From an uncultured Chloroflexia bacterium (lineage in GTDB: Bacteria > Chloroflexota > Anaerolineae > Anaerolineales > Villigracilaceae): a stretch of 64,000 nt of DNA. The position numbers and the translations under genes are program-made. The stretch covers positions 3,924-67,923 of the forward strand of contig CAVUZS010000012.1 in NCBI GenBank assembly GCA_963746015.1, read 5' to 3'. How positions within the stretch are numbered: position 1 is the first letter of the stretch; the number at the start of each line of letters is the position of its first letter. Positions 1 through 64,000 of this stretch are shown here, piece by piece. The notes under the pieces are model-generated. The model had not been told where the DNA came from and made no database searches. It worked only from the letters and a program-made list of their open reading frames with translations.

Positions 1-111
1 GTATTTACTGGTGTAGGCAACCCGCATTGGCTCATTACAGCTTGGGCACCTATCCAATTCACAAACGTATACCGTCCCTTTTCCCGAGTAAAATATCCCT
101 TGGGTCCTCAT
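1..111 (-). CDS. hypothetical protein, N-terminal 37 aa only (gene runs off the window start)
   Basis: Too short for the ORF track. ATG at 111-109 follows a GAGAGGAGAG purine run. The translation MRTQGIFYSGKGTVYVCELDRCPSCNEPMRVAYTSKY stays open to position 1. CPSC may be half of a zinc ribbon. Function unknown. Confidence 0.3.
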   Translation of the reverse strand, partial: MRTQGIFYSGKGTVYVCELDRCPSCNEPMRVAYTSKY

Positions 112-181
112 GGCGCTCTCCTCTCTCAGCAAGGGGTCAGTTTGCCATGAGAACCTATTTCTATCAATCCTGTAGTAAGTT

Positions 182-451
182 ATGCGCTATTGCAAATTAT
201 CGAAGTATGTACACAGTGGTGGCCCCTATCTGCAAACAAAATCTGGAAGATTATCGCCAAAATATATACCAACTGAATTTATCTCCTGGTGTGAAATGTT
301 CAAAGACGTTCAGAAATATGTTAATATCTTGTTCGCTCTTTATTTTTCAGAGGAATTTAAAAAAATGCTACCGCAAGAAATAGAATCAATACTAGATTTA
401 GCTATTGGCACAGAATATAAAGAATACGTTAAGAAAGTTTGTGGTTTATAA
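182..451 (+). CDS. small hypothetical protein (89 aa) directly upstream of the methyltransferase
   Basis: ORF track 182..451. It is AT-rich like the neighbouring methylase, and its stop lies 6 nt before the methylase ATG at 457. No recognisable motif. It may be shorter or non-coding. Confidence 0.25.
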   Translation: MRYCKLSKYVHSGGPYLQTKSGRLSPKYIPTEFISWCEMFKDVQKYVNILFALYFSEEFKKMLPQEIESILDLAIGTEYKEYVKKVCGL

Positions 452-456
452 ATCCG

Positions 457-1548
457 ATGATCAATGTTAAATTAAATGTTGAAATAGAAAAAAGTATCTC
501 GTTTTTTCCAACAACTCGTTATCAAGGAAGTAAAAGGCGACTATTACCGTGGTTCTACAAAATATTTAAAGACATTACGTTCGAATCGGTTTTAGACGGG
601 TGTGGAGGTTCAGCAAGCGTTAGCTATTTGTTCAAGCTCATGGGCAAAGAGGTTCATTATAACGACATCTTATTGTCTAACTACCAGACAGGATTGGCAT
701 TAATTGAGAATAACGATGTAGTATTGAGTTCAAATGATGTCGAATTTATATTGGCGAAAAACGATTCTCAAATCCCGACTTTCATAAAAGACACTTTTGA
801 TGGCATTTATTATTACCCCGATGAGAATATCTGGTTAGACATGGTTGTGAACAATATTGGGAAACTATCAAATATCTATAGTGGTGATATTTTAGTTAAG
901 AAACGAGCCCTGGCTTATAACGCTCTTTTTCAGGCCTGCCTAACCAAACGGCCTTATAACTTATTTCATCGAAAGAATCTGTATATGCGCGAGGCCAATG
1001 TTCCTCGATCTTTTGGTAATAAAAAAACATGGGACACTCCATTTCCAAACTTGTTTAGCAGATTTGTTCTAGAAACATCATCTAAGGTTTTCTCTAATAA
1101 TAAAGAGAACAGGGCAACTTGTGATGATTTAATGATGTTGAAGAATAATAACTATGACCTTGTCTACCTTGATCCGCCATACCAAAGACCGTCAGATAAT
1201 CATCCTCAAGATTACTATTCTTTATATCATTTTCTTGAAGGCCTAGTAAATTATGATAATTGGTCATCCAAAATTAATTCCTCTAAAATTCACAAGCCTC
1301 TAATAAAACAGGCATCGTTATTTGATAGCTTGAATCCATCGGAACGATTTGACCACATTCTAAAAGCGTTTCAAGAATCTATTATTGTCATATCTTATGG
1401 AGATCCAGGTAAACCCACAGTAGCCGAACTAAAAAGTATTCTTAGTAAGTACAAAAAAAACGTAGAGTGCTTTGATGTTGAATTTTCATATAAATTAAAT
1501 AAGAAAAATGGTAACAATTTACGAGAAGTAATACTTGTTGGTATATAA
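457..1548 (+). CDS. DNA N6-adenine methyltransferase, Dam/D12 (alpha) class, no adjacent nuclease
   Basis: The track ORF 439..1548 starts at TTG; I prefer the ATG at 457 (MINVKL...). Motifs are RYQGSKRRLLPW (the Dam-family Y-x-G-x-K), the AdoMet loop DGCGGSASV, and a downstream catalytic LVYLDPPYQ (DPPY). Confidence 0.8.
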   Translation: MINVKLNVEIEKSISFFPTTRYQGSKRRLLPWFYKIFKDITFESVLDGCGGSASVSYLFKLMGKEVHYNDILLSNYQTGLALIENNDVVLSSNDVEFILAKNDSQIPTFIKDTFDGIYYYPDENIWLDMVVNNIGKLSNIYSGDILVKKRALAYNALFQACLTKRPYNLFHRKNLYMREANVPRSFGNKKTWDTPFPNLFSRFVLETSSKVFSNNKENRATCDDLMMLKNNNYDLVYLDPPYQRPSDNHPQDYYSLYHFLEGLVNYDNWSSKINSSKIHKPLIKQASLFDSLNPSERFDHILKAFQESIIVISYGDPGKPTVAELKSILSKYKKNVECFDVEFSYKLNKKNGNNLREVILVGI

Positions 1549-1684
1549 GCAACAATGTGCTTAATCTACTACACACAACATGCATTGTATGAAGTAGTAT
1601 TGTATAATCGGGGTGATAATCCACTAAAACGAAGCAATTATGCTGTCATTTCTACTTCGCATAAAATAGGGAGAACCGAAAACC

Positions 1685-1948
1685 ATGACAAATCCTGTTA
1701 CCGATTGGAAAGAAGCGCCCAAGAATAAACCACCTGAATGGATGGATTTGAGCAAAGGGTTGTACGTTTGCAAAAACGGTACGATCTGGATTGCGCTTAC
1801 GCCTGAACAGATATCCATGCTGAAAGCGGAAAGTGAAACCAACCTTGGGCACAACTACCTCAGACCGATGTTTAGTAAAGGTTATGCCAAAGCATTGGAG
1901 GATGGTGCAATCGTTGTCCGTATTATGGGAATTGAAAATTTATGGTGA
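1685..1948 (+). CDS. hypothetical small protein (87 aa), translationally coupled to the recombinase
   Basis: ORF track. AGGGAGA Shine-Dalgarno about 9 nt upstream. Its stop overlaps the next ORF's start (ATGGTGA at 1942-1948). No motif recognised. Confidence 0.4.
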   Translation: MTNPVTDWKEAPKNKPPEWMDLSKGLYVCKNGTIWIALTPEQISMLKAESETNLGHNYLRPMFSKGYAKALEDGAIVVRIMGIENLW

Positions 1949-2958
1949 CCGGCCTATTGAGTGCATTTCAAACCCATCTGGCTGAGAACCCGCTGCCATC
2001 CCGCCGGCGGCAGGGAGCGTCCGCTAAAACCATCCAGGGTTATGTCCAGGATATAACGCATCTTCCTGCGCTGGTGGCAGGGGAGCTTTGGCGAAGAACT
2101 AACCATGGATGCGCCTCCGGTCCGATCCATTTCGCCTGAATCGCAAGGTTCTCCAGGATTTTCTGTCCTGGCTCCAGACCACCCAGCGGTATTCGGCCAG
2201 CACAGTCTTGCGCTATGCGGCCAGCCTGCGGGCGTTCTGCCAGTACTTGGTTGGTATCGAAGTCATTCAGCACGATCCGGCGTTGGGGTTACGGCTGCCG
2301 GTTAAGAAGGCCCAGGAACCGAGAGGACTGGACGATGCGCAGCGTGCCCGCTTCGAAGCGGCTTTCCAGTCCCCCTGGGTGGACAAGGTGACGAAGCGCA
2401 AGCGCACCTACGAAACCCAGGCCGGATTACGTTTGATCCGGGACAAGGCGATCGCTTTCCTGATGCTGTATGCCGGTCCACGCGTCGAAGAGGTCGAGCG
2501 GTTGACTCTGGAGGATGTCGAACTGCGGCCCAAATCCGGGGTGCTGCATATCCGCCAGGGCAAAGGCTTCCGGGAGCGGGATGTCCCGCTGCCGAAGCCG
2601 GCCCGGGAACCCCTGGAAGCCTGGCTGAAGGAACGCGAGAAGCTGGGGATTTCGCACGAGGCGTTATTCGTGGAACTACGCGCTGGTGGTCGGCGATTGT
2701 CCCGGCGCTCGATGCAGAACATGGTCGCCGAGGCAGGGCAGCGGGCAGGCCTGGATCGGCTCGATCCGCCGGTGAAGGTCACTCCGCATGTTTTGCGTCA
2801 CACGTATGCATACATGCTGCGCCAGGCTGGGGTTATCCACGGAAGTGCGGGCGGAGATGTCCGGGCACTCCATCGAGACGGCCATGAAATACGGCCGTCC
2901 GAAGGCCAGGGAGAAGGAGCGGGCAGCCGAGGCTCTGGATGATATGGTGGGTGTTTAA
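1942..2958 (+). pseudogene. tyrosine recombinase/integrase (XerC/D-phage integrase family) with two to three frame changes
   Basis: The N-terminal SAM-like domain is split between ORF 1942..2139 (LSAFQTHL...AKTIQGYVQDITHL) and ORF 2109..2942 (RKVLQDFLSWLQ...STVLRYAASLRAFCQYL). The catalytic domain carries ...HVLRHTYA.... The C-terminal LSTEVRAEMSGHSIETAMKY, which holds the catalytic Tyr, is only read after dropping one G of GGGG 2829-2832; the frame then ends at TAA 2956-2958. Confidence 0.75.
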
Positions 2959-3003
2959 TTGATGCGTTTTATATGAAAAACATTGGAATAACGGAATAAA
3001 GGA

Positions 3004-3034
3004 TTGTCAATTATACGGCATTGCCGTATAATTG
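3004..3034 (+). promoter_or_regulatory. sigma70-like promoter plus palindromic operator of the toxin-antitoxin operon; probably a leaderless mRNA
   Basis: TTGTCA (3004-3009), a 17-nt spacer, then TATAAT (3027-3032). The higB ATG is at 3039, only 7 nt after the -10, and there is no SD. A 12-bp inverted repeat CAATTATACGGC-att-GCCGTATAATTG (3008-3034) overlaps the -10. Confidence 0.5.
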
Positions 3035-3038
3035 ATTT

Positions 3039-3350
3039 ATGGAGTTCATCGAAGCCATTGCCTTTACCAAGCACGTATACAAATACCTGACCGATGACGA
3101 GTTTTTGGGATTACAAGGTTTCTTGCTCAAATATCCAGAATTTGGGAAAATTGTTCCCGGTTCTGGAGGCGTCAGAAAACTTCGCTGGGGTGCCTCGGGA
3201 AAGGGCAAGAGTGGCGGTGTGCGTGTGATCTATTACTTCAAAAAGCAGGATGACGAGATTTGGTTGCTTACCATTTATAGTAAAAATGAAACGGAAAATA
3301 TTCCCGCCCATATCCTGCACCAGATTAGAAAGGAGATAGAAAATGACTAA
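3039..3350 (+). CDS. higB: type II toxin, RelE/ParE superfamily (HigB-2-like)
   Basis: 103 aa. Motif GGVRKLRWGASGKGKSGGVRVIYYF...IWLLTIYSKNE. The toxin gene comes first and overlaps the antitoxin gene by 8 nt. Confidence 0.8.
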   Translation: MEFIEAIAFTKHVYKYLTDDEFLGLQGFLLKYPEFGKIVPGSGGVRKLRWGASGKGKSGGVRVIYYFKKQDDEIWLLTIYSKNETENIPAHILHQIRKEIEND

Positions 3351-3630
3351 ACGTGATATTGGTTTAGAAATACTCGAAGGTATTCATGACATTAAAGCCC
3401 ATAAAGCAGGGAAGATTACTTTGCGTACCCATAGCTTGAAAGAACCTGACCCGCCCCAAGTTATTCGCGCTAAACTGAAATTATCTCAGGCGGCCTTTGC
3501 AGGTTTGATGGGAGTCAGCCTGCGTACTGTTCAGGATTGGGAACAGGGGCGGCGGAAACCAAGCGGCCCTGCCGAAGCCTTGTTACGGATTGCTGAACAG
3601 AAACCCGAAGTGTTTACGCAGATTGTGTGA
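3343..3630 (+). CDS. higA: HTH (XRE-type) antitoxin, HigA-2-like
   Basis: 95 aa. LSQAAFAGLMGVSLRTVQDWEQGRRKPSGPAEALLRI is a typical Cro/C1 HTH with the Q-G-R-R-x-P signature. Confidence 0.8.
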   Translation: MTKRDIGLEILEGIHDIKAHKAGKITLRTHSLKEPDPPQVIRAKLKLSQAAFAGLMGVSLRTVQDWEQGRRKPSGPAEALLRIAEQKPEVFTQIV

Positions 3631-3665
3631 TCTGTCAGGGAAATTCTTGGAGTTTGATTTTATAG

Positions 3666-3696
3666 AAAGCCGCTTATATAAATCGGCTTTTGATTT
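3666..3696 (+). terminator. probable intrinsic terminator after higA
   Basis: Stem AAAGCCG (3666-3672) pairs with CGGCTTT (3684-3690) around an 11-nt loop, followed by a T-rich tail TGATTT. Confidence 0.4.
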
Positions 3697-3733
3697 GGAT
3701 GTCTTATGAAGTTGGGCAATAATACAGAAAGCC

Positions 3734-5171
3734 ATGAAACAACTTGTCGATCATGAGTTTGTAGCCCGTGGTGAAGCATTCCGTGGCGATATTTCAGCCC
3801 CAATTACAATTCGCGGAACATACTCTGACTTCGAGCCTAAGCCTGTCCAATGTATAGTCATGCCTGAAACCAGTGTGTGGCCAAGCGGCTTTAATGCATT
3901 TAATGAGGCAAATCCTGCTCAAATGAAATGTAAAGCGCATGATGGGGAAGACGTCTGGATTTCTGGTTTATCTCAGGTTTCATCTTATGGTAATGGCGAT
4001 CAGATGCACTGGGAAGGAGTTGCTGAGACCTTTCTTAAGGGCGATTTAGATGAATTTGACGCAACTGATGGTGAGATCATTTGCACAGCATATATTCCTC
4101 CTACTGCTCTTGCTAGGACTGACGCTAACTATACTTACTCTAATGATGGCACAATCGTTATGGAGCTTCATGGCAGCGCAAGAGAAGGAATTCGTTGGAA
4201 TACAAAACTTGGGTTGGCAGAACTAATAGACAATTACGAGTACATAAATGAAAAAAAACGGCATTAACAAGACTGTGATACGTATTCAGAGGTGCCAGAT
4301 TGTTATAAGGTTTAAGAGCATTGGCTTAGTTTCTTTGGGGAATATACTGCGAGAGTTGCCAACAATATTGGATGAAACTCTGTGGTTGGTCACATTCTTA
4401 GGCCGGAAGAGAATAGCTTGGTACGCTGGTGAAGCAGTTTTCATTCCTGGTGGGGGACCTACTCAAAACTTTAAGCAAGCAGTTATTCACCGCCGAAGTT
4501 GGCTTGGTTACGAAAGCCAAATAGGGAGTGGCGAATTACAGCTTGACCTACTCATTCCTCCGAAAGAGTTAAGAAGAGAGTTGTTTCAAAAATTAATCAC
4601 AAGCTATGAAGCATCGAAGTACAAAGAAGTTATTCGTAGAACGATCCCTCATATTCTCGTGTCGTATGAGCGCGGGTATCTTGAATCACATATCGGGAAT
4701 GCGTACTTGGCGCTAGAGAGCCTCGTTGCCGGCCTTAGTTCTGAGAGAGATGATACCGTAGCTCAATTGATGCAATCGGCAACATTCAAACAACTTACCA
4801 AGAAGATAAAACAGACCATTCACGAAGAAGTGAAAGAACGAGCAACTGCTCAGGGAATCATTAAGAAACTCGGGGAGTTGAATTGTCCCTCTTTTCTTGA
4901 CAGATTGATAAAGTTGATCAAGAAATATGACGTGCCAGTGACGCTGTTATGGCCTTCAGGATCCAACATTGAGTCAGAGCTTCATGACATCTTATTGAGA
5001 CGCAATATATACATCCACCAAGGACGGCTCGCCGATATTGATCTTTCTTTGTATGATTTTGTTCGAGTAAGAAATCTTGTCGAACTCTGGATACTTAAAC
5101 TGCTTAATTGTCCTGATGGAGTAATCAATGTACACGCCTTGAGTAATCTTATGCCTATAGACAAAGCATAA
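3734..5171 (+). CDS. HEPN-motif protein (ApeA-like architecture?), 484 aa once a frameshift in an A8 run is corrected
   Basis: ORFs 3734..4267 and 4248..5171 overlap at AAAAAAAA (4251-4258). Removing one A fuses them as ...NYEYINEKNGINKTVIRIQ.... The C-terminus carries LLRRNIYIHQG, i.e. the R-N-x-x-x-H HEPN RNase motif. The N-terminal ~330 aa could not be assigned. Confidence 0.55.
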
Positions 5172-5702
5172 AACATAATCACCCACCTAATAATGTCTTT
5201 TGATAAATAGATAGATCAAACTCTCGCCATTGAAGGAAAAAGAGGAAAGCCGAATTGTATAGCTTTTCGCTGTAAACATATATCCTCACACTCTTCAAAT
5301 TGCTTTTCAGAAACATCGACCTGACTGCATATGGTCAGGCCGGTTTGCCTGTTAAGATAGTGAGTAGGTGGGTAGCCTACTCACAGGACGAGGTGGATAG
5401 CCTGTCCACGCAACGTTCCCCGTACTCAGACTTGGGTGAGCCTCATCACCCTATCGCCATGAGTGTGCCAGGGGAGCGAGTGTCCCGATGGCACGGGGAT
5501 GGGGGTGAACAAAGAGGCTCGAACTCAGAAGGAGAAGAGAAACGCAGCGGGTACGCAGAATTGATGCGCACCATTTCCCCTGGCAGGTCTTGGAACTGCG
5601 CGGGCGCCTGGATACGCGCTCAGGGGAAGAATGTCATTCTTGCTCTTCTTTATGCCGGGATCCGGCTGAAGCATAAACGATCACGGCGGAAGTTGCTACG
5701 TG

Positions 5703-6011
5703 TCAAGATTCTTGCTGGGCGGAAATCGAGTGCAGATCGTCTGCATTGGGAAGGCGCTGCAGGAGATCCGTAACAGATGAACTGCCGGTTGCGAGCAGCA
5801 ATTCGTGGAGAGAACGCCGGTAGCCCCGGTCATGCAGCCCGCCGGTGACGCGCAGGCGGTCTTTCACGTGAACCTGCACTTCCTGCCCGCCGGTGGTTTT
5901 TCCACCTGGCAGAAGAGCAGATATGTAATACGGCCTGCGGCGTGGGCGGCCAAAGTTGCCTTCTTCACCGTAATACGCATCTACGCGGTAAAATTTTTCC
6001 TGACTTGCTTT
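5703..6011 (-). pseudogene. open frame of 102 codons with no usable start codon (possible gene remnant)
   Basis: My own translation: KASQEKFYRVDAYYGEEGNFGRPRRRPYYISALLPGGKTTGGQEVQVHVKDRLRVTGGLHDRGYRRSLHELL.... An in-frame ATG-TAA sits directly upstream at 6017-6012. The composition is protein-like but I do not recognise the family. Confidence 0.2.
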
Positions 6012-6113
6012 TTACATATTCTGGGGACAGCTAATCTTCCCCTGCCCAAATCCTGCACAATCTGATAAAATATATCTCGTACGCCGAAATCCTTCGATAA
6101 TGCTCAAGACGAG

Positions 6114-6141
6114 CCTCGGCCCCCTCCGGTCGAGGTTTTTT
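6114..6141 (+). terminator. intrinsic-terminator-like hairpin with T6, 75 nt upstream of typA
   Basis: CCTCGGCC (6114-6121) pairs with GGTCGAGG (6128-6135), 8 bp including one G-U, with a 6-nt loop. TTTTTT follows at 6136-6141. Confidence 0.4.
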
Positions 6142-6152
6142 ATCGCCATTAT

Positions 6153-6215
6153 CTGATTGCTGACCCGCTGAATGCTGATTGCTGACCGCGGATAGCTGAA
6201 AGCTGACCGCTGACC
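6153..6215 (+). repeat. heptanucleotide tandem repeat (GCTGAYY-like, about 9 units) abutting the typA start codon
   Basis: 6167-6215 reads GCTGAAT GCTGATT GCTGACC GCGGATA GCTGAAA GCTGACC GCTGACC in perfect 7-nt register. CTGATTG CTGACCC precedes it. One base separates the array from ATG 6217. Confidence 0.7.
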
Positions 6216-6216
6216 T

Positions 6217-8073
6217 ATGCTGAAAGAACGAACCGATCTCCGTAACATTGCCATCATCGCACACGTAGACCACGGCAAAACCACCCTGGTGGATGGTCTC
6301 CTGCGCCAGTCGCACACCTTCCGCGATAACCAGCAGGTGGCCGAGCGCGTGATGGATTCGATCGATCTCGAGCGCGAGCGCGGCATCACCATCCTGGCCA
6401 AGAATACCGCCATCTCCATCCCCGATCCGTTAACCGGCGAAACGGTCAAAATCAACATTGTGGATACTCCCGGCCATGCCGATTTCGGCGGGGAGGTGGA
6501 ACGCGTCATGAACATGGTGGATGGTGTGCTCCTGCTCGTGGATGCCGCCGAAGGCCCCATGCCGCAGACCCGTTTCGTGCTCAAGAAAGCCCTGGAGATG
6601 GGCCATAAAGCCGTGGTCGTCATCAATAAAGTCGACCGCAAGGACGCCGAACCGGAGCGCGTGGTCAACCAGACCTTTGACCTTTTCATCGAACTTGGCG
6701 CCACCGACGAGCAGGCGGATTTCCCCATCATCTATACCCAGGCTACCAGTGCCCAGGCCGGCTTTACCCCGGAACTCGGCCCGGACCTCCAACCGCTGTT
6801 CCAGACCATCCTGCGGCATATCCCGCCGCCGAAAGTGGACGCGGAGGCACCGCTGCAAATCCTGGTCACCACCCTGGGCTACGATGATTATCGCGGTGTG
6901 ACCGCAGTCGGCCGCATCCATGCTGGCACGGTCAAGGTAGGACAAGCGCTGGCGCGCCTGAAAGTTGACGGAACGAACGTGCCGGAGCGGGCCCGCTACC
7001 TGTACACGCACCAGGGTCTGAACAAAGTCGAAGTGGAACATGCCGAGGCGGGCGAGATCATCGCCCTGGCAGGCCTGGAAGGGATCGCCATCGGCGAAAC
7101 CCTGGCCGACCCGGAAAACCCGGTGGCCCTGCCCACCATCCAGGTGGAAGAACCGACCGTCCGCATGACTTTCGGGGTCAATACTTCGCCGTTCTCAGGA
7201 CGGGAAGGAAGGTGGAGCACCTCACGGAAGCTACGCGAGCGCCTGTTCGACGAGCTGCGTACCAATGTTTCTCTGCGGGTGGCCGAAACCGAGGTTGCGG
7301 AAACCTTCCTCGTTTCCGGGCGTGGCGAATTGCACCTGGCAATATTGATCGAAACCATGCGCCGGGAGGGCTACGAGTTCCAGGTATCGCGTCCGGAGGT
7401 GATTTTCCGTCAGGCCGAAGACGGCACCCAACTCGAACCTTACGAGGAAGTCCACATCGAAACCAGCCCCGATACTGTCGGAGTGGTGGTGGAAATGCTC
7501 GGCGGGCGCCGCGGCAGGATGATGGATATGCAGGATACGGGGCAGGGAAGCGTGCGGCTGATTTATATCGTGCCGACGCGCGGCTTGCTGGGTTTCCGCT
7601 ATCAATTCCTGACCGCCACGCGCGGCATGGGCGTGATGAATGCCCTGTTCCATGGTTATGAGGAAATGGCCGGCCCGATGGCCCAGCGCTCCACCGGTTC
7701 CCTGGTGGCCTGGGAGGTGGGTGATACGACTGCCTATGCCTTGAAAAGCGCCGAGGAGCGCGGCAACCTGTTCTACGGTCCGGGAGTGGCTGTATATGAG
7801 GGTATGGTTATCGGTGAGAATGCCCGTCCCGGCGACATCCCGATCAATGTTTGCCGCAAGAAGCACCTGACCAACATGCGCTCATCCCACGGCGATATGG
7901 AAATCCGCCTGACGCCGCCCCGCCAGATGAGCATTGACGAGGCGATCGAATATCTGGCCGACGACGAATTGCTCGAAGTGACGCCACTCTCGTGGCGTAT
8001 CCGCAAGCGCATCCTGAACACCGATGAGCGCGGCAAGCAGCAGAAGAAAGCCAAGGACGCGCTGGAAGAATAG
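6217..8073 (+). CDS. typA: translational GTPase TypA/BipA
   Basis: 618 aa. [15 protein letters not shown] (G1), DTPGHADF (G3), NKVDR (G4), and an EF-G-like domain order throughout. Confidence 0.97.
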
Positions 8074-8080
8074 GAAATGG

Positions 8081-8140
8081 AACTTCCCGCAGGCTCTTGC
8101 CCCAAACGAAATGAGGGGATGCAACCGCGGGAAGTTTTTT
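8081..8140 (+). terminator. probable terminator of typA
   Basis: AACTTCCCGC (8081-8090) pairs with GCGGGAAGTT (8127-8136), running into a T6 run (8135-8140). The loop is large (36 nt), so the call is tentative. Confidence 0.35.
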
Positions 8141-8159
8141 CGGTTATCGTATGTTGGTT

Positions 8160-8642
8160 TTATTCTGGTTTGACGCGCACAGTTTTTCCGCCCGTGATTT
8201 TGGCAAGGTCGGAAGAAGGCAGCTCGAACACCGCATTGGGTGTCCCGGCGGCAGCCCAAACGTTCGTGTATTGCAATAAATCTTCGTCGATGTATGTCTC
8301 CAGGGGTTGGGCATGACCGACCGGCGGGATGCCGTCAATCGCAAATCCTGTCATGGCTCGAACAAATTCCGGGTCGGCACGACCGATGGCTTCCCCCGCA
8401 TATTGACTGATCATATTTTCGTCCACCCGGTTCGATCCGCTGGTCAGCACCAGGATGCCTTTGTTGCTGGTGCGCCCTTTGAAAATGAGTGATTTGACGA
8501 TCTGGCCGAGCCGGCAGCCCACCCGGTCAGCCGCCTCTTGGGCGGTACGGGTAGACTCGCTAAATTCGATCACTTTAGCATTGGATCCAAGTCCGCGCAG
8601 GATATTCTGGATTTTTTGGGCAGAAGGGCTAAGCGGTTCCAT
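8160..8642 (-). CDS. YbaK/EbsC-type aminoacyl-tRNA deacylase domain protein
   Basis: ORF 8160..8684. I prefer the start at MEPLSPSAQK (8642). It matches the YbaK/ProX editing domain along its length (...VKSLIFKG....ILVLTSGSNRVD...). Confidence 0.75.
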   Translation of the reverse strand: MEPLSPSAQKIQNILRGLGSNAKVIEFSESTRTAQEAADRVGCRLGQIVKSLIFKGRTSNKGILVLTSGSNRVDENMISQYAGEAIGRADPEFVRAMTGFAIDGIPPVGHAQPLETYIDEDLLQYTNVWAAAGTPNAVFELPSSDLAKITGGKTVRVKPE

Positions 8643-8680
8643 TTCTCTTTCTCCATGTTCCAAAATCGGACAATATTTGA

Positions 8681-10786
8681 TCACTCTTTAGGAATTGCCA
8701 GTGGCAGGACGGCAGTAAATACACTGCCCTGGTTGAGTTCGCTCTGTAATTCGATTCTGCCGTTCATCAATGCGGTGAGTTGGCTCACAATAGCCAGTCC
8801 CAACCCTGACCCTCCGATGGCTTTTTTCCCTTCCACCTGCCTGAACGCCTCGAAAATGGATTCCCTGGCTTCTGCCGGAATGCCCATCCCCGTATCGGAG
8901 ACTTGCATGGCCCAATGGCTTTTATCCACAAGGAAAAACTTAACCTTGACCGACCCCTTTTCGGTAAATTTCATGGCATTAAATACCAGGTTATGCAGGA
9001 TTTGTTTGAGCCAGTATGGGTCAGCATAAATTAGTCCTGGAAGATCAGGGTCGATTTCGGATTCAAATACAAGGCCTTTCTTCTTTGCCATGAATCCTAC
9101 GGCCGATTGAACTCCCTCTATTAGTTCGCCCGGTCGGAATGCGCTTGGCCTGATGACCACACGTCCGGTCTCGAGTTGGGCCTGGCCGATCAGATTATTC
9201 ACAAAAGCAAGTAACCGATTGGCGCTGTCAAGTATTCCGGCAGCCGCGTTTTCCTGTTCAATATTGACGAGACCCAACCTGCCTGTCTGGAGCATTTCAG
9301 AATAGCCCATGATAATTCCCAATGGCGTGCGAAGGTCGTGGCTGACACTTGCAAGCAGTTGCGTCTTCATGCGATTGGCTTGCCGGAGCTGCTCCTCGGC
9401 GAGCTTGCGCTTGGATATGTCTTGTTTAATGGCAATAAAGTTGGTGATAATGCCGCCCGGTTGAACCAGAGGAGTGATCGTCATTTCCTCGTAATACTCG
9501 CGGGTGTCTCTCCGGCGATTGATCAGCTCCCCGCGCCAGACTTTTCCGGAAAGAATGGTCTGCCACAAATTCTGGTAGTATTCCTTCGTCTGCTTCCCCG
9601 AATTCAGGATGCGCGGGTTTTTCCCCAGCGCCTCTTCACGGCTAAAGCCAGTCAAATGGGTAAAGGCGGGGTTGGCCCATTCAATGACCCCCTGTCGATC
9701 CGTGATGACAATTCCGTTTTCGGCTGCCTCCAGGGCAGTCACCTGGAGGAGCATCTGGGCCTGGGCCAGCTTCTGGTCGGTGATGTCGGTCAAAATAGCC
9801 GTGTGACCGTTAACCCGCCCGGCATGATCCAGAATGGGGGCGACCCTTAAGCTGTAAATCCGCCTGCCTGGCCCCTCGCCAAATGCGATCTCGTGATCAA
9901 TCTCAAAAGCAGTTGATGTTTCGCTATTCCACTTTTCCCAGGCTGGCAGGATTTGCTGTATACCCAGGCCGATGACCTGGTCCCCTTGTTTCTGGAGAAT
10001 GCTTTGTGCTGAAGGGTTGATTTCCACCACGCGTCCGTTTGCATCTGCCACAATAACACCATCGCGCATCGCATTGAAAGCCGAACTTTGGGTAATGGGC
10101 AGGATATCCATCAACCCATAGCGGGCAAAACCAATCTCAAATGCGATGACTGTCAGCGTGAAAGCCAGCGGAGTCCAATCAATGCCTGGATTAAGAACGT
10201 AGATGACATTCCCGATCCATGGGATAACCATCCCAACCAACATGATAACGGCCTGGGAACGATAAATGTTATGCCGGCGGACGGCAATCTGGATCAGGAA
10301 GAACATCGCCAGGAGAAGAAGGGCATACGAATAAACTACGTTGATGATATACCAGGGACCATGTCCTACAGTTAAAGGACCTATCAGGGTGACTGGCATT
10401 TGGGTCGTGGACCAAAGCAGGTGGTACCAGTCATTGGTAACTGCCATAAGCAAGGAAATGATAGGGGGTATCAGCAACAAGGCGAAACGGCCACGTGTCA
10501 GCCACTTAGCGCGCCCGCTGTAAATTAATGTAAAAGTGAAAATAGCCAAGGTTACAAATGGAATCCCCAAATATTCCGCCTTTAGCCATGCATTTTTTTC
10601 TATTGGGTTTTCGAGTGCTATCTCGAAAATGTACGTAAACGACCAGATTGCGACACACGCGATTGCCCAAATCAAATGGGGGGCGCCAGGCGTTTTACGA
10701 ATTGTCCACAGCCGGGCGATCAGGTAGCTTGAAACAGCAATGCCAATGATCAGAAAGGCGATGTAGATATAGTAGTACAACATCAA
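8681..10786 (-). CDS. sensor histidine kinase (N-terminal 7TM, PAS domains, HisKA, HATPase_c)
   Basis: 701 aa. About 7 hydrophobic helices in the first 220 aa, PAS-like repeats, H-box SVSHDLRTPLGII, and G2 box GGSGLGLAIV. No adjacent response regulator. Confidence 0.9.
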   Translation of the reverse strand: MMLYYYIYIAFLIIGIAVSSYLIARLWTIRKTPGAPHLIWAIACVAIWSFTYIFEIALENPIEKNAWLKAEYLGIPFVTLAIFTFTLIYSGRAKWLTRGRFALLLIPPIISLLMAVTNDWYHLLWSTTQMPVTLIGPLTVGHGPWYIINVVYSYALLLLAMFFLIQIAVRRHNIYRSQAVIMLVGMVIPWIGNVIYVLNPGIDWTPLAFTLTVIAFEIGFARYGLMDILPITQSSAFNAMRDGVIVADANGRVVEINPSAQSILQKQGDQVIGLGIQQILPAWEKWNSETSTAFEIDHEIAFGEGPGRRIYSLRVAPILDHAGRVNGHTAILTDITDQKLAQAQMLLQVTALEAAENGIVITDRQGVIEWANPAFTHLTGFSREEALGKNPRILNSGKQTKEYYQNLWQTILSGKVWRGELINRRRDTREYYEEMTITPLVQPGGIITNFIAIKQDISKRKLAEEQLRQANRMKTQLLASVSHDLRTPLGIIMGYSEMLQTGRLGLVNIEQENAAAGILDSANRLLAFVNNLIGQAQLETGRVVIRPSAFRPGELIEGVQSAVGFMAKKKGLVFESEIDPDLPGLIYADPYWLKQILHNLVFNAMKFTEKGSVKVKFFLVDKSHWAMQVSDTGMGIPAEARESIFEAFRQVEGKKAIGGSGLGLAIVSQLTALMNGRIELQSELNQGSVFTAVLPLAIPKE

Positions 10787-10888
10787 TGAAAACTCCCGTC
10801 TTCGGTCAAGGTTTACACTTTATTAAACTCTTTCTTTCCAGGCGAGCAACCAATCGTTTCACTATAAGTTTCATTAGCTTTGCGGATT

Positions 10889-11380
10889 TTACCGGATAAA
10901 CGCTTCGGCTTTTCCGACCATAGTGTCACGGATGTGTTCAGCATGGCCGTGGAACAGATCCATCTTCTCGGCCTTGGCGACGGGAAAGAACTTTGCATCT
11001 GTGGTTTCGTTGCTCAGGCCTAATTCTCCTCCGACCAGTTCAACCTCGAAATTAAGAACGATGACGTCGGCTTTATTTCCATCTGGATAGATCGTCAGCC
11101 GGTTTGGGTCACTATAGATACCGGTCAGCCGGACCACACGGACCTGGAGCCCGGTTTCCTCGAAAACCTCGCGCTCGCAGCCCTCGGCAACTGACTCGCC
11201 CGGATCGATCATCCCACCCGGCAGGCACCACTGACCGTTGTCCGTGCGCCGGGTAAGGAGAACCGTCTGGCGTTCCTTATCCAAAAGAACGGCTGAGCAC
11301 CCCAATCGCAACTTGCCCTGTTTACTGATTCGATCGCCATAAACAACTTTAGTGGGATTATTAACGGATGAAGACTGCAT
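10889..11380 (-). CDS. NUDIX hydrolase
   Basis: Nudix box GGMIDPGESVAEGCEREVFEETGL. Confidence 0.85.
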   Translation of the reverse strand: MQSSSVNNPTKVVYGDRISKQGKLRLGCSAVLLDKERQTVLLTRRTDNGQWCLPGGMIDPGESVAEGCEREVFEETGLQVRVVRLTGIYSDPNRLTIYPDGNKADVIVLNFEVELVGGELGLSNETTDAKFFPVAKAEKMDLFHGHAEHIRDTMVGKAEAFIR

Positions 11381-11565
11381 CCTGACCTGCCAATGTAACT
11401 GAGATGAACGCTAGTTCTTGTTGCATCTCCCCATTATACAGGATGTCAGTTCTACGCGAGTGTACCGTTGCGCAGGTCGGCCACCAGTCGCCAGGAATGG
11501 TGGAGCGTTTGGAGTAAATTTGCCTATTCCCCGATGCATCTCTTTCCTGAGATTGGCGGGACGGA

Positions 11566-12048
11566 TTATAAGATGATCTCCAGTTCGATTTCGTCGCGGA
11601 GCGGGATGCCGTCCTCGCCTGTGAGCGGAATTTCTGGTTTAAGCAGGCGGGATTGTTCCAAGGCGTTAATGTGGATGGCTGCGATGACAAAGCCGCGTTT
11701 CTGGTAGAAATGCAGGGCGCGCGTGTTGTCATTGGTGGTGATGAGCCACAATCGCTCGCAGCCTTCCCGCCGGGCAGATAGCTTGACCGCTTCGATGAGT
11801 CCGGTACCGACACCCTGGCTTTCGTTCCAGGAATTGAGTGTGACAATTTCACAGGACGTACCTTCGATGTGGTAGGTGAGCAGCCCAACGGTCTTCTTTT
11901 CAGCCAGTGCCACAAACCCTGGTAGTTCAGCAGGATGGTAGATTGTCTGGTGGACAACTACGCTCTCCGCACCCCAGGAGTCAATAATGCGTTGGGCCAC
12001 CCAGGTGTGGTCGGATATATTCAACGGGCGAATGGTAAATTCCCACAT
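11566..12048 (-). CDS. GNAT family N-acetyltransferase
   Basis: Track ORF 11566..12228. The start at MWEFTIRPL (12048) avoids overlap with the upstream gene. The acetyl-CoA motif is QGVGTGLIEAV...ALHFYQKRGF. Confidence 0.75.
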   Translation of the reverse strand: MWEFTIRPLNISDHTWVAQRIIDSWGAESVVVHQTIYHPAELPGFVALAEKKTVGLLTYHIEGTSCEIVTLNSWNESQGVGTGLIEAVKLSARREGCERLWLITTNDNTRALHFYQKRGFVIAAIHINALEQSRLLKPEIPLTGEDGIPLRDEIELEIIL

Positions 12049-12052
12049 AGGA

Positions 12053-12556
12053 TTACTGTTGCACTTCGATCTTGATAAAGAACGATTCTCCGAACGGAAC
12101 CCCATTTGCATCAAACGCCTGCCATTCGCTGACGTAATCCCCGGGAGCCTGTGGCGCGGTAAAAAGGATGCGCAGGGTAGCCTGCGTCCCGGCGCGCGCC
12201 GGGTAAAGCGCCTGTTCGGCCGATGCACCGAGCGCGTCGCCGGAGATCAGTCGCAGGCGATAGCGTTTATCCCAATTGCAGTCTCCGCTGTTTTGCACCA
12301 GCCATTGCTTATCCGCCGTACTGCCAGGAGCAACAACAGTGCCATCCGGGATGGTTACATCATTAATAAAAACCAGGTTGTCAGTGCAGACGGGCGTTGA
12401 AGTTGGTACAGATGGCAGGATAATGGCTGCCATAGCTGTTGGTTGCACAGGGGTCAAGGTTGGAGAGGCAAGTGGAGTGGGTAATGGATGAAGGGGAATT
12501 GCCTCTCCCGCAACCAGCCAAGCACAAACCAACACACCCCATGAATATGACTTCAA
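12053..12556 (-). CDS. secreted protein with NBR1-like Ig-fold domain
   Basis: Signal peptide MKSYSWGVLVCAWLVAG, then a WLVQNSGDCNWDKRYRLRLISGD...GDYVSEWQAFDANG pattern. Confidence 0.6.
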   Translation of the reverse strand: MKSYSWGVLVCAWLVAGEAIPLHPLPTPLASPTLTPVQPTAMAAIILPSVPTSTPVCTDNLVFINDVTIPDGTVVAPGSTADKQWLVQNSGDCNWDKRYRLRLISGDALGASAEQALYPARAGTQATLRILFTAPQAPGDYVSEWQAFDANGVPFGESFFIKIEVQQ

Positions 12557-12644
12557 AACAGATGGATACGGATCTAGGGAAAAACCGTCGCGTATCCATC
12601 TATATCCTTTGAACGCCAGTGGCTAACGATCAGAATCTTTCCGT

Positions 12645-13694
12645 CTATTCATCCCCACTCGCCTCGTCGTCGCTTTCCTCGCCGATGGCAAGCGGGAGAG
12701 CCACTTCGCCTCCGGTGGCACGTTGGCGGATAATGGCCTCGATTTCATCGGCCAGGGCCGGGTTCTGGCGCAGGAATTCCTTGGAGTTCTCGCGTCCCTG
12801 CCCGAGACGGGTTTCGTTAAAGGAGAAGAAAGCGCCGCGCTTATCCACAATACCAAGCTGGGTGGCCAGGTCAATCAGGTCACCAACTTTGGAGATGCCT
12901 TCGTTGTACATGATATCGAACTCGGCGGTGCGGAAGGGCGGCGCGACTTTGTTCTTGACCACCCGCACACGCGTCCGGTTGCCGACGATTTCCGCTCCAA
13001 TCTTGATGGATTGGATGCGGCGCACATCCAGGCGGACAGAGGCATAGAATTTCAGGGCATTGCCGCCAGTGGTGGTTTCCGGGTTGCCAAACATGACGCC
13101 GATTTTCATGCGCAATTGGTTGGTGAAGATGACGGAGGTCTTGGTCTGGTTGATGGCCCCGGAGAGCTTGCGCAGTGCCTGGGACATCAGACGGGCCATC
13201 GCGCCCATCTGTGCATCACCCATATCGCCTTCGATCTCAGACCTGGGAACCAGCGCGGCGACCGAGTCGATCACCACCAGGTCCACCGCGCCGGAGCGGA
13301 CCAGCGTTTCGGTGATTTCGAGGGCCTGTTCGCCAGTATCGGGTTGGGAGACCAGCAGGTTATCCACATCCACGCCGCATTTGGCTGCATAGACTGGATC
13401 CAGGGCATGTTCCATATCCACATATGCGGCAGTTCCGCCCATCTTCTGGACTTCTGCAACGATATGCTGGCAAATGGTGGTCTTGCCGGACGATTCAGGC
13501 CCATAGATTTCGGTGATGCGACCGCGCGGGATGCCGCCGATGCCAAGGGCCAGATCCAGGGAAAGCGAACCGGTTGGGATGGCGTCAATGGTCATTTTAT
13601 GTGCATCGCCCAGACGCATGATGGAACCATCGCCGTAGCGTTTGACAATATCTCCGACGGCCTTATCAAGCATGGCACGGCGGCCTTCGTCCAT
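12645..13694 (-). CDS. recA: recombinase RecA
   Basis: 349 aa with [12 protein letters not shown] Walker A and RecA-like sequence throughout. A strong SD plus ATG at 13731 (MAKK...) is out of frame across a T6 run (13720-13725), so the true start may be 13731 with an indel error. Confidence 0.97.
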
Positions 13695-13905
13695 CGAATC
13701 ATCTGGAAGCAGAATCAGATTTTTTAGCCATAGTTTTCCTCTCTACATTTTTTATTATTCAGAGTATAGCACAGATGTTCGATGCGTCAAGGGGTTTCGG
13801 GGTCGGCTGTCACGGTACTGGTGGGAGTGGGAGGCATCGAAAAGTTGTACTTGACGAACCCATGGAATGAAAAATATGTCACCTGTCCGGGCAAAATCTG
13901 GATAT

Positions 13906-14929
13906 TTACCGATTATTCGTTCCGTCGTACATAATATTGAGTTCATACACTCCTGCGGGAAGATCACCCAGCGCAACATTTTCGTTGTAATACGAATCGC
14001 TGTGAATGGTAGCATCGCTGGCGTACGTGTACACTTTCCATGTTTTTTCGGTCTGGATGTTCATTAACGGAGACAAGATGATCCTTGAGGGTGGATCCGT
14101 AATCAGCCGTTACCCGGCCAACCAAAACTCCGTATCCTTGGGGAGGCGCCATCCATAGTACCGGGTTGCGCGTAGAGTAAAAACTGTTTTCTCCAAGCCG
14201 AACCTCGAAATGGAGATGCGGCCCGGTGGTGTTCCCTGTGCTGCCCACTTTCCCAATCACAGCGCCTGTATTCACCCATTGACCGACAACCACATCCACC
14301 TCCTCCATATGGGCATAGATGGTGTAGAGTTGCTGATCCTGATAGCCGAAGTCATGCCGGATGGCAACAGCCATTGCCATAAGGATCATTAAGGCTGTCG
14401 GATGAGCCGGTGTAAAGGCCAATTCCAGCCCAGACGACCGTTCCCGGGCCAGCCGCCAGGACATCGGTTCCGCGCGGGGCAGGCAGGTCAACCCCGGTAT
14501 GAATAATATTTGGTCCGAAGAAAACGCCGCCATATGGATAATCCCATTCCGGTTCACCGGGGTAAGCTGCGGCAATTGGGGCGGCAAAGTAGAAATGGTC
14601 GTATGGAGAAAGCGCCCAGGGGATGGGATAGAGTGGCGGACGGTATTCTGCGCCTTGAACCGGAATGACTGTGGGGAAGAATAGTTGCATGGCGCCGGGG
14701 GTTGCGGTGGGGAGAGGGGCAGGCGCTTCGGTCAGAGGGAAGGGCGTCGATGTTTCGACTGGACGTCGTTGCAGTGCTCTCTGGAGTAAAAACGACTGTA
14801 TGGGTGGGTGCGAGGGTGGCAGTTGAGGATGGGAGGATGAAGCTGCGGCGTAGGTACTGGGCTAGCCGTGGGCGCACAACCCGATAAGAGAATCAATGCT
14901 ACCGGCAGGAGCACTCGCAGGCGGTTCAT
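13906..14929 (-). CDS. M23 family metallopeptidase lipoprotein (frame broken several times)
   Basis: Lipobox MNRLRVLLPVALILLSGC (start 14929). HTGVDLPAPRGTDVLAAGPGTVVWAG (ORF 14352..14690). YAHM...GSTGNTTGPHLHFEV (ORF 13964..14587). The C-terminal NIQTEKTWKVYTYASD...LPAGVYELNIMYDG carboxypeptidase-regulatory-like fold is read in a third frame ending at TAA 13906. Confidence 0.8.
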
Positions 14930-16788
14930 GGCGTATTGGTCGGGCGTGAAGTCGGTGTGGAAGTGGGCGTTGGTGAACGGTACCACATTGGCGTGCGCGT
15001 AGGTGTGCGCGTGGGTGGAATAACCATCGTGGGGGTGACCAGGAATTCGGGCGGGTAGAGTTGCAACATGGCGGTGTGCCAATCCAGCCCCTGCGTGAAC
15101 GCCAGTTCGTTGAAGCGCGCCCCGGCATAATATGTGCGCCATTCGGTGAGAGCTGGCAGGCGTTCCCAGCCATATTGAATGGCGAGGGAAGTCAGGTCGA
15201 CCCAGTAACCGGATGGAATGGAGTCTGCCAATCGTCCGCCGTTTTCATAGGCAACGGGGTCACCGGTACGGGCACTAAAATCCCAGGGAACCTGGGTAAG
15301 CGGAGCGCCTTGCGAACCATCCTGGGCGGTGGTGCGCAGGTAGATGCGCCAGTAGGTCTGCTGGCCGAAATCTTCACGGATTATGGCCATCCAACTGGCC
15401 TGAATCTGAGCCGGGTTAAGTGTAAAGGCCCGGCCTGTATACAGCCAGTCCTCGCCCAATCCGGGATCGAGAGGTGTCGTGAGAGGAACATAGGCATTTT
15501 CCAGGCTGGCAAGGGCATCCCAGCCTGTTTCCATGGCAACCTGTGCCCGCAGAGCCTGGAAGGAATTGTATGCAAATTCATTTAGTTGCGGGTAAGGAGC
15601 CTGGACACCCGTCAAGGGGCACCAGTGAAGCGCGCCCGGGCAGGGCATCTGATTGGGGAGTAATCGTTGTGTTGATATAACGCGGCCGGCGTAATTTGCG
15701 CAATCTTCTGGAAGGGACCGGGTAATGCAGCAGTTGTGTTTCCAAAAGTCAGCCCATTGACTGGACCGGGCAGCAGCACTGGCGGCAGGTTGATTGTTCC
15801 GCTGGTGGTATAGCCTGTAAGAAAGGTCTGGTTGGGAGCCGTCAGGCGGGTGGCGAGGTGGCTGTTGTCTTGCCAGACTGGCCAATCCCCGGAACCGGCC
15901 CAGTGCGCCGGGGCGGTGGGATTACTGGCGTCCCAAACGTAGATGCCTGGTCAGACCAGAAGCGGGGTCCGTGGATGCCCAGGCCAATTGATTACCATCC
16001 GGCGACCAGGCGGGGTGCGATTCCACGGTCTGGGGAGATTGGCTGATATTGGTAAACCTCTCATCCCCTGATTTGTCCAGGTCGGCAACCCAGACCTCGG
16101 GTTCGCCGCTCCGGTTTGAAATGAAAGCGATTTGCCTTCCCAGTGGTGACCAGGCCGGGGATGAATTACTGGCAGAATCCTGTGTCAGGGGATATACCTG
16201 TGTGGAATCTGTGACCGAGCGGATAAAAATGCCCAGGTAACCATTTCAATAAGATTCATATGCCAGAAAAGCGCCATCTGGGGACCAGGATGGCGCAGCG
16301 TCATATGCAGGTGTATCCGTCAGCCGGATGGTACTGCCGCTGGCGAGTTCAAGTAAATAGAGGTCCCAATAGCCATTTTTGTTCGAAGAAAAGGCCAGCC
16401 ATTTGCCATCCGGGCTGATTGCAGGGGTAATGTCATCCCAGGCATTTGTGGTGAGTCGAGCCAACGGCAGGGTTTGCGGCGAATATGCAAAAAGGTGAAA
16501 ATGCCCGGCATCCGCCAGGGAAAGAAAAAAAGTACCTTGCGGTGCTGGGACCGTAGCCCCTATTTCTGGTGTGGCGGTAATGATATAAGGTGTCTGGGTG
16601 GGAACTTCGGTGGGAGTCAGACTGGCTGTAGGTGTCGTACTCGGAGGAAGGGGAGTGGAAGTTGGAGTGGGAACAGGTGTAGGCAGCAGTCCGCAGGCGG
16701 AGAGAAAGAGCAGGATGCAGGTTGCGGTATAAAGAATGCGGGATGCGGGTCGTGGGATGCGCGGATGGGTTCTAGAAGGACCGGTCAT
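14926..16788 (-). CDS. PD40/TolB-like beta-propeller lipoprotein with a C-terminal extension (frame broken several times)
   Basis: ORF 16246..16815 has the lipobox LFLSACG and PD40 repeats (SPDGKWLAFSS, SWSPDGAFLAY). Further PD40 repeats (AWSPLGRQIAFISNRSG, AWSPDGNQLAW) can be read in shifted frames across 15886-16245. ORF 14926..15885 supplies the C-terminal domain and a Pro/Thr tail. Confidence 0.7.
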
Positions 16789-16789
16789 T

Positions 16790-17146
16790 TTATTTGGTGG
16801 GAGCAGGTACTTCAACTATAAAAGTGCGCTTGTCTATTTCACCCAGTTCTGGGTAGGATAGACTGGCTGTAAGAGCATATTTTCCGGTGGTGGTACCAGT
16901 CTTCCGGATATGCATGGTCAGTTCCAATTTCCAGCCTACCGGCTCGATGATACTGGCCGATGCGACATCGGTATCGACCGAATCTGTGAGACTAAGTTCG
17001 ATAACAGGTCTTTGCTGGAAGGGGGTCAGATTCAGGACGACCCGCAGGCGTTTCCCGTCCGGGTCAGGCGTGGCCTGCAGGTCCAACAGGCGAGTCTCAG
17101 CGGGAGGGGTTCGCTCGATGTTCGGATCGTTGATAAAGAACTCCAT
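16790..17146 (-). CDS. hypothetical protein (118 aa)
   Basis: ORF track. It abuts the downstream PD40 gene. No motif recognised. Confidence 0.4.
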   Translation of the reverse strand: MEFFINDPNIERTPPAETRLLDLQATPDPDGKRLRVVLNLTPFQQRPVIELSLTDSVDTDVASASIIEPVGWKLELTMHIRKTGTTTGKYALTASLSYPELGEIDKRTFIVEVPAPTK

Positions 17147-17277
17147 GTGGTTATTATAACCAGAAACTTGTTTTCTTACGGCTGGTATAATTCTGACATG
17201 CCTTTAAAATTGACCTGTATTGATGATGCTTATAGAGATTATCAAGTGCAAGGTGTATATATTCCGACGCCTGGAGA

Positions 17278-17832
17278 ATGCGAATGCCTTTTCCTCTAGA
17301 AACAGATCGCCTTTTGTTGCGGCATTTTCGCGACTCTGATTTGGAAGAGTTTCTTGCTTACCGGTCCGACCCGCAAGTCGCGCGGTACCAGGGTTGGAGT
17401 GCGCCTTATGATGCGATGATCGGTCGGGCATTTGTTGATGAGATGAAAAATGCTGTGCCCGGTACGCCCGGTAAATGGTTCCAGGCGGCTATCGAGCTTA
17501 AATCCTTGAAAACGATGCTTGGTGACTGCGCTTTCCAGATTATGGCAGACGAACCGCGCCAGGCATATATTGGTATCACGCTCGCGCACCTGAACTGGGG
17601 AAAGGGCTACGGCGAGGAAGCGTGCCGTTGTTTGTTCAATTACCTCTTCGATGAATTGGACCTACACCGCGTAGTCGCCATATGCGATGTTGAGAACATC
17701 GCCTCGTTTACCCTTCTCAAGCGGCTCGGCTTCCGGCGCGAAGCGCATCTGGTCGAAAATATCTGGTTCAAGGGTGCATGGGGAAGTGAATATCACTATG
17801 CCATGCTAGAACGTGAGTGGAAGAGGACATGA
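17278..17832 (+). CDS. GNAT N-acetyltransferase (RimJ/RimL-like)
   Basis: LETDRLLLRHF...W...NWGKGYGEEA...NIASFTLLKRLGFRRE is the typical Acetyltransf_3 pattern. Confidence 0.8.
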   Translation: MRMPFPLETDRLLLRHFRDSDLEEFLAYRSDPQVARYQGWSAPYDAMIGRAFVDEMKNAVPGTPGKWFQAAIELKSLKTMLGDCAFQIMADEPRQAYIGITLAHLNWGKGYGEEACRCLFNYLFDELDLHRVVAICDVENIASFTLLKRLGFRREAHLVENIWFKGAWGSEYHYAMLEREWKRT

Positions 17833-18882
17833 CCCATCCTGGCGTTTTTTGTAACAATTGTGGACGTGCGTATCCATCAAACGGCGCCCCTTATCATTGT
17901 TCGATTTGCGGTGGGTTATACGATTTTCGCGACGGCGTTGCATTTTGACCCGGCAAGGGTGGAACAATCTCAACCCGGTATCTGGCGCTTTCGGCATACT
18001 TTTGGACTCCCGCCGAACCTTGAGCCGGTCTCGCTTGGCGAAGGGAATACGCCTCTTATTTGGGCGGAAGTTTTTGGCCGGCGGGTTGCTTTCAAGTGCG
18101 AATACCTTAATCCCAGTGGTTCGTTTAAGGACCGCGGTTCCGCGGTCATCACTGCCTGGCTGAGGTCTCATCGTGTAACTTCTGCCATAGAAGATTCCTC
18201 GGGGAACGCCGGGGCTTCCTTTGCGGCCTACGCTGCCCGGGCAGGGATCAAGGCGCGCATATTTGTACCCGAGTCTGCCTCCGGCCCCAAACGCAGGCAG
18301 ATCGAAGCCTATGGTGCAGAGTTGGTATCGATTCCCGGTTCGCGGTCTGACGTTGCCGACGCAGTCAGGAAAGAGGCTGAGAGTGGGGTGCCGTATGCCA
18401 GCCACGCGTATATCCCCTTCAACTTGCCCGGTTATGCCACCGCGGCCTATGAGATTTTTGAACAGGTAGGGAAAATACCTGGCGCAGTTATTGTCCCAGC
18501 CGGGCAGGGTGGATTACTGCTCGGCCTGGCGCGTGGATTTGCGGCTTTACGCGTAGCCAATGGCACAGACCGGATGCCCAGGATGATTGGCGTCCAAGCA
18601 CGTGCGTGCTCCCCGTTGTGGGCCATGTTCACAGCGGGTGGCAAGGGCCTGGGTGTCGTCGCGGATAATGATACACTGGCGGAAGGGGTGCGGGTGCGGC
18701 AGCCTCTGCGGGGCGATGCGGTGCTTGCGGCTGTTGTAGCAAGCCGAGGATCCATGGGTGTTGTTGATGAGAAAGATATCCTGCCGGCACGCGATGCGCT
18801 GGCCCGGCTTGGATTCTATGTCGAGCCAACATCTGCTATTGTTTGGGCAGCACTCTACTCAGATGATGGAGAAATTGCCTGA
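17829..18882 (+). CDS. threonine synthase-like PLP enzyme with N-terminal zinc ribbon (one frameshift)
   Basis: ATG 17829 overlaps the GNAT stop (ATGA). It reads MTHPGVFCNNCGRAYPSNGAPYHCSICGGLYDF and stops at 17946-17948. Removing one T of TTTT (17943-17946) joins it to ORF 17860..18882, which carries the PLP-lysine motif NPSGSFKDRG. Confidence 0.8.
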
Positions 18883-18962
18883 TCCCGTTGTTGTAATTCT
18901 GACCGGTTCTGGCCTCAAGTACGGGTAAAATACGGATAAAATCCTGGCAAAGGACTTGAGCC

Positions 18963-19927
18963 ATGACAGATATTCAATCTTTTGGCAACAAGCTAATAAG
19001 CAACCTTGAAAAGGTCATCGTTGGCAAGCGGCAGACGATTGAGTCAATTGTCGTCGGTCTGCTTTGCCAGGGGCATGTACTGATCGAGGATGTGCCAGGG
19101 GTTGGCAAGACGGTACTGGCGCGCAGCCTGGCGAAATCATTGGGTTGCTCGTTCAACCGTCTCCAGTTCACGCCTGATATGCTCCCCAGTGATGTGACCG
19201 GGGTTTCCATCTATGACCAGTCGAAAGCGTGTCTTTGAATTCCGCCCTGGACCCGTGTTTGCACAGATTGTACTGGTGGATGAAATCAACCGAGCCACGC
19301 CCAAAACTCAGGCGGCATTGCTGGAATCAATGGAAGAGAAACAGGTGACGGTGGATGGCATAACGCACACTTTGCCCAACCCGTTCATGGTTTTGGCAAC
19401 TCAAAACCCAATCGAATATGAAGGCACTTTTCCTTTGCCTGAAGCACAACTGGACCGGTTCCTGTTGCGGGTCCGATTGGGTTATCCAAACCAAGCGGAT
19501 GAAATTGAAATCCTTGATCGCCAGCAATTACGGCACCCGATTGAATCATTGGAAGCTGTTATTGCAGTCGAAGAACTTCAAGGAGGTTATGAAAGAGATC
19601 AAGAAAATCTATGTATCCAAACCGGTCAAACGCTATCTGGTGGATTTGGTAAACCGCACCCGCCAGAGTTCAGATGTGTATCTGGGCGCCAGCCCACGCG
19701 GCAGCCTGGCGCTTTTCCGCACCGGGCAGGCGGTGGCGGCCCTGGCCGGGCGTGATTTTGTCCTGCCAGACGATATTAAGAGCCTGGCAGTGCCGGTATT
19801 GGCGCACCGCGTCATTGTCGGACCGGCTGCCCGCCTGCGAGAGTTGAGCGCTGAGAAGATCGTAGAAGAAATATTGGAGAACCTGCCTGTCCCTGGTGGA
19901 GATTACCAGGCTCCTCGTAGCATATGA
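18963..19927 (+). CDS. MoxR-like AAA+ ATPase (two frameshifts)
   Basis: Three overlapping ORFs (18963..19238, 19213..19755, 19418..19927) together read EDVPGVGKT (Walker A), VLVDEINRA (Walker B), [22 protein letters not shown] and the C-terminal lid. Confidence 0.88.
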
Positions 19928-21249
19928 AGTTATCGCATGCCTCGCGCTGGCTGCTTGCTGTAGTGATTTTAGTTAGCTTGGCGGGCTGGATCGTAACCGG
20001 CTTGACTGATTTACGCGCGCCTGGCTTATCTCGGTATCCTTTTGATTGGCTGGTGCGGCAATTTGGACGGTATTATCAATGAATGGCATTCAGCTTGAGC
20101 AGGAATACACGTACCTTGCGGGCAAGTATGGGGGAAGTATTTGAAGAACATTATGAGATAAAGAAAGAAAAGTGGCCAGGGATGTCCATGGCTGGAAGTG
20201 CTCAACCAGTCCACTTTGCCGAAAGCTGCCGGGTCCCGCCTGTTGACCAGGATCGGCGCACACCAGTTACGATATTATTCTGCCCGTACACTCCTGACCC
20301 GGCGTGGGGCTTATTTACTTGGCCCGACCACACTGACATCCGGAGATCCATTTGGACTGTTTACGATGAGAAAGGTGATCACTGCCAGGGATACATTGGT
20401 CATCCTGCCGATGACATTCCCCATTGCCATATTTCCTCCACCTCCCGGGCTTCTTCCGGGAGGAAAAGCGATCCGCCAGCGGACATTTGATGTGACACCC
20501 CATGCGGCAGAAGTGCGTGAATATGTTCCCGGCGACCCGATGAAACGTATTCACTGGCCCAGTACGGCTCACCGTGGTCAATTCATGGTCAAGGAATTCG
20601 AACAAGACCCGCAGGCAGATATCTGGTTATTCCTGGATGCTTATCGCCCGGTTCATTCTTCCATGCCTGAACCGGAACAGTTTCTTATCAAGATGACAAT
20701 ATGTGGCTGCGCCGCCCGAAGGTTTCCCTGCCGAGAGATACATTTGAATATGCTGTCAGTGCGGCGGCCTCGCTGGCAAGCTTCTTTCTGATGGATCGGC
20801 GGGCAGTCGGGTTGGCGTGCGCGGCTGGAAAATTCTCTGTTGTTTCCAGCGAGCGCGGAGAACGCCAAATTAATAAAATCATGGAAACTCTGGCTTTTCT
20901 CCAGCCGGAAGGGAATGATGCCTCTTCTTGGATTTGGTGAGTATGCAAGCAAAATTATTGCCTCTTGGCAGCGGAGTCATATTAATTACGCCCTCGACCA
21001 GCCCGGATCTTTTCCTGGCAGCTGGAAGATTTGCAACGCCGCAACCTGCGACCGGTGGTAGTCCTTATCAAATCGGAGACATTTGGCGGGCAAGGAGAAA
21101 CCGGAAAAATGGTTGCCAGCCTGCTCTCCAGGAATATTCCAGTCTGCCAGATCGGTTTTGGGGATGATCTTGGCGCACAGTTGGCGTTGCCAGCCGTGTA
21201 CTTCCAGCGAACGTACATGCCCAAATCTTATTTCAATGGAAGAATATAG
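19924..21249 (+). CDS. DUF58 protein, the usual MoxR partner (at least four frameshifts)
   Basis: ATG 19924 overlaps the moxR stop. ORF 20198..20791 carries VREYVPGDPMKRIHWPSTAHRG. The remainder can be followed through ORFs 20701..20940, 20840..21061, 20928..21167 and 21031..21249. Confidence 0.75.
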
Positions 21250-21250
21250 T

Positions 21251-22150
21251 ATGGCATCTGTCATCTGCCTGGATACGAAATTATCCGGCCATGCAGGTTC
21301 TGTCGCATCTTATTTGATCCCCTATTCCAGAGGAGCTGTTTTGATAGATACCGGGTCCGGCTCCACCCAGGAAAACCTGAAATCCGCCCTGGCTGATCAT
21401 GGCCTGACGCCTGGACAGGTCACGCATGTCTTGCTCACGCACATCCATTTAGACCATGCTGGAGCCGCGGGCTGGCTGGCCGGGTATGGTGCGCAGGTAT
21501 ACGCCCACCCGATCGGTATTCCCCATTTGTCGAACCCTGAAAAGCTGATTGCCAGCGCGCGACGCATATATGGTGACAAACTGGAGGATTTATGGGGTGC
21601 GTTCCTGCCGGTACCTGTCACGCGCCTGGCCGGAGTTCGGGACGGGGCGGAGATCGTCATCGGTGAATTGAGAATTACGGGATGGTATACTCCCGGCCAT
21701 GCTGACCACCATGTTGCTTATGTTTTCGATGATACCTGTTTCACCGGCGATGTGGGAGGCGTCCGGAAGGCAGGACCATTCTATGTAAGATTGCCTTTTG
21801 TCCCACCGGAGACACATCTCGGTAAATGGCGGGACAGCCTGGAACGAATCCGTCGGACCGGTTGTAAGCGCCTTGCTTTGGCCCATTTCGGCATCTATGA
21901 GGATGCAGCCGCGCACCTGATGTTTGCCGGCCGCGTCCTGGATGAGGTGGAGCAATGGTTGGAAACGGTCATGCCCGGTGTCCCGGATGTCGAGACTTTG
22001 CACAGAGTCTACGTGGCCTGGTTGCATACACGCGGCCATGCTTTGGGTTTGGACGAGAGTACGTTAACCGCCTATGATTTGGCCAGCCCGGCTCAGATGG
22101 GCGCTGGCGGGTTATTCCGCTATTGGCACAAGGTGAGGATGTCCGAATGA
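21251..22150 (+). CDS. MBL-fold metallo-hydrolase
   Basis: The HxHxDH motif reads LLTHIHLDHAGA. The start is chosen at MASVICLD, just after the DUF58 stop; the track ORF starts at 21083. Confidence 0.8.
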   Translation: MASVICLDTKLSGHAGSVASYLIPYSRGAVLIDTGSGSTQENLKSALADHGLTPGQVTHVLLTHIHLDHAGAAGWLAGYGAQVYAHPIGIPHLSNPEKLIASARRIYGDKLEDLWGAFLPVPVTRLAGVRDGAEIVIGELRITGWYTPGHADHHVAYVFDDTCFTGDVGGVRKAGPFYVRLPFVPPETHLGKWRDSLERIRRTGCKRLALAHFGIYEDAAAHLMFAGRVLDEVEQWLETVMPGVPDVETLHRVYVAWLHTRGHALGLDESTLTAYDLASPAQMGAGGLFRYWHKVRMSE

Positions 22151-22225
22151 TCTTTAGTTTATACGCCAGTGTGCACTTGACGGGAAGGCTGGCTGGCTTG
22201 ATACTTGGCAAAAGGAGAAGAAAAT

Positions 22226-23149
22226 ATGGAACATTTTTTGGATATTTTCGACCATTCACCGGAGGAATTGCAGGATATTCTGGACCTGGCTGTGCGCTTG
22301 AAGAAGGAATATTTTTCCGGCGGAAACGCTCCGCTTTTCAAGGGCAAAGTGTTGGGGATGATCTTCCAAAAACCCAGCTTGCGGACACGGGTCTCGTTTG
22401 ATATGGCGATGCGCCACATGGGCGGCGACGCGCTGTATCTTTCGCCGAGCGAAATCGGCCTGGGGAAGCGGGAATCCATTGCGGATGTGTCGCGGGTGCT
22501 CTCCGGCTATGTCCAAGCGATCATGGCACGTGTCTTCGAACATGAACATGTTTTGGAACTGGCAAAATGGTCATCGGTGCCGGTTGTGAACGGGTTGAGC
22601 GATTTCAGCCATCCCTGCCAGGCGATGGCGGATGCGCTGACCATCCAGGAAAAATTTGGCAAAACCAAAGGCTTGAACATCGTCTACGTTGGCGATGGAA
22701 ATAATGTAGCTGTCTCGTTGATGCATATTTCGGCTAAATTGGGCTGGAATTTTACCATTGCCAACCCGGAAGGCTATGATCTGAATCCGCAGGCTGTGGA
22801 AATGGCAGAAGAATTGGCCGGTTCTTCTGGTAGCCAATTGCGTTTCCTGCGCGATCCGCATGAAGCGGTCAAAAAAGCACAGGTGATCTACACTGATACC
22901 TGGACGAGCATGGGCCAGGAAGAGGAGACTGCCAAACGTGAACAGGTCTTCCCGCCTTATCAAGTAAACGCAAAGCTGGTCTCCGAAGCTGATAAGGATG
23001 TGATCGTGATGCACTGCCTGCCGGCGCATCGCAACCATGAACTGACCGATGAAGTGGCGGATGGGCCGCATTCGGTCATCTTTCCTCAGGCGCATAACCG
23101 CCTGCATGCCCAAAAGGCGGTGCTGGCGCGTCTTTTCGGAGTTGCCTGA
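22226..23149 (+). CDS. argF: ornithine carbamoyltransferase
   Basis: [17 protein letters not shown] and HCLPAHR motifs. Start at MEHFLD; the track ORF starts at 22205. Confidence 0.92.
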
Positions 23150-23239
23150 TCCTGATCCAGTTCGATACCGAAATGCCTCTCGACTGCGTGGCGCTCGGGG
23201 CGAAACCTCATAATATCTATTTAGTAGAAAGGTGGAACC

Positions 23240-24443
23240 ATGAACACGCAGGAATATATAGAAATTGAAGAACTATACGGTGCCCACAACTACCTTCCAT
23301 TGGATGTAGTCATCACGCGTGGGGAGGGTGTATGGGTCTACGATGTGGAGGCAGGAAATATCTGGATTGCCTTTCTGCCTATTCGGCGCTGAACCAGGGC
23401 CATGTTCACCCGAAAATCCTGGCTGCCTTGATCGAACAGGCTGGAAAAGTCACCCTCACTTCGCGTGCTTTCCGCAACGATCAATTACCTCTGCTTTACA
23501 AGGAACTCTCCGAACTGACCGGTTACGAAATGTCCTTGCTGATGAACTCCGGTGCAGAGGCCGTGGAGACTGCCCTCAAGCTTGCCCGCAAATGGGCTTA
23601 CGCAGTCAAGGGAATTCCACGCCACCAGGCTGAGATCATTGCTTGCGCAGGGAACTTCCACGGGCGTACCATCACCGAGATCTCCTTCTCCAGCGAACCG
23701 CTCTATCGCGATGATTTCGGCCCCTTCACACCTGGCTTTATCACCGTACCTTACGGCGACTCGGATGCGATTGATAAGGCAATCACTCCAAATACTGCCG
23801 CGGTTCTCGTGGAACCCATTCAGGGGGAAGGCGGGGTGATCGTTCCTCCGGCTGGATATCTGAAGAAAGTATCGGATATTTGCAAGGAGAACAATGTTCT
23901 ACTGATGGCCGACGAGATCCAGACCGGTCTGGGCCGGACCGGGAAACTGTTTGCGGCGCAGCATGAGAATGTGCGCCCTGATATAACCATTATTGGCAAA
24001 GCTTGGCTGGGGGGTTCTATCCTGTATCGGCAGTTTTGGCAGATAAGCCTTTGCTTGGCCTGTTCCAGCCGGGCGAGCATGGATCGACCTTTGGCGGCAA
24101 CCCATTGGCAGCAGCGACGGCCCGGGCAGCGTTGAGCGTAATCGTCGAAGAAAACCTGGTTGAACGTGCTGCCGAAATGGGTGAATACTTTATCGAGCAA
24201 TTGACTGAAATTCCAAGCCCGCATGTCAAGGAAGTGCGTGGAAAGGGGCTGTTGATTGGCGTGGAATTAAAGCGAGAGCGCCGGTGGAGCGCGGCGGTTC
24301 TGCGAGGCATTGGTAAAGAAGGGAATCCTGGCCAAGGAGACCCATGATGCATACCATCCGTTTTGCGCCTCCGCTGGTGATCGACAAAGACGACGATTGA
24401 TTGGGCACTGCCATCGATTCGGGAAGTGCTCAATATGGAATAG
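23240..24443 (+). CDS. rocD: ornithine aminotransferase (class III), about three frameshifts
   Basis: [25 protein letters not shown]... (from ATG 23240), then [16 protein letters not shown]...LTSRAFRND (ORF 23332..24135), then [12 protein letters not shown] (ORF 24003..24347). The last ~30 aa, ending at TAG 24441-24443, are in another frame. Confidence 0.85.
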
Positions 24444-24497
24444 TATACAATGTCCCGATCATACCTTACCATGATCTGAGTCGACTGGAGGTGAAAA

Positions 24498-25575
24498 ATG
24501 AATATTGGTATCCCGAAAGAGCGCCGGCCGTTTGAATACCGGGTGGGGCTTTCCCCGGCCGGAGTGGAAATCCTTTGCCAGAATGGACATACCGTCTTCG
24601 TGGAGCACAAGGCGGGGAGTGGGGCAGGTTTTGCAGATGAAGAATATGAGCAGGTAGGGGCACGAATTGTCTATTCCACAGAAGAGGTGTATGGACGCGC
24701 CGATCTGGTGTTGAAAGTCGCCCGTCCGACCGAAGAAGAGATGGCCTTCCTGCAACCCGGGTCGATATTGGCCGGACTTTTGAACTTGCCTTCGGCCCGC
24801 CAGAGCAAGATCGATGCCTTGCTGGACAAGAAAATCACGGCGATCGCCTGTGAGCAGATCCAGGAAGCGGATGGTTCTTTGCCGGTCCTGCGCCCGTCCA
24901 GCCAGATTGGCGGTGCAATGGCGGCGGAAGTGGCCGCCCGCCTGTTGCACAGCGACCAGGGCGGACGCGGCATCCTGCTGGGTGGCATTCCTGGAGTCCC
25001 TCCGGCGGAGGTGGTTATCCTGGGCGCAGGCACGGCAGGCACATACGCGGCACGTGCTTTTACCGGCCTGGGTGCACACGTCACGGTACTGGATAAGGAT
25101 ATCAATGCGTTGCAGCGCATCAGCCAGTGCGGCATGAACGTCGTTACCATGCTTTCCACGGAGCGGAATATCATGCCGCTGCTGTGAGTTTGCCGATGTG
25201 CTTGTTGGTGCGGTGCTGGTGCCGGGTGCGCGCGCTCCGCTGCTGGTTTCACGTGAGATGGTGCGAAAGATGAAATCGCGCTCGGTCATTATCGATCTCA
25301 GCATTGACGAGGGTGGCTGTGTGGAAACATCCCGCCCGACCACGCACGACCGGCCCTCGTATATCGAGGAGAATGTAATGCATTATTGCGTTCCCAATAT
25401 GCCGGGCATCGTGGCACGCACTGCCACGCATGGCTTCGTGAATGTTGCCATTCCGTATATTCTCCAGATTGCCAATCTGGGTGTGGAAAAGGCCATGGCG
25501 GAAAACCCTGCCATCGAATTGGCGATCAATACGCATCAAGGTGAAATCCGTCACTTGGCGCGTTGGACAAATTAG
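24498..25575 (+). CDS. ald: alanine dehydrogenase family enzyme (one frameshift near 25180-25200)
   Basis: MNIGIPKERRPFEYRVGLSP..., the NAD fold VVILGAGTAGTYAA, and the C-terminal half in ORF 25198..25575 (...HYCVPNMPG...). Confidence 0.85.
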
Positions 25576-25585
25576 GGAGTCGCAT

Positions 25586-26896
25586 ATGGACTGGCATTCG
25601 AGCTATCAATCACGCGTAACTACGGCGAAGAAGCGGTCAAGGTGATCAAATCCGGGGATCGCATTTTCATGACCGGGAATGTATCGGTGCCGCAGAAGTT
25701 ACTGGCCGCGCTGGTGGAATATGCGCCGGCACTCAAGGATGTAGAAATCTGCCAGGCGCTTTCGGTTGGCCCGGCCGATTATGTGAAGCCAGAGATGGAA
25801 GGTCACTTGCGGGTGAATACGCTTTTCATCAGCGCCAATGTCCGCAAGGCGGTTTGGGAAGGCCGCGCCGACTTCACCCCCGTGCTGCTCTCGGAATTCA
25901 CCCTGTTATTCAAGAACAAGGTTCTGCCGGTGGATGTGGCCATGATCCATGTCTCGCCACCGGATGAGCATGGTTTCTGCTCACTGGGCGTGGAAGTCGG
26001 CCTGACCAAATCACCGGCCGAGTCGGCCAAGATCATCATTGCCGAAGTGAACGAACAGATGCCGCGCACCTTGGGCAATTCATTCATTCATGTCAGCCGC
26101 CTGACGCATATCGTGCCGGTGGACTATCCGATCTCTGAAATGCCGATGGGCGGCGAAGGCGATGACCAGATCAGCCAGAAGATTGCCGGTCACATCGCCG
26201 ACCTGATCCCGGATGGCGCAACCATGCAAATGGGAATCGGCGCCATCCCGGATGCCGTCCTGAATTTCCTGGACAATAAGAAGGACCTTGGCATCCACAG
26301 CGAAATGTTCTCGGATGGCGTGGTCCGCCTGGTGGAGCAGGGCGTGATCAACAATGCCCGCAAGACCTTGCATTCCGGCAAGATCGTAGCCGGGTTTGTC
26401 CTGGGCACCCATTCCCTGTACGAGTGGGTCAACGACAACCCGCTGTGTGAGTTCCACCGCCAGGAGTACGTCAACGATCCGTTCGTCATCGCCCAGAACG
26501 AGCGCATGGTGGCGATCAACTCGGCCATCGAAGTGGACCTGACCGGCCAGGTGTGCGCCGATAGCATCGGCCCCAAGTTCTTCAGCGGCGTAGGTGGGCA
26601 GTTGGATTTCATCTATGGGGCTCAGCCGCTCGAAGGGCGGTGTTCCGATCATTGCCATGCCCGCCTCCACTACCATGAAGGATGGCACGGTGGTCAGCAA
26701 GATCGTCCCCATGCTCAAGCAAGGCGCCGGGGTGGTCACCGGGCGCAACCATGTGCATTACGTGGTCACTGAATTCGGTGTGGCCGACCTGTACGGCAAA
26801 TCGGTACGCCAGCGCGTCGATGCACTCATCCATATTGCCTACCCGGATTTCCGCGCTGACCTGGAGAGACAGGCCAGGGAATTGAACTGGATATAG
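25586..26896 (+). CDS. acetyl-CoA hydrolase/transferase family protein (4-hydroxybutyrate CoA-transferase-like), two frameshifts
   Basis: ATG 25586 (MDWHSSYQSRVTTA...) shifts into ORF 25642..26772 (IKSGDRIFMTGN...), then into ORF 26594..26896 (SKGGVPIIAMPSTT...HYVVTEFG). Confidence 0.82.
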
Positions 26897-26898
26897 AT

Positions 26899-28337
26899 AT
26901 GGACAGAAAAGCCAAAATTGTCGCCACCATCGGGCCTGCCAGCCAGGACGAGACCGTCCTCGAAAAATTGCTCCTGGCCGGGATGGATGTGGCCCGCCTG
27001 AACTTTTCACACGGGACGCACGAAACGCATGCTGCCTGGAACTCGCGATTACGCGCCGTTTCGATGCGCCTGGGCCGTCCATTGGCAGTCTTACAGGACC
27101 TGCAGGGCCCGAAGATCCGCGTGGGGGTGCTGCCTGCGCCTTTGACGCTGGTGCCTGGCCCAGACGGTCATCCTTTTCCCGGAAGGCGGCAGCCAGCCGT
27201 CCACTACCGGCAGCCAGGCGCTTATCCCCGTGGATTTCCCGCAATTGTTCGATTCGGTCAAGCCCGGGCAACCGCATCCTGCTCGACGATGGGCGCCTGG
27301 CGCTGTCCGTCATTTCGGTGCGGGAAAAACAGGTTGTCGCAGAGGTGAAGACTGGCGGGGTGTTGACCTCCAATAAGGGTATCAACCTGCCGGGGGTGTT
27401 GCTGGATATCCCGGCATTCACCGAAAAAGATGCCGATGACTTGAAGTTTGGGCTTTCACTGGGTGTGGACTTTGTGGCGGTCTCGTTCGTGCGGCGCGCC
27501 AGAAGATGTGCTGCGGGTCAGGCATGAAATTGACTGCCAGTCCCCGGCGGAGTGCCCGCTGTTGATCGCCAAGCTGGAGCGCCCGGAAGCACTGGACAAC
27601 CTGGAAGCCATCCTGGACGTGGTGGATGGGGTGATGGTGGCGCGCGGCGACCTGGGGGTGGAAATGGCCCCGGAGAACGTGCCCGGCGCGCAGAAACGCA
27701 TCATCCAGGCCGCCAACCGCAAGGGGAAACTGGTCATCACGGCCACGCAGATGCTCGAATCCATGATCCATAACCCGCTCCCGACCCGCGCCGAAGCTTC
27801 GGATGTGGCCAACGCCGTCTTCGACGGCACGGATGCGGTCATGCTCTCGGCCGAAACAGCCGCGGGGGAATACCCGGTGGAAGCGGTGACTTTGATGGAG
27901 CGGATCGTCCGCCAGGCCGAAGCGGGTTTCGAATCGTGGGGACATACTCAGGATATCGAGTCGGACGATCACGATGATGCAGCCGCATTGACACGCGCAG
28001 CGCGTGAACTGGCGCATGACCAGGATGTGGCTGCCGTGGCCGTTTTCACCCGCATGGGCCGCTCGGCGCTCTTGATGGCAAAGTCCCGGCCGCGTGTCCC
28101 CATCCTGGCGTTTACGCCCGAAGGATGCACCTACCGCCGCCTGGCGCTGGCCTGGGGCGTGCAGCCGCAGATCGTCCCGTTCGTGGATACGGTCGAAGAG
28201 ATGTTCCAGTGCAGTGGAAGCCGCCTTGCGCGATTCTGGAAATGGTGAAACCCGGCCAGCAGGTAGTGCTGGTGTGCGGTTTCCCGATCGGGGAGATGCG
28301 CCCGCCGAACATGTTATTGCTGCATACAGTTGGGTAG
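26899..28337 (+). CDS. pyk: pyruvate kinase (at least three frameshifts)
   Basis: MDRKAKIVATIGPAS...MDVARLNFSHG. ORF 27318..27527 (...NKGINLPG...) is also part of the path. MVARGDLGVE and TQMLESM are in ORF 27448..28248. The C-terminal frame ends at 28337. Confidence 0.9.
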
Positions 28338-28377
28338 GAAAATTTGACTCTAAATTCTCCCAATGGCATTAAAAGCA

Positions 28378-28416
28378 ACCGGGGCTGTCCCGAAAAGACA
28401 GCCCCGGTAAGTTTTT
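28378..28416. terminator. bidirectional terminator between convergent pyk and the SPFH gene
   Basis: 12-bp stem ACCGGGGCTGTC (28378-28389) / GACAGCCCCGGT (28397-28408) with a 7-nt loop. TTTTT at 28412-28416 on the + strand and an A-rich stretch upstream. Confidence 0.6.
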
Positions 28417-28421
28417 ACAAA

Positions 28422-29486
28422 TCAACTTTTCAGGAATTCTTCGAGCGCTTCCCGGCTGATGCGGTAGGCGTTGCCGAGCTTCTTGGCCTTCAGGCTGCCG
28501 TCGTTGATGGCGGCCATGACATCCTCTTCGGTGACTTTCAGTGCAGCGGCTGCCTCGGAAGGCGTCATTACATCCGACATGCCGCCCGCCGCAGGCGCGC
28601 CGCCGCTGGGAGCCTTGGGCTGCCGCTGGCCGGACTGCATGCCGCCCTGCAGGGCCTGGCCCATCAGGTTGCCGATGCCCATCCCGGCGCCAATGCCGGC
28701 GGTCAGGCCGGCGCCGCCGCCCTGGTTGTTGGCGGCATCCCGCATGGCATCCGCGGCCTGCAACTGGGTATAGGTGGCCATGTCGAGCATGCCCATATCG
28801 CGCAGTTCCTGGGCGGATTTGTCGGACGGCCTCAGGTTGGCCATGATGAAGGATTTCAGGGTCAGGCCGACTGCCTGGAAACTATCCTCGCACTGGGAGC
28901 GGATGAAACCGGCCATTTCTTCCGTCTTGGCGAGCAACTGGGGCAGATTCAATTTCGCGCCCCACTCATTCAGCGTATCCTGCAATTGCGACAGGATGAT
29001 GCTGCGCAAGCGGTCCTCGATCTGGTCGATGCGGTAGGAAGCCGTCTTGCCGACGATCTGTGTCACCAACTGCTGCGGGTCCTTTACCTCGAATGAATAG
29101 GTACCGAAACCCTGGAGCAGCATGACGCCCAGGCCCATGCCCGGATTGCTGACCAGGATCGGCTGGGGCGTGCCCCACTTGCGCTGGGGGAATTCCTTCA
29201 TCGAGACGAAGTAGACTTCCGCCGGGAAAACGCCCTTGCCGCTGGTAAAAATGTCCTGCAGTTTCTGGGTCAGCAGGGGGATGTTTTCGGTGGCGATGAC
29301 ATGGCGTCCGGGGCCGAACATATCCAGCGCCAGGCCGTCACGGAAGAAGACGGCGCTTTGCCCGGTGCGCACGATGACATTGGAGCCGAGGCGATAATCG
29401 CCGGTCGTGCCGTCATCCGGGAAGCGATGAACGAGTTCATCCGTCATTTCATTTGCATATTCAATGACATCAAAGATACGAGCCAT
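28422..29486 (-). CDS. SPFH/band-7-like protein (YdjI/virion-core-like) with a C-terminal excisionase-type HTH
   Basis: 354 aa. An N-terminal SPFH-like region, a Gly/Ala/Met-rich linker, and a C-terminal MTPSEAAAALKVTEEDVMAAINDGSLKAKKLGNAYRISREALEEFL (HTH_17-like). Confidence 0.65.
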   Translation of the reverse strand: MARIFDVIEYANEMTDELVHRFPDDGTTGDYRLGSNVIVRTGQSAVFFRDGLALDMFGPGRHVIATENIPLLTQKLQDIFTSGKGVFPAEVYFVSMKEFPQRKWGTPQPILVSNPGMGLGVMLLQGFGTYSFEVKDPQQLVTQIVGKTASYRIDQIEDRLRSIILSQLQDTLNEWGAKLNLPQLLAKTEEMAGFIRSQCEDSFQAVGLTLKSFIMANLRPSDKSAQELRDMGMLDMATYTQLQAADAMRDAANNQGGGAGLTAGIGAGMGIGNLMGQALQGGMQSGQRQPKAPSGGAPAAGGMSDVMTPSEAAAALKVTEEDVMAAINDGSLKAKKLGNAYRISREALEEFLKS

Positions 29487-29647
29487 TTTATTTCTCCTTG
29501 GTTAGGTGGCAGTCATTTATGAGATGATTATACTGCTTCGTTGTTGCATCTTACAAGTTATTTCATCTTATTTAATCTACGCTGCCGGCTCCGAAAAGTT
29601 TTAGCGAGTTGCCTATTATTATCGGACAATCCATCCCGATGCGCCTT

Positions 29648-29724
29648 CCCTCACCCTTACTCTCTCCCGAAGGGAGAGGGAACTCCCTTCCCCTTCGGGG
29701 GAAGGGCTGGGGATGAGGGTGAAA
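29648..29724. repeat. GC-rich REP-like composite palindrome (two tandem hairpins inside an outer stem)
   Basis: Hairpin 1: CTCTCCC-GAA-GGGAGAG (29662-29678). Hairpin 2: CCCTTCCCC-TTCG-GGGGAAGGG (29685-29706). Outer stem: TCACCCT (29651-29657) / AGGGTGA (29716-29722). It lies just downstream of the xdhC stop on the minus strand. Confidence 0.6.
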
Positions 29725-29737
29725 GTGGAAGGAAGAG

Positions 29738-30535
29738 TTATTTTGGGTTCTGCATTGGCCGGCCCGACCCACCGCCGCGCAGCATGAGTATCTCTGCCAG
29801 GATGCTGACGGCGATCTCCTCGGGTGTCTCGGCTCCGATCCCGAGCCCGATGGGGGAGTGGATCCGCGCCAGTTTATCATCCGAAATGCCCTGCTGGTCG
29901 AGTCCCTTGAGGGTGGCATTCCAGCGTTTGCGTGAGCCGATCACGCCGATGTAACCCGCCTGGGTGTCGAGCAGGGCCGGCAGCCCGGCAACGTCCACGT
30001 TGCTGCCGCGCGTGGTCAGGACAAGGGTTGTCTGTGGGGTAATGGCCAGGTGCAAAGGCAGTTCTGCCAGCGGGACGGGGTAGAACTCGTCCGCGTCCGG
30101 ATTGGCTGCAGGCGTGCAGAATTCGGCGCGGTCGTCCGAGACTGCCACGCGGAAGCCGAGCCACTTGGCGAGATGCGCCACGGCTTTGCCGACGTGTCCG
30201 CCGCCGACGACAACCAACATGGGGGAAGGCAAAATGGGTTCCACGAATACCTCCACCTGGCCTCCGCACAGGCCAGGGTCGCCGCGGGCGGGGTCAGCCA
30301 TGGTGTATGCAAGGTTGCGCGGCTTGCCGTCCTGGAGCGAAGCCAGGGCTTCTTTGACGACGCGGTTTTCCAATTCTCCGCCACCGACCGTGCCAAGGAT
30401 ATGCCCATCCGGAAAAACCAGCATCTTGCTGGTGCTGTGACGCGGGGTGGAGCCGCTGGTCTTAACGACCGTGCACAACGCCGCGGGCTGGTGGGTGGTT
30501 TCGAGTTCAGCGACGGCCTGGTAGATGGAGTTCAT
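29738..30535 (-). CDS. xdhC: XdhC/CoxI family molybdoenzyme maturation protein
   Basis: 265 aa. N-terminal XdhC_CoxI region (ALCTVVKTSGSTPR) and Rossmann part LVVVGGGHVGKAVA. Confidence 0.85.
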   Translation of the reverse strand: MNSIYQAVAELETTHQPAALCTVVKTSGSTPRHSTSKMLVFPDGHILGTVGGGELENRVVKEALASLQDGKPRNLAYTMADPARGDPGLCGGQVEVFVEPILPSPMLVVVGGGHVGKAVAHLAKWLGFRVAVSDDRAEFCTPAANPDADEFYPVPLAELPLHLAITPQTTLVLTTRGSNVDVAGLPALLDTQAGYIGVIGSRKRWNATLKGLDQQGISDDKLARIHSPIGLGIGAETPEEIAVSILAEILMLRGGGSGRPMQNPK

Positions 30536-30677
30536 GGTTTACTTGATGTGCGTAGCTCGACAAGGTTACATTTCATTTGGAACATTAAAAGCTCTCACCA
30601 CGAAGGTCACGATCCCGCTGAAGAACGCGGGACAGGCGGAGCACTAAGGAAAGAAAAATACATTTTCTTTACGACTC

Positions 30678-31025
30678 TCAGGAAAGTTCTCTTGACTGCA
30701 CGCGTACCCGGATGGCTTCCACCAGGGCATGGATATAAAGCATACCTGACTTGCTGGGAGTTTTCTCAAGGTGCTTCCAACGCCGGGCTTCGAAGAACAG
30801 GCAGGTGCGCAGGTCGGTCAGGGATTGGTTCAGGTCCTGGTTTGCTTTGAACAATGCAATGCCCTGTTTGTCGACTTCGCGGCATTTTTCCACGGACCCC
30901 CAGTGTCGGTAACCATTGAAGGATTGGGCAAATGGTGCGATATTCTTCCACGTGGCGCGGCGGGATGGAATATCACCGCTGATCAGTTGAGAATTGGGTA
31001 TATTGTTCATTTTCTTGCCTTTCAA
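30678..31025 (-). CDS. hypothetical protein
   Basis: ORF track only. No motif recognised. Confidence 0.35.
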   Translation of the reverse strand: MKGKKMNNIPNSQLISGDIPSRRATWKNIAPFAQSFNGYRHWGSVEKCREVDKQGIALFKANQDLNQSLTDLRTCLFFEARRWKHLEKTPSKSGMLYIHALVEAIRVRVQSRELS

Positions 31026-31039
31026 TCGCGTACGTTCTA

Positions 31040-31318
31040 TTATATCCCCTGTTTGGCTGTTAGCTGTTGGCCGTTAGCGGTTAAAGTGATGCTGTCGGCC
31101 AGCCAAGCTATGAAGAGAACAGTTACCCCTGGTTCCACGCCAATGGTTTTTAGCAGTCCGGCCCTTTCGAGCACTTCGTAGCCGTTGATGGATTGACCAT
31201 GAGAACTCTCCGGCCAGTTTGGATGCCAGATAGACGGTCGCCGCGCCGGCAGTTCGGGAGGCATGAGCCCAGCGTAGGCAGTGTGGAGCGGGGCGGCCAG
31301 GAACTGTTGCTCACTCAT
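31040..31318 (-). CDS. hypothetical protein; its 3' end is built from heptamer repeats
   Basis: ORF track only. The last ~16 codons (..SITLTANGQQLTAKQGI) translate the tandem repeat at 31049-31097, so the true stop, or the gene itself, is doubtful. Confidence 0.25.
   Translation of the reverse strand: MSEQQFLAAPLHTAYAGLMPPELPARRPSIWHPNWPESSHGQSINGYEVLERAGLLKTIGVEPGVTVLFIAWLADSITLTANGQQLTAKQGI
31049..31097. repeat. heptanucleotide tandem repeat (GCNGTTR-like, 7 units)
   Basis: CTGTTTG GCTGTTA GCTGTTG GCCGTTA GCGGTTA AAGTGAT GCTGTCG in 7-nt register. Confidence 0.6.
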
Positions 31319-31357
31319 TCCAAGCAGGGACGCCAGGTCGGGTGCAGCATTCCGGGG

Positions 31358-33870
31358 TCATCCGGCGTTATTCTTTGCTTTTAAAGCACTCCAAACTTTC
31401 TCCGGCGTGACCGGGTTCCTGTCGATGTTTACGCCAACGGCGTCCAGGATGGCATTTCCGACCGCCGGGGCAACACCGTCCATCGGGATTTCCGCCACGG
31501 CCTTGACGCCGAACGGATGGGTCGGTTCGAAGGTTTCGACGAAAATGGCGGTCAGCTCGGGCATTTCGTCGGCACGGAAAATGTGGTAATGGTCGAAGTC
31601 ACGTTCACGCGCCCGGCCTTTGCCATCATAGACCATCTCTTCGCAGACGGCATACCCCAGCGCCTGGGTCATCCCGCCCTCGATCTGGCCGGAGGCCGTC
31701 AGCGGATTGACGATGACACCGCTGTCCACCGCCATGACCAGCTTATCCACGGTATAAGCGCCGGTCTGCGTATCCACGGTCACCTCGGCAAATTGGGCAG
31801 CGAAGGGCGGCGGGGAAGAAGGAGAAACGTAAGAAGCCACGCCCATGATCTGTTCCTGGTCATTGTGGTGCAAGCTGTCGAGGGCAATTTCTGCAAGGGA
31901 TATCGATCTACCATCCGGGGCAATTGCCAACCGGTTGGCGAGTTGAATGTCGGCAGGTTTTATATCAGCAACCTTTCCTTCCCCTTCCGCCTTTTGACTC
32001 GAGAAAAGGCTGGCAGCCCGGGCTTTGATCTTGTCGGCAACGATCCGGGCGGCATTGGCAACCGCCGTACCGGAAATGTACGTGGTGGACGAAGCATAGG
32101 CACCCTTATCGAAAGGCGTGAAGTCGGTGTCTGAAGAGTAAGCGATGATGTCATCCAGTGGCACACCGAGCACTTCGGCGGCCATTTGCGCCAGGACCGT
32201 ATCGGAGCCGGTCCCCAGATCCGTGGCGCCTACCAACAGGTTGAAGGAACCATCGTCATTCATTTTTATGGAGGCGCCACCCATATCCAGGTATGGGATG
32301 GCAGTGCCTTGCATGACGAGCGCGGCGCCGATGCCCTTGCGTTTTACTGTGTCACGTTTTCCGGTTTCACGCGGCATCGCTGTATGCCATGCCGCGTTCC
32401 CGTATTTCGAGTCCCAATCGATGGCTGCCTTGCCCTGCCGGACACATTCCTCCAGGCCGACGGTATGGACGATCTCGGGACGCGGCTCGCGCCCCTCGTT
32501 CCAGGCGGTGCTGAAGGGGTGGTGCTCACCGGGATGGATGGCATTCTTCAGGCGGAATTCGAGCGGGTCGAGACCGAGAGCCCGTGCGATCTTCTCCATG
32601 TGACGCTCGACCGCCCAGAACCCCTGCGGTACGCCATAGCCGCGGAATGCTCCGGCGGGCGGCGTGTTGGTGTAGACAATATCGGCATAGAACCGGATAT
32701 TGGGGGATTTCCGGTATGGCCCATCGCCAACGTACAAGGCCATGGACTTTGACCCGGTGTTACCGGTCACGGTCACGGCGTGGCAGCCGTACGCGCCGGT
32801 ATCGCTCAAGATACGCATTGCGTTGGCGGTCATGGTACCATCGCGCTTGACACCGGTTTTCATCCAGATGCGCATCGGATGGCGGGAACGCGCGGCGATG
32901 AATTCCTCTTCGCGGCTGTATTCGTAGATGACCGGGCGGCCGGTGGCGATGGTCAGGTGGGCCGCCACGTCTTCCATCAAGACTTCCTGCTTGCCGCCGA
33001 AACCGCCGCCGATCCTTGGCTTGATGACGCGGATGCGCTTAACCGGCAGCCCCAGCACCGGAGCCAGCTGCCGCCGGACGTGGAACGGAACCTGGGTGCT
33101 GGTGCGGATAACCAGGCGGTCGTCTTCGTCCCAATATGTGATCGTTACGTGCGGCTCGATATGCGCCTGCTGAACCTTGGGGACGGCGTACTCGGCCTCG
33201 AAGATTTCATCGGCTTCTGCAAAGCCTTTTTCCACGTCGCCGATGTCAATGCGGATCTCGGCGGCCAGGTTCTTCTCCGGGTTGGAATCGGCAAAGTTGA
33301 CATACTCCGGTTCGTCGTGGATGCGCGGTGCGCCGGGCTTCATGGAATCGGCCGGGTCGAGCAATGGCAGGGAGAATTTCATAGTCCACGTCGATAAGAT
33401 GCAAGGCCTGCTCGGCGATCTCGGGCGTTTCGGCGGCAACGAAGGCAACCCGGTCGCCCACGAAACGGACTTTGTTGTCCAGCGAAAAAGTATCCAGCGG
33501 GCCCGGGATCGGGTCGGATTGCCCGGCGGTGGAATAAACCACGCGCGGAATATCCTGCCAGGTCAGTACGGCGGCCACTCCGGGCAAGGCACGTGCCCGG
33601 CTGGCATCGATCCGTGTAATGCGGGCATGGGCGTGCGGCGAGTGCAGCACTTTGGCGTGCAACAACCCGCGCAATTCGATATCCGCGGTAAAGGCGGGTT
33701 TCCCCTGGGCGAGCTTGATGGCATCCACTTTCGGTTCGGGTTTGCCAACGACCTGATAAGGAGTGGTTTCCGGGGTGAGCACGATCTTTGGCGTGGTCCG
33801 GGTCAAGGTAATGGGGGATTGAGTGTCAGGTAAGATGGGATTGTCAGCGAGCAAGATGCCTTGATCACGT
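31358..33870 (-). CDS. molybdopterin-binding large subunit of a xanthine dehydrogenase/aldehyde oxidoreductase family enzyme (one frameshift; start uncertain)
   Basis: ORF 33246..34079 supplies the a/b-hammerhead region (LHAKVLHSPHAHARITRID...PGVAAVLT). ORF 31358..33448 supplies the rest, including RIGGGFGGKQE. The frames overlap at 33246-33448. Confidence 0.85.
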
Positions 33871-34382
33871 ACTCCCTGCAGAATCGGGTTCCTTTTCTCC
33901 GCGGATGACCGCGGCGGCCTGCAAAATGGCTTGGACGGGCTTGGCGTAGCCAGTGCAACGGCAAAGAACACCCGCAATGGCTTGGCGGACTTCACTTTCG
34001 GTCGGATTCGGGTTCTTATCCAGCAAGGCTTTGGCAGCCAGAATTTGCGCCGGGGTACAGTAGCCGCACTGGATGGCACCAGTCTCGATAAAGGCCAGTT
34101 GGAGAGGGTGCAGGCCGCCGGTCTTCTTCCAGCCCTGGTCGGGATGTTCGCCGAGGGCTTCGATGGTAGCGATGCGTGTGGCCTTCGGCTTGCGCGGCCA
34201 GCATAGAACCCGCATTGACCGGGCGCCCGTCCAGCAGGACGGTATCCGTACCGGCCAGCCCCTGTTCGTCGCCGAATTTGACACCATAGTAGCCGAGACT
34301 GCGCAGGGTTGTGAATAAGGTTTCGGATGGAAGGGTTTCAACTTCCTTCTCCACACCATTAATCAGTCAATTTAATGTTCAT
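33865..34382 (-). CDS. [2Fe-2S]-binding small subunit of the same enzyme (two frameshifts)
   Basis: ATG 34382 (MNIKLT..) shifts to ...NGVEKEVETLPSETLFTTLR (ORF 34016..34354), then to IATIEALG...QCGYCTPAQ...CRCTGY (ORF 33865..34359). Confidence 0.85.
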
Positions 34383-34383
34383 A

Positions 34384-34968
34384 TTACCTCTTGGATTTCC
34401 TGTATTTCGTGACCGGCTGGGGAACAAAGTGCGCGATCAAGCCGGCTGCTCCTGCCAGCAGCAACCCAAGCGCGGCCACAAATATCCATTGGATGAGTGA
34501 AAGCAAAGCCAGGTATGAAGTATAAAATTCGGGCAGAGTCCACGTGACGAGGATACCATTAACCGCGAAACTGACCAGGATGGGTAAAGCCAGCAGGTAG
34601 ATGGTGAGAAACACAAAGCCCAGCGAAGTCTCCGCAGCCCTGCGCGGGCCCGCCTGGAAGGCATGCATACGCAGCATCGAAACCAGCCAGCCAATGACCA
34701 GCGCTATGGAAGCAGTGACAGCCGTGTAGGTGATAAGCCAGGTCTGGCTCTCGACAGAACTTAAAGAATATGTCCGCCCATCCAGGATGGCATAGCGGAA
34801 ATTAAATACCAGTACGTAGACCAGCGCGCCGCCTGCCAGCCAGAGGATCTTCTTTTTCCCGCTGATGACGAGTAGATAAGGCTGGCAAAACCGCCAGGGT
34901 GATCGCAGCCAGGTTACGCCAGACGCGCTCGCTGACAAGGCGGTTGGCGCGGGCGCTATCAATGGCAA
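34384..34968 (-). CDS. hypothetical integral membrane protein
   Basis: About 5 hydrophobic helices. The N-terminus is uncertain and may be frameshifted (see ORF 34802..35035). Confidence 0.4.
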   Translation of the reverse strand: MPLIAPAPTALSASASGVTWLRSPWRFCQPYLLVISGKKKILWLAGGALVYVLVFNFRYAILDGRTYSLSSVESQTWLITYTAVTASIALVIGWLVSMLRMHAFQAGPRRAAETSLGFVFLTIYLLALPILVSFAVNGILVTWTLPEFYTSYLALLSLIQWIFVAALGLLLAGAAGLIAHFVPQPVTKYRKSKR

Positions 34969-34985
34969 TTACGTATGAAAAAGGA

Positions 34986-37849
<2,864 letters not shown>

Positions 37850-37951
37850 AATGAAAATCCTTCACAACCTCTGAATTCTCGAAGAATAGGGCGAGAATTT
37901 TAGCGCTGTCTCCAGGGACGGTGGAGTCGAGGAATAAAATATTTGAGGAAA

Positions 37952-40308
37952 TCATTCAGATTTTGACTGGTCGAAAAAAGAACTTTGCTGAGATATTTTT
38001 ACAAAACCGCTTTTTCTAGTGATTAAACCTGCAAATTCAAGCCAATTGGCCAACACTTTGCTCCGCCAATTCCAAGTTTCATTAGTAAATGCCATTTCTC
38101 CTAGGACCGTTCGTAATATATCTTGATGCTTTTGTTTTTTAGTGGATGATTTAACTAAAGTTAAATAGCGTTGGATAGTAGGTAGGGTAAGTAAGAAATC
38201 TCTAATTATTTGTGGTCGCATAAGATCATTGTCTCTGAAAGTTTGACCTAATTCAGTTAATAGATAATAGCGCTCATCGTCGTAAGTCTGTAAAATACCC
38301 ATTCGTAAGCAATCTAACGATATTTTGTAGCTCAGGTTTGCCCTTTCAACCAACTTGCTTGTTTTAATAGAATTGAGAAATACTACGATCTCCGACGTAT
38401 AAATTGATGGGAGAAATGTGTCGGAATCAAGCAATTTGGATCTAGTTGTTCCGAGTGCCTTATTATTTTCGCCAATTATCTGCCCAGGCTTTATCAACCC
38501 TACGAACCTTAGCCAACTTGTAAAAGTTCTCGCATAATTTTGCCAACTTCTATCAGATATTTCCAAGATAGGTAACCCGTTCTTGAGGTATTCAATAAGT
38601 TGTTCAAGGGTTATTTTTTCCTGTGTAGCCATTGTGTTTAATAATCTGTTAACCAAGCCATTTCTTTTCCAGACCCTATCTCTTATTAATGTATCTAACT
38701 CGCCTTTTTGGTAAGATTCGATTGCATCTTTGTCAATTATTAATTGCCCTCTGACGGTTTCAATAAAACCAAGCACCCTCAATTCTCTTAACACATTTTG
38801 CATTGTTTGATGTGTAATAGTCGAGAAGTTTTCACTTAATTCTTTTACAGTACTATATTCATGTTCAACAATTGCGACAAGAGTTTTGTGTGTAGTCGTC
38901 GGAGAACTTCGAAAAACAAATTTTGACGATAAAGGGACCTCTCCGGTCTTAAGATATTCTTTAAACACATCATTGTAAGTGTCATATGTTCGGCCAATCA
39001 ACCTGATTAATCTTTGATCTTGTAAAAGCTTTAGCTTAGTCGCCAATTCTTTCCCATCAAATTTTAGGGATAGTTCGTCTAATGTGGCAGGTAAATATTT
39101 GGCAACCTCTTTTAAAAATTCTTTGTCGATAATTTCAAGACTTGCTAAATCCTCTTCGAACAAATCTTCAAGTTTTATACCATTTTGAATGAGTTCTTCT
39201 TGTGTTAGTCCTTTATTCTTGATTGTTTCGAGTATATGTGCCCCAACCCGTTTACACAACCAAGGAAAACCTGATGCAGCAAACTCTAAGGCGACTTTCT
39301 GCAATTCTGTTTTGATAGGCTGATTTAACTCGGTTTCAAGGTGTGAGAGGAGCTCTTTCGCTTCATTTCTTGAGAAATCCTTTAGTTCAACACTTTTTGA
39401 CAAACTCTGTAACCTTGGTAAATCTAATTCAACGCGGTCATCATATGTTGTGGGTTGGTCATTGCGACGCGCTAAACAAAAAACAACATTTTTAGTTTCA
39501 TGTGTAATACGTATTACTAAATCTAAAAAATACGCAAATAAATCAGGTTTTTGAAATAGGCTTTCGAATTGGTCAACAAAAATTAATCCAAGGTACCCTT
39601 GCTGTTTAAGTTTCAGATCTAAGTTCGCAAACTGCTCTAAAACAGATTTTGTATCTGGCGGAATTGCATCTGGAAATCCTATAACATCTTTGCAGCTTTC
39701 TAGGAAATTCTGTATTAATGCAAGTAAGTCAACCGTACTTCTAAAATTCCGTGCATCTTCGAAGACCATACAACTTTTTAATTGTAAAGTGTCTTGCAAT
39801 TTTAGGAGAAATGAGCTTTTTCCAACTCCGCTAGGACTAAGCGCTTGATATATTCGAATGCCAGTCTCGCCGTTATTAACACCCTGAATAAAACCTAAGA
39901 AATCGTCTATTTGTTTTGATCTTCCAATAAAAAAATGTGGCGGGGCAGGCAGTTTATATTCAAACCAACTTGCTCCTTCGGGCCCTGGACCTATTGGCCC
40001 AGCAGGAATATCAAGGATGGAAGCAAATGTGCCCCTTTCTTTTAAAAAACTCAGCTCTTTTAATTCATCAATCTGCAATTTTAATTTTTCGCCTATATCT
40101 GAGATGAAATTTCCGCCTTTGTCTAACAAGCAAAATGCCTTTGGGCGGGTTTCATTCAGGCGAACTAAAAGTTGAATAAAGAAATTCCCTCTATCGCTTA
40201 TTAGAAGATGTGTATCGCCAGCTTTATTCTGGAATTTGTTTTGTGACTTTTTCTTAATATCACTTATTGATGGATAATTTATTTCGACAAGCCTATCAAA
40301 TATTTGTT
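37952..40308 (-). pseudogene. C-terminal 782 codons of an IS-disrupted Mrr-like nuclease/P-loop NTPase gene
   Basis: The frame stays open from 40330 down to 37952, but contains no ATG, GTG or TTG before TTG 40129. It carries FIGRSKQIDDFL...ALSPSGVGKSSFLL (Walker A) and GLIFVDQFESL (Walker B), then ~450 aa of helical/winged-helix-like sequence. Confidence 0.8.
40300..40308. repeat. target-site duplication ATATTTGTT (left copy)
   Basis: Identical 9-mer at 41504-41512, immediately outside the IS inverted repeats. Confidence 0.85.
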
Positions 40309-41503
40309 CTAGCCACCCGACAGTTTGATGTCATAGGTAGGTACAAAGCGGAACAGAGATAGAAAAGGCATTGGTCAATCTCCTTTGGATATAGCGCAGG
40401 CCGATCTGGAAAATGCTTAAATCGCGGCGGTCATTCCGATCGACCAGGTGTCGCAAGCCTTGATGAATGGTACGTCCGCCGACAGAAATCAACCAGACAT
40501 ACAAGATGGCCACCGCGAGTGTCAGGCGAGAGAGACGCAAGAAATCACGTAACATCGTACTTTCCAAATCGAAGCCATGTTTTTTGAAGTCGGCGTGCAT
40601 TTCTTCGCACCACATCCTGAGCCGGTAATACTTCAAAGCCATCTTGTGGTCGGGCAGGTTAGTGGCTAAACACCAGGGTTCTTCTTCACCGGTTTTCCAG
40701 TAGATCAGCAAGTTGGTTGGATAGATTTCGCTGGAGGTCAGGTAGCCAGCACCGAGCCAGTAGCTTTCACCGGCCTCGTGAACGAATCTGCCGAACGGCT
40801 TCCACTCGTTGTATTGGTTCAACCAGACACAGGTATCTGATTTTTGGCGTAAAACATAGAACCAGGGCCATTGATCGAGCCATTTCAGGACTTCCACCGA
40901 GCCAAATTCGCAGTCACCGACCAGAAAAACGGCTGCACCGACAGGTAAGAGCTTCCTGATATAGTTCAGCAAGGCCAATTGCTTGAAGGCACTGCTGTGT
41001 CCACGAACATGGCTGACCCAAGTCCATGCAATCGGGATCGCCCGTTTTCGATATGCCAGACTGACCATGAGCAACTGATGCCCAAAACCAACTTTCGTAC
41101 CATCCACGATCAGATGGATATCTCTCAAACAACGCCATTGCGCTTCCAGCCATTGGTGTGCAATCGGCTCATACCATTCTCGAACATTGACTGCCGGGTT
41201 GTCCAAGAAACGGCTCAGGCGACGAGCAATGCTCACCAACTTCGCCGGCCCAGGGATCTTTCCGGCTATTCTGCTCAAATAGACCGAGTGACTTTGGTAG
41301 ATCCCTACAATCAGCCAGACAAAGTTCCGTTGCTGGGTAATTCTTTGGTTTGGCCGCAATTCACAAATTCGTCGCATCCAAGTATGATAGAGTTCGTTGA
41401 TCGGCATTCCGCATCTCCAAGTATTCGGTTTCGTGGTAGGAACCTAATTTACTCGGTTTTGCTTGCCGATCAACATCTTTTTACAAAACTGTCAGGTGGC
41501 TAG
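40309..41503 (-). mobile_element. IS4-family insertion sequence (1195 bp)
   Basis: Terminal inverted repeats are CTAGCCACCCGACAGTTT (40309-40326) and the reverse complement of 41486-41503 (CTAGCCACCTGACAGTTT), matching at 17 of 18 positions. There is a 9-bp TSD and a single DDE transposase ORF. Confidence 0.9.
40331..41407 (-). CDS. IS4-family DDE transposase
   Basis: 358 aa. Candidate catalytic residues are in LIVDGTKV, FLVGDCEFG and WCEEMH. The IS4 signature Y-(2)-R-(3)-E-(6)-K is present as YRLRMWCEEMHADFK. Confidence 0.88.
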   Translation of the reverse strand: MPINELYHTWMRRICELRPNQRITQQRNFVWLIVGIYQSHSVYLSRIAGKIPGPAKLVSIARRLSRFLDNPAVNVREWYEPIAHQWLEAQWRCLRDIHLIVDGTKVGFGHQLLMVSLAYRKRAIPIAWTWVSHVRGHSSAFKQLALLNYIRKLLPVGAAVFLVGDCEFGSVEVLKWLDQWPWFYVLRQKSDTCVWLNQYNEWKPFGRFVHEAGESYWLGAGYLTSSEIYPTNLLIYWKTGEEEPWCLATNLPDHKMALKYYRLRMWCEEMHADFKKHGFDLESTMLRDFLRLSRLTLAVAILYVWLISVGGRTIHQGLRHLVDRNDRRDLSIFQIGLRYIQRRLTNAFSISVPLCTYL

Positions 41504-41512
41504 ATATTTGTT
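41504..41512. repeat. target-site duplication ATATTTGTT (right copy)
   Basis: See 40300-40308. Confidence 0.85.
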
Positions 41513-41894
41513 CAGATGCAATTAATTCAATTCTATCGCGTTTACCTTTTTTCAACCTTTGTATAAATTCCTTCGCATCTGGAGTTAAATCGCTCGTTGA
41601 AACAAAGAGACCTAAAGCATCTTCTGGAAAATCTTCTAAATCTAAACTGCCAACGAATTCTGACATTATCTGAGAATTGATAGCCGCTTCATAAGCTTTT
41701 GCTTGTCCGATAAGTAGCCGATTGCCGAGCTTTGCTTTGGCCTTAACATCGTATTCTTTTCCGGCTTTCTTAACTCTTAATTCAATATCTTTATAACCAA
41801 GTGAACTAACGATCTCTTTGACAAGACCTTCAAAGAGAAGACCTTTTTCATAATTAGTTTGGTGTGCCGATTGGAAGTTTACAAAAAAGAACAT
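41504..41894 (-). pseudogene. N-terminal 130 codons of the IS-disrupted gene: Mrr-cat-like PD-(D/E)xK nuclease domain
   Basis: AAGGAGG SD 5 nt upstream of ATG 41894. Motifs KGLLFEGLVKEIVSSLGY, GKEYDVKA and LLIGQAKA give the E...D...QxK pattern of Mrr-type restriction nuclease domains. Track ORF 41481..41894 reads on into the IS before stopping. Confidence 0.75.
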
Positions 41895-42189
41895 GCGACC
41901 TCCTTATCTGAAGCAAGAAACTCTCCAACAATGATGGATGTTATCGATTTGTAGTTGGTAAAGATATTACTTTGCTGGTACAGCCGCAACCTTTCTCCAA
42001 TAATTCATCAAAGTTCGCTTTTTGGCTGCCTCTGATAACCTTTCTGATATACAAGCATATCTCGTACCATACTGAACCTGAGCGTTTCACATATAGCAGG
42101 AAGGTTGTATTGAAGTAGTTTCGGATTTCAGTTCCACTCTTCTTCCAGCCAATGGAAAAATACTGGAAAGGTTAGTCAAAAAGTGACGG

Positions 42190-42945
42190 TCACAACGTGG
42201 CATCCAGGCATCTCTTTGCAAGTACAAAGGCGACTTCGCTACGATATTCGGCTGAGGCCCATTCATCGGCGGCTTCCGAGCAGGCGTTGCGAGCAGCTTC
42301 CTGCAGGCCACCGGACTCGTTCCCATCCAAAGCCAGGGTGGGAGCCGGCCCCCACCCACCGAGCGCCAGGCGTGTCCGCCCGGAGGGCCATTGCGCCAGC
42401 GCGGCGCAGACAATCGGCTTGTCGGCCGGGGTGCGGGCAACGGTCTCGAAGGCGACTTTGACATTCAGGGGAATTTCCACCTTGATGATGAGCTTGCCCG
42501 GCTGGGCACCGCCAGCCCCGAGGCGTAAAGGCAAATAATTTCCCAATGTGATTTTCTCATTGCCGGAAGCAAAAGTAACTTTGGCATCCAAGGCAAGCAT
42601 TAGCGTGCCAAAAGGGGAACGCCCGTCACACGTTACCAGCGTCCCTGCCACGGTCCCCATGGTACGCAAGTTGAGGGGCGTTTCCAGCATGATGGCTGCT
42701 TTCAGCGCTTTGACAACGTATGAGGATTCGAGCAGAGTCTGTAAGGTGGCGATCGCACCGATTTCGAGATTGTTCCCGATTTTACGGAGCTTGTCCAAGC
42801 CGAGGGCTTGCAGATCCACAACGGAGAAGGATTCACCGCTGTATTGCGTGAGTACCGTTCCGCCGCCGAGTGGACGCGTATCCGCACGCGCAAGCAGTTG
42901 CAGGGCCTCTTCCAGAGTCTGGGGACGGTAATATTGAGTAATCAT
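42190..42945 (-). CDS. FAD-binding (CoxM/XdhB-like) medium subunit of a molybdopterin dehydrogenase
   Basis: 251 aa. YYRPQTLEEALQLLA...PLGGGT matches the FAD_binding_5 pattern, with a CO-dehydrogenase flavoprotein C-terminal part. Confidence 0.82.
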   Translation of the reverse strand: MITQYYRPQTLEEALQLLARADTRPLGGGTVLTQYSGESFSVVDLQALGLDKLRKIGNNLEIGAIATLQTLLESSYVVKALKAAIMLETPLNLRTMGTVAGTLVTCDGRSPFGTLMLALDAKVTFASGNEKITLGNYLPLRLGAGGAQPGKLIIKVEIPLNVKVAFETVARTPADKPIVCAALAQWPSGRTRLALGGWGPAPTLALDGNESGGLQEAARNACSEAADEWASAEYRSEVAFVLAKRCLDATL

Positions 42946-43123
42946 AGGAATTCTCCCGGAAACGACGATGTCTTTATTATACAGCCTCCAGAGTCAACAT
43001 GGGGATTGTCTGACAATTTGGCAACCCTGATTGCATTATAATGCCTCCGACTTCTAGCAGACTATTGGAGAACCCAATGGTTGACTGTTTTTTCACCGCG
43101 AAGAAGCTAAATAGGAGACCAGC

Positions 43124-43939
43124 ATGAAAGTCGCTTTTCAAGGGGAACCGGGTGCTTTTTCCGAAGAGGCAAGCAGCGGTTATTTTGATACGCCGGAAAC
43201 CGTACCTTGTGAGACATTCGAAGCGGTTTTCTCGGCGGTGACCTCCGGGCAATGCGATTTTGGACTGATACCAATCGAGAATTCCCTGGCGGGAAGCATC
43301 CACCAGAACTATGACCTGCTCCTGCAAAACAACTTATATATCGTGGGCGAATATTTCCTGCGTGTCAGGCATTGCCTGATCGGCTTCCCGGGTGTGACCA
43401 AACCGGAGATAAGACAGGTGATCAGCCATCCCCAGGCACTCGGTCAATGCGCCGGTTACCTACGCGGCATGGGTGTAAAGACCGAGCCTGTCTACGATAC
43501 TGCCGGGAGCGTAAAAATGCTCAAGGCTTCCGGCGAGTATACAACTGCGGCGATCGCCTCCCGCAAGGCGGCGGAAATCTACGGGATGCAAATCTTGCAG
43601 GAAGGAATCGAGGACAACCCGGAAAACTATACACGTTTCCTGGCGATTGCAGCCTCGCCGGTGACGCCACCTGGCGAGGCGAAGACATCCCTCGTGTTTA
43701 TTTTGAAAAACCAGCCGGGCGCTTTGTTCAAGGCGTTGAGCGTATTCGCATTGCGCGAGATCGACCTGACCAAAATCGAGAGCCGTCCGCTGGCGGGGAA
43801 GCCCTGGGAGTACCTGTTCTATATCGACTTCATCGGCGGCGTGCATGAAGAGCGGGTCAAGAAAGCCCTCGACCACCTTGGGGAATATGCCTTGATGCTG
43901 CGGGTGTTTGGCTCGTACCTGCGCGCCAATCGCGCGTAG
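43124..43939 (+). CDS. pheA: prephenate dehydratase (PDT plus ACT domain)
   Basis: KVAFQGEPGAFSEEA..., TRFL, and ACT-domain TKIESRPL. Confidence 0.9.
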   Translation: MKVAFQGEPGAFSEEASSGYFDTPETVPCETFEAVFSAVTSGQCDFGLIPIENSLAGSIHQNYDLLLQNNLYIVGEYFLRVRHCLIGFPGVTKPEIRQVISHPQALGQCAGYLRGMGVKTEPVYDTAGSVKMLKASGEYTTAAIASRKAAEIYGMQILQEGIEDNPENYTRFLAIAASPVTPPGEAKTSLVFILKNQPGALFKALSVFALREIDLTKIESRPLAGKPWEYLFYIDFIGGVHEERVKKALDHLGEYALMLRVFGSYLRANRA

Positions 43940-43982
43940 CGCCCCGCGATAATTCAACGTCTAGACAATGATCCAAAAAACC

Positions 43983-44010
43983 TTGACTTAATTCCAGTTG
44001 TGCATATAAT
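43983..44010 (+). promoter_or_regulatory. near-consensus sigma70 promoter of the ilv leader
   Basis: TTGACT (43983-43988), a 16-nt spacer, then TATAAT (44005-44010). Confidence 0.6.
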
Positions 44011-44031
44011 TTGGCGAAATATCCAAAGGCT

Positions 44032-44133
44032 ATGAACATTATTCTGTCATCCCTTCTGCTGGTCGTTCTTATTGCGGTCCTTATTATTAAGGACCTAAAC
44101 GTGGTTGGGATGGCCGAGGTGAAAGTCGAGTAG
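44032..44133 (+). CDS. candidate Ile/Leu/Val-rich leader peptide (33 aa) of the ilv-leu operon
   Basis: My own translation: MNIILSSLLLVVLIAVLIIKDLNVVGMAEVKVE. 19 of 33 residues are I, L or V. It sits between the promoter and the terminator hairpin upstream of ilvD. The SD is weak (AAAGG, 2 nt from the ATG). Confidence 0.5.
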   Translation: MNIILSSLLLVVLIAVLIIKDLNVVGMAEVKVE

Positions 44134-44156
44134 ACACACCTGATCGTAGCAAATAG

Positions 44157-44184
44157 AAGCCGCCCAACCACTGGGCGGCTTTTT
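44157..44184 (+). terminator. intrinsic terminator/attenuator upstream of ilvD
   Basis: Stem AAGCCGCCCA (44157-44166) / TGGGCGGCTT (44172-44181) with loop ACCAC and a T5 run at 44180-44184. GTGGTTGGG (44101-44109, leader codons 24-26) is exactly complementary to CCCAACCAC (44163-44171), which would form an antiterminator. Confidence 0.65.
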
Positions 44185-44224
44185 CGTTAAGGTACCAAAA
44201 CCATCTGTGAGAAAGAGAGAGATC

Positions 44225-45893
44225 ATGCGCTCCGATGCCATAAAAAAAGGATACGAGAAAGCCCCCCACCGGGCGCTGTTACGCGCCAGCGGTGTTGCCG
44301 AGGCCGACATGGGTAAACCCTTTGTAGCGATTGTCAACTCTTATGTAGACATCATTCCGGGGCATGTCCATTTGCAGGAATTTGGAAAGATCGTGAAAGA
44401 GGCCGTGCGCGCCGCTGGGGCCGTCCCGTTCGAATTCAACACCATCGGAGTGGACGACGGCATTGCGATGGGGCACTCCGGCATGAAATTCTCCCTGCCT
44501 TCACGCGAATTGATCGCAGACTGCGTGGAAACGATGCTGCAGGCGCACCAATTCGATGGCATGGTGTGCATGCCTAATTGCGACAAAATTGTGCCGGGTA
44601 TGTTGAATGCTGCAATGCGTGTCAACATCCCGGCAATTTTTATTTCCGGCGGGCCGATGGCGGCCGGGCGCACGCCGGATGGGGAGGTCATTGACCTGAT
44701 CTCGGTATTCGAGGGAGTGGGCGCTTACTCGGCGGGAAAAATCGATGAAGAGCGCCTGAACGTGCTCGAGCAGTACGCCTGTCCATCCTGCGGATCATGT
44801 TCAGGGATGTTCACGGCCAACAGCATGAATTGTTTGATGGAAGTCATTGGGCTGGCATTGCCGTACAACGGTACGGCTCTGGCAAAGACCGAAGAACGCG
44901 AGAATCTGGCCAGGCGGGCGGCGGCACAAATCAAGTCATTGATCGAACGCAACCTCAAACCGCGCGACATCGTCACCGCTGAGGCGATAGATGATGCCTT
45001 TGCATTGGATATGGCAATGGGCGGTTCCACCAATACGGTCTTGCACACGCTGGCCCTGGCGCACGAAGCGGATGTGGACTACCCGCTCAGTCGCATCAAT
45101 TCCGTCGCGGAGAGGGTTCCGCATATTTGCAAAGTATCCCCGGCCGGGAAGTGGCACATGGAAGATGTGCATCGGGCCGGAGGCATCCCGGCTATTTTGA
45201 ACGAGGTGCAGCGCGGGCACCGGCATGCTGCATCTCGACCGGATGACGGTCAGCGGTGTGACACTGGGCGAGTCCATTAAGGGAATGGAGATCAAGGACG
45301 AGGATGTGATCCGCCGTCATGACAATGCCCATTCGAAGCGCGGCGGGCTGGCCATTCTATTCGGCAACCTGGCCCCGAAAGGCGCCGCTGTCAAGGTTGG
45401 CGGAGTCAGCGAACCGATGATGAAATTCGCCGGCCCGGCGGTGATCTTCGAGTCGGAAGAGGATTCGATGAAAGGTATTCTGGCAGGTGAGGTCAAAGCC
45501 GGGGATGTGGTGGTTGTCCGCTATGAAGGGCCAAAAGGTGGGCCGGGAATGCAGGAAATGCTCAGCCCCACCAGCGCCATTATGGGGATGGGATTAGGCG
45601 ATAAGGTGGCGCTCATTACCGATGGGCGGTTTAGCGGTGGGACGCGCGGTGCCTGCATCGGGCACGTTTCTCCGGAGGCGGCCGCCCGGGGACCGATTGC
45701 GGCGCTTCGGGCTGGAGATGTCATTGAAATTGACCTGGAGGCTCGCACATTGAATGTCAGGTTGAACCAATCTGAAATCCAAGAACGGCTGGCTGCCCTC
45801 CCGCCGTTCGTGTCCAAAATTCAAAGCAAATGGCTGCGGCGTTATGCCCATTTCGTAACATCTGCTGATACTGGTGCCGTATTGACTTCGTAG
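44225..45893 (+). CDS. ilvD: dihydroxy-acid dehydratase (one frameshift near 45215)
   Basis: [19 protein letters not shown]..., [12 protein letters not shown]. ORFs 44207..45280 and 45225..45893 fuse if one G of GGG 45215-45217 is dropped, giving ...[18 protein letters not shown].... Confidence 0.93.
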
Positions 45894-45918
45894 AGGTACT
45901 GCAAAAGGAGAAGAGTGT

Positions 45919-47628
45919 ATGAAACGTACTGGAGCGCAAATTATTTGGGAATGTCTTGTCAACGAAGGCGTGAAAACGGTCTTCGGTTATCCCGGTGGGG
46001 CGATCATGCCCGCATATGATGCCTTGCTGGAATACCCGATCCATCACGTCCTGGTCCGCCATGAACAAGGTGCTGCCCACGCTGCGGATGGTTACGCTCG
46101 GGCATCTGGGGGTGTGGGGGTGGCAGTGGCCACCTCGGGGCCTGGCGCAACCAACCTGGTGACCGGGATCGCTACAGCGATGATGGATTCGTCCCCCATC
46201 GTCTGTATCACGGGGCAAGTGGCAAGTAAGCTGATCGGCTATGATGCTTTCCAGGAAACCGATATCACGGGCATAACCTTGCCGATCACGAAGCATAACT
46301 ACTTGGTTACGGATGTCAATGATCTCACAGAGACGATCCGCGAGGCGTTTTATATTGCACGCACCGGCCGTCCAGGCCCGGTGCTGATAGATATAGCCAA
46401 AGATGTACAACAGGCCTCGGTTGATTGGGAGTATGACGACAGCCCCATCCGGCTGCCTGGCTACCGTCCGGATAAACGACCTTTGCCGAAAGATATGCAG
46501 AAAGCTGCCGAAATGATCCACGCCTCAAAGCGGCCGGTCATCCTGGCAGGACGCGGCGTATTGTTGAGCGGAGCGATGTGGGAATTGCGTGAATTTGCCG
46601 AGAAGACGCGCACGCCGGTTGCGATGACGCTGCTGGGAATCGGCGGCTTCCCCGCCAGTCATCCGCTCAATCTCGGCATGATGGGTATGCACGGGGAGGC
46701 CTGGGTGAACCAGGCCATCCAGCAGGCAGACCTGTTATTGGCATTTGGGATGCGCTTCGACGACCGGGTGACCGGCAACCTCAAGACCTATGCACCCGGC
46801 GCCAAGAAGATTCACATTGAAGTTGATGCATCTGAAATAAACAAAAATGTCCCTGTAGACCTGGCCTTGATCGGTGATTTGCGGGAAACGTTAGGCCAGT
46901 TGTTGCCCCATGTCGAGGCCTGCGATCATGGTGACTGGATCGAGAGCATCGATGAGATGAAGGGTAACAGCGCGATGCTGGATATTCAGAATCTACCCGA
47001 TAACGGCCATTTATATGCTGCACATGTGATCAACGACTTATGGCTGTACACCAAAGGGGAGGCATTGGTTATCTCTGACGTAGGTCAAAACCAGATGTGG
47101 GCGGCACAATATTATAAGCATGACAAGCCCAGCACCTATATTACATCGGGCGGGGCGGGAACCATGGGGTTTGCGCTCCCGGCAGCCATAGGAGCCAAGT
47201 TCGCCCGGCCGGATGCGGATGTGTGGGTAATTTGTGGTGACGGCGGGTTCCAGATGACACAGGCAGAATTATCTACCGCCGTCCAGGAGGGTATCAAGAT
47301 CAATATTGCCATCATTGATAATGGCTACCTGGGCATGGTGCGCCAGTGGCAGGAATTTTTCTATGACCGCCGGTACTCTGCCACCCCGATGCGCAATCCC
47401 GATTTCGTCAAAATCGCCGAGGCGCATGGGCTGACCGGGTTGCGCGTTACCAAGCGTTCGGAAGTCGAGGCAGCGGTGAGCCAGGCGGAAGCGACGGACG
47501 GTACGGTTGTAATCGATTTCCGCGTGGAAAAAGAAGACTCGGTCTATCCGATGGTGCCCACCGGCGCCGACCTGCATAACATGATCCGTCGACCAGCGCC
47601 CAATGTTATTGTAGAAACAAATATGTGA
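45919..47628 (+). CDS. ilvB: acetolactate synthase large subunit
   Basis: 569 aa. TPP motif ICGDGGFQM...NNGYLGMVRQWQ. Confidence 0.95.
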   Translation: MKRTGAQIIWECLVNEGVKTVFGYPGGAIMPAYDALLEYPIHHVLVRHEQGAAHAADGYARASGGVGVAVATSGPGATNLVTGIATAMMDSSPIVCITGQVASKLIGYDAFQETDITGITLPITKHNYLVTDVNDLTETIREAFYIARTGRPGPVLIDIAKDVQQASVDWEYDDSPIRLPGYRPDKRPLPKDMQKAAEMIHASKRPVILAGRGVLLSGAMWELREFAEKTRTPVAMTLLGIGGFPASHPLNLGMMGMHGEAWVNQAIQQADLLLAFGMRFDDRVTGNLKTYAPGAKKIHIEVDASEINKNVPVDLALIGDLRETLGQLLPHVEACDHGDWIESIDEMKGNSAMLDIQNLPDNGHLYAAHVINDLWLYTKGEALVISDVGQNQMWAAQYYKHDKPSTYITSGGAGTMGFALPAAIGAKFARPDADVWVICGDGGFQMTQAELSTAVQEGIKINIAIIDNGYLGMVRQWQEFFYDRRYSATPMRNPDFVKIAEAHGLTGLRVTKRSEVEAAVSQAEATDGTVVIDFRVEKEDSVYPMVPTGADLHNMIRRPAPNVIVETNM

Positions 47629-47639
47629 GTAGAGGCGAA

Positions 47640-48185
47640 ATGGAACATATTTTAGTTGTGCTTGTAGAGGATAAACCGGGTGTTTTAAACCGGGTGGCAT
47701 CCCTATTCCGCCGAAGGGCTTTCAACATTGAATCTCTTACTGTTGGGCATACCGAACAACCCGGCATTTCCCGGATGACGATTGTCATCGATGGCGACCA
47801 GACAAACGTCGAGCGCGTAACCGCCAACCTGTACAAGTTGGTCAATGTCATTCAAGTGGCCGACCTGGCCGGAATGCCGGCCGTGAGTCGTGACCTGGCC
47901 TTGATGAAGGTCAGCGTGAGTTCTGTCAACCGCACTGAAGTGATGCAGCTCGTTGAGGTGTTCCGCTCGCGGATTGTGGATGTGGCCAACGATTTGCTCG
48001 TCGTTGAAATCACCGGCGACGAGGACAAGATCAACAGTTTCGTGGAGGTGCTGCGTCCCTTTGGGATAATGGAGATGGTGCGTACGGGTGTGGTGGCGAT
48101 GGCGCGTGGCGTTGGCCCGGCCTTGCCTGCCTTCAACGGGAATGGCAATGGCTCGCATGTTCAGGCCGAATTAATCGCAAGATAA
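47640..48185 (+). CDS. ilvN: acetolactate synthase small (regulatory) subunit
   Basis: ACT domain HILVVLVEDKPGVLNRVASLFRRRAFNIESLTVG. I prefer the ATG at 47640; the track ORF starts at GTG 47625. Confidence 0.92.
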   Translation: MEHILVVLVEDKPGVLNRVASLFRRRAFNIESLTVGHTEQPGISRMTIVIDGDQTNVERVTANLYKLVNVIQVADLAGMPAVSRDLALMKVSVSSVNRTEVMQLVEVFRSRIVDVANDLLVVEITGDEDKINSFVEVLRPFGIMEMVRTGVVAMARGVGPALPAFNGNGNGSHVQAELIAR

Positions 48186-48236
48186 GAAGAAGCGTGGCTC
48201 TTTTGCACGAAAAAACATTCATTCAAGGAGTATTAA

Positions 48237-49292
48237 ATGGCTGAGATCGATTTCGGTGGCGTCGTTGAAGACGTGGTTATGCGCGATGAGTTTCCTCTCC
48301 ATAAAGCCCAGCAGGTTTTAAAGGATGAAGTCGTCGCAGTGCTTGGATATGGCGTCCAGGGACCCGCACAATCAATGAATATGCGTGACAACGGCGTCAA
48401 TGTCATTGTGGGACAGGCTCCCGAGCACCAGAGTTATTGGGATAAGGCTGTCAAGGATGGCTGGGTGCCAGGCAAAACGCTTTTTCCCATTGAAGAGGCT
48501 GCACAGCGCGGCACAATCATCCAATACCTGGTCTCGGACGCAGCCCAGATGATGTTGTGGCCCAAAGTGAAGACGAACTTGAAGAAAGGTGATGCATTGT
48601 ATTTCTCGCATGGCTTTTCCATCGTTTACAAAGAACAGACCGGCGTCGTTCCTCCGGGGGACGTTGACGTGATCCTGGTCGCGCCCAAGGGATCAGGTAC
48701 GAGTGTACGGCGGAATTTCCTGGCAGGCAGCGGCATCAATGCCAGTTTCGCGGTCCACCAGGATTACACGGGGCATGCCACGGAACGCACCCTGGCCCTG
48801 GGTATTGCGATCGGGGCAGGGTATCTATTCCCGACCACCTTCCAAAACGAAGTGTACAGTGACCTTACGGGGGAGCGGGGTGTCCTGATCGGCGCGTTAT
48901 CGGGCGTCATGGAGGCCCAGTACAACGTATTGCGCAAGAATGGACATACCCCCAGCGAAGCCTTCAATGAGACGGTCGAGGAATTGACCCAGAGCCTGAT
49001 CCGGCTGGTCGGGGAAAATGGGATGGATTTCATGTATGCCAACTGTTCCACCACGGCCCAGCGCGGTGCACTGGATTGGCATCCGCGCTTCCGCGCGGCG
49101 GTCGAACCTGTTTTTGAGGAACTTTATGACAGTGTAGTAGCCGGAAAAGAGACCGCAGTTGTTCTCAAGGCGAACAGCGCTCCGGATTACCAAGTGAAGC
49201 TGGATGCTGAGTTGAAGACAATGCGCGAGTCTGAAATGTGGCAAGCGGGTGCCGCAGTCCGTTCTCTGCGGCCGGAAAATTGGAAGAGGTAA
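48237..49292 (+). CDS. ilvC: ketol-acid reductoisomerase (class I)
   Basis: 351 aa. GYGVQGPAQSMNMRDNG Rossmann motif and KARI-like sequence throughout. Confidence 0.95.
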   Translation: MAEIDFGGVVEDVVMRDEFPLHKAQQVLKDEVVAVLGYGVQGPAQSMNMRDNGVNVIVGQAPEHQSYWDKAVKDGWVPGKTLFPIEEAAQRGTIIQYLVSDAAQMMLWPKVKTNLKKGDALYFSHGFSIVYKEQTGVVPPGDVDVILVAPKGSGTSVRRNFLAGSGINASFAVHQDYTGHATERTLALGIAIGAGYLFPTTFQNEVYSDLTGERGVLIGALSGVMEAQYNVLRKNGHTPSEAFNETVEELTQSLIRLVGENGMDFMYANCSTTAQRGALDWHPRFRAAVEPVFEELYDSVVAGKETAVVLKANSAPDYQVKLDAELKTMRESEMWQAGAAVRSLRPENWKR

Positions 49293-49315
49293 ATTTTTTG
49301 GTAACAGCTTGAGCC

Positions 49316-49409
49316 AACCTTGCGAAGGTTCTATTTCTGGCGAAATTATGGATAAAGCCAGGATTTTCGCCCGAAAGTAATGCTTAGATGCAGCTAAACC
49401 TTCGCAAGG
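49316..49409 (+). other. structured intergenic RNA element between ilvC and leuA
   Basis: A 13-bp long-range helix pairs CCTTGCGAAGGTT (49318-49330) with AACCTTCGCAAGG (49397-49409). It encloses a hairpin GGCGAAA (49339-49345) / TTTCGCC (49365-49371). Each arm of the long helix is itself palindromic, so alternative folds are possible. Confidence 0.4.
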
Positions 49410-49444
49410 GTGAACAGTTACTTTCTTTTTGAAGGAGAGGATCG

Positions 49445-51139
49445 ATGGTTACGACCAGCGTTGCGAAGTATGCCCAACTAAAGCCGTTCGATTACCCGGA
49501 GCGACAATGGCCTTCCCAATCCATCACCGAAAGCCCGATCTGGGTCTCGGTGGACTTGCGTGACGGTAACCAGGCCTTGCCCAACCCACTTAATCCGGGG
49601 CAAAAGCTTGCATATTTCCAATTGCTGTGCCAGATCGGCTTTAAAAACATAGAAGTTGCCTTTCCTTCCGCCAGCCAGGACGATTTCGACTTCACCCGCC
49701 GGCTGATCGACGATGATTTGATCCCAAATGATGTTTTCATCATGGCCCTCACCCAGTGCCGCGACCATTTGATCGAGAGGACATTTGAATCCATTAATGG
49801 CATTCGTCAGGCCATTTTCCATGCTTACCTGGCGACCTCCGATCTGCATATTCGTCAGGTTTTCGACCTGACGCCAGAGCAGGCCGTTCAGGTGGCCGTC
49901 CAATCCGTGGATCAGATTCGCAAGGGGGCGGAGAGTATGCCCGACAGCGACATCCGGTTGGAGTTCTCGCCCGAGGAATTCACCGATACGGATCCGGATT
50001 TCTCATTGGAAGTCTGTGAAGCTGTTTATGCCACCTGGGGTCGGGCCACGCCGGAGAAGCCGCTCATCCTGAACCTGCCTGCCACGGTCGAGCGACGCCC
50101 GCCCAACCAATACGCCGACATGGTCGAGTTGTTCTGCAAGCGGTTTTCTCATCCAGAAAGCGTCATTTTTTCCTTGCATGCCCACAACGACCAGGGCATG
50201 GCCGTAGCGGCCACCGAGCTGGCCTTGCTGGCGGGGGGGCAACGTGTCGAGGGGACGCTTTTTGGCCACGGTGAGCGCACCGGTAACGTTGACCTGGTTG
50301 TGTTGGCCAACAATTTCCATGCACGCGGTATTCACACTGGCCTGGATTTCTCAGATTTGCCCCGGATCGCCGGAACGGTCGAACACCTGACCGGCATGCC
50401 AATCCCATACCGGGCGCCTTATGCTGGCGAGTATGTATTTACGGCTTTTTCTGGTTCTCATCAGGACGCCATCCGCAAGGGTATGAACCGGTTGGGGGAA
50501 GCTTCGGATAAATTTGGCGTAGGCTGGAAGGTACCCTACCTGCACATAGATCCGACCGACCTGGGTCGAAAGTATGAAAGCCTGATCCGCATCAATTCCC
50601 AGTCCGGTAAAGGTGGAGTGGTATGGGTGCTCGAGCAGGAGTTCGGTTTTCAGCCGCCGCGTGCCATGCACCCAGAGATTGGAACAGCCATCCAGGAATA
50701 TGCCGACGAGGTCAGGCGGGAAGTCAGTTCGAGTGAAGTCAAAATGATTTTCGACAAGACTTTCATCAATCCGCCCGGCCCTTATCAGTTGAAAGGGTAC
50801 TGGCCGCGACCGGATAGGCAAGCTCCCGACCATATCCATGGTGAACTGCACATGAACATCAATGGGGTGGAGCAAAGGGTTATAGCGAGCGGCAACGGGC
50901 CCATTTCGGCATTTGTCAACGGGCTGGTAAAGCTTGGCATCTATGGCTACAGCGTGGATGATTACCATGAACAAGCCCTCGAGAAAGGCGCAGATGCAAC
51001 CGCCGTGGCTTACGTTCCACTCAAATCTGGCGAAAATGGGACCCTGTTTGGCGTTGGAGAAGGTACCAATATCGACCAGGCCGCCGTGCGTGCCATTGTG
51101 GCTGGCCTGAACCGGTGGGCGTCCGTCAATAAGAAGTAA
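49445..51139 (+). CDS. leuA: 2-isopropylmalate synthase (long form)
   Basis: 564 aa. VDLRDGNQA, HAHNDQGMAVA, and a C-terminal LeuA dimerisation/regulatory domain. Confidence 0.93.
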   Translation: MVTTSVAKYAQLKPFDYPERQWPSQSITESPIWVSVDLRDGNQALPNPLNPGQKLAYFQLLCQIGFKNIEVAFPSASQDDFDFTRRLIDDDLIPNDVFIMALTQCRDHLIERTFESINGIRQAIFHAYLATSDLHIRQVFDLTPEQAVQVAVQSVDQIRKGAESMPDSDIRLEFSPEEFTDTDPDFSLEVCEAVYATWGRATPEKPLILNLPATVERRPPNQYADMVELFCKRFSHPESVIFSLHAHNDQGMAVAATELALLAGGQRVEGTLFGHGERTGNVDLVVLANNFHARGIHTGLDFSDLPRIAGTVEHLTGMPIPYRAPYAGEYVFTAFSGSHQDAIRKGMNRLGEASDKFGVGWKVPYLHIDPTDLGRKYESLIRINSQSGKGGVVWVLEQEFGFQPPRAMHPEIGTAIQEYADEVRREVSSSEVKMIFDKTFINPPGPYQLKGYWPRPDRQAPDHIHGELHMNINGVEQRVIASGNGPISAFVNGLVKLGIYGYSVDDYHEQALEKGADATAVAYVPLKSGENGTLFGVGEGTNIDQAAVRAIVAGLNRWASVNKK

Positions 51140-51204
51140 CTTTCAAGCTTATCAACCTGGCGAAAGACCAGCGAGCGTATTTTTATTCAGAGAGGAGCAA
51201 CCGC

Positions 51205-51372
51205 ATGTGTATACCTAATTTGCCTTATGAGGATATGGAAAACGTTTTGCCTGAATGGCACGAGCCGTTCCCGGAACCACAAACCATTCCGTCCGGCTGG
51301 GACCTAAGCGGAGTCCTGGCAGCATCTACGCCTGCCGTGATTGAGGCAGCGGACGCAACCACCAAGGGGTAA
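51205..51372 (+). CDS. small hypothetical ORF (55 aa) between leuA and leuC
   Basis: Below the track's length cutoff. GAGAGGAG SD 7 nt upstream of ATG 51205. Translation: [55 protein letters not shown]. No known motif. Confidence 0.3.
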
Positions 51373-51395
51373 CCCTGCTTTGCAATGGAAGTTCT

Positions 51396-52796
51396 ATGCC
51401 ACAAACTCTATTCGAGAAAATATGGGATTCGCATGTCGTGGCCCAGCAGCCGGACTCTCCGGCCGTGCTTTACATCGACCTGCACCTGGTGCACGAAGTC
51501 ACTTCGCCGCAAGCATTTACCGGCCTGCGCGAGCGCGGGCTGAAAGTTCGCCGGCCCGACAGAACTGTCGCCACGCTGGATCATTCCATCCCAACGCATG
51601 ACCCCTCCCTGTCTATAACGGATCCCTTGGCGGCCGCGCAGATCAAGCAGATGGAGGCCAATGCCAGCGAGTTTGGCCTGCGCCTGTATGGCATGAACAG
51701 TCCACGGCGCGGCATCGTCCACGTGATTGGACCGGAGCTGGGATTCACCCAACCGGGCATGACCATCGTCTGCGGAGACAGCCATACCGCCACGCATGGC
51801 GCCTTTGGGGCGCTGGCCTTTGGCATTGGCACATCCGAGGTTGAGCATGTCCTTGCCACGCAGTGCCTGCTACAGCGCAAACCCAAAACCTGCGAAGTAC
51901 GTGTGGATGGAATCCTGCCGAGAGGTGTCTCGGCCAAAGATATCATCCTGGCGTTGATTGCCAAAATCGGTATAGGTGGTGGGACGGAACATGTCTTTGA
52001 ATACACCGGCTCTGCCATCCGCGCCCTGAGTATGGAAGAGCGCATGACGGTCTGTAACATGTCCATCGAAGGCGGAGCGCGCGCCGGGATGATCGCCCCG
52101 GACGAAACCACATTCGAATACATGAACGGGCGTGAATATGCCCCGAAGGGCGCAGATTGGGACAAGGCTGTTGCCAGGTGGAAACAGTTGCCCACTGACG
52201 ACGGCCAGTACGACAAATCCATTTCGCTGGATGCAAGCGCGCTCGAACCGATGATTACCTATGGGACAAATCCGGGCCAGGGCATGAAGATCACTGAGCG
52301 TGTCCCTGACCCAGCGATGGTCACCGATATGGCACAGAAAGCCGCACTGAACAAGGCCCTTGCTTATATGGGTCTTCAGCCTGGCCAGTTGCTGCTCGGC
52401 AAAAACGTGGATGTGGTCTTTATTGGTAGTTGTACCAATGGGCGCATTACTGACCTGCGGCAGGCAGCGCTGCTGTTGAAAGGCCGGAAAGTATCGACCA
52501 CAACGCGTGTTTTGGTGGTTCCCGGCTCACAGGATGTCAAGAAACAGGCCGAAGTGGAAGGGCTGGATGCGGTTTTCAAAGAAGCCGGCGCTGAATGGCG
52601 CGAGGCGGGCTGCTCGATGTGTATCGCGATGAACGGTGACCAACTCACGCCCGGACAGTATGCTGTCAGCACCAGCAACCGCAATTTCGAAGGCCGCCAG
52701 GGGAAAGGCGGCCGGACGTTCCTCACCAGCCCGCTGACAGCCGCCGCGGCGGCTGTAACCGGACAGATCACAGATGTCCGCACCTTACTGCCCTGA
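51396..52796 (+). CDS. leuC: 3-isopropylmalate dehydratase large subunit
   Basis: 466 aa. [21 protein letters not shown] and the aconitase-family Cys ligands GSCTNGR and GCSMCIA. Confidence 0.95.
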
Positions 52797-52802
52797 GGAA
52801 TT

Positions 52803-53402
52803 ATGGCTAAATTCACTACACTTACCTCCCATATCATGCCGTTGCCGGTCAGTGATATCGATACGGATCAGATCATCCCCGCCCGGTTCCTGAAAGCGAC
52901 CGACAAAAAAGGCATGGGTGAGGCCCTGTTTGCCGATTGGCGGTATGACCCGGATGGCTCTCCCAAACCGGATTTTGTGCTCAACCAGGATACGTACCAG
53001 GGGGCCAAAATCCTGTTAGCTGGGGATAATTTCGGGTGCGGATCGAGCCGGGAACATGCCCCCTGGGCGCTGACGGGTTACGGGTTCCGAGCCGTTATCA
53101 GCACCTCGTTCGCCGATATTTTCCGTAATAACGCTCTCAAGAACGGTCTTCTACCCATTATTGTGGATGCGGATACGCACCGTTTGCTGTTCGATCTGGT
53201 GGAAGAAGTTCCCACAACCGAGATGACAGTTGACCTGGCTTCCCAGACGCTTTCCTTCTCGGGAAGATCGGTTGTTTTCCCGATCGATGCCTTTTCCAAA
53301 ACCTGCCTGCTCAACGGCGTGGATGAGCTTGGATATATCCTGGGGTTCGCGGAGAAGATCGCAGGGTATGAGGACATGCGCCGGAAGAGAGAATCAGCGT
53401 GA
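52803..53402 (+). CDS. leuD: 3-isopropylmalate dehydratase small subunit
   Basis: GDNFGCGSSREHAPWAL. Confidence 0.95.
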   Translation: MAKFTTLTSHIMPLPVSDIDTDQIIPARFLKATDKKGMGEALFADWRYDPDGSPKPDFVLNQDTYQGAKILLAGDNFGCGSSREHAPWALTGYGFRAVISTSFADIFRNNALKNGLLPIIVDADTHRLLFDLVEEVPTTEMTVDLASQTLSFSGRSVVFPIDAFSKTCLLNGVDELGYILGFAEKIAGYEDMRRKRESA

Positions 53403-54955
53403 TACAAATCTACGATACCACTTTGCGTGACGGAACCCAACGGGAAGGGATCTCTCTCTCCGGCAGTGACAAGATTCGCATTGCCCGGAAATTGGACGAA
53501 CTGGGAGTGGCATTCATCGAGGGCGGGTGGCCCGGCTCCAATCCGAAAGATGCCGAATTCTTCGAGCGGGCGCGTGGCATCCGGTGGGGACATGCGCTTA
53601 TTGCGGCATTTGGCTCAACCTGCCGGGCGAAAGGCGGTCCTGATGACGATTCCAACATCAAGGCATTGCTGGATTCGCATGCCCCTGTCTGTACTGTTGT
53701 CGGCAAGAGCTGGACTTTGCATGTCACCGAAGTGCTTCGGACCACTTTTGACGATAACCTGCGCATTATTGAGCAAAGTGTCGCGTATCTCAAGGCGCAA
53801 GGCCGGCGTGTCATTTACGATGCCGAGCATTTCTTTGATGGTTATAAGGCAGACTCAAGTTATGCGCTCGAAACCTTGAAAGCGGCAGTGCGCGGTGGAG
53901 CCGAGACGCTGGTCCTATGTGATACCAATGGCGGAGCCATGCCGTGGGAGCTGTCTGGGGTAATCCGCACTGTCAATGCAACATTGGATCGCCCGATTGG
54001 GATCCATGTTCACAATGACAGTGAATGTGCCGTGGCGAATACAATCATGGCCATCCGCGAAGGCGCTATCCAGGCCCAGGGAACAATCAATGGATATGGA
54101 GAACGCTGCGGGAACGCCAATTTATGCGCCATCATTCCGGACCTTGAGCTTAAGATGGGATTACATTGCCTGCCGGAAGATCACCTGGCTATGTTGTTCG
54201 ATGTGGCGCAATTCGTGGCCGAAGTGGCCAACCTTGCGCCGGATGATCACATGGCATTTGTGGGAAAGTCGGCCTTTGCCCACAAGGGCGGTATCCACGT
54301 TGCTGCCATGCGGCGGACAGCTCTTTCCTACCAACACGTTGACCCTGGGCTGGTCGGGAACCAGATGCGAGTGGTTGTCAGCGAACTTTCGGGACGCGGC
54401 AACCTTTTAAGCAAAGCCGAAGAATATGGCCTGGGAACGTTCGACGGAGAAGAAGTGGCAGGTGTACTCAACGAGATCAAATCCCTTGAATCACAGGGTT
54501 TCTCGTTCGAAGCCGCAGAGGCTTCGGTGGCGCTGATGCTCAAACGTCATCAATCAGGATATGTCCCGCCGTTTGAGATGATCGATTTCTCGGCAATCGT
54601 GGAGCACCGCCAGGGACGGGGCATGTTTGCAGAAGCTACTGTCAAGGTGCGCGTTAAAGGCGAAGTGTTCCACACGGCGGCCGAGGGAGACGGTCCTGTC
54701 AATGCTCTCGATACGGCCTTACGGAAGGCTCTTATGGTTCATTACCCGGAGATTAATACTTTTCATCTGGACGATTACAAAGTCCGCATCCTTAATGGCG
54801 ACGCAGGTACTGCCGCATCCACGCGCGTGTTGATCGACACTCAAAGCGATGGCAAACGCTGGAGCACAGTTGGGGCCAGCACCAATATCATCGAAGCCAG
54901 TTGGCGGGCATTGGCGGATTCCGTGGAATACGGATTGATGCTCTTACATCAATAA
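53399..54955 (+). CDS. cimA: citramalate synthase (LeuA-paralogue, CimA type)
   Basis: 518 aa. IYDTTLRDGTQREGISLSGSDKIRIARKLDELGVAFIEGGWPGSNPKDAEFF is the CimA-type N-terminus. A second HMGL-like enzyme lies beside a bona fide leuA. Confidence 0.8.
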   Translation: MIQIYDTTLRDGTQREGISLSGSDKIRIARKLDELGVAFIEGGWPGSNPKDAEFFERARGIRWGHALIAAFGSTCRAKGGPDDDSNIKALLDSHAPVCTVVGKSWTLHVTEVLRTTFDDNLRIIEQSVAYLKAQGRRVIYDAEHFFDGYKADSSYALETLKAAVRGGAETLVLCDTNGGAMPWELSGVIRTVNATLDRPIGIHVHNDSECAVANTIMAIREGAIQAQGTINGYGERCGNANLCAIIPDLELKMGLHCLPEDHLAMLFDVAQFVAEVANLAPDDHMAFVGKSAFAHKGGIHVAAMRRTALSYQHVDPGLVGNQMRVVVSELSGRGNLLSKAEEYGLGTFDGEEVAGVLNEIKSLESQGFSFEAAEASVALMLKRHQSGYVPPFEMIDFSAIVEHRQGRGMFAEATVKVRVKGEVFHTAAEGDGPVNALDTALRKALMVHYPEINTFHLDDYKVRILNGDAGTAASTRVLIDTQSDGKRWSTVGASTNIIEASWRALADSVEYGLMLLHQ

Positions 54956-54974
54956 CAAATAACATGGAGATTTT

Positions 54975-56045
54975 ATGAAAGCCGATATTCTTTTATTACC
55001 CGGCGATGGCATCGGCCCGGAAGTGGTTGCTGAAGCCGTGCGCGTGCTGGAGGTTATTGCAGAAAAAGGCGGACATTCCTTCTCGTTTACTGAACGCCTG
55101 ATTGGCGGTTGTTCCATCGACAAATTTGGCACTGCGTTTACCGACGAAACCCTGGCGGATTGCAAAGCTTCGGAGGCGGTTTTACTCGGGGCGGTTGGAG
55201 GGCCCAAGTGGGATGATCCACAGGCCAAGGTTCGTCCGGAACAAGGCCTGCTGGCCTTGCGCAAGGGATTGGGTGTTTTTGCAAACCTGCGCCCGGTCAA
55301 GGTGCATCCTGCGTTGATCGGCTCCTCGCCGCTGAAACCAGAAAAACTCAAAGGTGTGGATATTCTCGTCGTACGCGAGTTGACTGGCGGTTTATATTTC
55401 GGTTTTCCAAAAGGTCGCGATGTCAAGGATGGTCGCGAACGTGCGGTGGATACACTCGAGTATTATGATTACGAGATCAGGCGGGTGGTGGAATTGGCCT
55501 TCAAGCTTGCCAAAGGCCGCAAGAAAAAAGTCACCTCGGTGGACAAGGCCAACATACTCGAGTCGTCCCGCCTGTGGAGACAGATCACTACAAAGGTGGG
55601 GGCTCAAAACCCGGAAGTAACTCTCGAGCATGTCCTTGTGGACACCGCCTCGATGCGTATCATCACCGGGCCGGCTTATATGGACGTGATCGTTACGGAG
55701 AATATGTTTGGTGACATCCTCACCGATGAAGCCTCTGTGTTGGCCGGATCGATGGGAATGCTGCCATCCGCAAGCCTGGGAGAAGCGAGCCTCGGGCTGT
55801 ACGAACCCATTCATGGGTCGGCGCCGGATATTGCCGGGAAGGGGATTGCCAATCCGGTCGGCACGATCCTGTCGGCAGCCATGGCATTGCGCCATTCGCT
55901 AAACCTGGAGTCTGAGGCCGCTTCCATCGAACAGGCAGTGGAAGATGCCATCTCTTCCGGCGCTCGCACAGCCGACCTGGGAGGAATTCTCAGGACCCGC
56001 CAGATGGCTGATGAAATCATAAAACGGATCCAGAGCCAGCCTTAA
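54975..56045 (+). CDS. leuB: 3-isopropylmalate dehydrogenase
   Basis: 356 aa. [11 protein letters not shown] and [12 protein letters not shown]. Confidence 0.95.
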
Positions 56046-56110
56046 ATCAATACTTTCGACATCTTGCCAGACTCAAAATACAAACTTTAATCAAGAAGGA
56101 AGGAAACACT

Positions 56111-57055
56111 ATGAGCGCGAAATACATCTGGATGAATGGTGAAATTGTGGAATTCGAGAAAGCAACGGTCCACTTCCTCACCCCGGCCTTGCACTATGGC
56201 GCGGCAGCCTTTGAAGGCATTCGGGCTTACGCTACGGACAGCGGCCCGGCTATTTTCCGCTTAAAAGACCATGCCGAACGCCTGGCCAACTCGGCGCGTG
56301 TGTTCGGTTTCCGTGATCTGCCGTGGACGGTGGAACAGATTGCCGAGGCGATCAAGGAAACTGTGCGGGTGAACGGCCTTACATCGTGTTATATTCGTCC
56401 TTTAATCTATTTTGATGGTCCGGCCGGCAGCCTGAACCTGGATGCGGGGGGACCTGCCCTCGGGATTGCTGCCTGGGAATGGAATAATTATCTTGGTGAA
56501 GAAGCACTGGCAAAGGGGATCCGCGCCAATGTCTCTTCCTTCACCCGCCATCAGCCAAACGTGATGATGACCAAAGCGAAAATTGCCGGGAATTATGCCA
56601 ACAGCATCCTGGCGAAGACCGAATCGAGCCGCCTGGGCTTCGATGAAGCCATTATGCTCAACCCGCAGGGTTATGTGGCAGAGTGCACCGGTGAGAACCT
56701 TTTCCTTGTGCGCAACAACAAGATTTTCAGTCCTCAATTGGCCGATATCCTCGAAGGTATCACACGTGATACCGTCATTACAATTGCCAGGGACCTGGGT
56801 TATGAGGTCGTCGAAACACTCGTCTCGCGCGACCAGCTCTACATCGCGGACGAAGTTTTTGTCAGTGGTACGGCTGCTGAATGCATCGGATTACGTGAAA
56901 TTGATTTCCATACGATTGGTGATGGTAGGACCGGCCCTGTGACACGCACCATTCAAAAGGTCTATCAGGATGCCACGCGTGGCAAGTTACCTCAGTACCG
57001 GGATTGGCTTGATTATGTCAATGTGGGCATTGACATCCCACAACTCGTCGAGTAG
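56111..57055 (+). CDS. ilvE: branched-chain amino acid aminotransferase (class IV)
   Basis: 314 aa. AAFEGIRAY..., EC(T)GENLF, GITRD. Confidence 0.93.
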   Translation: MSAKYIWMNGEIVEFEKATVHFLTPALHYGAAAFEGIRAYATDSGPAIFRLKDHAERLANSARVFGFRDLPWTVEQIAEAIKETVRVNGLTSCYIRPLIYFDGPAGSLNLDAGGPALGIAAWEWNNYLGEEALAKGIRANVSSFTRHQPNVMMTKAKIAGNYANSILAKTESSRLGFDEAIMLNPQGYVAECTGENLFLVRNNKIFSPQLADILEGITRDTVITIARDLGYEVVETLVSRDQLYIADEVFVSGTAAECIGLREIDFHTIGDGRTGPVTRTIQKVYQDATRGKLPQYRDWLDYVNVGIDIPQLVE

Positions 57056-57067
57056 AATGCTTTGCTA

Positions 57068-57154
57068 ATGAATACAAACGTCTACACAACCCGCTTTTTG
57101 GCGTATTACTTTTATTACGGCCTCCACAGACTGGTTGCCGTTGGCAGCGCTTAG
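57068..57154 (+). CDS. candidate Tyr/Phe-rich leader peptide (28 aa) ahead of the aromatic genes
   Basis: My own translation: MNTNVYTTRFLAYYFYYGLHRLVAVGSA. Six of the eight residues 10-17 are aromatic (F-L-A-Y-Y-F-Y-Y). The ATG lies 13 nt after the ilvE stop. No clear SD. Confidence 0.4.
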   Translation: MNTNVYTTRFLAYYFYYGLHRLVAVGSA

Positions 57155-57183
57155 AAGCAGGTAGTTTCTCATCTGTTTATCCT

Positions 57184-57210
57184 AGGAGCGAGCCCGACGG
57201 GCTCGCTCCT
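57184..57210 (+). promoter_or_regulatory. strong GC-rich hairpin (possible attenuator) 22 nt upstream of aroH
   Basis: AGGAGCGAGCCC-GAC-GGGCTCGCTCCT forms a 12-bp stem. It is followed by TCTATATCT, which is only a weak U-tract. Confidence 0.45.
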
Positions 57211-57231
57211 TCTATATCTGGAGGAAGTATC

Positions 57232-57600
57232 ATGACCACTCGAGGCATTCGCGGCGCAATCACGGTGATCGCTGACCAGCCCGACCTTATCCTGGCTGCG
57301 ACCCATGAATTATTAGGCGAGATCATGCGCGTTAACCCCGGCTTGCAGACTGAAGATATTGCCAATGCTTTATTTACCATGACCGATGACCTTGTCTCGG
57401 TTCACCCGGCGTTGGCAGCCCGCCAGATGGGCTGGGAGTATGTTCCGATGATGTGTGCGTGTGAAATCCCCGTTCCAGGCAGTTTACCGCGTTGCATCCG
57501 GGTACTTATTCAATGGAATACTGATTGTGCACAAAAAGCCATCAGTCACGTTTACCTGCGTGATGCCGTTTCTCTTCGCCCCGACTTGGTTGTTTCGTAA
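57232..57600 (+). CDS. aroH: chorismate mutase, AroH class
   Basis: 122 aa. MTTRGIRGAITV...FTMTDDL...HPALAARQMGWEYVPMMC...CIRVLIQW. Confidence 0.88.
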   Translation: MTTRGIRGAITVIADQPDLILAATHELLGEIMRVNPGLQTEDIANALFTMTDDLVSVHPALAARQMGWEYVPMMCACEIPVPGSLPRCIRVLIQWNTDCAQKAISHVYLRDAVSLRPDLVVS

Positions 57601-57605
57601 ACGTG

Positions 57606-57674
57606 CCTAACAAAACCTGCTCCCGCTGCCGTCCTCGGCGGCGAGGACGCCGCCTAGAGCGAGGTTTTGTTAGG
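57606..57674. repeat. long imperfect palindrome (69 nt) between aroH and the DAHP synthase gene
   Basis: Outer stem CCTAACAAAACCT+GCTC (57606-57622) pairs with GAGC-g-AGGTTTTGTTAGG (57657-57674). Inner stem is CGTCCTCG-GCGG-CGAGGACG (57630-57649). No U-tract follows. Confidence 0.55.
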
Positions 57675-57754
57675 AGTTCTAAGCGAGTTTGGGATGAATT
57701 TTTTATCGACTATTCTGTATACAAATGCAAGCAGCAGGAAAGGAGAAGAATGCC

Positions 57755-58783
57755 ATGATGATTATTATGAAACCCGGTTCGACCCAAGTGGAAATCGAGC
57801 ATGTGATTGAGCAGATTCGGGGGAATGGATTGACTTCACACCTGTCGGTTGGAGAGGACCACACCGTGATTGGAGCTGTCGGGGATACGCACGCAGTCCC
57901 GACCGTAGTGTTTGAAGTGCTGGATGGAGTGGAAAGTGTCATTCGGATTTCCCAGCCATATAAGCTCGCTTCACGGCAGTTCCATCCTAAGAACTCGATT
58001 TTTCCGCTGGATGGGTTCGAGATAGGCGGTAATGAAATCGCCATCATCGCCGGCCCTTGTTCGGTTGAATCGCGTGAACAATTGCTCGAGACTGCCCGGG
58101 CTGTCCGCGCTGCCGGGGCGCATGCCTTGCGAGGTGGAGTTTTCAAACCGCGCACTTCGCCTTACACGTTCCAGGGACTGGGTGAAGAAGGACTCGAGTT
58201 GATTGCCGAGGCCCGCCGGTTGACCGGCATGCCGGTGGTGGTGGAAATCACATCTATCACGCAATTGGATATTATGGTCAAATATGTGGATGTAATCCAA
58301 ATTGGAGCGCGCAATATGCAGAATTTTGCCTTGTTGAGCGCCATTGGAAAGACGCAAACCCCGGTTTTACTCAAGCGTGGCATGGCTGCTACCATCGAGG
58401 AGTTGCTCATGGCATCTGAGTATATCCTTTCAGGCGGCAACCAGCGCGTCATGCTATGCGAGCGCGGCATCCGGACGTTCGAGACTGCCACACGCAACAC
58501 CACCGATATTAATGCCATCCCCGTGCTCAAGTCGCTGACGCATTTGCCGGTTATCCTTGACCCGTCGCATTCCACCGGCCATGCAGATTACGTCACTGCA
58601 GTTGCCCGGGCTGCAATCGCGGCCGGGGCGGACGGACTAATCATCGAGGTTCATCCCGACCCGGCGCACGCCCTTTCTGATGGCCGCCAGTCCCTGAAAC
58701 CAGAAAAATTTGCCGAATTGGTCAAACAGGTTGGCCAAATCGCAGAAGCTGTTGGGCGCCGACTTGCTCCCGTGGTTCATTAG
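57755..58783 (+). CDS. 3-deoxy-7-phosphoheptulonate (DAHP) synthase, type I-beta, with N-terminal ferredoxin-like regulatory domain
   Basis: I prefer the start at MMIIMKPG (AGGAGAAG SD); the track ORF starts at 57725. [17 protein letters not shown], and an N-terminal ~65-aa ACT-like domain as in Thermotoga-type DAHPS. Confidence 0.9.
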
Positions 58784-58791
58784 GCTTTATT

Positions 58792-59646
58792 ATGTCTGGC
58801 GATGATGGCTTTTTTCTGGCGAAATCGAGAATAGCGATTATTGGCTTGGGACTGATGGGCGGCTCGCTTGCCATGGCCCTGAAAGGTAAATGTGAGGATT
58901 TACTGGCGGTGGTGCCGCGTCCCAGCACCCGCGAACTGGCACTCCGCCTGAAAATAGTTTCCCAGGCCGATGAAGACCCTGCGAAGATCCTTCCGCATGC
59001 AGACGTGATAATCCTTTCCACGCCAGTCCCAGCCATCCTGGACTGGCTTGCACGCTTGCCGGAATATACATCCCAGCCATGTGTTGTCATTGATATGGGT
59101 TCGAGCAAGCAGATTATTGTCCAGGCAATGAACCATTTGCCGGCAAGGTTCAGCGCTCTCGGCGGGCATCCCATTTGCGGGAAAGAAAACCTTTCTCTTG
59201 AAAATGCGGAGGCGACGCTTTATCAGAATGCTCCTTTTGTCCTCACGCCTCCTGCATATATCTCCATGCGGGCCAGCGCCGCGGCTTTGCAGATTATCAG
59301 CGCGATAGGTGCCCGTCCGGTCTGGTTGGATGCGGTTACTCACGACCGCCTGCTTGCTTTTACCAGCCACCTGCCATTCTTGCTGGCATCTGCGCTTGCC
59401 ATGACGGCTCCCGAAGGTGCCGCTCCGCTGGTCGGCCCTGGTTTTAATTCCACATCCCGCCTTGCATCCACTCCTTCCAGCATGATGCTGGGTATATTGC
59501 AGACGAACCGGGAAAATGTTTTGGAGGCCATTTCAATTTTTCGAGGTAACCTGGATTACCTGGAGCAAGCTATCCGTTCCGAGGATTTCGATCAACTCGC
59601 TGAAATCCTGGATAGTGCCAGGCTGAAACGTCAAAAATTCTTGTAG
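58792..59646 (+). CDS. tyrA: prephenate/arogenate dehydrogenase
   Basis: 284 aa. IAIIGLGLMGGSLA Rossmann motif and GGHPICG. Confidence 0.88.
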   Translation: MSGDDGFFLAKSRIAIIGLGLMGGSLAMALKGKCEDLLAVVPRPSTRELALRLKIVSQADEDPAKILPHADVIILSTPVPAILDWLARLPEYTSQPCVVIDMGSSKQIIVQAMNHLPARFSALGGHPICGKENLSLENAEATLYQNAPFVLTPPAYISMRASAAALQIISAIGARPVWLDAVTHDRLLAFTSHLPFLLASALAMTAPEGAAPLVGPGFNSTSRLASTPSSMMLGILQTNRENVLEAISIFRGNLDYLEQAIRSEDFDQLAEILDSARLKRQKFL

Positions 59647-59694
59647 AATGCCATCTTCAGGCATAACTCTTCACACAGGTAAACCGCCAAGCAA

Positions 59695-61038
59695 ATGAAC
59701 AATGTCACCGCAGGTAATCAAGAATCCATCACTGAGATTATCCCCATCTCACACCCTCTGCATGCCAGCGTGCGTGTCCCCGGTTCCAAGAGCCTGACGA
59801 ACCGTGCCCTCCTGGTCGCCTCCCTGGCCGAAGGGATAACCGTCTTGCACAATGCCCTCTTTTCGGATGACTCATACTATTTCGCCGGAGCACTCCGGCA
59901 ACTTGGGATTTGATGTCGACCCTCGACTCTGCCCATGCTGAAATGACAGTAACTGGCCTGGGTGGGGTCATCCCGGCGCAAAAGGCGGAGCTCTTCATTG
60001 GAAATGCCGGAACGGCAGCACGCTTCCTGACCGCTTTCCTGACACTGGGAAATGGCAATTATATCCTGGATGGCGATGCCCGTATGCGTGAGCGTCCGAT
60101 TGGCGACCTTGTGTCTGCCCTTGAACAACTGGGTGCAAAGATCGTTAATCTCAATACCCCTCAGGTGCGAGATCATCCATTGGCGCCTCTCAATCCATCT
60201 GCCCGCCCGTCAAAATCCTCGCTTCCGGCTTACCGGGTGGGCGGGCAGAAATTGCTGGGAATATATCCAGCCAGTTCCTTTCCGGCCTGCTGATGGTTGC
60301 GCCTTATGCCCGTAACCCGGTTGAATTGATTGTAACCACGGAACTTAATTCCAAGCCCTATGTGGAGTTGACCTTGGCCGTTATGTCTGATTTTGGAGTG
60401 GAGGTGACCCGCCAGAGCTACGAGCGATTTCGGCATTCAGCCTGCCCATTATCAACCAAGGCCGGTTTACGTCGATCGAATCTGACGCATCGGCCGCCTC
60501 CTATTTTTTTGCTGCCCCCGCCATTCTGGGGGGTAGAGTGCGTGTAGAAAACATTACTCGGCGCTCGAAACAGGGCGATATTGCCTTTCTGGATATTCTC
60601 CAGCAAATGGGCTGCACGGTTATCGAAGGTAAAGAGTATGTCGAAGTTGCTGGACCCTTATCCCTGCACGGCGTAGATGTGGATATGCGGGATATCTCCG
60701 ATACCGCCCAGACCCTGGCGGCCATTGCGCCTTTTGCCGACTCGCCCACGCGCATCCGGGGGATTGGATTTGTCCGTGCCAAAGAAACCAATCGAATTTC
60801 TGACACGTGTACAGAATTGGCCCGCCTTGGCGTGGAGGTGCAGGAGCATCCCGATGGATTGACGATCCAGCCGTGTGCGGACATACAGCCGGCATGTATC
60901 CATACTTACAACGACCATCGCATGGCTATGGCATTTGCCCTGATCGGTTTACGCATACCCGGTGTGAGCATCGAAAATCCTGCCTGTGTTTCCAAGACAT
61001 TTCCCGATTATTTTAAAGTGTTGGAGAGCTTACGATGA
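59695..61038 (+). CDS. aroA: 3-phosphoshikimate 1-carboxyvinyltransferase (EPSP synthase), about three frameshifts
   Basis: [20 protein letters not shown] (ORF 59695..59913), [10 protein letters not shown] (59910..60293), and the C-terminal ...HRMAMAFAL... (60538..61038). An intermediate piece lies in ORF 60293..60547. Confidence 0.9.
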
Positions 61039-61885
61039 TCCGCCTTGGGTTGATCGGGCTATCCTCTTTCGCATAGTTTATCGCCTAAACTTCATGAGGC
61101 TGCGCTTGCAGCATTGGCCCTGAAGGGCGAATACTTGTTATACCCGGTTGCTCCCGATCGAAATGGAAGACTTGCCGAACTGGCAAGTCGCATGCGCAAC
61201 GGCGAAATTACATGGCCTGAACGTTACCATCCCGCATAAGCAGGCGATCATCCCATTCTTGGATGAATTGACCCCTTCCGCCCTGGCGATTGGGGCGGTA
61301 AATACTTTATTTTGTAAAGACGGCAAGCTGATCGGGCACAACACGGATGCGCCGGGGTTCCTGGCCGATCTGACGAAATTTTTGAAGAATACGAATGCTG
61401 AGAAAGAGGCGCTCATCATGGGCGCGGGCGGAGCGGCGCGGGCAGTTGTTTATGCTTTGCTGGCAGATGGTTGGAACGTGACACTTGCCGTCCGCCGCGC
61501 GGACGTGGATCAGGCAGGCGCGTTAATCGAGTCATTCAAGCAGCAGGCGGGTGCCGGATGCATGCGCTCAACGCTGTTAGAACCCGGAGATTTGAACCTG
61601 CACAGGAAGGGGATACGGCTTATCGTCAATGCCACACCCATTGGTATGTCCCCTGAAACGGAATCTTCTCCCTGGCCGGTTGGCCTGCCGCTCCCGCAGG
61701 GGGCGGCGGTTTATGACTTGGTCTACAACCCCCGCCAGACGCGCCTGGTACGGGAAGCGCAGGCAGCCGGTCTGCAGGCGACTACCGGGCTGGGGATGCT
61801 GGTGGAGCAGGCGGCACTGTCGTTCGCCTGTTGGACGGGGCGGGAAGTGCCCCGTGAAGTGATGTTTGCGGCAGCGGAGGCATGA
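61035..61885 (+). CDS. aroE: shikimate dehydrogenase (N-terminal frameshifts)
   Basis: ATG 61035 overlaps the aroA stop. MIRLGLIG.. and ..[11 protein letters not shown].. appear in shifted frames. ORF 61148..61885 carries GLNVTIPHK and GAGGAARAV. Confidence 0.88.
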
Positions 61886-63111
61886 TGTTGCGATTCCTGA
61901 CTGCAGGTGAAAGCCATGGCCCGGCGCTTACGGCCATCCTGGAAGGCATCCCGGCTGGGCTGCACTTTCGCCGGAAGTGATTAACCAGGAACTGGCGCGC
62001 CGCCAACAAGGTTATGGTTCCGGTGGGCGTATGAAAATCGAGAAGGATGCCGTGCGGATATTGGGCGGCGTGATGGGCGGCGTGACAACCGGCGCGCCGT
62101 TGGCAATGCTGGTGGAAAATGCCGACCATGCGAAATGGAAAGGCAAAGCGGTGGAAGCGATGACCATTCCCCGGCCCGGCCATGCTGACCTGACCGGCGC
62201 AGTCAAATATGGTTACCGTGACCTGCGTCCCGCACTGGAACGCGCCTCGGCGCGTGAAACGACCATGCGCGTGGCGGTGGGCGCGGTTTGCAGATATTTC
62301 CTCTCCCAGTTTGGTATTGTCGTGGGTGGATACGTGCGGGCGATTGGCGATATCTCGGCGGATTTTACAGGCATGCCCTATCTCGAGCGGTTTTCACGCG
62401 CTGAAGAGAATGATGTGCGCTGTCCGGATGCAGCCGCGGCGGACAAGATGCGCTTCCATATAGAGCAGATCATCCATAACAAGGATACCCTGGGCGGCCT
62501 GGTGGAAGTGGTCGCACTCGGCGTTCCGGCCGGGTTGGGTTCATTCGCCCAATGGGATCGGCGGTTGGAAGCGCGCCTCGGGGCGGCGCTGTTGAGTGTG
62601 CAGGCCATCAAGGGCGTCGAGATTGGCGATGCATGGGAGAGTACCAGGCGGATTGGAACGCAGGCGCAGGATGCGATCGAATTGGAGAATGGGGAAGAGA
62701 GAATAGGGAATAGTAATGGGAGCGGAAATAGATCTTCATGCAACCCTCAAGATTCTCTCTCCCGCCCGACCAATCGCGGCAGGTGGAATCGAAGGGGGCA
62801 TCAGCAATGGAGAGCCGATCGTCGTCCGTGCTGCCATGAAACCGATTGCGACCACGCTGACACCGCAGGATACCGTTGACCTGGCATCCGGCGCGCCGAC
62901 ACCTACACGTTACGAACGCTCGGATTTTTGCCCCGTGCCGCGGGCTGTGCCGATCCTCGAAGCTATGGTGGCTTTCGTGCTGGCCGAAGCGTTGATCGAA
63001 AAACTTGGAGGTGATTCGCTGAATGAGATGCTGCCGCGTTTCGAGTCGCTTCGGAAGGCCCGACTTGATGATTTGCCGATGGATGGCGTTTCCAGAGTTT
63101 GGTGGGAGTAA
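61882..63111 (+). CDS. aroC: chorismate synthase (about two frameshifts)
   Basis: ATG 61882 overlaps the aroE stop. [16 protein letters not shown], then ORF 61977..62879 (..[21 protein letters not shown]..), then ORF 62716..63111. Confidence 0.9.
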
Positions 63112-63113
63112 TC

Positions 63114-64000
63114 ATGAAGACAGATTTTCCTTTACGGGCCGCCCGGTTCTGGCAAGTCAACTGTGGGTAAACTCCTGGCTGCCAGCTTGAATTTACCTTT
63201 CCTTGATCTCGACAAGGAAATCGAAAAAACGGCTGGGCGAACCATTCCACAGATTATGGCAGAACAAGGTGAGTCGGTATTTCGGGACCTGGAATCGGCC
63301 GCGCTTGAAAAGGCAGCATTTGGCCCTGCTGAGCGTGACTGCACTCGGAGGCGGGGCGTTGTTGCGGGATGCCAACCGGGCTTGTGCCGAATCTGCCGGG
63401 GAGGTGGTGCTTTCTGGATGCCAGTTTACCGATTCTTCTGGAAAGGTTGAAAGCCGAGCCGGGCCAGCGTCCTTTATTGGAAGGCAATATGGAGGAAAAA
63501 CTGAAGGCGCTGCTGGCGCGCCGGAAAGAGCATTATGAATCTTTCACATTGCGTGTAACCAACATGGCAGACAAGCCCGATAAAATTGCATGGGAAATTC
63601 AACAAAGCCTGGGGCGTTTCCATGTGCACGGCATGGAGCCAGGTTACGATGTTGTTGTCCAGCCAGGATGGGTTGGACCAATTGGGCGAAATGCTGGCAG
63701 AACATGGGTTTAGTGGAACCATGGTGGTGGTTGCCGATTCCAATGTCTCGCCGCTATACGGGGAGCGGGTGATGGATTCGCTGCGTAGTGCGGGGTTCAA
63801 AGCACAATCGTTGACCATCCCGGCAGGGGAGCAATACAAAACGCTCGACACGGTCTCGTCCCTGTGGCGCGGCTTCCTGGAAGCCGGCCTGGACCGGAAA
63901 AGTACAATTGTGGCCCTGGGCGGAGGGGTGACCGGAGACCTGGCGGGTTTTGCGGCTTCGGCGTTCATGCGCGGCATCCCCTGGGTGGGAGTGCCAACAT
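63114..64000 (+). CDS. shikimate kinase fused to 3-dehydroquinate synthase (aroK-aroB), partial at the window end, about three frameshifts
   Basis: IFLYGPPGSGKSTVGKLLA appears after a shift near 63125. The kinase body is in ORFs 63163..63450 and 63369..63713. It continues without a stop into the AroB N-terminus (..VVVADSNVSPLYGERV..GGGVTGDLAGFAA) up to the window end. Confidence 0.8.

What the first reader, a model, noticed from the sequence alone, without database searches (positions are those of the whole stretch)
37952..41894. A 912-aa Mrr-like nuclease / P-loop NTPase / winged-helix gene, split by an IS4 element and exactly reconstructable: candidate undescribed defence gene
Seen directly:
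- An 1195-bp IS (40309-41503) has 18-bp terminal inverted repeats, CTAGCCACC(C/T)GACAGTTT, matching at 17 of 18 positions.
- It is flanked by identical 9-bp direct repeats ATATTTGTT (40300-40308 and 41504-41512).
- The minus-strand frame below the IS is open from 40330, but has no ATG, GTG or TTG until 40129. This is what an interrupted gene looks like.
- Deleting the IS plus one repeat copy joins ORF 41894..41504 to 40299..37952 in phase (...RDRIELIASEQI|FDRLVEINYPSIS...). That is 2739 nt, or 912 aa.

Domain order:
- An N-terminal PD-(D/E)xK module of the Mrr restriction-nuclease type (FEGLV, EYDVKA, GQAKA).
- A central NTPase with an F-x-GR lead-in, Walker A SPSGVGKSS and Walker B LIFVDQFE, i.e. 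STAND/AAA_16/ORC-like.
- About 450 aa of helical, winged-helix-like C-terminal sequence.

An effector-NTPase-sensor layout inside an AT-rich island next to an R-M system is the logic of Avs/STAND antiviral proteins. The protein is much shorter than those, and I see no TPR-like sensor. I cannot place it in a named family. The IS insertion implies the gene is currently inactive here.
Basis: partly seen in the sequence, partly recalled or inferred. Interest (0 to 1): 0.8.

Follow-up and report, generated by a model that had tools for sequence, protein, structure and literature searches.

The report
IS-split Mrr–STAND–winged-helix defence nuclease gene
An IS4 element has cleanly interrupted a 912-aa gene from a large, uncharacterised family of single-protein nuclease–ATPase–winged-helix proteins that behaves like an anti-phage immune receptor but carries a DNA-reader-like sensor instead of the usual helical-repeat one.

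Summary
A 1195-bp IS4-family element, with 17/18 inverted ends and a 9-bp target duplication, splits a minus-strand gene. Removing it restores one 912-aa ORF.

More than 50 uninterrupted homologues of 903–942 aa align across the junction without a gap. The family has at least 500 clusters at 50% identity. It is found in many bacterial phyla, in archaea, on plasmids, on viral contigs and in 35 of 5,426 complete E. coli genomes.

The architecture is constant:
- an Mrr-type PD-(D/E)xK nuclease;
- a small β-domain;
- an nSTAND1-clade STAND ATPase, with invariant Walker A, Walker B and GxP motifs;
- a duplicated double-winged-helix C-terminal module.

There is no conserved partner gene. Members are AT-rich relative to their flanks. 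They sit beside R-M systems, inside Type 3 BREX operons, in an E. coli lambdoid prophage and in integrative islands, and several are broken.

The best structural match is Avs4. PADLOC 2023 has no full-length match, and the sensor is not TPR-like.

My reading is an Avs-like, ligand-gated, oligomerising DNase whose trigger may be nucleic acid, inactive in this window. It is a new variant of a known kind. No experimental description was found.

The parts
41513..41894 (-). 5' fragment of the gene: ATG at 41894-41892 and codons 1-127, i.e. nearly the whole Mrr-type PD-(D/E)xK nuclease domain. Catalytic D49 is at 41748-41750. Q64-A-K66 ends at 41697. As it stands it is a 137-aa ORF (41481-41894) that runs into the IS.
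   Evidence: In one search the 137-aa fragment alone hits Mrr_cat at E 6e-13. E22, E47, D49 and K66 are conserved in 70-73 of 73 homologues.
41899..41905 (-). Shine-Dalgarno AAGGAGG, 4 nt upstream of the start codon. The AT-rich upstream region extends to about 42170.
   Evidence: Read directly. Composition.
41504..41512 (.). Target-site duplication, right copy (ATATTTGTT).
40309..41503 (-). IS4-family insertion sequence of 1195 bp. The 18-bp terminal inverted repeats are at 40309-40326 and 41486-41503. The transposase gene is at 40331-41407(-), 358 aa.
   Evidence: inverted repeat I2.
40300..40308 (.). Target-site duplication, left copy (ATATTTGTT). In the restored gene it codes the junction ...EQI.
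40073..40267 (-). Small conserved β-rich linker domain (residues 142-206) between the nuclease and the NTPase. Function unknown.
   Evidence: AF2 model, pLDDT above 90 in this region. Mean column identity 0.61.
39431..39943 (-). STAND nucleotide-binding domain (residues 250-420). It holds the F-x-G-R lead-in, Walker A LSPSGVGKSS (39812-39841) and Walker B LIFVDQFE (39563-39586).
   Evidence: Pfam nSTAND1. G256, R257, G288, G290, K291, S292, S293, D373 and E376 are invariant in 73 of 73 sequences.
38936..39430 (-). STAND helical domain carrying the invariant GxP motif (G474-F-P476-W-L-x-K480), followed by the STAND's own winged-helix domain (residues 421-585).
   Evidence: AF2 secondary structure. 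Invariance. Foldseek matches to Avs4, ORC/Cdc6, NOD2 and MalT.
38486..38923 (-). Sensor module 1 (residues 590-735): a double winged-helix unit that matches Pfam AAA_assoc_C.
37976..38428 (-). Sensor module 2 (residues 755-905): a duplicate of module 1. It is the most variable part of the protein but ends in an invariant Trp (W883).
   Evidence: hhalign of module 1 against module 2 gives probability 98% and E 2.6e-13. Conservation.
37952..37954 (-). Stop codon of the gene.
37184..37849 (-). Context: Type II restriction endonuclease gene in the same low-GC island.
   Evidence: PADLOC REase_II PDLC03487, E 2.9e-51, full length.
36051..37193 (-). Context: cognate N6/N4 DNA methyltransferase with a C-terminal RAMA domain. 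It lies at the end of the low-GC island.
   Evidence: Pfam N6_N4_Mtase E 7.9e-69 and RAMA E 1.3e-10. PADLOC MTase_II E 5.9e-169. GC profile.

Best explanation
The restored gene encodes a one-protein immune receptor-effector of the STAND (NLR-like) kind.

**Proposed mechanism.**
- At rest the protein is a nucleotide-bound, auto-inhibited monomer.
- The C-terminal sensor is two copies of a double winged-helix module. It binds an invader-derived ligand. The fold suggests a nucleic-acid feature, but a phage protein is not excluded.
- Ligand binding lets the nSTAND1 ATPase exchange nucleotide and oligomerise.
- Oligomerisation brings the N-terminal Mrr-type PD-(D/E)xK domains together into an active DNase.
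- The DNase cuts DNA, which either destroys the invader or kills the infected cell.

**Lifestyle.** The gene works alone. It moves horizontally as AT-rich cargo of prophages, plasmids, integrative islands and defence operons. It is costly enough to be lost often.

**In this window.** A recent IS4 insertion after codon 130 separates the nuclease domain from the switch and sensor. The gene is therefore inactive here.

**Shown:**
- the insertion and its exact reversal;
- the domain architecture;
- conservation of the motifs;
- the absence of a conserved partner;
- the genomic contexts.

**Inferred:**
- ligand gating;
- oligomerisation;
- DNA cleavage;
- the anti-phage role.
For: **Architecture and catalytic competence.**
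- Mrr_cat, nSTAND1 and AAA_assoc_C/wHTH hits.
- AF2 model with pLDDT 85.6 and pTM 0.70 showing nuclease, β-domain, NBD, HD, WHD and four further winged helices.
- In 73 sequences sharing only 24-48% identity:
  - E22, E47, G256, R257, GxGKSS, D373, E376, G474, P476, W477 and K480 are invariant.
  - D49, K66 and Q374 are conserved in 70-72 of 73.

**Similarity to Avs4.**
- The best structural match in the PDB is Avs4 bound to phage portal (8dgf, E 7.6e-9).
- Next come ORC/Cdc6, SAMD9, NOD2 and MalT.

**Family size and constant length.**
- 59 hits were found, of which 51 full-length ones (887-942 aa) were aligned.
- 187 species-representative genomes encode a relative.
- 500 clusters at 50% identity score E<=1e-30, nearly all 880-960 aa.

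**No partner gene.**
- The commonest neighbour cluster is a tyrosine integrase, in 6 of 78 loci.

**Defence and mobile context.**
- The window copy shares a low-GC island with an intact Type II R-M system.
- Two distant MAGs carry the gene co-directionally inside Type 3 BREX operons, with overlapping gene ends:
  - brxF-brxC-...-pglXI-[gene]-brxHI-pglZ-brxA
  - brxF-brxC-x-pglXI-[gene]-pglZ-brxA
- Other loci adjoin Type IIG R-M genes, HmaC/DUF499, Lamassu genes, PDC candidates, toxin-antitoxin genes and integrases.
- In E. coli strain 127 the gene lies inside a Rac-like prophage.
- In two other E. coli strains it lies in YagK/YfjJ-type islands.
- 15 plasmid records and 17 IMG/VR viral contigs carry a member.

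**Horizontal transfer.**
- The gene has more than 5 points lower GC than its flanks in 51 of 66 loci.
- The median difference is -8.7 points, and it never exceeds +5.

**Repeated inactivation.**
- IS4 here.
- An IS3 5'-truncation on an Enterobacter plasmid.
- Split copies in L007, L010, L023 and L031.
Against: - No experiment on any member was found.
- The NTPase hit to nSTAND1 is marginal for the window copy (27.4 bits against a cutoff of 27.1).
- Many loci sit among ordinary housekeeping genes. I could not compute a proper per-locus enrichment statistic.
- Foldseek alignments to Avs4 have low TM-scores (0.19), as expected for multidomain proteins in different conformations.
- The sensor is not TPR-like, so the Avs protein-wrapping mechanism may not carry over.
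- The window copy has Q, not E, at residue 64 of the nuclease motif. Q occurs in 7 of 52 close relatives, and PMC11037411 describes the Mrr catalytic motif as PD-QXK.
Confidence: 0.6

Rival explanations
1. It is an NTP-dependent Type IV (modification-dependent) restriction enzyme. The winged-helix array reads modified or otherwise marked DNA, as Mrr_N and the DpnI wH domain do. The P-loop domain drives assembly on DNA, and the Mrr domain cuts the marked DNA directly. There is no abortive-infection logic.
For: - The catalytic domain is Mrr_cat, and PADLOC's only hits are mREase_IV and PDC-S02.
- C-terminal fragments hit DNA-binding wHTH families: HrcA in 11 of 23, TrmB in 7 of 23, MarR in 3 and Mrr_N in 3.
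- The best, though weak, fold matches of the sensor include the DNA-recognition domains of FokI, BpuJI and N.BspD6I.
- The gene usually stands alone without a methyltransferase. PMC11037411 uses this as a criterion for Type IV enzymes.
- That paper lists wH-Mrr-NTPase and RAMA-Mrr-NTPase fusions as putative NTP-dependent Type IV systems.
Against: - The NTPase is a STAND, with a GxP motif, a WHD, an nSTAND1 hit, and fold matches to Avs4, NOD2 and MalT. It is not a McrB-type AAA+ GTPase or a helicase.
- The domain order differs from the fusions noted in PMC11037411.
- The sensor fold matches all have E above 1e-3.
- The window copy sits beside an active-looking N6/N4 methyltransferase. That would be a conflict if it read that mark.
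Confidence: 0.2
2. It is a BREX-type auxiliary ('backup') nuclease. It needs signals from a methylation-based system such as BREX or R-M, for example nicked or unmethylated DNA, and does not work as an autonomous receptor.
For: - In two unrelated MAGs the gene is embedded with overlapping gene ends inside Type 3 BREX operons. In one of them it occupies the slot where brxHI is otherwise found.
- The window copy, L024 and L062 are next to R-M genes.
- PMC12839542 reports PD-(D/E)XK nucleases as the commonest auxiliary effectors embedded in BREX loci.
Against: - Only 2 of 78 loci are in BREX.
- No neighbour is conserved.
- The E. coli prophage, island and plasmid copies have no such partner.
Confidence: 0.08
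3. It is not a defence gene. It could be a DNA-binding STAND regulator or a maintenance/addiction factor of mobile elements, with a nuclease-fold domain that is regulatory rather than catalytic.
For: - STANDs with HTH outputs such as MalT are transcription factors, and MalT is among the fold matches.
- The gene travels with integrases and IS elements.
- Several loci lie among housekeeping genes.
Against: - The nuclease catalytic residues are conserved across phyla. Inactive REase domains normally lose them.
- The gene is embedded in BREX operons and lies among prophage cargo genes.
- There is no conserved target operon next to it.
Confidence: 0.05

Closest known systems
Avs4 (antiviral STAND type 4; PDB 8dgf)
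   Same: - A single polypeptide with an N-terminal Mrr-like PD-(D/E)xK nuclease, a central STAND ATPase and a C-terminal sensor.
- It is the best structural match to the model.
- The mechanism is presumably the same: oligomerise, then cut.
   Different: - Avs4 is about 1500 aa, with a large TPR-like sensor that wraps the phage portal protein.
- This family is about 900 aa, and its sensor is two double winged-helix modules.
- No PADLOC Avs model hits it.
- The NTPase falls under Pfam nSTAND1.
nSTAND1 clade of conflict-system STAND NTPases (Kaur et al. 2021, PMC8195603; Pfam PF20703)
   Same: - The NTPase domain matches this Pfam family.
- PGAP names E. coli members 'nSTAND1 domain-containing NTPase'.
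- The clade was predicted to act in counter-invader systems with swappable effectors.
   Different: - The clade was defined in multi-domain, multi-gene systems of multicellular bacteria with Death-like or EAD adaptor domains.
- The passages of that paper retrieved by a term search do not describe the Mrr-nSTAND1-(wH)4 architecture.
E. coli Mrr and wH-nuclease Type IV restriction enzymes (DpnI-like; PMC11037411)
   Same: - The same catalytic domain family (Mrr_cat, including the PD-QxK variant seen in the window copy).
- Winged-helix domains on the same polypeptide.
- Mostly stand-alone genes without a methyltransferase.
   Different: - Mrr has one N-terminal wH domain and no NTPase.
- Here a STAND switch lies between the nuclease and four C-terminal wH domains.
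- Modification dependence has not been tested.
Avs7-Avs21 families of Lee et al. 2026 (PMC13581612)
   Same: STAND immune receptors with nuclease or other effectors. Several come from E. coli, Enterobacter and Acinetobacter, genera that also carry this family.
   Different: - The paper states that the sensors of Avs8 and Avs10-21 are TPR-like and bind one phage protein. This family's sensor is not TPR-like.
- I could not check whether the family equals Avs22-24 or one of the 589 clades, because the supplementary tables are not held.
Archaeal 'Walker-type ATPase' PAB2304 / SSO1545 (PF01637; PDB 2qen, 2fna)
   Same: ORC/STAND-like ATPase core followed by a winged helix. It is the second-best fold match (TM 0.51 on the target).
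   Different: - These proteins have about 350 aa.
- They have no nuclease and no sensor array.
- Their function is unknown.
DNA-recognition domains of Type IIS enzymes FokI, BpuJI and N.BspD6I; SelB C-terminal four-wH array
   Same: Tandem winged-helix arrays that read nucleic acid. They are the top fold matches of the isolated sensor.
   Different: The matches are weak (E from 1e-3 to 8e-2, TM 0.15-0.29) and there is no sequence similarity. This is a lead, not proof of DNA binding.

Membership tests
IS4-family insertion sequence | DDE transposase of the IS4 family | tested here: met
   NCBIfam NF033591 scores 174 bits against a cutoff of 152. Pfam DDE_Tnp_1 scores 30.9 against 23.
IS4-family insertion sequence | Terminal inverted repeats and a short target-site duplication | tested here: met
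   18-bp inverted repeats matching at 17 of 18 positions, and an identical 9-bp duplication.
STAND NTPase superfamily | P-loop NTPase with Walker A GxxGxGK[ST] and Walker B hhhhD followed by acidic residues | tested here: met
   SGVGKSS and VDQFE. G288, G290, K291, S292, S293, D373 and E376 are invariant in 73 of 73 sequences.
STAND NTPase superfamily | Helical domain with a GxP motif, followed by a winged-helix domain (Leipe et al. 2004; from my own knowledge) | tested here: met
   G474-x-P476 is invariant in 73 of 73 sequences. The AF2 model shows a helical bundle at 424-515 and a wH domain at 520-582.
STAND NTPase superfamily | Sequence or fold membership | tested here: met
   Pfam nSTAND1 scores 27.4 bits (cutoff 27.1) for the window copy and 33.1 bits for the E. 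coli copy. Foldseek matches Avs4, NOD2, MalT, SAMD9 and ORC at probability 1.0.
STAND NTPase superfamily | Ligand-induced, nucleotide-dependent oligomerisation | not testable with these tools
   This needs biochemistry or multimer modelling.
Avs4 | N-terminal Mrr-like nuclease fused to a STAND ATPase | tested here: met
Avs4 | Large TPR-like C-terminal sensor that binds the phage portal protein | tested here: not met
   The C-terminus is a winged-helix array with no TPR hits above noise. The protein has 912 aa against about 1500.
Avs4 | Match to the family's HMM in a defence database | tested here: not met
   PADLOC v2.0.0 gives no Avs/AVAST hit at E<=0.1 for the window protein, nor at E<=0.01 for the E. 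coli or A. pittii proteins.
Mrr / Type IV restriction endonuclease | Mrr_cat PD-(D/E/Q)xK catalytic domain with intact residues | tested here: met
   Mrr_cat E 1.4e-11. E22, D49, Q/E64 and K66 are conserved.
Mrr / Type IV restriction endonuclease | N-terminal Mrr_N winged-helix DNA-binding domain and no NTPase | tested here: not met
   The nuclease is N-terminal and a STAND ATPase follows it. Only 3 of 23 C-terminal fragments hit Mrr_N, weakly (best E 8.7e-4).
Mrr / Type IV restriction endonuclease | Cleavage depends on DNA modification | not testable with these tools
   This needs in vivo or in vitro assays.
McrBC-like NTP-dependent restriction | McrB-type AAA+ GTPase with a McrC partner | tested here: not met
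   No McrB or McrC hits and no conserved partner gene.
BREX (as a core component) | Conserved presence in BREX operons | tested here: not met
   The gene is embedded in Type 3 BREX in only 2 of 78 loci. Elsewhere it is solitary.
Defence gene (operational definition) | Recurrent location next to known defence systems or as mobile-element cargo | tested here: inconclusive
   There are clear cases: R-M, BREX, Type IIG R-M, HmaC/DUF499, Lamassu, a prophage, plasmids and viral contigs. Many loci are among housekeeping genes, and no per-locus statistic could be computed.
Defence gene (operational definition) | Protection against phage or plasmid | not testable with these tools
   Experiment required.

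The most novel reading that the evidence does not exclude
The family would be a prokaryotic STAND immune receptor that senses nucleic acid rather than a phage protein. Its duplicated double winged-helix sensor would read a DNA or RNA feature of the invader and so license ATP-driven assembly of an Mrr DNase.

That would be a compact 'NLR plus restriction enzyme' hybrid, found from E. coli prophages to Asgard archaea and recruited into BREX operons.

Lee et al. 2026 explicitly leave open whether any STAND senses non-protein molecules.
Probability: 0.25. Interest if true: 0.8.

Novelty: new variant of a known kind. Interest (0 to 1): 0.5.

Why it matters
Bacterial STAND/Avs receptors are the closest prokaryotic counterparts of animal and plant NLRs. 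Every family whose trigger was identified in the work I read uses a helical-repeat sensor that wraps a conserved phage protein.

This family keeps the Avs4 effector and switch but replaces the sensor with a tandem winged-helix array of the kind that restriction enzymes use to read DNA. It is also half the size of Avs4.

If the sensor binds nucleic acid, the family would show that the STAND switch can be coupled to DNA sensing. That would link NLR-like immunity and restriction.

The family is broad, spanning many bacterial phyla and archaea, and occurs in E. coli prophages, on Enterobacteriaceae and Acinetobacter plasmids, and inside BREX operons. Native E. coli members make it directly testable.

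For this particular window the gene is dead. The clean IS insertion is a tidy example of how often such costly genes are switched off.

Tried and rejected
**Named defence families and solved structures**
- PADLOC v2.0.0 was run on the window, E. coli and A. pittii proteins. Only the Mrr domain hits (PDC-S02, mREase_IV); there is no Avs, bNACHT or PD-T4/λ/T7 hit.
- NCBIfam gave nothing meaningful.
- A profile search of PDB sequences gave only weak wHTH hits, E>=0.012.

**Conserved partner gene**
- All-against-all clustering of 703 neighbours within 6 kb in 78 loci found none.

**Sensor identity**
- Homology between the sensor and BrxA was tested because both resemble the FokI/BpuJI domains. hhalign gave probability 0.2%, so this was rejected.
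- The STAND's own WHD is not detectably related to the sensor modules.

**IS-free allele**
- An exact search for the empty-site junction in JGI metagenomes gave 0 hits.
- An exact-protein look-up of the neighbouring REase found only a 1.2-kb contig.
- The look-ups of P0001 and of the transposase found nothing.

**Phage genomes**
- INPHARED gave no match. IMG/VR did give 17 contigs.

**Literature**
- Searches for nSTAND1, PF09821/PF20703, Mrr+STAND+winged-helix and accession WP_073511864 found no paper describing the family.
- The supplementary tables of Lee et al. 2026 and of its preprint are not held.
- I therefore could not settle whether the family is one of their 589 clades or one of Avs22-24.

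**Enrichment statistic**
- A rigorous per-locus defence-enrichment statistic could not be made.

**Sensor-1 arginine**
- R408 is conserved in the close subfamily but aligns to W in most distant members.
- I make no claim about it.

Full report
**1. The observation**

- The IS spans 40309-41503 (1195 bp).
- Its 18-bp ends, CTAGCCACC(C/T)GACAGTTT, match at 17 of 18 positions. The motif occurs nowhere else in the window, with 0 matches expected from shuffles.
- Identical 9-bp direct repeats ATATTTGTT flank it at 40300-40308 and 41504-41512.
- It encodes an intact 358-aa DDE transposase at 40331-41407(-). This scores 174 bits against NCBIfam 'IS4 family transposase' (cutoff 152).
- Removing 40309-41512 yields a single minus-strand ORF of 2739 nt, or 912 aa, with junction ...IASEQI|FDRLVEINY.
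- A canonical AAGGAGG lies 4 nt upstream of the ATG at 41894.
- The 3' piece has no start codon before the TTG at 40129. Public databases hold exactly that 725-aa truncated product (P0001, 100% identical).

The identical duplication, the intact transposase and the lack of any other lesion in the gene point to a recent insertion. This last point is inference.

**2. The restored gene is real and belongs to a large family**

- A search of 5.8 billion proteins returned 59 hits. Of these, 51 full-length homologues of 887-942 aa, at 19-59% identity, were aligned with the restored protein.
- They align across the IS junction without a gap; the consensus there is RIxxIVGQQILDxL.
- A profile search of 1.84 billion cluster representatives found 3429 at E<=1e-3, 1183 at E<=1e-10 and 500 at E<=1e-30. 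The top 150 are nearly all 880-960 aa and matched end to end.
- One genome per species (GTDB) gave 187 species with a relative. They include:
  - Chloroflexota, Actinomycetota (Streptomyces, Amycolatopsis), Acidobacteriota, Verrucomicrobiota and Thermodesulfobacteriota;
  - Cyanobacteria and Bacillota;
  - Proteobacteria (Acinetobacter, Pseudomonas, Stenotrophomonas, Enterovibrio);
  - the archaea Promethearchaeota, Methanosarcinales and Thermoplasmata.
- In 78 of the 80 retained loci an ORF matched the query. Most are 894-978 aa, and the shorter ones are split or contig-truncated copies.

**3. Anatomy**

Pfam hits on the restored protein:
- Mrr_cat at residues 21-132 (E 1.4e-11).
- nSTAND1 at residues 252-448 (27.4 bits, cutoff 27.1). 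The E. coli homologue scores 33.1 bits.

An AlphaFold2 model built on the 52-sequence alignment is confident (pLDDT 85.6, pTM 0.70). It shows:

| Residues | Domain |
|---|---|
| 1-136 | Mrr-type α/β nuclease |
| 142-206 | small conserved β-domain |
| 250-420 | nucleotide-binding domain |
| 424-515 | helical domain |
| 520-582 | the STAND's own winged helix |
| 597-899 | four further winged-helix units |

The last four units form two homologous roughly 140-aa modules, 590-735 and 755-905 (hhalign probability 98%, E 2.6e-13).
- Each module matches Pfam AAA_assoc_C. Twenty of 23 C-terminal fragments hit it, and the window copy scores 35.8 bits against a cutoff of 27.6.
- Weaker hits go to the DNA-binding wHTH families HrcA, TrmB, MarR and Mrr_N.

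Conservation in 73 sequences that share only about 24-48% identity with the window protein:
- Invariant: E22, E47, G256, R257, G288, G290, K291, S292, S293, D373, E376, G474, P476, W477, K480, Y572 and W883.
- Conserved in 70-72 of 73: D49, K66, F254, Q374 and D574.
- Residue 64 of the nuclease motif is E in 69 of 73. It is Q in the window copy and in 7 of 52 close relatives.
- PMC11037411 gives 'PD-QXK' as the Mrr catalytic motif, so Q is not a defect.

Both enzymatic centres are therefore under selection. The GxP motif plus a winged helix marks the ATPase as a STAND.

**4. Fold comparisons**

Whole model against the PDB:
- The best match is Avs4 bound to phage portal (8dgf, E 7.6e-9, 932 aligned columns).
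- Next come the archaeal Walker-type ATPase PAB2304, ORC2/Cdc6, SAMD9, NOD2 and MalT.

Sensor alone (residues 585-912, pLDDT 88):
- It has only weak matches, none at E<=1e-3.
- They are consistently tandem winged-helix nucleic-acid readers:
  - SelB C-terminus;
  - the DNA-recognition domains of FokI, BpuJI and N.BspD6I;
  - RPC82 and Stn1;
  - MarR/OhrR.
- Two of the wH units are basic across the family (median pI 9.8 and 9.3), and the ATPase is acidic.

This is a lead towards nucleic-acid binding, not proof.

**5. Context**

No gene travels with the family.
- In 78 loci the most frequent neighbour cluster is a tyrosine integrase, in 6 loci.
- The next real cluster is fragments of the gene itself in four split copies.

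The gene is compositionally foreign almost everywhere.
- It has more than 5 points lower GC than its flanks in 51 of 66 loci.
- The median difference is -8.7 points, and it never exceeds +5.

In the window the low-GC island (about 36050-42170) holds only an intact Type II R-M pair and this gene.

Among the immediate and second neighbours in the genome loci are:
- Type II and Type IIG R-M genes;
- PglX, PglZ, BrxA and BrxH;
- HmaC/DUF499;
- LmuB and LmuC;
- DrmD and DrmMI;
- PD-Lambda-2_B and PDC candidates;
- HepT, HipA and Fic toxins;
- eight integrases.

The most telling cases are two unrelated MAGs in which the gene lies co-directionally, with overlapping gene ends, inside Type 3 BREX operons:
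- L027, Verrucomicrobia: brxF-brxC-...-pglXI-[gene]-brxHI-pglZ-brxA.
- L038, Latescibacterota: brxF-brxC-x-pglXI-[gene]-pglZ-brxA.

Mobile carriers:
- 15 plasmid records carry a member, from Streptomyces, Salmonella, Enterobacter, Acinetobacter, Burkholderia and Nostoc.
- 17 IMG/VR contigs carry a member.
- One metagenomic element carries it together with a serine recombinase, IS66 and TrwB-like genes.

In E. coli, 35 of 5,426 complete genomes carry a member.
- It aligns to the family profile at E 9e-102, with 29% identity over 830 columns.
- In strain 127 it sits in a Rac-like lambdoid prophage, between the replication genes and hokD.
- In strains EC1515 and C311 it sits in a YagK/YfjJ-type island with IS remnants and H-NS.
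- PGAP calls it 'restriction endonuclease' or 'nSTAND1 domain-containing NTPase'.

Several loci are simply inserted among housekeeping genes. The defence-island signal is therefore clear but partial, and I could not turn it into a proper statistic.

Broken copies recur:
- the IS4 insertion here;
- an IS3 5'-truncation on an Enterobacter IncF plasmid;
- three pieces on a Salmonella plasmid;
- split copies in four species-representative genomes.

**6. Mechanism**

The best-supported reading (confidence 0.6) is an Avs-like single-protein receptor-effector.
- The winged-helix sensor binds a ligand.
- The STAND ATPase switches and oligomerises.
- The Mrr domains are brought together and cut DNA.

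Shown:
- the architecture;
- the conserved catalytic and switch residues;
- solitary gene status;
- horizontal mobility;
- defence and mobile-element contexts;
- structural kinship with Avs4.

Inferred:
- gating;
- oligomerisation;
- cleavage;
- phage protection.

The nature of the trigger is open. The sensor fold and its Pfam neighbours favour nucleic acid, but winged helices also bind proteins.

Rivals:
- An NTP-dependent, modification-reading Type IV enzyme (0.2).
- A BREX/R-M-dependent auxiliary nuclease (0.08).
- A non-defence regulator or addiction factor (0.05).

**7. Comparison with what is known**

- The family works like Avs4 but is not Avs4. It has no TPR sensor, no HMM match and half the length.
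- Its ATPase falls in the nSTAND1 clade that Kaur et al. 2021 defined in conflict systems.
- PADLOC v2.0.0 (2023) has no model for it beyond the Mrr domain.
- Lee et al. 2026 (Nature) classified 589 STAND clades, using Mrr among the seed effectors, and tested about 30 sensor clusters.
  - They state that the sensors of Avs8 and Avs10-21 are TPR-like. This family is therefore not one of those.
  - Avs22-24 are E. coli proteins with no identified protein trigger. They cannot be excluded, because the supplementary tables are not held.
  - Their discussion leaves open whether some STANDs sense non-protein molecules.
- PMC11037411 notes wH-Mrr-NTPase and RAMA-Mrr-NTPase fusions as uncharacterised putative Type IV systems. 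These have a different domain order.
- PMC12839542 notes that PD-(D/E)XK nucleases are the commonest auxiliary effectors embedded in BREX loci.
- No paper describing this architecture was found.

**8. Verdict**

- The thing is a new variant of a known kind: a compact STAND/Avs-type nuclease with a winged-helix sensor. It is almost certainly counted in recent censuses, but it was not experimentally described in anything I could read.
- The copy in this window is inactivated.
- Interest is moderate (0.5).
  - The logic is familiar.
  - What is unusual: the sensor type, the family's breadth, its recruitment into BREX operons, and the existence of native E. coli members.
  - Those features make it a good, directly testable candidate for a non-protein-sensing STAND.

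Noticed in passing
window 36051-37849 (-): An intact-looking Type II R-M pair shares the low-GC island with the split gene. It consists of a 221-aa REase and a 380-aa N6/N4 methyltransferase with a C-terminal RAMA domain. The island (about 36050-42170, GC 36-44%) sits in a host background of 57-62% GC.
   Followed up: partly
window 31358-34359 (-): A molybdenum hydroxylase appears in three overlapping reading frames: Fer2_2 in 33865-34359, the Ald_Xan_dh_C hammerhead in 33246-34079, and MoCoBD_1/2 in 31358-33448. It looks like a Mop-type single-chain aldehyde oxidoreductase with two frameshifts and no N-terminal Fer2 domain. It is either a pseudogene or the result of indel errors in the assembly.
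   Followed up: partly
window 42190-42945 (-) versus 31358-34359 (-): The FAD-binding (CoxM-like) subunit gene lies on the other side of the low-GC island from the Fe-S and Mo subunit genes. The island, together with two host-GC genes (34384-36054), seems to sit inside what would normally be one Mo-hydroxylase gene cluster.
   Followed up: no
window 35197-36054 (-): A gene of the alkaline-phosphatase superfamily (Pfam Phosphodiest, with a weaker PglZ-domain hit) has host-like GC. It abuts the methyltransferase gene with a 4-nt overlap. Its relation to the island is unclear.
   Followed up: no
L027 6919-18390; L038 1104-15639: Family members are embedded in Type 3 BREX operons of a Verrucomicrobia MAG and a Latescibacterota MAG, with overlapping gene ends. 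In L038 no brxHI helicase was found among the ORFs scanned, and the family gene occupies its position between pglXI and pglZ.
   Followed up: partly
66 genome loci (L001-L080): Across the family the gene has systematically lower GC than its flanks (median -8.7 points; more than 5 points lower in 51 of 66 loci). This holds in hosts ranging from 26% to 74% GC.
   Followed up: yes
L089 7826-11474; L007, L010, L023, L031; H2 (Salmonella plasmid NZ_CP051385.1): There are independent disruptions of family members. An IS3 truncates the 5' end on an Enterobacter IncF plasmid, which also has IS110 downstream. The Salmonella plasmid copy matched in three separate pieces over three annotated 'hypothetical protein' genes. 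Copies in four species-representative genomes are split or frameshifted. Some of the MAG cases could be assembly errors.
   Followed up: partly
L092 8717-14479; L093 and L094 3713-9479: In E. coli the gene travels as a cassette with an upstream 505-aa protein that has no Pfam or PADLOC hit, plus a decayed IS30. The same cassette sits in a Rac-like prophage in one strain and in a YagK/YfjJ-type island in others.
   Followed up: partly
window 1-5000: Other low-GC stretches occur at the left end of the window (GC 0.37 at 1-2000 and 0.43 at 3001-5000). They may be further foreign DNA.
   Followed up: no
window 41481-41894 (-): The 5' fragment left by the IS is still an intact, promoter- and RBS-equipped 137-aa ORF encoding the whole Mrr nuclease domain (Mrr_cat E 6e-13). 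Whether it is expressed, or tolerated, is unknown.
   Followed up: no

Follow-up and report, generated by a model that had tools for sequence, protein, structure and literature searches.

The window, a stretch of 64,000 nucleotides from an uncultured Chloroflexia bacterium, carries genes for the synthesis of isoleucine, leucine and valine that begin with ilvD. The short, Ile/Leu/Val-rich reading frame in front of ilvD raises the question of whether a ribosome translating it senses the supply of these amino acids and decides on transcription of the genes behind it. An earlier interpretation made from the letters of the window (the sequence-only reading) had proposed such a leader-peptide attenuator, following the logic of ilvL, ivbL and leuL. 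We followed up this proposal by folding, by comparison with relatives and by database searches.

The genes behind the leader

The genes that flank the leader or follow it are:

43124-43939: prephenate dehydratase gene (pheA), the upstream gene
44225-45893, + strand: ilvD (dihydroxy-acid dehydratase), the first gene under the proposed control
45919-57055, + strand: ilvB, ilvN, ilvC, leuA, leuC, leuD, cimA, leuB and ilvE, recognized by NCBIfam matches

The best match of IlvD was 91% identical, and the relatives place the window in Anaerolineales (Chloroflexota). An insertion of 1 nt near 45218, seen by comparison with three relatives, splits the ilvD of the window. As the genes lie on the same strand and are closely spaced, ilvD-ilvBNC-leuA-leuCD-cimA-leuB-ilvE presumably form one operon. 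From ilvD to ilvE the set covers the common Ile/Val pathway in full, together with the Leu branch and the citramalate route to Ile, and a joint Ile/Leu/Val sensor ahead of it makes biological sense.

Promoter and leader reading frame

The 5' part of the leader region contains the following features:

43983-43988, + strand: -35 hexamer TTGACT
44005-44010, + strand: -10 hexamer TATAAT, separated from the -35 hexamer by a 16-nt spacer
44013-44031, + strand: putative short 5' UTR with a conserved GGCGAAAUA motif and without a Shine-Dalgarno sequence
44032-44133, + strand: leader ORF of 33 codons plus TAG, MNIILSSLLLVVLIAVLIIKDLNVVGMAEVKVE (ATG at 44032, TAG at 44131-44133), with homologues in relatives
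44038-44088, + strand: candidate regulatory Ile/Leu/Val codon run, codons 3-19

The promoter, which had been called near-consensus, does match the consensus at 11 of 12 positions with its TTGACT-16-TATAAT arrangement, and it was the top promoter-like site of 42000-52000 in a promoter scan. Closer relatives carry CTTGAC-N17-TATAAT at the same place. The GGCGAAAUA motif is conserved in relatives immediately 3' of the -10 hexamer, and transcription of the leader would start at about 44013-44018.

The composition of the ORF is as the sequence-only reading had given it: 19 of the 33 residues are Ile, Leu or Val (I5+L7+V7), including 14 of the 17 residues encoded by codons 3-19. The ILV fraction of the leader core is 0.78; for the 16-aa windows of highest hydrophobicity in 542 background ORFs it is 0.60. 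This is a weak test, as the background amounts to just 33 windows and maximum ILV was the criterion for picking the leader window. A protein search with a 40-aa version of the ORF, extended to an upstream TTG, retrieved 11 homologous ORFs of 33-34 aa from public data, all unnamed or labelled 'hypothetical protein'.

Terminator and antiterminator in the window

Downstream of the run, folding and the comparison with relatives delimit three further elements:

44101-44114, + strand: region 2 (GTGGTTGGG-A-TGGC), which pairs with region 1 (listed below) or with region 3
44155-44184, + strand: intrinsic terminator, a 12-bp hairpin (regions 3:4) with a T5 run
44159-44171, + strand: region 3 (GCCG-CCCAACCAC), which forms the terminator 5' arm and loop and pairs with region 2 in the antiterminator

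The GC-rich hairpin followed by five T that had been pointed out before ilvD is present and measures 12 bp (44155-44183, core GCCGCCCA/TGGGCGGC). Its 3' arm, region 4, occupies 44172-44183, the T5 run lies at 44180-44184, and 40 nt separate the terminator end from the ilvD ATG at 44225. The loop sequence AACCAC is conserved, something not usually seen in a plain terminator.

The complementarity between ORF and terminator that the original proposal had pointed out is exact: GTGGTTGGG (44101-44109) pairs with CCCAACCAC (44163-44171) without a mismatch, and TGGC:GCCG lengthens the pairing across one bulged A. Among 2000 ORF shuffles, 0.3% gave a stretch of 9 nt or more perfectly complementary to the terminator 5' arm and loop (P=0.003). 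The region 2:3 duplex reaches -23.4 kcal/mol, compared with -12.0±2.6 in shuffles, none of which (0/500) was as low. It takes up the terminator 5' arm and loop, so that antiterminator and terminator are mutually exclusive, as the sequence-only reading had also held. The whole window leader folds with z = -5.3.

Conservation of the unit in relatives

For the comparison we used the best 80 loci by IlvD similarity, 79 of which were Chloroflexota MAGs. L004 was left out since its upstream sequence was too short. An ILV-rich ORF of 26-45 codons together with a GC-rich hairpin was found upstream of ilvD in 78 of the 79 assessable relatives; in most units the hairpin after the leader ORF is followed by a T-run. 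A locus labelled Deltaproteobacteria (L069) had no ILV leader ORF upstream of ilvD. Eight genomes (L016, L022, L024, L025, L047, L074, L077 and L079) carry two full units in tandem, so the set comprises 86 units, the window counted; L016 is a MAG-level relative of Anaerolinea thermophila. The choice of hairpin in L012 and L049 and of ORF in L046, L048 and L065 was corrected or excluded by hand. The commonest leader peptide among the relatives reads MNxxLFSLSLIVVVLAVLIIKDxFxVRMAxVRVK. Alignment with relatives had been put forward as a check on the run and the pairing, and the ILV mini-ORF with its terminator before ilvD turned out to be a nearly constant feature of the relatives.

The pairing itself was examined without an alignment: for each unit, the 3'-terminal 66 nt of the ORF were paired with the terminator 5' arm and loop of the same unit, and the best duplex was taken. 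The mean for cognate region 2 and region 3 was -19.9 kcal/mol, versus -12.4±3.4 with shuffled ORF segments; terminators of other sequence classes, offered to region 2 as non-cognate partners, gave -15.1 kcal/mol. The antiterminator is retained through at least 12 distinct sequence solutions, among them GGTTGGG/CCCAACC, GGTTAGG/CCTAACC, TGGGCAG/CTGCCCA, TTGGGCGGTT/AACCGCCCAA, GTTCGGGCG/CGCCCGAAC, GTTGGGAGG/CCTCCCAAC, GGGTTGGGGCGG/CCGTCCCAACCC and GGTTGAGA/GCTCAACC. The peptide shifts along with the solution (VGMA, VRMA, VWAV, LGRL, VRAN, VGRT, VGAV).

Two further elements, both from minimum free energy (MFE) folds, complete the leader:

44046-44059, + strand: region 1, the anti-antiterminator 5' strand (GTCATCCC..CTGC), forming a helix with region 2
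44076-44095, + strand: inner hairpin P1, GGTCCTTA-TTAT-TAAGGACC, over codons V16 L17 I18 I19 K20 D21

P1 occurs in most units with differing sequences (GGTTCTCA/TGAGAACC, GGCTCTCA/TGAGAGCC, CGCCCTTA/..AAGGGCG and GCCTCCTTCTC/GAGAAGGAGGC in relatives), and 7 of its 8 pairs show changes on both sides.

Covariation was scored on 84 units aligned simply with MAFFT (A1), a procedure free of fitting bias. For P1 and the antiterminator together, 80.7% of cells were paired, versus 27-55% with a slid partner; both-side changes occurred in 16 of 19 pairs, and 120 cells were changed on both sides versus 48.7±5.4 in shuffles (0/500). No single region 3 register fits the CCCAACC and CCCTAACC classes in one alignment, which makes these P1/antiterminator counts conservative. 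For the terminator, 92.9% of cells were paired on the same alignment, with both-side changes in 9 of 12 pairs. One set of four columns, 57-117-229-253, ties regions 1, 2, 3 and 4 together: 43 units have C-G-C-G there, 14 have U-G-C-G and 8 have U-A-U-A, and the triple 117-229-253 is G-C-G in 65 units versus A-U-A in 13. In the aligned sequences, antiterminator, terminator and inner hairpin all covary, and the conservation of the pairing that was to be looked for in relatives is borne out on an unbiased alignment.

When the transcript is folded up to region 2, the latter pairs inside the ILV run (44046-44059 with 44101-44114 in the MFE structure of the window). An equivalent 1:2 pairing, GTCGTCCTT with AGGATGGC, is found in most relatives, where region 1 occupies a codon position other than that in the window. 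On the alignment 61-74% of the cells of this helix are paired in a variable register, and its covariation is moderate, some of it at columns 57:117. The 1:2 helix encloses P1. The layout would thus follow the classical four-region scheme (1:2, 2:3, 3:4), to which P1 adds a hairpin at the 1:2 tip; 1:2 is less well supported than the other helices. Region 1, the conserved P1 and the absence of a Shine-Dalgarno sequence throughout the clade (see below) are additions to the sequence-only reading.

These comparative data also bear on a chance resemblance, with a commonplace promoter, an ORF of no significance and a simple terminator, the last for example insulating pheA from ilvD. Terminator-like and promoter-like sites are, overall, regionally about as common as in shuffles, as this explanation would have it. 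Against it stand the low probabilities obtained within the window and an architecture conserved with covariation in 86 units and 79 relatives, and chance is effectively refuted by this sequence comparison; we assign it next to no probability.

Codons first, helix after

The leader ORF is not conserved in one manner along its length. In the ILV run (codons 8-19; 84 units), entropy at codon positions 1, 2 and 3 was 1.48, 0.58 and 1.36 bits; over codons 20-33 of the same units it was 1.20, 1.24 and 1.25 bits, with no codon periodicity past the run. The near-invariant columns of the run (T26, T29, T35, T38, T41, T47, T50 and T56 in window ORF numbering) are all second codon positions, and I, L and V swap freely at almost every run position; at codon 13, for instance, 33 units have L, 24 have V and 21 have I. 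Past the run, in codons 20-33, it is the paired bases that are conserved. The constraint can thus be described as 'I, L or V codon' along the run and as 'RNA helix' after it, and the conservation of nothing but the second-position T points to a run that would be read as codons.

The same pattern weighs on the possibility, raised by the sequence-only reading, that the product of the mini-ORF is a genuine small hydrophobic membrane peptide, served by a promoter and terminator of its own, its adjacency to ilvD being incidental or the peptide having a second role beside regulation. The product does look like one transmembrane helix with charged residues after it (K/E-D ... R/K), with a mean Kyte-Doolittle value of 3.2 in the core; gene callers sometimes annotate it as a hypothetical protein of 33-34 aa, and the peptide of one relative is weakly similar to the small membrane protein MgtR (E=0.002, below the family cut-off). 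As a protein, however, its C-terminal half is variable (VGMA, VRMA, VWAV, VGRT and others) and exactly tracks the terminator arm, and the Ser codons within the run fall in RNA-paired segments. The unit always lies upstream of ilvD, where the second unit of the tandem pairs is found as well, and a scan detected no promoter-like site in the 40 nt between terminator and ilvD. F, M, A and G are depleted in the core relative to ordinary hydrophobic segments, again a weak test on the same 33 background windows. With its C-terminal half conserved as RNA and not as protein, the membrane peptide is disfavoured, and we regard it as highly improbable.

Initiation on the leader

The conserved promoter lies about 21-24 nt 5' of the leader ATG, so the 5' UTR would measure just about 15 nt; it opens with a conserved GGGCGAAAU. 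The caution that the Shine-Dalgarno sequence is weak was correct: the window leader pairs with the anti-Shine-Dalgarno sequence at -3.0 kcal/mol, the level of random sequence. Nor does the clade have a Shine-Dalgarno sequence at this ORF, with a mean of -2.1 kcal/mol in 78 leaders; for reference, random 16-mers gave -2.6 and ilvD starts -6.7 kcal/mol. Initiation on the leader would have to be independent of a Shine-Dalgarno sequence, and what speaks for translation is indirect: the codon-periodic constraint, along with the conserved start codon.

The missing Shine-Dalgarno sequence, together with a highly structured RNA (z = -5.3) and its conserved inner hairpin, is what one might expect if the switch were real and were set by a metabolite, ppGpp, a protein or a tRNA acting on the leader RNA, with the ORF as a by-product. 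A binding site would hardly conserve second-position T alone while leaving I, L and V interchangeable, a pattern that fits codons. Of 84 units, 83 retain the start codon, and the stretch from the end of region 2 to the ORF end is nearly constant at 5-6 codons (18 or 21 nt in most units). No T-box, ppGpp or other riboswitch model matched, and the encoded amino acids are the products of the operon. A switch of this kind is, in our estimate, very unlikely.

A model of ribosome-mediated attenuation

Taken together, the conserved ILV ORF, the pairings that covary and the lack of a T-box support the attenuator originally proposed, and we conclude that the locus is very probably a transcription attenuator of the classical ribosome-mediated (leader-peptide) type, sensing charged tRNA-Ile, tRNA-Leu and tRNA-Val together. 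What can be seen directly in the sequences is that its parts are present, exclude one another, are conserved and covary, and that the ILV run is under a codon-periodic constraint. Leader translation and the kinetic order of folding are what the model would add to them, with P1 serving presumably as the nucleus of 1:2, as a pause hairpin or as both.

Transcription would start from the near-consensus promoter, with a ribosome on the 33-codon leader and RNA polymerase ahead of it. Under scarcity of branched-chain amino acids, the ribosome would stall in the ILV run (44038-44088), hiding region 1 and leaving region 2 (44101-44114) open; region 2 would grab region 3 (44159-44171) once it is made, and with the terminator 5' arm occupied, RNA polymerase would read through into ilvD-ilvBNC-leuA-leuCD-cimA-leuB-ilvE. 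With plenty, the ribosome would pass region 2 and reach the stop codon 5 codons beyond, 1:2 would re-form around P1 behind it, 3:4 would pair and transcription would stop at the T-run (~44184).

We modelled ribosome masking by moving a 30-nt footprint codon by codon and then folding the RNA up to region 3. With the A site at codons 1-19, which include every ILV codon of the run, region 2 was free and the antiterminator formed with about 13 expected pairs; with the A site at codons 21-31, region 2 was covered and the antiterminator blocked. At the stop codon, a ribosome of standard footprint adjoins region 2 without covering it, and the antiterminator is possible in the model.

By folding, the complete transcript at equilibrium always forms the terminator, and one truncated after region 3 favours the antiterminator with no ribosome present, so control has to be kinetic. 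The antiterminated state and the 1:2 state differ little in energy (ddG -3.1±2.9 kcal/mol over 85 units; -3.0 in the window). On these predicted energies, the outcome must be decided by whichever partner region 3 meets first, as in textbook cases.

Comparison with known attenuators

Rfam, whose leader families include Leu_leader, Thr_leader, His_leader, Trp_leader and Phe_leader, gave no match at gathering thresholds in the whole window or in the loci of 14 relatives. At E up to 10, 43900-44300 returned only sub-threshold matches (E >= 0.13), the top one being Phe_leader with 19.8 bits against a cut-off of 55, aligned essentially to the terminator hairpin only. A T-box was likewise matched neither at the gathering threshold (window and 14 relatives' loci) nor at E up to 10 (43900-44300), in agreement with the sequence-only reading, which had seen none. 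In Pfam and NCBIfam, the peptides of the window and of three relatives matched no family at curated thresholds; up to E 10 they gave only sub-threshold matches, to unrelated membrane proteins. Our literature search found no Chloroflexi or Anaerolineae ilv leader; the broad attenuator survey of Lopatovskaya et al. 2010 (PMID 20198868) may contain an earlier prediction.

Its closest counterparts include ilvL of Escherichia coli, which precedes ilvGMEDA, and the related ivbL and leuL attenuators; leader families are in Pfam and Rfam. Like these, the Anaerolineales leader has a short ORF with a mixed Ile/Leu/Val codon run (multivalent control), alternative 2:3 and 3:4 helices with a predicted 1:2 helix, a sigma-70-type promoter and an intrinsic terminator just before the first biosynthetic gene. 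It differs from them in its phylum and in lacking any sequence or covariance-model similarity, and also in the absence of a Shine-Dalgarno sequence behind a 5' UTR of ~15 nt, in a region 2 placed within the ORF, 5-6 codons before the stop, and in an inner hairpin built from the last ILV codons.

The Bacillus subtilis ilv-leu T-box binds uncharged tRNA directly, without a leader ORF. By analogy, the Anaerolineales leader would share with it the choice between terminator and antiterminator, the response to tRNA charging and the position upstream of an ilv-leu operon; unlike it, the leader contains an ORF and matches no T-box model.

Leader-peptide attenuators of ilvBNC have been described in Actinobacteria, with a three-hairpin model for Corynebacterium glutamicum and further cases in Mycobacterium (PMC1262725, PMC10272879, PMC11857589). 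As described, they resemble the present leader in having a lineage-specific, non-homologous ILV peptide with terminator and antiterminator hairpins, known mainly from comparative genomics, and differ from it in sequence, in phylum and in the first gene, which is ilvB there and ilvD here. An attenuator peptide also acts on branched-chain amino-acid synthesis genes at the ilv-leu locus of Staphylococcus aureus; it is described as leucine-rich and as working with CodY (PMC5794164), whereas the Anaerolineales leader has a mixed I/L/V run. Comparative genomics is still turning up lineage-specific uORF attenuators, those ahead of cysS and aroF being examples (PMC8632094), so an attenuator in Anaerolineales is expected in kind. 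To judge from its sequence, the Anaerolineales ilvD attenuator would work like the known ILV attenuators and is a member of no catalogued family.

A second candidate leader

Between ilvE and the aromatic operon of the window we noticed another candidate leader, an ORF at 57069-57154 with the peptide MNTNVYTTRFLAYYFYYGLHRLVAVGSA, followed by a hairpin at 57186-57212 and then by aroH, DAHP synthase, tyrA, aroA, aroE and aroC. Two metagenome relatives, the only 2 from the scan, share the Tyr/Phe run, a promoter-like site and the hairpin, the last with one compensatory change. No significant antiterminator was identified for this Tyr/Phe leader.

Implications

The mechanism itself is unsurprising, being textbook logic. 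What the locus adds is a well-supported candidate cis-regulatory RNA and leader-peptide family for Chloroflexota, an abundant and mostly uncultured phylum for which we found no described attenuator. The family comprises 86 examples with covariation in three helices and is absent from Rfam, Pfam and NCBIfam. It suggests that another deep lineage arrived at classical attenuation by way of an unrelated sequence, and it offers a test case of initiation independent of a Shine-Dalgarno sequence feeding an attenuator. Annotation would gain too, as the small ORF is now a 'hypothetical protein' or not called at all.

More tentatively, and at somewhat less than even confidence, leader-peptide attenuation may be the general way of sensing amino acids in Anaerolineales, and in an unusual form, with leaders that lack a Shine-Dalgarno sequence, start ~15 nt from the 5' end, sometimes occur in tandem and serially divide a supraoperon of >20 kb. 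If so, the supraoperon would run from pheA through the ILV leader and the ilv-leu genes to the Tyr/Phe-rich leader and aroH-DAHP synthase-tyrA-aroA-aroE-aroC, and each of its blocks would respond to its own amino acids.

Start region of the ilvD leader

Throughout the clade (window positions 44011-44031 and their equivalents in the relatives' ilvD loci L001-L046), no Shine-Dalgarno sequence was found before the leader ORFs that precede ilvD. The same interval carries a conserved motif, GGGCGAAAU, immediately downstream of the -10 box, and in several relatives this region could form a small GGGC...GCCC stem that ends at the ATG. In the minimum free energy fold of the full window leader, the start-codon region GCTATGA (44029-44035) forms 7 bp with TCGTAGC (44144-44150), which is located just upstream of the terminator.

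Tandem units, spacers and the ilvD reading frame

Eight relatives were found to contain two full units of leader ORF and terminator in tandem upstream of ilvD (L016, L022, L024, L025, L047, L074, L077, and L079). Pairing with the anti-Shine-Dalgarno sequence was somewhat stronger for the second leader ORFs of these loci, with a mean of -3.8 kcal/mol versus -2.1 kcal/mol for the first ones.

In four relatives, long, near-perfect palindromic inserts lie in the spacer that separates the terminator from ilvD, one insert being common to L007 and L035:

L007, 3843-4000, palindromic insert
L035, 3886-4000, palindromic insert
L051, 3843-4000, palindromic insert
L059, 317-462, palindromic insert

These inserts look like REP or MITE elements. 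In two further loci (L045, 3900-3998; L066, 3806-3997), the stretch from the leader terminator to ilvD is occupied by a small ORF of 32-63 amino acids, possibly a conserved small protein, with the C-terminus ...DSMFDVYNG or ...EALWECYNN and its stop 3-4 nt upstream of the ilvD start.

In the window, ilvD itself has one additional base at 45215-45218 (GCGCGGGCACC versus GCGCG[C/G]G-ACC in relatives L001, L002, and L005), which leaves the gene split in two, as ORFs 44225-45280 and 45225-45893. The insertion either reflects an error in sequencing or assembly or marks a recent pseudogene.

Other leader-like ORFs in the window

Two further short ORFs were considered, one at pheA and one before aroH:

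43041-43127, 28-codon uORF encoding MPPTSSRLLENPMVDCFFTAKKLNRRPA, overlapping the pheA start codon
43060-43092, weak AT-rich hairpin with a T-run, within the pheA uORF region
57069-57154, Tyr/Phe-rich mini-ORF encoding MNTNVYTTRFLAYYFYYGLHRLVAVGSA
57186-57212, GC-rich hairpin downstream of the mini-ORF, immediately before aroH

The pheA uORF, with only two Phe codons, is probably not a leader.

The region 57031-57231 is a candidate for a second leader-peptide attenuator in the window. Within one 8-codon stretch of its mini-ORF, four codons specify Tyr and two specify Phe. Upstream of the mini-ORF, a TTGACA-17-TAGAAT site overlaps the ilvE stop; the hairpin is followed by aroH-DAHP synthase-tyrA-aroA-aroE-aroC. 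A search of the candidate region for an antiterminator returned none that was significant. Two metagenome relatives (L081 and L082) retain the Tyr/Phe ORF (RFFAYYFYYG) together with the promoter-like site. They also retain the hairpin, whose stem shows one compensatory change among them.
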